From Okamejei kenojei (lineage: Eukaryota): DNA of 64,000 nucleotides. The number at the start of each line of letters is the position of its first letter. The stretch's first letter is position 1. Positions 1 through 64,000 of the stretch are shown here, piece after piece. The stretch spans positions 248,001 to 312,000 of the forward strand of contig JAVHYY010000292.1 in assembly GCA_035221665.1 (NCBI GenBank), in the 5' to 3' direction. The notes beneath the pieces are model-generated. The model made no database searches. It had not been told where the DNA came from and saw only the letters and a list, made by a program, of their open reading frames with translations. The translations under genes were made by a program, and so were the position numbers.

Positions 1-24631: not shown

Positions 24632-26269
24632 GTGAGTCAGTCTCTGACATGCCAGAATCACCAATCCTCAGCAAAATATTCCACCGACTGCGTTGTTTTA
24701 TATTCACTTTCGTGCTTCAAATATTATTTGCTAAAAGAAAAGACATGTTCAGAGAAAGATGCCCACGAACGGTTTTGTTCTTACTGGAACAACGTGTCAT
24801 TCACAACTGCAATGTGAACCATATGAATACAGTATCTAATTTGTCATGTTCCATGTCGGCTTATTTTCCCCTTGAGACTGGGTTATGAACCTGCACGGGA
24901 ATGACGGGGGGGGGGGGGGGGGGGGGGGTTGAGCCTCCAACAGAAACCACTTCTAGTCTCCGCAAACAAAGTCCATTTTTTATAAAAAAAATGAATAGTT
25001 GTACATAAAAACCGCACTGCTGGTTATTATAATGCCCGGTCCTCTCTCCGTCCAAATATGCCAGACACAAAGCGGCGGAGTAAGTCAGAGGGTCAATCAA
25101 CATCCATCAACATGGATCATTAACGTTCAAGTTAAACCTACTTCAAAATTCTAGGAGGGAGAGAGAGCTGTGTCGGGAGAGTCTGGCAACTGATAGGTGG
25201 ATACGGCTGAGGAAATTACAACCCAACGGAATGAACATTAGGTCTTCCATTTTATACACAACCCAACCACCCGCCCACCAAAACTGCACTCCCCTTCATC
25301 CCCCTCTCTTCCTGGTTCACCACCCCGAATGCGCACCATTTGTTTCCATTGTACCGTCCCCTTTCCCTTCCCCATCCCTTTCCATTCTATCCCTTAACAT
25401 TTCACACCTTACAATATCTCACGGCCTTTTGCCTTTTTCCATCTCTTGCCTTGGTCCGCCCATCTGTCGAACAAACAACCCCCACCTGTATCCACATATC
25501 ACTTGCAGGATTTTGTCCCCCCGCCTCTTCGCCAGCTTACAATTATTACAATTTATCTGAAAAAGGGTCCCAACTCGAAACCTTCCCTGTCCATGTGGTT
25601 AAGAAATGTTGTTTGACCCGTTATGTTTCTCCAGCACTTTGGGTTTCATTTTGTTCACCAGCACAGTGTGTCTACTCTATTCCAATGCTGCCGTTCTTCC
25701 ATAATTGAATAATCCTCGCCATGCAATGCCGTCTCCCGCAAACTGAGGTTCGTGTCATTATTGTTCAATCATACAGAGCATAGTCCGCAGATTCTCACTG
25801 ATCCCGTTTTCCCGGCGACCTGCTATATAAACACCAATGATGAATCCCACTGTGGCGCATTCACAGTCCCGGCCCTTGCAGCACCCATTGGGTTTGACGG
25901 CTCTATTCTATATCTTACATCAGAGCCATGAAGACGGAAAGAAAACAATATTTCATGCGTTTGCTTTCACTGTCTGCATCGCAACACCAGTGATGTGGGC
26001 GTGGGGTATTTGTTCAATTTTGGGTGGACTGTGTTGAAATATCTGTGATGCTGATTCAAAATAACGTTATCGGTGAGAAAATGACACATACTTTTGTTGA
26101 AATACACAATTACTTACACATTCCGTTGACTTTCTATTATGAAGTGACGTATCACTTTATTTTAACTACAATATCTATTAATCGTATTCATACTTTCCGT
26201 GAGATTTCACTGTACATTTACAATTAAGACGTTGAACTGAGTTAACAGAGACCAGATTATGTCACGAAC

Positions 26270-27660
26270 TTGGTTTGGATGAGAATGTACAAGACATAAT
26301 TAGTAAGTTTGAAGATGAGAATATAATGGCTGGTATCGTGGACAGTGAAAATAATGTTACAGCAATAATGTAAGAAAATGAAAAGTTACAGCAATCTCTT
26401 GATGAGCTGGTCTAGTTCATTGAGGACTGGCTAATTGAGTGTAATAGACAATAGACAATAGGTACAGGAGTAGGCCATTCGGCCCATCGAGCCAGCATCG
26501 CCATTCACTGTGATCATGGCTGATCATTCACATTCAGTACCCTGTTCCTGCCTTTTCACCATATCCCCTGACTCTGCTATCTTTAAGAGCTCGATCTAAC
26601 TCTCTCTTGAAAGCATCCAGAGAATTGGCCTCCACTGCCTTCTTTGGCAGGGAATTCTGTGGGGCGTGTATTACGTGGGCGTGTTGCAGTTTGGGAAAGC
26701 AAACCAGGACAGTGCGTTCACAATGGATGATGAGGCCCTGGGGCGCGTTGAAAGGCAGCGGAATCTAGAAGTCCAGATACACAGTTCCCTAAAGGTGGTG
26801 TCACAGGTAGGTAGTGTGGCAAAGAAGGCTTTTAGCACGTTGGCCTTCATCGGTCAAGTTTTTGGGTGTCAACATGGGGTGTTATGTTCCATACATGATG
26901 TTGGCAAGGTTCCATTTGGGGTTCTGTTCAGTCTTGGTCGCCCTGCCACACGAAGCATGTCATTAAGCTGAAAAGAGAGCAGCGATGCTTTCCAATGGTA
27001 TTACCAAGATTTGAGCGGCTGAGATATAGCGAAAGGCTGGACAGAGTAGGACATTGTTCCCTGGAGCGTAGGAGGCTGAGGGTTATCTAATAGAAGTGTA
27101 CTAATTGGAGGTGCTGGCTCAAAGGGTCGAATGGCCTCCTCCTGCACCTATTTTCTATGTACTAAATGATGAGGGGACCGGATAGGGCAAATGTACAGTG
27201 CCTTTTACCTAGAGGGGGGATATCAAGAATTACTGTACATAGGTTTAAGGGGAGAGTGGTAGATTTAAGGTGACAGGGCAAACTTTTATTTCAGACGGTT
27301 GACGATACGTGTGGGGTGGGAGATTGCAACCTTCACGTGGTTCGCCCTGTTTTGACGAATGCAATCAACCTGGCATACACAATTAAATAAGATCAAATAG
27401 AACAAGTTGTCCTCCAACTTTAGGCTGTGCACGCCATACGCGAGAAGAGCAGAAGAAGGCGGTACGTGGAACGAGCTGGAGGTATTTGAGACAGGCAATG
27501 TAACCGCTTCTAAACAATACTTGGACAGGTACATGGGCAGGTTAGATTAAATGTATATGAGCCAAGCGCGGGCAAGTGGGAGCAGCTTAGGTGGGCTCTT
27601 TGGTTGGAATTGACGAGCTGCGTCAATTATCCTGTGTCAGGGCTGTATGACTCCATGACT
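26270..27660 (+). mobile_element. Degraded CR1 3' half with nested antisense CR1 tail (~26445-26660) and short repeat
   Basis: ISKF.D, HSSLKV.SQV..KKAF..LAFI and SLERRRLR remnants. Confidence 0.7.
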
Positions 27661-27744
27661 CAATTATTACAAACAATCTTTTTTATTCATGTTAAATGTT
27701 GATTTCAGCTGGCCCAATAATATTTGCTTTGTTTTCTTTCCCAG

Positions 27745-27785
27745 GTGAATCTAGCATAATACCTTGTTTCCAAAGCCTGCCTTGA
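27745..27785 (+). CDS. SRCR receptor terminal coding exon (GESSIIPCFQSLP*)
   Basis: Strong acceptor ttttctttcccag|; phase-1 reading gives a TGA at 27783-27785; followed by AT-rich UTR-like sequence. Confidence 0.6.
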
Positions 27786-28217
27786 AATGATGGAAGTCGC
27801 TCGGCGTTTCATCAGACATCACGTGCCTTTCACCCTTCCTGCAAGATCGACAAGCAGATCTTCACAGCATTGATATCACTCGCCAACTTATCACAAGCAG
27901 AATCTTTGACTTGTTGTTAAAACACTTGGTTTGATTTTTTTGCCGTAAACTTGGAAGAAAACATTTATACACTGCTCCCTGGACAGGTGTAGAAAAACAT
28001 ATGCAATCGTCATTCTTCTGGAAGAAAGATCTTTTTTTTCCTAATCAATAAATGTATGTTGATTTGAATTTGTAAGCGTTTTTATACATTCCATGTAAAT
28101 GCTTAAGATTGTGAAGGTTGAAATGAATGTTACTTTTGCTCTTATCATGCTTTACCTTGCTTTGGTGTTCGTAATGAACTGTTTCAATCTCGCTCAATGT
28201 AAGAATTGAACAAGTGT

Positions 28218-28265
28218 AATAAATACTTCAGATGGAATTCGATATTAATGTGTTCATATTTTGTC
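28218..28265 (+). terminator. Polyadenylation signal of the SRCR gene (also AATAAA at 28047-28052)
   Basis: AATAAA at 28218-28223 plus a downstream GT/T-rich element, conserved in the paralogous copy at 50218. Confidence 0.65.
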
Positions 28266-28609
28266 CGGAGCATACATACAAATCCCATAGACACTAAAAC
28301 AAAGCACCAAGTTGATTGCCCGTGGTCTCAAGATGTGAGCTAAAGATACAGGCTAGACATTGCAGAACATAAGTCTAATTGTGAAAGCTTAGTAATGTGC
28401 GGGAAACATCCTTTCAAGACCAGGGTGATAAATGTACATTGGATAATGTCAGATTATACGATTTACTTGCCATACCGCGAAATAATTTGCCAAATCGAAT
28501 TCTCATCATTACATGGAAATAGGTATCATGAGGTAATTGGGAAATCATGAAATCGGTAACCAATAGGGAGTGAAAACAGAGTAAAATAAGGCCAAACTTA
28601 TGTGTTCTG

Positions 28610-29485
28610 TAAACCTGCTGACTCCCACAGTAATCTATTCCACATTTCCTCCCACTCTACCATTTTCAAAGACACTATACTCTGCTCTCAATTCCTCCGT
28701 CTCAGTCGCATCTGCTCCCAAGATGAACCTTTCCATTCTAGGGCATCCGAGATGTCGTAATTGTCCACACCCTCCTCCCCCTCCCTCCCCGTGCTGTCAT
28801 AGATTGATTCCTCATCGGCGTCTCCTTCGTAGTCCGTATTTCTGCTCTCGTCTCCTCTTCTCTCCAGATGGAACCAGGTTAAAGTTCACATGATTCTCAC
28901 CTTTCTCCCCACCAGCCTCCGCAACCAACGTACCATCGACATTTCTGTCACCTCCAATGCGTTCTCTCCACAGTTACACCATCCCATTTCCACTCTTTTT
29001 TGCTGGTCGCAGAGACCTCTCCCTCCACATAATCTCCATTCACACTCCCTTCCCACCCAAACCTGCCCCTCTCAAAGAAAATTCCGCTGCAAGCAAAGGA
29101 GATGTAATACCTCGCCTATATCTCCTCGCTTGCCTTCATCCAGGGACCCCATCAGTCCTCCCAGATGATACAGATGTTCAAGTACATCTCCTCTAACCTC
29201 ACCTCTGTATCCGGTGTTCCCGATGCCACCTCCTGTACATCTACTTTACCAGGCAGTGTCTCGCCGACCGTTTTCCGGACAACTGCTCTCAATCCTCCAA
29301 GGCCTACTGGATTTCCTGGTGACTGACCATTGTAACCTCCTTCACGTTCCCACATAAACGTTTCTGTCCTGGTCCTCCTCCATGGCCAGAGTGAGGCGTC
29401 ATGCAAACTGAAAGAACAACCCACATATTCGCTTGGGTAGCTTCCAACCCAGCGGTATGAACATTGAATTTTCCATTTTAGGTAA
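28610..29485 (+). mobile_element. Degraded Penelope-like C-terminal region (RT thumb, Cys linker, GIY-YIG)
   Basis: KFRCKQRRCNT linker, CIRCSRCHLLYI and KLKEQ remnants. Confidence 0.75.
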
Positions 29486-31432
29486 CTACCACTCCCTCCC
29501 CATTCGCCCCCACACCCCGGTTCTCTGCCCTCTCTCACCTGTGCCTCAGCTGAACCATAATTCAATTTGTTTCATTATATCAAATTAACATGTAGACAAA
29601 GCTCTTTCGAGAGCCTTTGTTAATTATCCATTCACAGGACTATCAGTGAGCAAATTCCAGAACATAGCGCTCCCTGGGTGTGAAGAAAATCTCACCTCGC
29701 CTCTGGATTTTTTAGGAATCACCCCACATCTGTTTCTTCTGTTTGCTCAACTCCCACTGGGACCAGTTTCACGTTCTCTCCATGAAAGCCCCTGCTAAAG
29801 TTGAATATCTCCCCACAAGTTTACTCACCGTCTGTTGTCCACACACCGCTCTGTTGTCTGTGATCGTATGTTAGGCAAATCTATGTGAGGCTTAGATAGG
29901 GTGGAGCGTCCGATCCCTTTCCTCAGTCCCATGTTTTTTGTGTTATTTTCGAAATATAACTATTTTAATAAAGGAGATTATACGAAAGATGAAATCTCAT
30001 GACATTTAAAAGTCATTGATAAGTAATCAATTATTTATCAATGCGATTTAATTCAATGCGCACATTGCGATTGCCAATGTGACCACAGAAGACGATAGAC
30101 GCGTATTTATGAGGTTCACCTTTGCCTTTTGCAAGTTCTATGTAGGTTTTGCATAAGATGAATCCGAGGAATTCGTTGATGGTTTCTGGAAGTACTTTCA
30201 TAGTGTTATTAATCGAATAATACACGGTTGCAAATAAAGACAGAAACATCTGCTTTCGCTAAATTGTAACCCTCACTGTGTGACTTTGTGGCAGACAGCC
30301 ACCGGTCTGCTGATTATCTGTCCGTTCGCAAAGGAAAAAATCCTTTATGAGTGTAAACGTCAGGAACTTGTTCTGTCTCTGTAATAGTCCTTGACTGTAG
30401 TTGCTGCAGTTACTGGGGTTTTTTGTATAAGGCGTAATATTCCTGCGATGTGATGGTTTCATCCATAGAGTAATGTGACGACAAAATGTCCAGGTCAACA
30501 ATACCGACCAAGACGCACATCTAAACTCGCCACGTGTGTGCACGTCCGGCCAACATTCCTCTAAACCTTTCAAACCCATGTACCTGTCAACATTTTATAC
30601 AATACTGTAAATTTATGTGCCTTGACAACTTTCACGGGCAGCTCGCTCCACATCAGACTCGGTGTGAATAGTTGACCATCATGTCAAGTCGTAATATTAC
30701 CCACTCATCTTCAACCTCTGCCGTCTAATTTTTCATATTTTATACATCTCTGTAAACTCACATCCAACTAGCAATTTGTCTTTGTTCTCAAGAACCTGCG
30801 GGTCACTGCGGAACTTAAATTCTGGGTAGCGTGCAAACGACATAAAAATGGAGAACCGAAGGAGGTCTGTTGATTTTCTATTTGTTATTCTGTGGATTAT
30901 TATAATATTAAGAGTCTGCTATTTCGGGGTGTCCCTAAATGCATTTGAATGCACTATTCAGGATGTTTTTTTTTGTGTCTGTAATCGTTACATTTATTTG
31001 TCCGTGAAATGAGTTTCGGCTCCAGCTTCCAAGCTGCTCTGCACAAACTCTTGTACACAACTCAGACTTCAGCAAGAGCGTCGGATATTTCGTTTAGCGA
31101 GCAGTTAATTGTGCGTGATAACCACGGGAATGTCGCTGCCGGTGGTGAAAGACGTGGTTGGTGCATTACGATTAGAGACGTGGAGTCATGGAGTATATAC
31201 TGCGTGGAAACAGGACCCATCAGGCCCAACTTGCCCACGATGACCAACATACCCCAACCACACTTATCCACCTGTCTACGTTTGGTCCTTATCTCTCTAA
31301 ACTTATCACATCCCTGTACCTGAACATTAACTTCACTACCAATTTCCATCCTGTATTCAAATTCACTTGGACCATCTCCAATATCTCCCTTCCGTTTCTT
31401 GATCTCATCGTCTCCATCACAAGATTTAGACT

Positions 31433-34400
31433 GGGTTACACAAAAAGCTGGAGAAACTCAGCGGGTGCAGCAGCATCTAAGGAGCGAAGGAGATAGGCCG
31501 ACGTTCGGGTCGAGACCCTTCTCAGACTGGTCAGGGATCAGGGAAACGAGAGATATAGACGGTGATGTGGAGAGATAAAGAACAATGAATGAAAGATATG
31601 CAAAAAAAATCGATGATAAAGGGAACATGCCATTGTAAGCTGTTTGTGGTGTGAAAATGAGAAGCTAGTGCGACTAGGGTGGGGGAGGGAGATAGAGATA
31701 GAGGGAATGCCAGGGCCCGAGAGGTCTGAGGGAGAGGTGGGAAGGGGAGGAGACAGCAAGGGTTAACAGAAGGGTTAACTCGATACCACAGCCACATCTG
31801 CTTCCTCGGGGCTTGCCTGCGCCTCCATCTCATACCCCGTGGATTCCAGCTCCAATTCTCTGCTTCCCAGTTCGGACCCCAGCCGCACTATCGGTACCGA
31901 CTGGCTATCTGCCGCCACACTGTACAATTCTCCAACCGGGCACTAAGATCCACCCTGGTTGCTATGCGCCGACACCCAGCAGGACCTATCTCGCATTGAC
32001 TCTCCCGAAACTTCGGGCCTCACTCACCCAGACCTGCAACGGACCCCAACTACACTACATCCTCCCGGAAGATCCCACCGCTTCAATCAACAATTCCTGT
32101 CCCACCTTACCCGCCACCAAGGACCTGAAATTAGCCCGCCTCCAGGCCGTTCCAGCCACCGACAATCGACCGACTCGACCGCCCGCAGGCCCCGGGCCCC
32201 CACTCTGGCCCGAGCCGCCGGCCTGAGTCCCCCCGACGCCATCTTGTCCACTAGGAGCGCCTCCAGACTCACCAGGACGCCGCCTTCACCGACCTCCACG
32301 CAGATGCTGCCGCCGACCTCCACTGCCTACTGATGACGCCCAGCCCCCGCTGCCTGCCCGGTAACTATTTATATCTCCCCCTCCCCGATTCCACCGCCCA
32401 TCACCAGCGCAACGGACTGCCAAACCTCGCCGCCATTTCAGAATCCCCCCCCCGGGACCACCTAACCCCATCACCGTACCAGGCTCAACCAGCATCGCCT
32501 GTGTACTGGCCCGCCGAATGACCACAGCCGCCACACCGGGCCCATCCAGCATCGCCGGTGTACTGGGCCCCGCCGAACACACCGTGCCCACCCGGGCCCA
32601 CATCGCCGCGGGCGGTGTAAGAGCTGGGCCCGCCGGTAACAGCCGCAGCCCCGCCTCACCTTGCATCGCCCGCCGGACCAGGGCTCCCCGAACACGGCCG
32701 CCGCACCACACCCCACAATCATCATGGCCGCCTCACCGTCGGAACCGCCCACCACCCGCCCACCAGGACCTCCAACGCATCGCCGCCCCCGCCGACCCCG
32801 ACTCCACTGCCCGCGGAATCCCACCTTCGGGCCGCCGACCCACGAGACACCACCGCCCTCCAGCAGCCCGCAGCCGCTGCCCCTCACCTGCAGACTGGAC
32901 TCTGCAGTGGCCTGAACCTCCACGTTGCTAACTCCTCCCACCACACATGGGTCCTAGTGCCTGTCTCCCCCAGCCCCAGTAACCTTAGTGGCTATTCCAC
33001 TGGGTCTTCCCCATCCCCCCCTACCATGTAACCCTTGCTCTTCCCCACCCACACCACAGCCCCCATAACCCCCCCACCCCCTGACCACCCTCCACCCCCC
33101 CCACCACACAAAAAACGCTCCATCCTCATTCACTCACCTGCCTTCCTCCAGCCACAAAGGCCCCCATCCTTGCCGCATGTTCACCATCCCCCTGCTGTAC
33201 CTCCCCCTCTCCGACACCAACGGATCCTGTCCCTCAGCAGAGGTCTTAACCTTTGTCCCCCCTCCGTCCCCACCTCAATGAGTTTCCGCGCCCACCACGA
33301 CTTGGAGCTCTTCTAAAACCGTCGCCTCCGCCTCACAGCGTTCTTCTTCCACGGGAAGAAGTCCTCGCCCCCCACTGATGATCCCTTTTCCTGTCCTCCC
33401 ACGTACCCCCTCCACTTGGACCCCCCCTCGTAAGCCTTCCGGCTCTAGAACTATTTATCCAGAACTGCCGTCGGGACATCAACCGCCGCCTGACTTCTCC
33501 ACTCCCCTGTCTCACTCCAATCTCTCCAGCCCCGAACGTACTGCCATCGACTCACTCCCGTAACAACCCAGACTGGGTTATCAAACCCACCGACAAGGGA
33601 GGTGCCGTGGTAGTCTGGCGCGTCGATCTCTACAAAGCGGGCCGCGCGCCAACTCTCGGACACTTCCTCCTACTTACCCCTGGACCAGACCCCCACTCAC
33701 GAACACCAGCCACCATCTCGAGCACCGATAACCGACTTCATCAGCTCTGGCTCCCTACCCCCCTGAGCCTCCGACCTCATCGTTTCCCAGCGCCCGCACG
33801 GCCCGATTTTACCTTCTCCCCAAAAATCCACAAACCCGACTGCCCTGGCAGACCCATTGTCTCTGCCTGTTCGAGCCCCACCGAACACCATTTCTACATA
33901 CCATGACGCCATCCTAATCCCCCTATGTTAAAGTTCCCTCCCCCACCTATGTTCAAGACACCTCAGACACTCTCCGTCGCTCCGTGCATTTCCATTCTCC
34001 AGGCCCCCATCCTCTCATCTTTACCAATGGACGTCCAGTCACTCTTCACCTCCATCCCCCACCAGGACGGTCTCAAAGCCCTCCGTCTTTCCTCGACCAG
34101 AGGAGCAACCCCATACCGACCACTGACACCCTTTCCTCCGCCTATCAGAGTTGGTCCTTACCCTCAATAACTTCTCTTTGATTCCTCCCATTTCCTCACA
34201 AATACAAGGTGTAGCTATGGGGCACACGCATATGGCCCCAGCTACGCTTGCCCTCTTGTTGGGGTACGTCGAACAGTGCTTGTTCTCGCGTACCAGGTCC
34301 CCATCCCCGACCTCTACCTCTGTTACATCGACGACTGCTTTGGTGTCACCTCCTGCACCCACACACAAGGCTTACTGACTGACTTCATTCATTTCACCAC

Positions 34401-35836
34401 CAACTTCCATCCGGCACTCATAATACACTTGGGACCATTTCCCGACATTGTCCCTACCATGGTTCCTTGACCTCACCCATCTCCCATTGCAGGTGAATAC
34501 ACTCCCCTGACCGACAATCCACGTACAAACCAGCTGACTCCCACAGCTACCTGACTACTCTTCCTTCCCACCCTGCGAGTTCCTGTAAGGACTCCATCCC
34601 CTATTCCCCAATTCCTCCGTCCTAGCGCTACGCCGCATCTGCTCCCAGGATTGAGGTGTTCCACACCAGGTCATCACAAATGGCCTCATTCTTCAGAGAA
34701 CGGGGATTCCCCTCCCCCCACTATTGATGAGGCTCGCACCATGGTCTCCTCCATAGGTACCCCGCAACCAACAGCCCTCTCTCCCCATCTCTCATTCGCA
34801 AACAGGGCAGAGTCCCCCTGGTCTCACCTTTCACCCCACCAGCCGGCCGAAATACAGACACATAGTCCTCCACCAGTTTTCGCCACCTCCAACGTGACCC
34901 CTCTCCACCCGCCAACCTTCCCATCTCCCCCCCTGTCTGCCTTCCACAAAGACCCACTCCCTTCCGCAACATCCCTTTGTCAATTCTTCATTCTTTCCCT
35001 CCAACCTCCCCGCTTTACTAAAACCCTTCCCCCGGGCACTTTCCCTTGCAACCGCAAGAAATGCAACACTTTCCCTTCACCTCCCCCCTCCACTCCCTTT
35101 CCGAGGACCCAAGCAGTCCTTCCAGGTCCTGACAGAGGTTCACCTGCACCTCCTCCAACCCTCATCTACTGTGCACTCCGCTGCTCCAGATGCCAGTGAT
35201 AGGATCTATATGCGGTGAGACCAAGCGGAGGCTTGCGGCGGATCGTTTCGCCGAACACCTCCGCCTCGGTCCCGCAATAACCAACCCGACCTCCCGGTGG
35301 GCTTAGCTCTAGCACTTCAACATCCCCCTCCCATTCCGTATCCGACCTCTCGGTCCTGGGGCCTCCTCCACGGCCAGAGTGAGCAACACCGCAGTTGGAG
35401 GAACAGCACCTCATATTCCGCTTTGGGAGTCTGCATCCTTTGGCTTGAACATTTGAATTTTCTCAATTCTGTTAACCCTGCTGTCTCCTCCCCTTCCCAC
35501 CTCTCCCTCAGCCCTCGGGCCCTGGCATTCCTCTCTCTCTATCTCCCTCCCCCACCCTAGTCGCACTAGCTTCTCATTTTCACACCACAAACAGCTTACA
35601 ATGGCTTGTTCCCTTTATCATCGATACTTTTTTGCATATCTTTCATTCATTGTTCTTTATCTCTCCACATCACCGTCTATATCTCTCGTTTCCCTGATCC
35701 CTGACCAGTCTGAAGAAGGGTCTCGACCCGAAACGTCGCCTATCTCCTTCGCTCCTTAGATGCTGCTGCACCCGCTGAGTTTCTCCAGCTTTTTGTGTAA
35801 CCCTCGATTCTCCAGCATCTGCAGTTCCTTCTTTAA
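31433..35836 (+). mobile_element. Near-full-length Neptune-type Penelope-like retroelement with inverted pLTRs and a 15-bp TSD
   Basis: 31433-31771 is the reverse complement of 35467-35803; ~33 nt tail; TSD cacaagatttagact at 31418-31432 and 35837-35851; N-terminal HICFLGACLRLHLIPRG, YIDDC RT, PCNRKKCNT linker, GIY-YIG; many indels. Confidence 0.93.
35710..35737 (+). ncRNA. Minimal hammerhead ribozyme motif in Penelope pLTR
   Basis: CUGAAGA-A-GGGU(CUCG)ACCC-GAAAC-GUC: both core boxes, helix II and a GUC cleavage triplet. Confidence 0.75.
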
Positions 35837-37865
35837 CACAAGATTTAGACTACCGGCTGACATCCATAATAAACCTGCTGACTCCCAAAACTATCGGGAC
35901 GCCACTTCTACCCACCCTGCTTCCTGCAAAGATTCTATCCCCAACTCCCAATTCCTCCCGCTAGGTCGCATCAAAGCCCAAAGTGAGGTGTTCCATACCA
36001 GTACATCTGAGATGTCCTCATTCTACAGGGAACGGGGGTTCCCATCTTCCATCATAGATGATGCCCTCACTCGGGTCATCTAGATATCCCGCAGCTGCGC
36101 TCTTGCTCCCACTGGGGGAGTCGTAACAGGGACAGAGTTCCCCTCGTCCTCACCTTTTCTCTCCATCAGCCGTCGCATACAGCACATAATCCTCCGACAT
36201 TTGCGCCACCTCCAACGGGATCCCATCACTAGGCAAATCTTCCCGTTTCCACCCCTTTCCGCCTTCCTCAGAGACGGTTCCCTCCGCAACTCACTGGTTA
36301 GCTCATCCCTCCCCACCCAAACCACCCCACCCCCAGGTACTTTCCCCTGCAACCGCGGGAGAAGCAACATTTGTGCCTATACCTCCTTCGTCGACTGCGT
36401 CCAAGGACCCCCCCCCCGACAGTTCTCTCCAGGTGCGGCAGAGTTCTCCCACTTGCGCCTCCTCCAACGGCATCTACCGTATCAGCTGGTCCAGATATGG
36501 ACTCCTATATATTGGCGAGACCAAGCGCAGGCTTCGCGATCGTTTTGCAGAACCGCTCAGCTCAATCCACATAGGCCTTCGCGATCTCCCGGTTGCTAAA
36601 CACTTTAACTCCCCCTGCCATTCCCATATTGACCTTTCTGTCCTGGGCCTCCTCCACTGTCACGATGAGGCCCAACGCAAATTGGAGGAACAGCACCTCA
36701 TATGTCGCTGGGTCAGTTACCAACCCAGTAGTGTGAATATTGATTTCTCTAACTACAAGTAACCCTTGCTACCCCCTCACTCTCCGTCCCTCCCCCACCC
36801 CGTTCTCTGACTAGTTTTACTGTCCTCTTGATTAATTTTACTGGTTGTATGCCTCGTTGTCGCCTTCACCTCAGCCAACAATGAACCAATCTAGATTTCA
36901 TTGATAAACATCTGCTTTGATGTGTTGTTTTCTCACCTTACCCTTCCATGTCTCTAGTCCCTCCCCTGGCTCTCAGGCTGAAGAAGGGTAACGACCCAAA
37001 ATGTCACCCATTCACTCTCTCCAGAGATGCTGCTTATCCCGCCGAGTTTCTCCAGCATTTTGTGTCTATCTTCATGTGCCTGTCCAAATGTTTGTTTCTA
37101 AAAAAAGCAATTCATTCCATACACCTACCACCCTTTGCGTACACGACGTTGCCCTCGGCTTTCTATTAAATCTCCCCCCCCCCCCCCCCCCCACACACAC
37201 CTGAAACCTACACTAGGTAAAACAACTCTGCCTCCATCCTATAGTCCTCTCATGATCCTGTACACCTCCATAAAATCACCCCTCATCCTCCTGCGCTCCG
37301 AGGCTTAATGTCCAAGCCTTCTCAATCTCCCCCTATAGCTCAAGCACTCGAGTCCTGTCAACATCCTGGTAAATCGTCTCTGCACACTTTCCAGTTGAAC
37401 AACATCTTTCCGATTAACAACATTTTCCGAGACCAGATTATAACATTCGTCTACAGAGCTGTGTAATGTGTTGCCGATATGATTCCAGGATATTGGGGCG
37501 TGCCAACCAGACCAGACGATATACAGAGAGAAGAGTAGAATGACCGTCAGAAACTTTCCCCACATGGACAGGGAGAGGGAGCATGTGATGCAAAGTTGTT
37601 AAATTCGACGTAAACTCTTGAAGCAGCGACGACCCTGATGGAAGGTGAGATGAGTACGTTTCGAGATGTTTCAGAGCGGAGCAGCAGCAGGAAGGTTTTA
37701 AAGAGCGTCCTGTAAACAAATGGGGTGGTGTGGTTCACGCCAGCAGGCGGAACAGAGCAGAACAGCGGCCGGCTGGGTTATTTTGATATGCGCATTGAAC
37801 GGCACAACAGCCAATAAGGAAATTAAATGCTATTTAACGGAACGGTCATTTAGGAGCTGACATAT

Positions 37866-38170
37866 TTAGTTTTCAATTTTAGATATCGAGATAAAGCGTG
37901 GAATCAGGCCCTTCGGCCCACCGAGTCCGCGCCTACCAACGATCACCCGTACAGTGGTTTTATCCTAAACACGCGGGACAATTTACAGATGCCAAGTACC
38001 CGGCAATCCTGCATGTCTTTGGAATGTGAGAGGAAACTGGAGCACCCGGAGAAAGCCCACGCAGTCACAGGGAGAACGAAAAAACGCCGTACCGACAGCA
38101 CCCAGAGTCAGGATCGAACCCGGGTCTCTGGCGCTGAAAGGCAGCCACTCTACCGCGGCGCCATTGTGCC
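37866..38170 (-). mobile_element. V-SINE (HE1-like)
   Basis: Reverse complement of the SINE at 39251; B box ggttcgatcc on the minus strand. Confidence 0.85.
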
Positions 38171-38299
38171 AGGAGAGATCTTATTCTGACATTCAAGTGC
38201 TGTATTTTTAAGCGAAGTATCGCGGCTTTTGTTTCGAGAAGCTTTGGCCTGGAGGCGGGCAAAGGATGAGACCAAGATAAGGTGAGATACTGCGGCCTT

Positions 38300-38560
38300 C
38301 TTAATGTCTAAATGTGGGGTCGGTAGAGCTATTGCTCCTCCTGCAAGATGCGGGAAATGAGGAAAGCGTCCAGTACCCCTGACTACTACACCCGTGGGAT
38401 GCGCGCCCAGCTGCAACTCGTGACTGGCCGAGGGAGGAGAGTGGAGCTGGAGCTGGACGACCTCAGGATTGTATTGAAAACATGAGACAGTCACACGAAG
38501 GAGTTAGGTGGTCACCGAAGGTGCAGGCAGAAAATAGACGGGTGTTACTAGAGGGACGCA
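38300..38560 (+). mobile_element. Degraded CR1 ORF1 5' region (zinc-finger/leucine-zipper part)
   Basis: CSSCKM.E...PDYY...QLQL....VELELDDLRI remnants. Confidence 0.6.
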
Positions 38561-39250
38561 ACATTGGACCTCCTCTTTGTGAAAAATGTAGGACATGTGA
38601 CTGAAATATCAGTATGGAAGCACCTTGGAGCAGTGAGCATAATTTTATTAATGATAAAGTTGTTATGGTGAAGGTCTGTCAGGAGCTGCAGCTGGACATA
38701 CTTCCCACAGGTGTGGTAGTCACCACGTTTCCCTGTACTCCCAAGGCTTAACTTCAGGCTCCTCTCCGAAACCGATCGAATCCAAACCTCTGTACTTCAC
38801 CTTAATCACAACCATTTGCAAATGCATCCACTGTAAAATGGCCACTCTGCTTGTGCCTGCCTTCCTTTTGTACAGCACTCGCAGTTTTTACTCATATAAA
38901 GTAAAGTCTTCTTACCGAACCCCTGGGTCTCCTCCACCTTTCAGCTCCGCAATCTCTGTTAACAGTACCCTGCCCTTATTCGTATGACAGATGGCAATAA
39001 AACACTCTTGACTCTTCTAACAGCTGCTTTCGGATTTCTCAAAGTCCTCATCTTGTCAGCTCTGCGATCTCTGTTGAAACAATGGTTTGACGACAGCAGG
39101 GTTTATTGAGCCAACATTTTTTTGTAGAATTGCGGATAAACTGATGAAAATAGGGTGGTTCTCCCAGGCAGTTGCAGTGAGATCTGATAGAGACGGTTAA
39201 AATCAAAAAGGATTTGGGCTGAGTCGATAGAAACTGTTTTCATTGAGAGT

Positions 39251-39560
39251 GCATGGCACAGCGGCCGAGTTGCTGCGTCACCGCGAATGCAGCGACGGAG
39301 ACCAGGGTTCGATCCCGACTGCGGGTGCTTTCTGTACGGAGTTTGTACGTTCTCCCCGTGACCTGCGTGGGTTTTCTCCAAGATCTTCGGTTTCCACCCA
39401 CACCCCAAAGACGTACAGGTTTGTAGGTTCATTGGCTTGGTGTAAATGTAAAAATTGTCCCTGGTGGGTGTAGGATAGTGTTAGTGTGCGGGGATCGCTG
39501 GTCGGCGGACCCGGTGGGCCGAAGGGCGTGTTTCCGCGCTGTATCTCTAAACTAAACTAA
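39251..39560 (+). mobile_element. Full-length tRNA-derived V-SINE (HE1-like)
   Basis: A box tggcacagcgg, B box gggttcgatccc, V-domain, and tail gtatctctaaactaaactaa. Confidence 0.9.
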
Positions 39561-40489
39561 GAAGGGTTAATTAATATGGAAGATAAAAGTAATGAGATTT
39601 GGAAATTAGTCAGTGATTTTCTTTTGTTGAAACAACAAGTAGTTAGGGTTCAGAATGGCCCATCCCGGGTTGTAATGGAGGCAGATTGAAAGATGTCAAA
39701 GGCGATGTGGGTCAGTATCTGAAAGAAAATAATCTGCAGAGCTGTGAGAGAGACAAGTAACAAATGTAGCTGGATTGATCTTAAATAGAGCCAATGTGAA
39801 CTCAGTGGGGAACTTGGTCTCCTTCTGTGCACCGTTACCGTGTTAATTTGAAAATGCGCCTCACAATCCCACAAAAATAAACTCCAATGATACATCCAAT
39901 TTAGTTTTCCATTAATTTTATTGTTCATCAAAGTTCATTTCAAAGCTGAATCGCAAGGGCCTCGTTGATCAGCAGCGACTGCCTACTTGGAAGGCGACCT
40001 ACAGGGATTCTCTTGGGCTCCATTTGCCATGTCACTTCCACAGTCCAGGCACATATCATTATAGGTCTCTCTATTCATTTGCTCATTTTAGACATCGTTG
40101 GATGAAACAAAGAATTGGCGATAGCCGTTTAATGTGGATAAGAAGCTTAAGTTAACAACGTTCGGGAACATAGAACAATACAGCATAGAAACAGGACCTT
40201 CCACCCATAACATCTGTGTTCACCATGATACCGATCAACTTTTACCTTACTGAACATGATCAATGAGCTTATCCAAAATCCCGAAATGTCACTATCTACC
40301 ACCACTGTTAGACAATTCTAGACACACGTCACTTTTTAGTAAAGGGAATAAATGAAAGCTTCTAATTTGTCCTCATTCATTCACAATCCTCGAATCCATA
40401 CTGTACTTTAGGCATCGTAAAATCAGAAAGTCTTGAAAAGAACAAAGTAATTTGAGATAGCAGTTTACAGCCAACATCAACATGATGAG

Positions 40490-40814
40490 GAACACAAAAT
40501 GCTGGAGAAACTCAGCGGGTGCAGCAGCATCTATGGAGGAGTAGAAAGGAAAAAGAAGGAGGAGGAGCCCGAGGGCTGAGGGAGAGGTGGGAAGGGGAGG
40601 AGACAGCCTTCCTACCTCTCCCTCTGCCCTCGGCCTCCTCCTCCTTTTTCCTTTCTCCTCCCCGCCTCCCCCCACCCCCTATCAGTATGAAGAAGGGTTG
40701 CTGCCTGAAACATTGCCTATTTCCTTCGCTCCATAGATGCTGCTGCACCCGCTGAGTTTCTCTAGCATTTTGTCTACCTTCGATTTTCCAGCATCTGCAG
40801 TTCCTTATTAAACT
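40490..40814. mobile_element. Non-autonomous fold-back Penelope derivative
   Basis: caaaatgctggagaaactcagcgggtgcagcagcatctatgga is inverted at 40730-40772, followed by the tail; tcaacat appears on both sides. Confidence 0.85.
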
Positions 40815-40954
40815 CAACATCATTATCTCCCTTGTTATCATCTCAAGTACATTTACCCACATGTTGCAAGTAAGAAGAAAACTAGCAAAGCTATCTAACT
40901 GCATAATAGCAAGTTACGTTGTTTTTCTCTTCTACTAATTATAGGTAAATATAT

Positions 40955-41338
40955 ACACAAAATGCTGCAGTAACTCAGCAGGTCAGGCAGCATCTGTGGA
41001 GAAAAGGAAAGGTGATGTTTCGGGCCGAGACTCTTCATCAGACCGAGAGTCAGGGGAGAGGGGAACGAGAGATGAGAAAAGGTACCTAGAACAAATCAGA
41101 GCACGCATCGATGACCAAGGATAGATGGAGTCCACAATGGTCCATTGTTGGCCATGGGAAAGGTGATAACGAGTAAAAGGGACAGTAAAACTCAGCAGGC
41201 CGATCAGTCCGAAGAAGGGTCTCTACCCGAAACGTCACCCATTCCTTCTCTCCAGAGATGCTGCCTGTCCCGCTGAGTTACTCCAGCATTTTGCGACTAC
41301 TCCAGTGTAAACCAGCATCTGCAGTTCCTTCCTACACA
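40955..41338. mobile_element. Non-autonomous fold-back Penelope derivative with hammerhead motifs on both strands
   Basis: Inverted arms; minus motif at 41014-41041 and plus motif at 41209-41236; tail aaccagcatctgcagttcctt. Confidence 0.85.
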
Positions 41339-41682
41339 TCTCAGTTATAGGTTATCTTTCTCTGATCTCGGGGGGAGGGGGGGGGATCGGTTTATGTAGA
41401 TAATATCGCCTCCCCCCCATCACCATCACCATCAATCAGAGTGAGGAAGGGTCCCTGTTAACCCCCTGAGTTAGACAGGCAGTTTAAGTCCTTTTTTCAC
41501 ACAGAGGTTGGTGGGTGCCTGGAACACACTGGTGGTGGAGGCTGATGCCATAGTGGGGTTTATGAGGCTTTTTGGATAGGCAGGGAAGAGGGAATGCAGA
41601 AGGGAGAATCTTCTTCCCGGTGGCTATCAAACTGTACAACTCCTCCCCCTTCTGTTGTGGTGTGGATTGAGTGACTCTAAAC

Positions 41683-41767
41683 ACCTGTTTTCGCTTTTTT
41701 ATTATGGGGTATTATGTGTAGATTGATGGTACAAAAAATGAATTTAATCCATTTCAGAATCAGGCTG
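41683..41767 (+). mobile_element. Tc1-like transposon subterminal fragment
   Basis: attatggggtattatgtgtagattgatg...aatttaatccattt..aatcaggctgt resembles fish Tc1 long-TIR sequence (from memory). Confidence 0.55.
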
Positions 41768-42668
41768 TGTAGGGGGTCTTTCCGTTTCCCGCGAAAGGGA
41801 TTCCCCTAGGTTCTATACCTCGGAATTATGGTGGGATATGATAAAAGGTTGAATTGACCAGAGTGTGCTGATGAGAGAAAACAGAAACCAAGATGGACTC
41901 AAAGCAAGTCTAAATTTACAGGCTTTATTAAACAATGAGAAATCAAATCTCACCAACACTACATAATACAGAAACTTATGCTTTAAACTAAGACTATGGA
42001 AGGAAAACTATCGGGCACGTCGTAAAACTTACTTTAACAATATTTTACTCCCCTTTCCCTTATACACTCAACCTCCTATCCTATTTCGGGAAGTCCACCA
42101 AGTCACCAGGATACTCACAGCTAAGTTGATGCAGACTCACGAGCTGTCCAATAGTGCAGGAAGAGCAGGAAGAGCCAAAAGAGCAGAGAGAGTTGTGGCT
42201 GGACTCCTGTTTTATACCTGAGATTCCTTTCAACCCCCCAGGTGGTCCTCTGGATAAAAGGGCTTCTTTTGATGTTTCCCAGTTTCGATCTGGCATGAAC
42301 AATAGGCTTCCGATGATAAGGGGTTTGCTGATGTCATGATCCCTCAGCCTGATCGTTATCCCATCGCCTGGATGGGTTCCTATTGTCTCGATGGATGGGT
42401 CATCCACGATGGTGGTTGTGCTTGTTGCTGGCCTGTTTACCACCGTCTGCTGAGGCTTGCTTCCTTCCTTTGTGTATCCAAGAAAATCTCGTTATCTCCG
42501 TCTCTGCCTTTGTTCACACCGTTGTGTGATGTCCAAGTCCACGGGCCAGACGGTTTGAAACTTGAAACTGAGTCTTTCTGTGGATTGCGGGTTTTGCCGT
42601 TGCAGCCAGCAAATCTGTCTTTTTGAAATGCCCATGTCCTTATCCACGTTCTTCCATAATAACTTACA
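41768..42668 (-). mobile_element. Probable solo LTR (~900 bp)
   Basis: TGTA...TACA termini; minus-strand TATAAA (~42210-42215) upstream of AATAAA (41924-41929); no TSD seen. Confidence 0.6.
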
Positions 42669-42740
42669 CCTCTCTCCTTCTTTCCTTCTTTCCTTCCTTC
42701 CTTCTCTTTCCTTCTTTCCTTCCTTCCTTCCTTCTTTCCT
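42669..42740. repeat. (TTCC)n microsatellite
   Basis: Direct reading. Confidence 0.85.
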
Positions 42741-45700
42741 TGTGTGTCGGCATTGTGGGTGTATGTCACATTCCATTTTTACGTACACATTTTTAATAAC
42801 ATCCTCCCCCGCCCCCAATATTTCAAAATGTTAAAAAAAATCAAAATGCTCTCACCCATAGAATGTTGGTGAGCGTTCCATTGTGTGATGTCACAATGCC
42901 CAATGCTCACAGATGCCCAATCGGAAAGGATCTCATTTACATATGCCCCAGCACCAGCCCCGCCCACCGCAGCCTGTGTTGAAGCGGGTGATCACGTGTG
43001 TGGGAATAGAGAAAGAGGATTGGGGCTGATAGGGAGTGGGGAATAGATGGACTGCCCCTACCCCTCCCCTCCCTCTCTACCTCCCCTCTCTTTCCCTTCT
43101 CTCCCCCCACCCCTCTCCCCCTCCCCCCATCCCTCTCCCCCTCCCTCCCCTACCCCCTCCCCTCTCTCTCCCCCTGCCTTCCCCCTCCATCGCCTCTCTC
43201 CCCCACCCCTTTTTCCGTACCCCTCTCTCCCTCTTCCACCACACCCCCTACCCCTCTCCCCCTCCCCATTCTTCCACTTCTCTCCCCCTTCCCCACCACT
43301 CTCCCTCCCCACCTCTCTCCCTCCCCCACCCTATCTCTCCCCTCCATCCCTCCCACAACCCCTTTCCCCTACACCTCTTTCCCCTTCCACCACTCCCTCT
43401 CCCTCACTCCCACCACTCCCCCTACCTCCCCACTCATCCACTTCTCTCTCCTCATCCCCCAGCCCTCCCAATCTCCCTCCCCCACATTTCTCTCTCCCCC
43501 CTTCCCTCTCCCTTTCCACTCTCTCAGCTCTCCCCCTCCCCCACTCTTCCCCCTCCCCCTACCAATCTTCCCCTCCCTCCACACTCTTCGCTCTCTCTCC
43601 GCCTACCCCTCTCCCCCTCCCTCCACACTCTTCCCCCTCTCTCCCCTTCCCCCTCTCCCTCCTCCCTCCCCTCCCTCCATCACCCCTCCTCCCTCTCTCG
43701 CCATTCCCCACCCCTCTCACCCCCTCCCCCACCCCTCTCTCACCCCCTCCCGGAACCCTCTCTCACCCCCTCCTCCACCCCACCTCCCTCCTCCCCTTCC
43801 CCTCTCTCCATCTCCCTCTCTCCTCACCCCTCTCCCTCCTCCCCTCCCATGCTCTCTCTCCCCCGTCCCCATCCTTCACCCTCATCTCCCCCCACCCCTT
43901 CCCCTCTCTCTTGCACCACTCCCTGCTACCCCTCCTCCCCTCTCCCTCCCCCTCCCCCTCCCCACCTCTCTCCCTCCCCTTTCTCTCTCCCACTCCTCTC
44001 CCTCCTCCCTCCCTCCTTCACCCCTCTCTCCGCTTTCCCACCCCTCTCTCCCTTTCCCCTCTCTCAGCCCCTCCCAGAACCATCTCTCACCCCCTCCTCC
44101 ACCCCCTCTCCTCCCCTTCCCCTCCCCATCTCCCTCTCTCCTCACCCCTCTTCCTCCTCCGCTCCCACCCTCTCTCTCTCCCCCTCCCCCATCCTTCACC
44201 CTCATCTCCCCCCCACCCCCTTCCCCTCTCTCTTGCACCACTCCGTGCTACCCCTCCTCCCCTCACTCCCCACTCTTCCCCTCTCCCTCCCCTCCCCACC
44301 TCTCTCCCTCCCCTTGCTCTCTCCCCCTCCTCTCTCTCCCCTCCTCGCTCTCCCCTGCACCCTCGCCTCTCTATCTCCCCCTCCCATCCCCCTTCCTCCC
44401 CTCTCTCCTCCCACCCCTTTTTCCCTACCCCTCTCTCCCTCGCCCACCACTCCCCCCTACCCCTCTCTCCCTCCCTCCCCACTCTTCCACGTCTCTCCCG
44501 CCTTCCCCCACCCTCTCCCTCCCACCTCTCTCTCTCCCCACCCTCTCTCCCCTTCCCTCCCTATCTCCCCCACCCCTTTCCCCTACCCCTCTCTCCCTCT
44601 TCCACCACACCCCCCTCCCCCTCCCTCTCTCCCACTTCCACCACTCCCCCGTACGCCTCTCTCCTCCCTCCCCACTCTTCGGCGTCTCTGTCCCCATCCC
44701 CCAGCTTTCCCCATCTCCCTCCCCCACCCCTCTCTCTCCCCCCTCCCTTCCCTCTCCCTCCCCACTCTTCCCCCCCTACCACTCTCCCCCTCCCTCCACA
44801 CTCTTCCCTCTTGTAAAGATGGTACACGGACACCATGGAATCTTTACTACTTTAATGAACACATTACTGCCCTAGCTGTACGTGGTCTGTCACGATCACT
44901 AGAGAGCGAGCTAGGGGTGTGAAGGTTACAATTATACTAACTGGTGAGGGAGTGGTTAGCATGGACATCGTCACTATCAATTAAAGGTGTATACACATTT
45001 CATCTACACCTCTCTCTCCCCCTAACCCTCTCCCTCCGCCCTCCCTCCTCCCTCTCTCCCCTTCCTTCCCTCTCGCCCCTTCCCCACCCCTCTCGCACCC
45101 CCTCCCCGAACCCTCTATAACCCCCTCCCCACCCCTGTTCACCTCCATCTTCCCTCCACCCCCCTTCCCCTCTTTCTTGCACCTCTCCCTGCTATCCCTC
45201 TCCCCCTCACTCCTCACTCTTCCCCTCTCTCTCCCCCTACCCACCTCTCCCTCCCCTTTCTCTCTCTCCCCCTCCCCTCTCTCCCTCCTCTCTCTCCCAC
45301 TCTATCCCTCTCCTCTCTCCCCCCCTCCACTCTCCCATCCACCTCTCCCCTCCCCCCTCTCCCCTCCCCCTCTTCCCCTCTCCCCTCCCCTTCCCCCACC
45401 CCACTACCCTCCTTTTCCCTACCCGTCTCCTCCTTTACCCTCCCAGCTCTGCTCCCCCGCCCCCATACTCATCCCCCTCTCTCTCCCTCCCCTCCCCACG
45501 TCTCCCCCTCCCCACTCTCTCCCCATCTCCCCTCCCCACTCTCTTTCCATCTCCAGCTCCCTCTCCCCTCCTCCTCCCCACCCTCGCCCGCTCACCCGCA
45601 CATCCTTTCCTCCCCTCCCCCCCCCCCGTGTGTGCGGGGTGGTAGTTAGTGTGTGTGACGCGACATGCTGCCCCCCCCCCCCCAACCGCACATTGGGGGA

Positions 45701-48700
45701 ACAGACCCAACGGGTCTGCACTTGGTCTAGTCTACTTTTAAAACTGTGTGTGTGTGTGTGTGTGTGTCGGCTGTGTGCGTGGTTCTATGTCACATTCCTT
45801 TTTTTTTCAGATAAGTTCTTTGGCTTTTGATTCCATGGTCCGCCAAAACCAGATGCGAAAACCCCGTTATTTTTTCCATTTCACTAGCGATTTCGCTTCA
45901 ACATGCACGGATTTACTCCTCAATACATTTAGACATTTTGATGTACACATTTTTTAATAAAATCATCCCCATCCCCCCCACACACTCACTCATTTAAAAA
46001 AATCGAAACGGCACCTCACGAGCTGCTTACGTCACAATCACACATGCCGACCAATCCCAAGCCGCTTCTCCCTCTTCATTTGGCAGCGCCCCCCCCCCCC
46101 CCCTCCAACTACGCTCCGCGCCTCCCGCAGCTCGAAACGCCCGCGCGCGCGCCCGCTCAAAACACGCCCCTTCTCAAAATGCTCTGCAGATCGGGAGGAG
46201 AGATAAGGCATCAGTTCCGCTCTCACGCCGGCATGCTCTGCAGATCGGGAGATGAGATAAGGAGATGGGCGGGCGGGGTAAGGCTCGATCCTGGGGAGGT
46301 GAAGAGGGGGAGTCGGGGGATTGAGGGAGAGGGGGGAATGGGGGAGGTGACGAGGGAGAGTGTGGGAATAAAGGGAGAGGAGTGGGGGTGAGAGGGAGTG
46401 GGGAATAGATGGACTGCCCCCCCTTCTCCCTCTCCCTCCCTCCCCACTCTTTCCCCTCTCTCCCCCTACCTCTCTCACCTTCTCTCCCCTACCCCATCAC
46501 CTACTCGCTCCCCACCCTCCCTTCACCCCACCTCCACCTCCCTCCCCTCTTCCCCTTCCCTTCCCCCCTCTCCGCCCCCTCTCCCCCTCCCATCTCTCTC
46601 ACCCATCCCCCCCCCTCACCCACCCTCCCTCCCTCACCCAACCTCCCCTTCCTCCTCCCCTCCACCCCCTCTCCCTCTGTCTCTTGCCCTTCTGTCTGCC
46701 CCTTTCTATTTCTCTCTCCCCATTCTCTCTCTGCTCTCATTCTCTACCCCCTCTCTCGCTCCCTCACCCCCCTATCTCGCTCTCTCTCTCCCTCTCGCCC
46801 CCCTCTCTCACCCCCTCTCTCTCTCACCCCCTCTCTCACCCCCTCCCTCTCTCACCCTCCCCCTCTCTCTCTCACCTTCCCCCTCTCTCTCTCTCTCTCT
46901 CCCTCCCCCACTCTCTCTTTCCTCCCCCCCTCTCTCTCCCTCCCCCCTCGCTCTCTCTCCCACCCCCTCCCCCTCTCTCTCCCTCACCCCTTCTCTCTCC
47001 CCTCCCCCACTCTCTCTCCCCCCCCCACTCTCTCTCTCCCATCTCTCTCCCCGCTGTTTCCCCTCCCCCTCTCTCCCCTCCCCCTCTCTCTCCCCCTTCC
47101 TCTCCCCTATACCCCCTTCCCCCATCGCTCCACACCCTCCCCTCCACCCCTCCCCCCTTCCCTCCACCCCTTCCTCTCCCCCTCCCGTCTCACCACATCT
47201 CCCCACTTCCATCCCCCATCTCCCCTTCTCTCTCCTCCCATCTCTCTCTCCCCTCCTCCCCCACCCTCCCTCTCCTCCCTCTCCTCCTCCTCCCTCCCTC
47301 TCCTCCTCCTCTTGTCCACTCCCCCCCTCTCCCCCTGTCTCTTTCCCTTCTGTCTCTGCCTCTCTCACTGTCTCTCCCCATTCTCTCTCTGCCCTCACTC
47401 TCTACCCCCCTCTCCCTCTCTAGACACATCTGCGAGTTGGGGGCTATGCGTCGGTGGCGAGGGCGGTTATGGGGTAAAAGGATCTAATTAATAATATTAA
47501 TATAACATCAAGGGGGTAGTTAGTGTGTGGGAGGTTAGTGTGTGTGACGCCGCATGCCCCCCCTCCCGCAAACGCGCGATGGCGGAACAGACCCAACGGA
47601 TCTGCACTTGGTCTAGTATACTTTTAAAACTGTGTGTGTGTGTGTGTGTCGGCCGTGTGTGTGGGTGTATGTCACATTCCATTTTTTTTCAGATAAGATT
47701 TTTGGCTTTTGTTTCCATGGTCTGCCAAAACCAGACCCTCAAACGCCGTAATTTTTTCCATTTTGCTAGACATTACACTTTTACATTCACAAATGCACTA
47801 CTCATTACATTTAGACATTTTTATGTAGACAATTTTAATAATATCCCCCCCCACCCCAATATTTCAAAATGTAAAAAAAAATCAAACTGCTCTCACCCAT
47901 AGACTGTTGGTAAACGTTCCATTGTGTAATGTCACAATGCCCAATGCTCACAGATGTCCAATCCTCCCTTCCCTCTCCCCACTCTTCCCCCTCTCTCCTC
48001 TCTCTCCCTCCCATCCCCACTCTTCCCGCTCCCCCTACCATTCTACCCCTCCCTCCACACTCTGCCCTCTCTCTCCCCCTACCCCTCTCCCTACCCCTCT
48101 CCCCTCCCTCCACACTCTTCCCCCTCTCAACCTTTCCCCCTCTCCCTCCTCCCCCCCTCCTCCCTCTCTCTGCTTCTCCCACCCCTCTCTCCCCCCTCCC
48201 CACCCCTCTCTCACCCCCTCCCCAAAACCTCTCTCACCCCCTCCCCCACACCCTCTCCTCCTCCCCTTCCCCCTCTCTCCGCCCTCCTCCCTCTCTCCTC
48301 ACCCCTCACCCTCCTCCCCTCCCACCCCCTCTCTCCCCCCTCCCCACCCATCGTCACCCCATCTCCCACCCCTTGCCCCCTTTCGTGCACCACTCCCTGC
48401 TACCCCTCTCCCCCTCACTACCCACTCTTCCCCTCTCCCTCCCCTCCCCACCTCTCTCCCCTTTCTCTCTCTCTCTCCCCCTCCTCTCTCTCTCCTCTCT
48501 CTCCCCCTTCCAATCTTTCCCTGTCCTCTCTCTCCCCCTCCACTCCCTCTCCAGCTCTCCCCTCCCCCTCTTTCTCCCCCTCTCCTCTCACCTCCCCCTC
48601 TCCCATTCCTCCCCTCTTCTCCCCCACCCCTCTCCTCTCACCTCGCCCTCTTCCCCTCTCCACCCCTTCCCCCATCCCTCTCTACCCCCTTCACCCCTCT

Positions 48701-49504
48701 ACCACCCCCTACCCCTGTCTCCTCCTTTACCCTCCCTGCTCTCCTCCCCTCTCCATCCTCTCTCTCCCTTCCCCCTCTCCTCTCCTCTCCTCCCCACTCT
48801 CCCCCATCTCCCCCTCCCCACTCTCCCACCATCTCCCCCTCCCCACTCTCTCCCCATCTCCCTCTCCCCTCCTCCCCACCCTCCCCGTCTCCCCTCCCCT
48901 TCCCCAGCCCTTTTCCCCCCCCTCACCCACCCTCCCCCTCCCACTCTACCACCCCGTTCCCCCTACCCCTGTCTCCTCCTTTACCCTCTGCGCTCTCCTC
49001 CCCTCCCCCCAACCTCATCCCCTTCTCTCTCCCTTCACCCTCCCCTCTCCCTCCCCACTCTCTCCCCATCTCCCCCTCCCCATTCTCTCTCCTCATTTCC
49101 CCCTCCCCCTCCCCACTCTCTCTCCATCTCCATCTCCATCTCCCCTCCTCCCCACCCTCCCCCCTCATCCCCACATCCTCTCCTTCTCCCCTCTACCTCT
49201 GTCTCTTGCCCTTCTGTCTCTGCCTCTCTCTCTCTGTCTCTCCCCATTCCCTCTCTGCCCTCACTGTCTACCCCCCCCCCCCCCTCCCCCCAGACACGCC
49301 TGTGAGTTGGGGGCTATGTATCAGTGGGTAGGGCGGTTATGGGTTAAAGGGAGCAAATTAATAATATTCATATAATATCAAGGGGGGTAGTTAGCGTGTG
49401 TGCGGGGTGGTAGTTAGTGTGTGTGACGCGACATGCTGCCCCCCCCCCCCCCCTCGCAACTTCACGTTGGGGGAACAGACCCAACGGGTCTGCACTTGGT
49501 CTAG
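42741..49504 (+). mobile_element. Tandem array of three non-autonomous Helitrons with internal C/T tracts (units ~42741-45730, 45731-47616, 47617-49504)
   Basis: Each unit ends in the hairpin cagaccc-aac-gggtctg, then cacttggt, then CTAG; the next unit starts TCTACTTTTAAAACT or TATACTTTTAAAACT; the last CTAG is followed by host T. Confidence 0.88.
44812..45008. mobile_element. 197-bp solo LTR inserted in Helitron unit 1
   Basis: TGTAAAGAT...ATCTACA termini; cctct on both sides (44807-44811 and 45009-45013); complex sequence embedded in a C/T tract. Confidence 0.7.
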
Positions 49505-49752
49505 TACGAATTAAATTTATCAATGAGAACATTGCATATATATGCGTTGAAACTAAAAAAACAAGTTTTTTTAAAAACATTGCCTCCACATGATATCATG
49601 ACGCCGGAATCTATTAATTTTCAGGAAATACTTTCCGTATGCTTAGACCATGCATTGGTAATTAAGAGGATGTAATGGAGACGATATAATCATGACTAGC
49701 TCTAATTAACTCCATTGTACATTTTAGCTTACGCAATGTTTTTATTCCTCAG

Positions 49753-50300
49753 GTACCTTCCAACGCGAGTCCTGAAGTGATGAAAAAGGTTCTGCGTTAC
49801 ATGGGACAGCACATACCTCTCACCTTTCCAGTAACATGAACAAGCAGATCTCCACTGCATTGTCTTCACTCACTGTGTAATCACACACGCACATATTGAT
49901 TTGCTTTGAGATCACTGCATTTGATGTTTGTCCGAGAGCTTGCATGAAAACATCTTTATTCTGCTAATGCGCACGTGTAGGGAACTGACTGGATAGATAT
50001 TCCCATGGAAGAGAGATCACAGTGACATTCTTTGAATGATAAACGATTTATCGGAATTTGTCTTTTTGAGCCTTTTCCAATATTCTGCATAGATTATTAA
50101 GAGAGCGCGGGAGATCAAATTAATGCACGCTCATTTTACCATGCCTTACACTGTTCTGGTTATGGTCAATAATATTTTTTCATTCTCATCGTGTTTAATC
50201 GAAAGATCGAAAAACTTAATAAATACTTTGGATGATGTTTGATATTAATGTGTTCTTATTTTGTCAAGAAACGAGTGTCTCTGAGACACTGAAACAACAC
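49753..50300 (+). other. Diverged duplicate of the SRCR gene terminal exon/3' UTR with acceptor and polyA signal
   Basis: attcctcag| acceptor; shared blocks with 27745-28300 (acaagcagatct, taataaatactt, gatattaatgtgttc.tattttgtc); AATAAA at 50218-50223. Confidence 0.8.
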
Positions 50301-50329
50301 CCATTTTTTTTTTTGTAATCTTAAAATGA

Positions 50330-51005
50330 GAAGAGGACATCTCAGATGTCCTGGAGTGGAATCATTATCTTTGGAGCAATTGGTGAAGAGGCGGAGAGAC
50401 TCGGAGTAAGAGATGGAGACCTTGCAAGAGGCGTGGGTGTAGGTGTAGTAAAGGTAGCTGTGAGAATCAATGGGTTTGTACTACATGTTGGTGGATATTC
50501 TATTCTATCACCTGTGATCGATCCAGAGATCTCAAGAGACGGGAGAGAGTTATTATAGATAGACCAAATGAAGTTTAGGGCTGGGTCAAACTTATTAGTG
50601 AAATTGACGCAATCAATCAGTCCCTGTGTGCAGGAGGCAGCCCAGTCACAGCCATCGATGCAGTAGAGACATGTTTGGGGATGCTATTGGTTACGTGTAG
50701 AGCAAAGAGCATTCGCTGTAATCAACGAAAAGACAGGCATAAATGGGCCGATGCGAGTATCCGCTGCTACACTTTTGACACGGGGGGGAAAAGAAAAGAA
50801 ACCAAAAGAAAGTTTGTTGGGTGAGACCTATCCATCAGGTGGAGCAGAGGAAAAAGGCAAAAACTCTGCGGATCAGGCAGAATCCCCATAGAACATGGAT
50901 AGGCGAGGTTTCAGATTGGGATCCTTCTTCAGACTGGTAGTAGTGGGTGGGTTGCGGAGCTATAGGGAGGAGGGACAGGGCAACGTCTGGCAGGTAATAG
51001 GTGCT
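50330..51005 (-). mobile_element. Degraded Penelope RT fragment and reversed pLTR
   Basis: Antisense YIDG/YACLFV-type remnants; reversed hammerhead-like motif at ~50905-50932. Confidence 0.6.
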
Positions 51006-52629
51006 TTACACCTTTTTATTTTAAACTGCCGGCAGGACATCAACCGCCTCAACTTCACAACTTTCTCACTCTAACCTCTTCCCCCCCCCGACGTACAGCC
51101 CTCCACTCACTCTGCAACAACCCAGACTGGGTGATCAAAACTGCCAACAAGGGAGTTACTGTGGTAGTCTGGCGCACTGATCTCTACAAGGCTGAGGCCA
51201 CTCGCCAACTATCACTGACTTCATCACTTCTGGCTTCCTGCCTTCCCAAGCCTCCAACCTCATCGTTCCCCAGCCCCGCACGGCCCAATTTTATGTTCTC
51301 CCCAAAATCCACAAACCTGACTGTCCTGGCAGACCCATTGTTTCTGCCTGTTCGTGCCCCACTGAACATACCTCGACTCCATCCTATCCCCCTTGGTTAA
51401 ATCCCCCCCCCAGGTATGTTCAATGCACCCTCACATGTTCTTCGTCTCCTCCATGACTACCGTTTTCTAGGCCCCCATTCCCTCATCTTCACCGTGGATG
51501 TACGGTCACACTTACACCTCCATCCCCCACCAGGAGGGTCTTAAAGCCCTTCGTTTCTTCCTCGACCACAGAACCAACAAATCCCCCTCTACTGATACAC
51601 TCCTCCGCCTTGCGGAGCTGGTCCTTACCCGTAACAACTTTTCATTTGAGTCCTCCCATTTCCTCCAAATCCAAGGCGTAGCTATGGGCTCGTGCATGGG
51701 CCCAAGCTATGCCTGCTTCTTTGTAGGGTACATCGAACAATCCTTGTTTGAGGCGTACCGTGGCCTGAACTCAACTCTACATCTGCTACATTGACGACTG
51801 CATTGGTGCTACCTCCTGCACCCATACAGAACTCACTGACTTCATCCAATTCACCACTAACTTCCATCCAGCACCCAAATACACCTGGACCATTTCTGAC
51901 AGTTTCTTGTCCTCGCTATCTCCATTGCAGGTGACAGAATACTGAACAACATCTATTATAAACCCACTGACTCCCATGGCTATCTGGACTACACTTATTC
52001 CCACCCTGCTTCCAGCAAGGACTCCATCCCCTACTTCAAATTTCTCCGTCTACGCCACATGTGCACTAACTATGAAGTATTCCAATCCAGGCATCGGAGA
52101 TGTTCTCATTCTTTAGGGTCCAGGGGATCCCCTCTTCTACTATAGATGAGGCTCTCACCAGGGTCTCTTCTATACCCGTAACTCTGCTCTCACTCCCCTC
52201 CTCCCACACATAATGAGGGAAGAGACCCCCTTGTCCTCACCTTCTGACCCTACTAGCCGTCACACACAACAAATAATCCCACAACATTTTTGCCACATCC
52301 AAGGGGATCCCACCACTGGCCACAACTTCCCATCTCCTACCCTTTCGGCTCTCTGCAGTGACCGCTCCCTCCGTAACTCCCTGGTCAATTTGTCCCTTCC
52401 CACCCAAACCATCCCCTCTCCTGGCACTTTCCCTTGCAACCGCATGAAATGCTAAATTTGGCGTTTTACCTCCCCCCTTGATTCCATCCAAGGACCCAAG
52501 CAGTCTCTCCAGGTGTGGCAGAGTTTCATCTGCTCCTCATCCAACCACATATATTGCATCCGCTGCTCTAGGTGTCAGCTGCTCCACATCGGTGAGACCA
52601 AGCAGAGGCTTGGCGATCGTTTTGCCCAA

Positions 52630-53855
52630 GACCACAGACAGTACCTCCTCCCAGAACTTCCTGTCCTTGATCACGGAGGTCTTGGAGGACAGCAAATGGG
52701 AGAGTCTGGACCAACCACTGACCCTAGAGGAGCTGACTGGCTCCATCCGTTCCTTTGACTCGAATAAAACTCCCGGAAGCGATGGCTTACCGGCAGAGTT
52801 GTATTTGGCTCTGTGGGACTGGATGGGCCCGGACCTGCTAGAAGTGTACAATGACATGCTTCTAGCTGGTAGCATGTCAGACTCCATGAGGAAGGGCAAC
52901 ATCACCCTAATCTACAAGCAGAAGGGGGAGATGAAGGACATAAAGAATTGGAGACCCATAACACTCTTGAATGTAGACTACAAGATCCTGTCTAAGGCCA
53001 TCGCCAACCGGGTCAAGTCTGCTCTGGGACATGTGATCCACCCGGACCAAACCTGTGCTGTACCTGGCAGGAAAATCACAGACAGCCTAGCGCTGCTGAG
53101 AGATACCATCGCCTACGTGCAGGACAGACGGGTGGATGCCTGCCTAGTCAGCTTGGACCAGGAGAAGGCCTTCGACAGGATTTCGCACACTTACATGAGG
53201 GACGTGCTCTCCAAAATGGGTTTTGGGGAGGGAATCAGGAATTGGATCAAACTGCTCTACACCAACATCCGTAGTGCAGTCCAAATCAATGGGTGGGAAT
53301 CAGACAGTTTCCCTGTAAGGTCTGGAGTTAGGCAGGGTTGCCCTCTCTCTCCTGTCTTGTTTGTCTGCTGTATTGAACCTTTTGCCGAATCCATCAGGAA
53401 GGATGCGAGCATAAGAGGAGTGACATTGCCAGGCAGTGGGGGCATTCAAGTAAAGACCTCCCTGTACATGGACGACGTCGCTGTCTTCTGCTCGGATCCA
53501 GGGTCGGTCCGCAGACTGATTAGTATCTGCGACCAGTTTGAGTCGGCCACGGGAGCCAGGGTGAACCGCAGGAAGAGCGAGGCCATGCTCTTTGGCAACT
53601 GGCCCAACAGATCTTCCGTCCCCTTCACCATCAAGCCTGACTTCTTGAAGGTGCTGGGGATCTGGTTCGGGGGGGCTGAGGCATGTAACAGAAATTGGCT
53701 GGAGCGGATAGCCAGGGTGGGGAGTAAGCTGGAGCTGTGGAGGCAACGCTCCCTCTCCATACGGGAAAGAATTTGGTCATCAGGTGTGAGGTGCTCTCGG
53801 GGCTGCTGTACTTGGCACAAGTGTGGCCTGTCCCTCCCTCCTACGCCACGGGGAT
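52630..53855 (+). mobile_element. Internal fragment of a Tx1-like (L1 clade) LINE reverse transcriptase
   Basis: PLTLEEL..NKTPGSDGLPAE..KNWRPITLLNVDYKI..LDQEKAFDR..GVRQGCPLSP..YMDD; open for ~375 codons with one frameshift near 53765. Confidence 0.92.
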
Positions 53856-54171
53856 CAACACCTCTGCTCTGTTTGCAATAACAAACCGGATCTCCCGGTG
53901 GCTCAGCACTTCAACTCCCCCTCCCATTCCGAATCCGTCCTTTCTGTCCTGGTCCTCCTCCATGGCCAGAGTGAGTCCCACCGTAAATTGGCTGAGCAGC
54001 ACCTCATTTTTCGCTTGGGTACTCTACACCCCAGCGGTATGAACATTAACTTCTCCAATTTTAGGTAATCCCTGCTTTCTCCTTCTTTCCCCTCCCCTCC
54101 CCAGCTCTCCCACAGCCCACTGTCTCCGCCTCTTCCTTTCTTCTAACCGCCCCTCCCACTCCCACATCAGT

Positions 54172-54199
54172 CTGAAGAAGGGTCTCGACCCGAAACGTC
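54172..54199 (+). ncRNA. Minimal hammerhead ribozyme motif in Penelope pLTR
   Basis: Identical 28-mer to 35710-35737, although the upstream pLTR sequence differs. Confidence 0.75.
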
Positions 54200-55104
54200 G
54201 CCTATTTCGTTCCTCCATAGATGCCGCCTCACCCGCTGAGTTTCCCCAGCATTTTTGTCTACCTTCGATTTTCCAGCATCTGCAGTTCCTTCTTAAACAT
54301 AACACATAACAATATCTCATTCGCAGTCTGTCAGTTACATCTCTTCGGTGTCCACAAGGGCCAGTAAATCGCCGTTGTTATTTCCTCTTTTGCAAACAGT
54401 CCGCGCCACTCACGTTTCCCTGTCTGAAACAGAAAGCATCCACTGCCATACACCCGCAAACACCAACATAACCCCTGGCAATTCCACTTCAAATTTACAC
54501 ATTCCATAACCCTGTGTTGATAACTCTCAACTCTCTCTGGATTCCCACTTCCGAGTCAACTGTTGAAACACCTTTGATCTTCCTCGGATTACGGACCAAC
54601 ATTCTGGTCAGCACCCAACCCTCGTGCGGGGATACAAACTATACTCGTTTTTGCGGACACTCCCATGGCGTTCGTAACGATATCCCGGTAAAAGTATAAA
54701 GGTTTCAAAGGTCTTTTATTGTCACATGTACCAATTAAGGTACAGCGATATGCGAATTACCATACAGCCATACGAAAAAACGAGCAACAAGACGCGCAAC
54801 TATATAAACGTTAACATAAGCATCCACCACACCGGATTCCCCACATTTCTCACTGCGATGGAAGGCAAAAAAACTTCAATCTACTTCCCCTTTAATGATG
54901 GGATTCATCGTATTCACAACCATTTGATATTTTTCCGCGTAAACCCCTTTCAGGCACCGCATTAGTGAATTGTAATCCGCCGCCCCCCCCCCCCCCCCCC
55001 CCCACCTCAAATGCCGGAGCCTTCCAGATCCTCGCCACTGGCGAGTTGCAAACAGCCCCTGACAGAAAGCTTCAGATGCTGGGAATGTAAAATGTACAGT
55101 CATT

Positions 55105-55330
55105 TTGTATTCACTTTCGCATCCTACACACCAGGGGCAATTCGCGGAAAATATAAACCCACAAACCTGCAAGTCTTTAAAGTGTGAGAGGAAATGCCGC
55201 GCACCCGGAGAAATCCCACGCGGCCACCGGGAGAACGTACAGACTCCGCACAGACAGCACCCGGAGACAGGATACAACCTGACGTTGTGAGGCAGCAGCG
55301 CTGCAGCTGCTCCTCTGGACAGCCCCGTGG
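55105..55330 (-). mobile_element. Partial V-SINE
   Basis: gggagaacgtacagactccgcacagacagcacc is the reversed V-domain. Confidence 0.75.
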
Positions 55331-56123
55331 CAGGAGTAAACGAGTTGATTTTTCAGGTGGTAGACCATTGTCAGAAGTTTGAAGGAGTGAAAAGAATCTC
55401 GTTAGGCTGCAGTGTGGACAGGAAGTAAAGGTTTCCTCGTTTCACTTTAGTTTCCTTTGTCATTCGTTTTATTTCATGTCTTTCCGGATTGTATTTAACT
55501 TTTTTCCGATGACTTGATGATTTTGTTTATCCACATGCCCTTGAGGTTTCCTGAATGTTACGTTGGCCTTCAGACCCTGACATCCCGTTTACATTCGAGC
55601 AGCTTCCTCTTCAACCGTTCTATGTGAATAAAATGTTGTGCTTGCAATCACTCTAGTAAATCTACTTGATGGTGTCTAAGCCATTCACACCTCTCCTGAA
55701 CTGTGGCCGAACAATAATAAACAGACAATAGGGAACAGGTGCAGGAGTAGGCCATTCGCCCTTCAAGCCAGCACCGCCATTCACTGTGATCATCCACAAT
55801 CAGTACCCCTTTCCTGTCTTCTCCCCATATCCCTTGACTCCGCTACATTTAAGAGCTCTATAACTCTCTCTTGAAAGCATCCAGCGAATTGTATAATTCT
55901 ACAACTGTAGAAGGACCTCTTTGCTCCTATACCTAACTCATCTTGTTATGAAGGCCAACATGACATTAGCTTTCTTCACTGCCTGCTGTATCTGCATGCT
56001 CCCTTTCAGTGACTGCTGAACAAGGACACCCAGATCTCGTTATACCTCCCCTTTTCCTAACTTGACACCATTCAGATAATAATCGGCCTTCCTGTTCTTG
56101 CCACCAAAGTGGATAACTTCATA

Positions 56124-56185
56124 GTTTTAAAGAAGGAACTGCAGATGCTGGAGAATCGAGGGTACACAAAAGTTTTTGTGTACCC
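56124..56185 (-). mobile_element. 62-bp minimal Penelope insertion (tail + 26-nt palindrome) with a 14-bp TSD
   Basis: TSD tggataacttcata at 56110-56123 and 56186-56199; palindrome gggtacacaaaa-gt-ttttgtgtaccc. Confidence 0.9.
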
Positions 56186-56646
56186 TGGATAACTTCATAT
56201 ATATCCACATTAAACTGCATCTGCCATGCCTCTGCCTACTCACCTAACCTGTCCAAGTCACCCTGCATCCTCAGAGCATCCTCCTCGCAGTTCACACTGC
56301 CACCCAGGTTTGTGCCATCTGCAAATTTGTTAATGTTACTATTAATCCCTTCATCTAAATCATTAATGCTTATTGTAAATAGCTGTGGTCCCAGCACAGA
56401 GTCTTGCGGTACCACACTACTCACTGCCTGCCATTCTGAACGGGACCCGTTAATCCCTAGTCTTTGTTTCCTATCTGCCAACCAATTTTCTAACCGTGTC
56501 AGTACCCTACCCCCAATACCATGTGCTCTAATTTTGCCCGCTAATCTCCTATGTGGGCTTTCTGAATGTCCAGGCACACTACATCCAATGGCTCTCCCTT
56601 GTTCATTTTCCTACTTATATCCTCAAATAATTCCAGAAGATTATTC

Positions 56647-56717
<71 letters not shown>

Positions 56718-57033
56718 GCCTTTATTGTCATTGTACTTAGAAATACAACGACATTAGGAGAGCTACTCCTGATCAAGTCCAAACAAGACAAAATCACATC
56801 CAATACATTCAATACGTTATTTAACTGCTTAAAATAGTAGATACATTATAATTATCACACCTAGGTAGAACATTGCACTGGGAGAATATTACTCTTTAAA
56901 ATTTAATAAATACTTAAAATATTTTTTTTTAAAGAGAAAATATTACCTGAGTGGTCTGTTTTATAGTGGAATGGATGATCTCATGTCGGGTGGATATTTG
57001 AGGAGTTTAGAGTTCCAATGGCCCAGGGAAATA
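56647..57033 (-). mobile_element. 3' end of another LINE with a (TTA)n tail; (AAT)~23 microsatellite at 56647-56717
   Basis: The minus strand reads ...tgacaataaaggc(tta)n; it interrupts the CR1. Confidence 0.65.
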
Positions 57034-58740
57034 AATGATTTCCCCGTTGTAAATCCACGCTGACTCGGACCGACCCTGTTACTGCTATCCAAATGTGCCG
57101 CTATTTCATCTTTTATAATTGATTCCGACATCTTCCCCACCACAGATATCAGGCCAACTGGTCTATAATCTCCTGTTTTTTTTTCTCTCCCTCCTTTGTT
57201 AAAAAGTGGGATAACATTGGCTACACTCCAATCCACAGGAACTGATCCTGAATCTATAGAACATTGGGAAATGATCACCAATGCGTCCACGATTTCTAGA
57301 GGCACTGCCTTAAGTACCCTGGGATGCACACCACCGGGCCCTGGGGATTTATCAGCCTTCAGTCCCACCAGTCTACCAACTAGCATTTCCTGCCTAATGT
57401 GAATCTCCTTCAGTTCCTCCGTCACCCTAGGTCCTTTGGCCACTTGTACATCTGGGAGATTGTTTGTGTCTTCCTAAGTGAAGACAGATCCAAAGTACCT
57501 GTTCAACTCGTTTATAATTTTCTTGTTCGCCATAATAAATTCACCTGTTTCTGTCCTCAACGGACCCACATTTGCCTTATCTATTTTTTTCCTTTTCACA
57601 TACCTAAAGAACCTTTTACTATCCTCCATTATATTCTTGGCTAGCTTCCCTTCGTGCTTCAACTTTTCTCCTCGTATTGCCTTTTTAATTATCTTCTGTT
57701 GTCTTTAAAAGTTTCCCAATCCTCTGGCTACCCGCTCATCTTTGCTATGTTATGTTTTTTATCTTTTATTTTTACACTGTCCTTGACTTCCCTTGTCAGC
57801 CACGGTCGCCTCTTACTCCACTTAATCTTTCTTCCTCTTTGGAATGAACTGATCCTGCACCTTCTATATTGTCCCAGAAATATCTGCCATTGTTATTCCA
57901 CTGTCATTCCTGCTAGGGTCTCTTTCCTGTCAACATTGAGCAGTTCCTCTCTCATGCCTCTCTCATGCCTCCCTCTGCTCAACTGTAATACTGACACTTC
58001 CGATGTTCCCTTCTCCCTCTCAAATTGTAGATTAAAACTTATCATATTTTGGCAACTACCACCTAATGGCTCCTTATCCTGGAGTTCCCTTATCAAATCC
58101 GGTCCATTACACAACACTAAATCCAGAATTACCTTCACCCTTGTAGGCTCCAGTACAAGCTGCTCTAAGAATCCATCTCGGAGGTATTCCATAAACTCCA
58201 TTTCTTGGGGTCTAGTACCAACCCGATTTTCCCAGTCTACCTGCTTGTTCAAATCTCCCATAATCGCCATAGCATTACCTTTGCCACATGCCAATTTTAA
58301 CTCTTAATTCAACTTGCACCCTGTATCCAGCCTACAGTTTGGGGGACAGTAGATAACTCCCATTGGGGTATTTTTACCCTTACAATTCCTCTGTTATATC
58401 CATACTGACCACATCTCCTGATTCTATATCACCCCTTGCAAAGGACTGAACCTCATTCCTCACTAACAGAGCTACCCCACCACCAATTTTATTACAGGTG
58501 TCAGTTATAGCATGAACCGGCTGCACATTTATATCTTGGCAGCAGTGTTTGGATGTTTGTGACTCGCTGTCAGAGTGGGATAAAGGAGTAACTGCTATCC
58601 AATTTGTTGTTGTACACCCAACAACCATTGTGCGCTGGCGCTGGAGGGAAAGGGTGTTGAGGGCGGTGATGTGATGCCGATCTATCGGGTGCTGTCTCCT
58701 GGATTGTTCGAGCCGTTGGAATGTTATTGCAGCTGCACTC

Positions 58741-58955
58741 ATCCGCCCACCAGCGATCCCGCTTACTAAACACTATCTTACACCACTAGGGACAATTTAC
58801 AATTTTACCAAGCTAATTAACCTACGAATTTTGCGTATTTGGTGTGTGGGAGGAAACCGGAGCTCCCGGAGAAAACCCTCGCAGGTCATGGGGACAGCGT
58901 ACAAACTCGGGGAGGATCGATCACGGGGCTTTTGACATGTACCGCTGCGCCACTC
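58741..58955 (-). mobile_element. V-SINE, degraded
   Basis: gtgggaggaaaccggagctcccggagaaaaccc is the reversed V-domain. Confidence 0.75.
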
Positions 58956-59395
58956 TTGTTGAGGTTAATGTGAAAAACCTCATAGCACCAGTACCTTAGA
59001 ATAAAAGGACGTACATTTATGATGAACATGAGGAGCATTGTGTTTAGTCAGCCGGATGGTGAATCTGCGGAATTCATTGTGGAGGTCACATTGAGGAGTT
59101 TGACCGATTCTTGATTTGTAATAGTGTCAAAGGTTGTGGGGAGAAGGTGGGAGATTACGGTTGAGAGGGAATGATAGATATTCCACGGTTGGATGGCAGG
59201 TAGACTCGGTGGGCCGAATGGCGTATTTCTACTCCAATTACTTAGGAACCATTAAAATACCAAAGGAAGAAAGCCGTGAGGAGGGGAGAGAAATAGAGGG
59301 ACCTGGCACTTTGTAAGTGCCCTTCATGGGCCACTATTTGCATACATTGGGTATGCAAGAATTTCACTGTGACTTCTCACATGTGACAATGAAGT

Positions 59396-59443
59396 ATTCA
59401 TTCATTCATTCATTCATTCATTCATTCATTCATTCATTCATTC
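59396..59443 (+). repeat. (ATTC)n microsatellite, probably a LINE 3' tail
   Basis: Direct reading; preceded by tgtgacaatgaagt. Confidence 0.8.
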
Positions 59444-60226
59444 ACTGTCAAATATGCATTTTCGAAAACCGTTCTCAGCGAACTAAGTATTGAACAATTA
59501 TATTTTCAATAATTATATAACCATAAATCTAGATGTGGTCTTACCAGGGCAATTTATAATTGGAGTACATCATTTTGTCCAGGTTATTCAAATTTCCCTG
59601 CAGGGCGACAAGGCATATTGTCATTTAATTTATCTTTATTATTTGTCCTAGACGATATTATTGATGGTTCATTCAGTGATGATGTATGAGCGGGGCTGAG
59701 AAATTAAAAGGGAATGATCACCATGTGGGGACGTAGTTTTGCCCCCAAATAGTCAACGGGAATTGGAAGCGTTAATATGCCGGGAGATCGCAGGCAGCTG
59801 CTGAGTTGTCACAGTTCGGGGATATTTACTTTCCCAATATAGACTGGGACTGACATAGCCATAGATTCATGTCCTAGAGCACGGAAACAGGCCCTTCGGT
59901 CCAACTCATCCATGCCGATCATCGTGCTGAGGGATTAGATGGGATGGAATTTGTCAAATATGTTCAGGGAAGTTTCATTTGGCAAAATGCAGAGGGACCT
60001 ACAAGGCAGAGGGCAGTGCTTGACCTATTCTTGGGCAATTGGGAAGGGCACGGGATGTGTCAGTGGACGAGCCTTTTTTTGGACCAGGGGGGCGCAGTTC
60101 CCACACACACGAACAAACTATTCACGCAAACTTGATAATAAGTAACAGAAAAGCACTTATGATTTAATGATGTTATTGGCAACTTAGCAAAGGTTTTGTC
60201 AACGTGGTGAACATTATCCACTTTAA

Positions 60227-62778
60227 GGGTACACAAAAAGCTGGAGAAACTCAGCGGGTGCGCAGCATCTAAGGAGCGAAGGAGATAGGCGACGTTTCGG
60301 GTCGAGACCTTCTTCAGACTGGTCAGGGATCAGGGAAACGAGAGATTAGATGGTGATGTGGAGAGATAAGGAACAATGAGTGAAAGATATGCAAAAAAGT
60401 ATCGGTGATAAAGGGAACAAGCCATGTAAGCTGTTTGTGGTGTGAAAATGAGAAGCTGGTGCGACTTGGGTGGGGGGAGGGAGATAGAGATAGAGGGAAT
60501 GCCAGGGCCCGAGGGCTGAGGGAGAGGTGGGAAGGGGAGGAGACAGCAAGGGTTAACAGAATTGAGAAAATTCAATATTCAAGCCCAAAGGATGCAGACT
60601 CCCAAGCGGAATATGAGGTGCTGTTCCTCCAGCTTGCGGTGTTGGTCACTCTGGCCGTGGAGGAGGCCAGGACCGAGAGGTCGGATGTGGAATGGGAGGG
60701 GTTTTGAAGTGCTGAGCCACCGGGAGGTCGGGTTGGTTATTGCGGACCGAGCGGAGGTGTTCGGCGAGCGATCGCCAAGCCTCCGCTTGGTCTCACGATA
60801 TAGATCATCTGGCATCTGGAGCAACGGATGCAGTAGATGAGGTTGGAGGAGGTGCAGGTGAACCTCTGTCGGACCTGGAAGGACTGCTTGGGTCCCTGAA
60901 AGGAGTGGAGGGGGGAGGTGAAGGGACACGTGTTGCATTTCTTGCGGTTGCAAGGGAAAGTGCCCGGGGAAGGGGTAGAGTGGGAGGGGAGGGAAGAATG
61001 GACAAGGGAGTTGCGGAGGGAGCGGTCTTTGCGGAAGGCAGACAGGGGGGGAGATGGGAAGATGTGGCGGGTGGAGGGTCACGTTGGAGGTGGCGAAATT
61101 GGCGGAGGACTATATGTTGTATTTGCCGGCTGGTGGGGTGAAAGGTGAGGACCAGGGGGACTCTGCCCTGTTTGCGAGTGGGGGAATGGGGAGCGAGGGC
61201 AGTGTTGCGGGTATGGAGGAGACCCTGGTGCGAGCCTCATCAATAGTGGGGGAGGGGAATCCCCGTTCTCTGAAGAATGAGGCCATTTGTGATGACCTGG
61301 TGTGGAACACCTCATCCTGGGAGCAGATGCGGCGTAGACGGAGGAATTGGGAATAGGGGATGGAGTCCTTACAGGAAGCAGGGTGGGAGGAGGAGTAGTC
61401 CAGGTAGCTGTGGGAGTCAGTAGGTTTGTAGTGGATGTCGGTCAGGAGTGTATCACCTGCAATAGAGATGGTGAGGTCAAGGATGGTAGGGAAGTGTCGG
61501 AAATGGTCCAAGTGTATTTGAGTGCCGGATGGAAGTTGGTGGTGAAATGAATGAAGTCAGTCAGTTGTGTGTGGGTGCAGGAGGTGACACCAAAGCAGTC
61601 GTCGATGTAACGGAGGTAGAGGTCGGGGATGGGGCCCTGGTATGCCGAGAACAAGGATTGTTCGACATACCCAACAAAGAGGCAAGCGTAGCTGGGGCCC
61701 ATGCGTGTGCCCATAGCTACGCCTTGTGTTTGGAGGAAATGGGAGGAATCAAAAGAGAAGTTATTGAGGGTGAGGACCAACTCTGCTAGGCGGAGGAGGG
61801 TTGTCAGTGGACGGGTATGGGTTGCTCCTCTGGTCGAGGAAAAACCGGACGGCTTTGAGACCGTCCTGGTGGGGGATGGAGGTGTAGAGTGACTGGACGT
61901 CCATGGTAAAGATGAGAGGATGGGGGCCTGGGGAATGGAATGCACGGAGCCGACGGAGAGTGTCTGAAGTGTCTTGAACATAGGTAGGGAGGGATTTAAC
62001 AAAGGGGGATAGGATGGCGTCAAGGTATGTGGAAATGTGTTCGGTGGGGCACGAACAGGCAGAGACAATGGGTCTGCCAGGGCAGTCGGGTTTGTGGATT
62101 TTGGGGAGAAGGTAAAATCGGGCCGTGCGGGGCTGAGAAACGATGAGGTCGGAGGCTCGGGGGGGTAGGGAGCCGGAGCTGATGAAAGTCAGTTATGGTG
62201 CTCGAGATGGCGGCCTGGTGTTCGTCAGTGGGGTCATGGTCCAGGCGTAAGTAGGAGGAGGTGTCCGAGAGTTGGCGCGCGGCCTCCGCTTTGTAGAGAT
62301 CGACGCGCCAGACTACCACGGCACCTCCCTTGTCGGCGGGTTTGATAACCCAGTCTGGGTTGTTACGGAGTGAGTCGATGGCAGCACGTTCAGGGCTGGA
62401 GAGATTGGAGTGAGACAGGGGGGTGGAGAAGTCGAGGCGGTTGATGTCCCGACGGCAGTTCTGGATAAATAGTTCTACAGCCGGAAGACTACGAGGGGGG
62501 TTCCAAGTGGAGGCGGTACGTGGGAGACAGGAAAAGGGATCATCAGTGGGGGGCGAGGGCTTCTTCCCATGGAAGAACGCTGTGAGGCGGAGGCGACGGT
62601 AGAAGAGCTCCAAGTCGTGGTGGGCGCGGAACTCATTGAGGTGGGGACGGAGGGGGACAAAGGTGAGACCTCTGCTGAGGACAGACCGTTCGATGTCGGA
62701 GAGGGGGAGGTCCGGGGGGATGGTGAACACGCGGCAAGGATGGGGGTTGTGGCCGGAGGAAGGCAGGTGAGTGGACTG
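60227..62778 (-). mobile_element. Young 5'-truncated Neptune-type Penelope-like element with a 14-bp TSD
   Basis: TSD attatccactttaa at 60213-60226 and 62779-62792; IKPADKGGAVVVW, QTQGVAMGTRMGPSYA, YLRYIDDC, ETKRRLGDR; pLTR nearly identical to that of the 31433 element; hammerhead motif at 60291-60317. Confidence 0.94.
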
Positions 62779-63432
62779 ATTATCCACTTTAATATGTGAC
62801 GGATCTGCTCCGCCATCTACTGGCTGCGTCTCTTGTGACTTTCTTCAAACTGATAATTAGGTTTGAGCTAAACAAAAAGCGCAAACTGCTGGATAGCTCC
62901 TCGGGGCAGCGAACTTGGCCCAGCTGCTTCGTGAATGACATTCATACAGTGTAGGGATGCGCATTATGTTCACTTCCATTTGCAACTTTTCACCAAACAG
63001 GGCAGTTCATTTGTACAGCAAACATGATCTAAGCAGCATCTTGTCGATTACCATGTGCCCCGCTAGTGCTGGCACTGATCATCTTCAACAAGAAGGAGTT
63101 AAACTACATTTCGTTGATATTCATTTGGATTACTGTTGGCTCCACATTCACTTCTCTGGAGGTTAGCATTGAGCAGTAACTCAACTGGACCAGCCATGTA
63201 AATTCAACAAAAGTAGTTCAGGGGGAGGGGTTATGAATTCTACAGCGAACAACTCACCTTTTGACAAACCCAAGCCAATACAAGTTCCACCCTGCCCCAG
63301 AGAGGAGAAGTGTAAATGTCCTCCAATTGCCAGCTTAGTAATATATCACCAATGACCAAGACCACCAATAAACTTTAATTATCTCAGTGATCTTCCAATC
63401 TATCCATTGCCTCAGCCATCAGCATATCATGA

Positions 63433-63690
63433 TTAGTTTAGTTTAGAGATGCAGCACAGAAAAGAACCCTTCGGCCCACCGTGCCGTGCAGACTCACGAC
63501 CCCCACACGCTACCATACACCAGGGCCAATTTACAATATTACCAAATCCAATTAACCTCTTTGGAGATTGGGAGGAAACCAGAGCACCTGTAGAAAACTC
63601 ATGCTGTTCACGGGGAGAACGTACAAACTCCGTACAGACAGGATCAATCCCAGGTCTCTGGCACTGAAAGGCAGCAACTACCACTGTATG
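63433..63690 (-). mobile_element. V-SINE (HE1-like)
   Basis: Reversed tail ttagtttagtttagagatgcagc and reversed V-domain cacggggagaacgtacaaactccgtacagaca. Confidence 0.85.
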
Positions 63691-63853
63691 GTTGCAGCGG
63701 CCTCATTGGTGAACAATACTACTCCTCTTTAACCAATGATTTCTACTTTAAATAAGCAAGCAGACCGTGACAGCAGTGGAACGCTGCCATGTTTAGTAGA
63801 ACACAGGGTGCTGGAGTAACTCAGTGGGTCAGGCAGCATTTCTGGAGGACATA

Positions 63854-64000
63854 CAGTGCCCTTCATAATGTTTGGGACAAAGACCCATAATTTATTTATT
63901 TGCCTCTGCACTCCACAATTTGAGATTTGCAATAGAAAAAAATCACATGTGGTTAAAGTGTACTTTGTCAGATTTTATTAAAGGCCATTTTTATGCATTT
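63854..64000 (+). mobile_element. Left end of a Tc1/mariner-like DNA transposon, inserted in a pLTR fragment
   Basis: TA|CAGTGCCCTTCATAATGTTTGGGACA terminus; runs off the window. Confidence 0.65.

What the first reader, a model, noticed from the sequence alone, without database searches (positions are those of the whole stretch)
35710..35737. Window is seeded with minimal hammerhead ribozyme motifs carried by Penelope pLTRs
Seen: CTGAAGAAGGGTCTCGACCCGAAACGTC occurs exactly at 35710 and 54172. Variants lie on + at ~6405, 17602, 24338, 25557, 36978, 40687 and 41209, and on - at ~1196, 13017, 22059, 31500, 41014, 50905 and 60291. The motif is better conserved than the pLTR sequence upstream of it across subfamilies. 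Established: CUGANGA/GAAA/NUH is the hammerhead core, and minimal hammerheads are known in Penelope-like pLTRs. Notable here: an extra A after A9, a helix I of only ~2 bp, and helix III reduced to the palindrome ACGU with no loop. Inference: it can cleave only as a dimer (tandem or in trans), or serves as a protein-recognition fold.
Basis: partly seen in the sequence, partly recalled or inferred. Interest (0 to 1): 0.7.

Follow-up and report, generated by a model that had tools for sequence, protein, structure and literature searches.

The report
Penelope retrotransposon tips carrying minimal hammerheads
The motif is a known kind of tiny hammerhead ribozyme at the end of a Penelope-like jumping gene, estimated at about a million mostly broken copies in this genome; about half of the young copies that include it begin at its front edge rather than at its predicted cut site, which likely marks where the copied RNA began.

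Summary
Observation confirmed: all 16 named copies are present, and the genome holds 48,215 exact 28-mers (about 1.1 million copies by extrapolation). The motif is the minimal hammerhead in the pseudo-LTR of a Neptune-type Penelope-like element. Intact 3,955-nt units with a 1,185-aa RT/GIY-YIG ORF and a hammerhead at both ends exist elsewhere in the genome. The three 'notable' features (extra base after A9, loopless palindromic helix III, 2-bp helix I) and dimer-only activity were published in 2014, so the kind is known. Copies decay neutrally; 38 of 264 keep a full fold. Added here: genome-wide counts in the youngest subfamily show no loss of copies at the cut site, but half end within 12 nt upstream of the core, often with an untemplated G before an initiator-like A. 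Inserted RNA was therefore uncleaved, and many templates likely began at the ribozyme's edge (a pLTR start site, about 45%). Against this: 0 of 8 full-length copies start there, and no usable RNA reads exist. This scan noted the same pile-up in other genomes.

The parts
35710..35737 (+). Minimal type I hammerhead core, C3 to C17; predicted cut between 35737 and 35738
   Evidence: Sequence; matches the published min-HHR consensus
35706..35709 (+). CAGT: 5' strand of the 2-bp helix I (35708-35709) and initiator-like / 3'-splice-site-like motif; A at 35707 is the candidate RNA start
   Evidence: C, A, G, T kept in 89, 89, 94, 94% of 47 pLTR-attached copies; 5' ends pile up here
35718..35729 (+). 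Helix II, 4 bp with 4-nt loop
   Evidence: no compensatory-change support among young copies
35733..35736 (+). Loopless palindrome ACGT (helix III, can pair only between two copies)
   Evidence: Sequence; dimer helix III adds about -3 kcal/mol in the model
35738..35836 (+). Conserved downstream segment with the PLE 'tail'; copies end at about +90..+95 or +126..+130 from C3 (inferred reverse-transcription start sites)
   Evidence: compare PMC11167929
35476..35705 (+). Pyrimidine-rich 3' pLTR between the ORF stop and the hammerhead; weak TATA-like word about 29 nt before 35707
   Evidence: Alignment to intact copy L163; the TATA-like word is read from sequence only
31778..35475 (+). Decayed, 5'-truncated ORF of the same Neptune-type element (about 90% identical to L163)
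   Evidence: blastn to L163; RVT_1 and GIY-YIG in L163
31433..31771 (-). Inverted 5' pLTR of the same insertion, with a damaged hammerhead at about 31500-31525 and the short tail
31418..31432 (+). Left copy of the 15-bp target-site duplication
35837..35851 (+). Right copy of the 15-bp target-site duplication
35846..37065 (+). Older related element into which the insertion landed; GIY-YIG remnant at 36190-36762, hammerhead at 36978
60226..62779 (-). Young 5'-truncated copy (98.6% to L163), hammerhead at about 60291-60317
54172..54302 (+). Second exact 28-mer with long tail, on a different pLTR subfamily
41209..41340 (+). Solo hammerhead+tail stub; further stubs or pLTR ends at about 1196(-), 6405(+), 13017(-), 17602(+), 22059(-), 24338(+), 25557(+), 40686(+), 41014(-), 50905(-)

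Best explanation
This is the minimal hammerhead ribozyme of a Neptune-type Penelope-like retrotransposon; it is so common because reverse transcription likely starts 65-100 nt downstream of it, and about half of the young copies that include it stop at its 5' edge, likely because the template RNA began there at a start site in the pLTR. Shown: the element, its tandem unit, target-site duplications, two discrete 3' ends, neutral decay of copies, no excess of 5' ends at the cut site, and a pile-up at -5..+1. Inferred: the inserted RNAs were uncleaved; the many ORF-less 3' pLTRs would make short capped RNAs starting about 3 nt before C3, which the element's protein would copy in trans into 95-130-nt stubs; with only AGU ahead of the core, helix I cannot exceed 2-3 bp. 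Any cleavage is predicted to need a dimer and probably the element's protein, and would remove the capped leader rather than define the inserted end. Odds: identity 0.95, uncleaved templates 0.85, start-site cause of the pile-up 0.45.
For: Intact units L163/L164: 3,955/3,954-nt spacing, hammerhead in both pLTRs, 1,185-aa ORF with a CX4CxxC linker, DKG and YIDD. Young-subfamily counts at exact spacing from a tail anchor: 54,847; +21..+28, 46,550; +1..+8, 35,898; with AGT 26,733; with CAGT 22,658; -12..-5, 17,803; -34..-27, 16,189. Loss per nt is 0.7% across the cut site, 10.9% at +1..-4, 0.4% further up. In 1.2 Mb of evenly spaced sample, 11 of 21 young copies start at -5..-1 and none at +29; 2 of 460 profile hits start at the cut. 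TSD-resolved junctions: 12 of 13 G-AGT copies have a G that is neither target nor element, against 8 of 20 with any extra bases in the other classes (p=0.004); all 5 single added bases are G. An untemplated G is read as a cap copy for L1 (PMC9341517). PLE pLTRs carry Inr-type promoters in D. virilis and A. vaga.
Against: 0 of 8 copies whose 5' hammerhead runs on into the ORF start at -5..+1; they reach -112 to -802 (one cut by the locus edge at -44), so long templates began further up. The G signal is small: 35% of non-C bases at -4 against 28% background (45% after removing passenger copies), and G-AGT versus W-AGT alone is p=0.12; terminal addition by the RT could give the same. 5' ends are spread over +1..-5 rather than at one base. 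The homologous YAG is a real 3' splice site in D. virilis. A DPE-like match at +28..+32 is imperfect and its spacing shifts in the older lineage. No raw RNA reads were available. No cleavage was measured.
Confidence: 0.6

Rival explanations
1. Same element, but the stub template is made by trimming: long or intronic transcripts are degraded 5' to 3' until the protein-bound hammerhead/tail domain (or splicing factors on the upstream pyrimidine tract and CAG) blocks the nuclease, leaving ragged ends at the fold's edge.
For: Ragged ends over +1..-5 with a low tail of ends inside the core. It explains why short and long copies behave as two pools. The upstream sequence reads like a 3' splice site in all pLTR groups, as in D. 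virilis.
Against: It does not predict the untemplated G before A-3. The free RNA is predicted not to form the hammerhead, so protection needs protein. No splice joint was seen and no element exon precedes solo copies.
Confidence: 0.22
2. The pile-up arises during copying: the RT stops, or the new cDNA folds back or joins the target by microhomology, just after passing the hammerhead, whatever the RNA's 5' end.
For: 62 of 246 copies reaching the 5' edge have an inverted partner directly upstream, and several junctions are palindromic. Microhomology of 1-3 nt is common.
Against: A structure should stall the RT at its 3' side, not its 5' edge. A stop acting at every passage with the observed 37-50% rate predicts some full-length copies starting there; 0 of 8 do (p=0.004-0.025).
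Confidence: 0.15
3. Retrozyme-like model: dimeric self-cleavage releases or circularises the RNA and defines what is inserted.
For: Proposed in PMC4209133. The core is invariant across six subfamily consensuses. Tandem units carry two hammerheads.
Against: At least 85% of anchored young copies run through the cut site; none of 21 starts there; all 8 long copies pass the 5' hammerhead uncut. Direct neighbours are few (6 of 246). The anole hammerhead was not needed for insertion.
Confidence: 0.07
4. In the young lineages the motif no longer cleaves and is kept only as a protein-binding or promoter sequence.
For: Helix I is 2 bp where the older lineage has 4-5 bp. Helix II has probability 0.00-0.11 in folded natural copies. 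The free dimer prefers a non-hammerhead duplex, -19.7 against -12.7 kcal/mol. No compensatory support in 19 copies.
Against: All catalytic positions are unchanged in the six consensuses while neighbours at +29..+48 change (9 of 20 invariant; p=0.0005). Published motifs have the same anatomy, and a protein-assisted one cleaves. This rival is compatible with the best explanation and concerns only catalysis.
Confidence: 0.3

Closest known systems
Minimal type I hammerheads (min-HHR) in pLTRs of metazoan Penelope-like elements (Cervera and de la Pena 2014, PMC4209133; main text parts 1-2 of 4 and supplement file 2 part 2 of 3 read)
   Same: CUGANGA plus one extra base, G10.1-C11.1, GAAA, palindromic 15.2-16.2 with no loop, NUH, short helix I; one per pLTR; mostly dispersed single motifs from truncated elements. 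The Culex example has the same 2-bp helix I and CGUC end.
   Different: Copy number is about 100-fold above the 4,000-9,000 they report for coelacanth and Xenopus (a different counting method). Helix II is shorter (4 bp). Cartilaginous fishes were not found in the searchable supplement (file 1 not searchable). The passages read do not describe a 5'-edge pile-up.
EN+ Penelope-like elements, Neptune/Nematis type (Craig et al. 2021, PMC8557442; passages read)
   Same: Single ORF with RT and C-terminal GIY-YIG, CX2-5CxxC linker, partial tandem with pLTRs, inverted 5' copy, optional 30-40-bp tail, hammerhead in pLTR.
   Different: No microsatellite targeting seen in the flanks inspected; clear 9-25-bp TSDs; a very large excess of 95-130-nt stubs. 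No RT tree was built.
PAc (Poseidon, Anolis carolinensis) in vitro system (Frangieh et al. 2024, PMC11167929; parts 1-2 of 4 read)
   Same: Two internal RT start sites downstream of the hammerhead giving the tail; uncleaved RNA as insertion template; no sign of ends at the cut site.
   Different: In PAc the ORF starts inside the hammerhead; here the first ATG lies 162 nt after C3. Different clade.
Animal non-LTR retrozymes (bioRxiv 10.64898/2026.07.22.740005; part 1 of 5 and passages read)
   Same: Non-autonomous, PLE-derived, hammerhead-bearing short units; reported in one chondrichthyan.
   Different: Retrozymes are head-to-tail tandem arrays; these are single or head-to-head stubs with TSDs whose ends are not set by cleavage.

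Membership tests
min-HHR of metazoan PLEs | Core CUGANGA / GAAA / NUH | tested here: met
min-HHR of metazoan PLEs | Extra base between 9 and 10.1, G10.1-C11.1 pair, palindromic 15.2-16.2 | tested here: met
min-HHR of metazoan PLEs | Located in both pLTRs of a PLE | tested here: met
   L163, L164, L166, L167, L170, L178
min-HHR of metazoan PLEs | Compensatory changes in helices I and II | tested here: inconclusive
   19 copies: 1 pair with a two-sided change, reached by 301 of 500 shuffles. The older lineage has a different, longer helix I (pairs 28/42, 24/42, 24/41, 22/41; slid controls 5-27 of about 42)
min-HHR of metazoan PLEs | Self-cleavage as a dimer or with protein | not testable with these tools
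   Folding models only
Rfam hammerhead families | Match to a curated covariance model | tested here: not met
   No hammerhead among 108 hits at E<=10; lowers only Rfam membership
EN+ PLE, Neptune/Nematis type | One ORF with RT and C-terminal GIY-YIG | tested here: met
   RVT_1 669-839 (E 5e-6) and GIY-YIG 1089-1122 (E 0.004), both under Pfam's curated cut-off; DKG and YIDD motifs
EN+ PLE, Neptune/Nematis type | CX2-5CxxC linker between RT and EN | tested here: met
   Residues 1052-1060; criterion from PMC8557442
EN+ PLE, Neptune/Nematis type | pLTRs, inverted 5' copy, optional tail, TSD | tested here: met
EN+ PLE, Neptune/Nematis type | Placement in an RT phylogeny (Neptune versus Nematis) | not tested
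   No tree built
Non-LTR retrozyme | Head-to-tail tandem units each with a hammerhead | tested here: not met
   6 of 246 direct-adjacent; neighbours within 300 nt are mostly on opposite strands, 131 against 46
Non-LTR retrozyme | Circular RNA from self-cleavage | not testable with these tools
   Only assembled contigs of uncertain type
Inr/DPE internal Pol II promoter of Penelope and LINEs | Initiator at the RNA start | tested here: inconclusive
   Inr-like word conserved, 5' ends pile up on it, added G; start site not mapped. Inr consensus is recalled
Inr/DPE internal Pol II promoter of Penelope and LINEs | DPE at fixed spacing | tested here: not met
   Imperfect match; spacing shifts by 1-2 nt in the older lineage. 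DPE consensus partly recalled, partly

The most novel reading that the evidence does not exclude
The 95-130-nt hammerhead+tail tip is a complete parasite of its own retrotransposon. A start site three bases before the catalytic core puts the ribozyme at the capped 5' end of the RNA, the tail recruits and primes the RT, and this SINE-like unit has been copied about a million times through many subfamilies. The ribozyme would then be a protein-gated decapping switch rather than a unit-length processor, and the shrinking of helix I from 5 to 2 bp would follow from the start site sitting inside it.
Probability: 0.3. Interest if true: 0.55.

Novelty: new member of a known kind. Interest (0 to 1): 0.3.

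Why it matters
The function of hammerheads in Penelope-like elements is still open (PMC8557442 says so and notes they may simply parasitise the elements). This genome gives tens of thousands of young copies, enough to show that inserted ends ignore the cut site and cluster at the ribozyme's 5' edge, and it holds intact elements for an in vitro system. The motif itself and its dimer logic are not new, and the same pile-up was noted by this scan in other genomes.

Tried and rejected
Rfam scan: no hammerhead hit. Cleavage-defined 5' ends: rejected. ORF-as-intron or back-spliced circle, suggested by a donor-like site at the ATG and the CAG before the core: the AAGT class is not a splice junction but largely passengers of two amplified insertions (11 of 30 loci repeat an earlier flank). 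No solo flank ended in element sequence as an exon would. No such joint was among the 15 of 122 joints shown. A branch point overlapping the cut site was dropped because the youngest subfamily lacks that A. DPE/MTE overlap with the core was dropped (spacing not conserved). Long-range pairing that closes the unit (fold) is only 4-5 bp conserved and absent from the consensus fold. Selection on genomic copies: not found (6.4% versus 7.5%, p=0.10). RNA evidence: 24 runs, all assembled contigs, most only guessed to be RNA; depth in the four laid mirrors genomic copy number, so expression, start sites and cleavage stay open. My first label 'Poseidon' was changed to Neptune-type on the linker motif. 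Lunse et al. 2016 is not held; I saw only its citation and the review's sentence, so I cannot say whether it lists this variant. Literature searches listed no paper on a 5'-edge pile-up, judged from listings and the passages read.

Full report
Observation. The 28-mer is exact at 35710 and 54172, and 6 sites match at up to 3 mismatches against none in 100 shuffles. The window's genome (G000, 2.76 Gb) holds 48,215 exact copies, reversed control 0. A profile of motif plus downstream sequence found 460 hits in 1.2 Mb of evenly spaced stretches (reversed control 0) and 555 in 1.4 Mb, one per 2.5 kb, or about 1.1 million genome-wide by extrapolation, partial hits included. That the host is a cartilaginous fish is my recollection of this repeat and was not tested.

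What it belongs to. The motif at 35710 is the 3' pLTR end of one 4.4-kb insertion (31433-35836): an inverted pLTR, a decayed 5'-truncated ORF, the pLTR, the hammerhead and the long tail, bounded by a 15-bp target-site duplication and nested in an older relative. A protein search of the genome led to intact copies. L163 and L164 have a 3,955/3,954-nt unit, a hammerhead in each pLTR and a 1,185-aa ORF starting 162 nt after C3. [quoted passage not shown] A CX4CxxC linker marks the Neptune/Nematis type by the criterion in PMC8557442 (passages).

What is already known. PMC4209133 (results, discussion and part of the supplement) defines the minimal hammerhead of PLE pLTRs with an extra base between 9 and 10.1 and a palindromic 15.2-16.2 pair without loop 3. 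It shows 2-bp helix I cases and reports no monomer and low dimer activity. PMC11167929 shows for an anole element that reverse transcription starts at two internal sites downstream of the hammerhead, that the hammerhead cleaves only with protein, and that cleavage is not needed for insertion. Lunse et al. 2016 could not be read; bioRxiv supplements are closed and one supplement file of PMC4209133 was not searchable, so a listing of this exact variant cannot be excluded.

Conservation. Among 264 near-complete copies from the 1.4-Mb sample, six subfamilies had 12 or more members. Their consensuses agree at 26 of 28 motif positions, 9 of 20 at +29..+48 and 31 of 41 at +49..+89 (p=0.0005 and 0.10). 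Within subfamilies, non-CpG core positions have changed in 141 of 2,190 cells (6.4%) and invariant tail positions in 651 of 8,713 (7.5%; p=0.10), and CpG positions, including G12, in 20-31%. Only 92 of 264 keep the catalytic core, and 38 of 264 also keep helix II and the palindrome. The constraint acts on the masters; the copies decay. Nineteen copies gave no compensatory-change support. An older lineage (47 copies) has a 4-5-bp helix I with different sequence on both strands, moderately above slid controls. Folding of natural young copies gives helix II a probability of 0.00-0.11, and the free dimer prefers another duplex, so activity would need help.

Where copies end. 3' ends fall at about +90..+95 or +126..+130 from C3, the PLE tail signature. 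Of 246 copies reaching the motif's 5' edge, 49 share upstream sequence with another copy (47 pLTR), 62 have an inverted partner, 6 a direct partner, and 129 stand alone. For the youngest subfamily I counted genome-wide at exact spacing from a 20-nt tail anchor: 54,847 anchor; 46,550 with +21..+28; 35,898 with +1..+8; 31,296 with GT, 26,733 with AGT and 22,658 with CAGT before the core; 17,803 with -12..-5; 16,189 with -34..-27. Loss per base, mutation included, is 0.7% across the cut site, 1.3% within the core, 10.9% at +1..-4 and 0.4% beyond -12. About 6 in 100 listed matches belong to a subfamily with another upstream sequence, which slightly inflates the drop. In the unbiased 1.2 Mb, 21 young copies started at: beyond -399 (3), -16, -5..-1 (11), +1, +3, +5, +6, +11, +16, and none at +29. 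So inserted RNA was not cut by the ribozyme, and many templates ended, or copying stopped, at its 5' edge.

Why there. CAGT is kept in about 90% of 47 pLTR-attached copies although C and A do not pair in helix I. It fits an initiator (consensus recalled; Inr-type promoters are reported in PLE pLTRs) and also a 3' splice site, which the homologous position is in D. virilis. I compared the first 30 loci of each junction class, dropping repeated flanks, inversions, duplications and copies without a TSD of 9 bp or more. That left 13 G-AGT, 9 W-AGT and 11 B-GT copies. Clean junctions were 1, 4 and 8; single added bases were G four times, none, and G once (pooled p=0.004, G-AGT versus W-AGT alone p=0.12). 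An added G is read as a copied cap in L1 work (passages). Junctions running straight from TSD into AGT exclude a spliced template for those copies. Against a simple start-site model, none of 8 copies whose 5' hammerhead continues into the ORF starts there (from 32 loci chosen by ORF similarity or length). That result also argues against a stop acting at every passage, and fits two RNA pools: short RNAs from ORF-less pLTRs and long read-through RNAs.

RNA data. Only assembled contigs were offered. Four were laid; depth followed genomic copy number and the joints shown held no splice or circle junction. Expression, start site and cleavage are untested.

Verdict. A real, very abundant new member of a known kind. 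The genome-wide evidence that insertion ends ignore the cut site and cluster at the ribozyme's edge is a useful, testable addition, seen independently by this scan in other genomes (looked up after my own counts). Interest 0.3.

Noticed in passing
window 9244-18130 (+): At least six exons each encoding one SRCR domain (Pfam E 1e-25 to 1e-34): a multi-SRCR scavenger-receptor gene whose introns hold several of the copies.
   Followed up: partly
L220, L221, L223, L226-L228, L231-L233, L242 (and L213, L214, L216): Single hammerhead+tail insertions carried as passengers in two other amplified repeats; one lineage spreads a core-breaking A13-to-C change that no subfamily consensus shows.
   Followed up: partly
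L163:2309-2320 (+): The ORF's first ATG sits in a strong 5'-splice-site-like context; no use of it was detected.
   Followed up: partly
window 52448-53881 (+): A 477-aa open RT of another non-LTR family (Pfam RVT_1 E 4e-38) inserted into a Penelope-like copy near its GIY-YIG region.
   Followed up: no
L181: A long copy matches the unit from +133 of one hammerhead to 2 nt before the next, i.e. it lacks exactly the hammerhead+tail segment at both ends.
   Followed up: no
window 40480-40815: Head-to-head pLTR fragments of purine/pyrimidine-rich sequence form a long hairpin that gives spurious miRNA matches in Rfam.
   Followed up: partly
window 43000-49400: Several kilobases of C/T-rich low-complexity sequence; N block at 14284-14677.
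   Followed up: no
old-lineage copies, e.g. L271, L280, L111, L122: An older subfamily with U at position 7, a 4-5-bp helix I and a longer helix II loop; some copies show C at position 9.
   Followed up: partly

Follow-up and report, generated by a model that had tools for sequence, protein, structure and literature searches.

The window analysed here is a stretch of 64,000 nucleotides from the genome of Okamejei kenojei, and all coordinates given below are positions within it. Its left part (9244-17900) contains several exons with SRCR domains (PF00530 in four frames, plus a fifth repeat). They are part of a scavenger-receptor gene whose cluster is duplicated, paralogs being present on contigs C38, C480, C505 and C492. 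A probable short last exon, recognised by eye, is located at 49753-49780, to the right of the array of transposable elements described below, and has a 65% paralog at 27768-28265. On these grounds a second gene copy, its upstream part missing from the window, would have the array within its last intron. Other repeats are present. The region 31433-35803 consists of inverted repeats of about 270 bp (94-100%) around a GC-rich, frameshifted stretch, with a related fragment extending to about 36800; its six short frames gave no Pfam match, and we take the element to resemble a Penelope-like retroelement. Reverse-transcriptase frames (PF00078) at 52448-53881 and 19362-20087 are probably LINE fragments. 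Simple repeats include a 27-bp AT-rich minisatellite (14115-14214), an (AAT)24 (56647-56717) and an (ATTC)12 (59396-59444).

The array is composed of three non-autonomous Helitrons, arranged head to tail on the forward strand. As the first-pass annotation had claimed, each one ends in a 7-bp hairpin (45702-45718; 47588-47604, with one stem mismatch; 49476-49492), followed by an 8-nt spacer and CTAG (45727, 47613 and 49501); the window has three matches to this pattern, where shuffling predicts 0.00. Unit 1 (42742..45730) is a copy without 5' terminus, whose start is a GT tract at about 42742; its filler amounts to about 1.75 + 0.6 kb of C/T-rich DNA (90-92% C+T for the filler of the array), and its 3' terminus (45702..45730) has a DNA fold of -6.7 kcal/mol. 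Unit 2 (45731..47616, 3' terminus 47588..47616) lacks its first four bases, TCTA, starts with bases 5-6 in their rarer form, TC, and differs from units 1 and 3 in its interior sequence. Unit 3 (47617..49504, 3' terminus 49476..49504) also lacks its first four bases and adjoins host DNA on the right, where the right half of the original target (49505..49515, forward strand), recognised from paralogous empty sites, has T at +1 and TAA at +8. Two copies of the motif TACTTTTAAAACTGTGTGT are present in the window, one after each internal CTAG, and both junctions are without the TCTA prefix. The three blocks that the first-pass annotation described as shared between pairs of units are found at 42888/47929, 43032/46394 and 47434/49304.

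The left side of the array is rearranged. Unit 1 has no start of the TACTTTTAAAACTGTGTGT type: its 5' end is absent from the window, and the GT tract stands behind a (TCCT/TCTT)n microsatellite (42669..42741, forward strand) that occupies the expected place of the 5' end and of the prefix stack discussed below. The microsatellite is itself preceded by a young solo LTR (41768..42668), copies of which are 95-99% alike. This LTR has no target duplication (GCTG/CCTC), and several related copies show 4-bp duplications. The outer 5' edge and the left host flank of the array were probably lost by deletion or LTR recombination. An interpretation of the (TCCT/TCTT)n tract as a decayed prefix stack is unsupported, as no second case was found among the loci compared and the stack of the paralog is ordinary. 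In the same young LTR family (L293-L303), some of the 95-99% identical copies are paired 7-15 kb apart. A second solo LTR, of 197 bp (44812..45008, TG...CA, with CCTCT on either side), lies within unit 1.

Loci paralogous to the window site were examined. Searched against the genome, the right flank gave 15 further matches, including six empty paralogs with A|T, one with G|T and four filled ones. The six empty paralogs (L308, L310, L314, L315, L317 and L318) join A directly to the T of the window. Three of the filled paralogs stop at contig edges; the fourth, L320, has all three units in unchanged order and an intact outer edge, which reads host, four TCTA, TCTC and a decayed start, with about 10 host bases missing next to the stack. 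The 197-bp solo LTR is private to the window and missing from L320. The block that the first-pass annotation had restricted to units 1 and 2 is also present in unit 3 of L320, so that part of the mosaic of shared blocks, the positions of which stand, is the result of later deletion. Because the three units are in order in this paralog, the array predates the segmental duplication and is not a collapse. An assembly artefact in low-complexity DNA might still be considered, since the window lies on a 493-kb contig in a duplicated region, the rearranged 5' edge could itself be a misjoin, and among the public contigs listed none runs across the 1-kb stretch queried. Four public runs from three organisms, two of which are related species that carry the family, yielded many contigs of the 3' end, with loose ends continuing T...TAAA; since none of the matches listed spans the stretch, these runs are silent on the integrity of the array. 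Against an artefact, the units differ from each other, their order is repeated in the diverged paralogous array on a different contig, each array having insertions of its own, and hundreds of such junctions are present on the largest contigs. We consider the probability of an artefact negligible: the three-unit feature is real.

The array belongs to a large family. The exact 29-nt 3' end has 1,229 copies in the 2.76-Gb genome, compared to 0 for a control pattern, and T directly follows 219 of the 225 distinct 3' ends at the loci sampled. The 5' motif is found in 946 copies that are not preceded by G (free ends). The base before the free motif is A in 96/100 of the matches listed, and TCTA stands exactly before it in 47/60 free ends. 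The true 5' end is A|TCTA-TATACTTTTAAAAC. For subfamily B the start is TCATA|TATCTATTAAAAC; this prefix was first read from stacks, and 24 of 46 B-type free ends have it at their start. Left and right flanks were searched independently for empty sites; of 67 closed arrays, 8 gave clean ones, 3 of 11 matches having been dropped (two self-matches and one split vote). At these eight sites the letters before the motif that derive from the element number 2, 2, 4, 4, 8, 16, 20 and 29 nt, the short prefixes being TC (twice, C type), TCTA and CCTA. Since the prefixes at clean empty sites are element-derived, TCTA is the start of the element, and the stacks do not stem from microsatellites of the host. 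The TC that the first-pass annotation had read as the 5' terminus at junction 1 is therefore an internal variant, as free ends and empty sites both put TCTA in front; among the matches listed, this variant of bases 5-6 occurs in 10/100 free ends vs 1/100 junctions. Consensus 5' boundaries made from junctions would accordingly sit too far inward.

By their ends, target and copy number, the window units form a canonical non-autonomous Helitron1/HLE1 family, and their identification as Helitrons is confirmed. Empty sites give TCTA- or TC- starts, i.e. a 5'-TC; the 3' end is CTRR after a hairpin; insertion is at A|T without target duplication at all eight clean empty sites, and at A|T in six of the seven empty paralogs of the window site; and the family is dispersed and multicopy. 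With canonical elements of the Helraiser/Helibat type, as described in PMC4778049 and PMC11417382, it has in common the 5'-TC, the subterminal hairpin, CTAG-3' and A|T insertion without target duplication. An assignment to Helitron2/Helentron (HLE2) was rejected: insertion is at A|T, not T|T, and no terminal inverted repeat was found among pairs of at least 25 nt.

Related RepHel elements are present in the genome. PF14214 has 101 matches, one frame of which aligns to the Rep domain of Helraiser (PDB 7lcc, E=9e-79) across the HUH and two-tyrosine motifs, and adjoining frames match the PIF1 domain. All RepHel loci examined are broken. They carry C-type ends, with a common GACCCAACGGGTC core, which are related to the A-type ends of the window. 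The C-type stem GGGACCC/GGGTCCC is two compensated pairs apart from the A-type stem CAGACCC/GGGTCTG, the two outer pairs being C-G and A-T in the A type and G-C and G-C in the C type, i.e. double changes. The A-type ends were found at 0 of the 9 RepHel loci examined, so the RepHel partner of the window family can only be inferred; the transposase of the related C-type elements may act in trans on it.

The central question is how the units came to be adjacent. Head-to-tail Helitron arrays have been cited as genomic evidence of rolling-circle concatemers (PMC5876387, PMC12001565), and the first-pass annotation had called the array a concatemer, with each internal CTAG abutting the 5' end of the next unit. 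The 5' motif indeed follows at both junctions, but what adjoins CTAG is not the true 5' end: the sequence resumes at the fifth base. Genome-wide, 343 junctions read CTAG|T(A/C)TACT.. without TCTA, vs 9 complete CTAG|TCTA; 79 B-type junctions are without TCATA. Prefix-less junctions account for 27% of exact 5' motifs for the A type and up to 63% for the B type, these ratios to free ends being approximate: the patterns used for junctions and for free ends are a few letters apart, and no G was allowed among the six bases upstream of B and C free ends.

A single circular intermediate, made into a multimer and inserted in one event, would account for the head-to-tail orientation and for the 9 complete junctions. 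An imprecise circle junction could possibly drop four bases, since aberrant junctions were present in about half of the Helraiser circles prior to DpnI digestion (PMC5876387). In a circle junction, CTAG and 5'-TC are joined exactly (PMC4778049), and both window junctions depart from this; nor are the units copies of one element. In their last 120 nt the window units are 0.68-0.80 identical among themselves, vs 0.93-0.95 to their partners in L320. Neighbours genome-wide are as unlike as random pairs (0.60 vs 0.60 identity over the last 120 nt, 47 pairs, p=0.86), and 0 of the 47 adjacent pairs reach at least 95% identity. Moreover, subfamilies are mixed within arrays, and the lost prefix turns up at the outer edge with the signature of the downstream unit. 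The claim that the window array is a rolling-circle concatemer is thus largely refuted, and we judge this origin highly unlikely; the preference of the first-pass annotation for serial insertion over a single rolling-circle event holds. Some of the 9 complete junctions may have a concatemer origin. Two of them (G000:C29:7180410-7180651, L286 and L287) are 200 bp apart on opposite strands, with a third 13 kb off, and are candidates for true circle-type junctions or for an inverted duplication.

The target itself was found to contain a positioned motif. TAA is present at +8 (36 cases) or +9 (23 cases) in 59 of 93 host flanks, after 10 of 103 had been excluded because they were simple repeats or decayed starts of the element. 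In the window, 290 of 8,078 AT sites (3.6%) carry the motif. The same register is found within the element: TAA is at +9 after TCTA|T in the A type, at +8 after TCATA|T in the B type, and at +8 at the host site of the window. The family prefers A|T with TAA at +8/+9, and its own start carries the same motif after base 4. This is a difference from canonical Helitron1, since the target preference corresponds here to a positioned motif inside the start of the element. A plain preference for AT-rich DNA or for existing (TCTA)n microsatellites, with stacking as a by-product and no position-specific motif, would agree with the AT-richness of the termini and with the behaviour of Helraiser, reported to prefer AT-rich DNA within about 20 bp of the site, most strongly on its 3' side (PMC4778049). 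However, no TCTA repeat is present at the empty sites, and composition-preserving shuffles gave a mean of 10.5 motif-bearing flanks (maximum 21 in 2,000) vs the 59 observed, in which TAA peaks at +8 and +9. This preference is refuted at the sites tested, and we regard it as extremely unlikely.

Subfamilies of the C type differ in the same respect. C1, which has C|T at the inner site, follows CTAG in 3/84 cases, vs 8/21 for C2, which has mostly A|T inside (p=8e-5), in hand counts on contig C1:0-65 Mb that a possible age difference between the subfamilies would confound. In this natural control, then, a subfamily lacking the inner A|T is seldom invaded.

Orphan prefixes pile up at the outer 5' edge of arrays as (TCTA)n or (TCATA)n; the empty sites are without such repeats. 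The composition of the stacks follows that of the arrays: in the raw table, TCATA is present in the stack of 9/13 arrays with a B unit downstream vs 6/55 without (p=4.9e-5), and in the cleaned table, from which 4 of 68 rows were dropped as junctions and in which 2 mis-parsed rows were reclassified, in 9/9 vs 6/55 (p=1.8e-7). Two exact TCTA are found at 299 of the 946 free A-type ends. A one-to-one tally of units by the stack is ruled out, prefix count and unit count showing no correlation in 50 closed arrays (rho 0.07, p=0.61). Single units often have several prefixes, 2-5 or more (L135, L101), and no hidden junction was found in most of them. Since prefix number does not track units and single units carry several prefixes, extra processes are needed; re-mobilisation from an outer TC, recombinational collapse of tandems and, where several TCTA already follow each other, slippage are the likely sources of surplus prefixes. 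The TC variant of bases 5-6 occurs mostly with long stacks (L091, L095, L101, L110, L131, L138, L147, L163, L168, L176 and L177), and the long stacks of this set drift outward to (TCTG)n or (TCCA)n, which suggests that slippage overwrites the terminus at such loci.

The explanation that we consider very probable is that the three Helitrons arrived serially, each one into the A|T between bases 4 and 5 of the 5' terminus of a resident. A newcomer inserted at this position would leave the prefix of the resident outside its own start, and the array would grow leftward. Unit 3 would be the first insertion because it adjoins host DNA, followed by unit 2, and unit 1 would be the last of the three. 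No intermediate with just one or two of the window units was found among the paralogs of the window flank. Age polarity was not detected either: when both ends of a pair are compared with the common 25-mer, the upstream one is the closer in 14 pairs and the downstream one in 22 (p=0.24), by a crude measure and in a sample mostly chosen for intact downstream starts. The absence of detectable polarity would also fit insertion of newcomers at the 3' end of a resident (G|T) with loss of their own first bases, which is one of the two orders proposed for an adjacent pair in maize (PMC2267711); the 5' stacks would then have formed separately, by slippage, as the long pure stacks at L110, L131, L138 and L147 might indicate. 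Yet isolated copies sit at A|T with full prefixes, the motif in host DNA beyond the last CTAG agrees with the internal site that follows each junction, and slippage of TCTA is not expected to give TCATA chiefly where a TCATA-type unit is found downstream. We therefore hold insertion at the 3' end to be very unlikely.

Serial insertion into the 5' terminus has partial precedents. FoHeli of Fusarium oxysporum has acquired multiple 5' termini by self-insertion near the 5' end, and nicking at the leftmost terminus was proposed to hand the duplicated 5' ends to daughters (PMC5148889). FoHeli is Helitron2-like, however, with 31-85 bp duplicated and no target motif in the terminus given in the text available to us (PMC5148889), whereas here prefixes of 2-5 nt remain and build microsatellites. 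In maize, the differences between the two units of an adjacent pair were taken to mean that they had inserted consecutively (Du et al. 2008, PMC2267711), and head-to-tail arrays are known in bats (Pritham and Feschotte 2007, as cited in PMC2267711). These arrays have complete CTAG|TC junctions (PMC2267711), whereas the junctions described here are offset by 4-5 nt and are a genome-wide phenomenon. Tandem dimers formed by double insertion in Drosophila (McGurk and Barbash 2018, PMC5932611) likewise owe their tandem arrangement to site preference and not to rolling-circle replication, but they re-use a preserved target duplication; here there is no duplication and the element's own terminus is re-used. 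The word helitron is absent from the main text of PMC5932611. Self-insertion and consecutive adjacent insertion are thus known, while the combination of a motif register and a prefix stack was not found in the literature searched. For the positioned motif inside the terminus, published logos (Helraiser Fig. 5a, Xenopus, wheat) may show it; for the prefix-derived microsatellite, looked for in main texts, Kosek 2021 and Pritham and Feschotte 2007 may bear on target capture or on the junctions. The sources behind these negatives, represented by the portions accessible to us, include PMC5876387, PMC13286980, PMC12001565, PMC10288648, PMC4344730, PMC4067079, PMC3789558, PMC11934779 and PMC11417382.

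No host function of the array is evident; its significance concerns the biology of the transposons. The missing prefix, looked for at the outer edge, is a simple test between concatemer and serial self-nesting. A vague preference for AT-rich targets is replaced by a positioned motif, testable with the Helraiser system, and the stacks suggest how tetranucleotide microsatellites could arise from DNA transposons. More tentatively, and with slightly less confidence than doubt, we propose that the transposase has two registers for one TAAA-type element, 11-13 nt past the cut for copying and 7-8 nt for targeting. If this is true, any subfamily whose inner register falls on A|T would be its own preferred target, and subfamily-coded prefixes would turn 5' edges into an inherited record of earlier insertions. 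Microsatellites of the (TCTA)n/(GATA)n kind would then have a systematic origin, and some published 'concatemer' arrays would be self-nested stacks with mis-set 5' boundaries.
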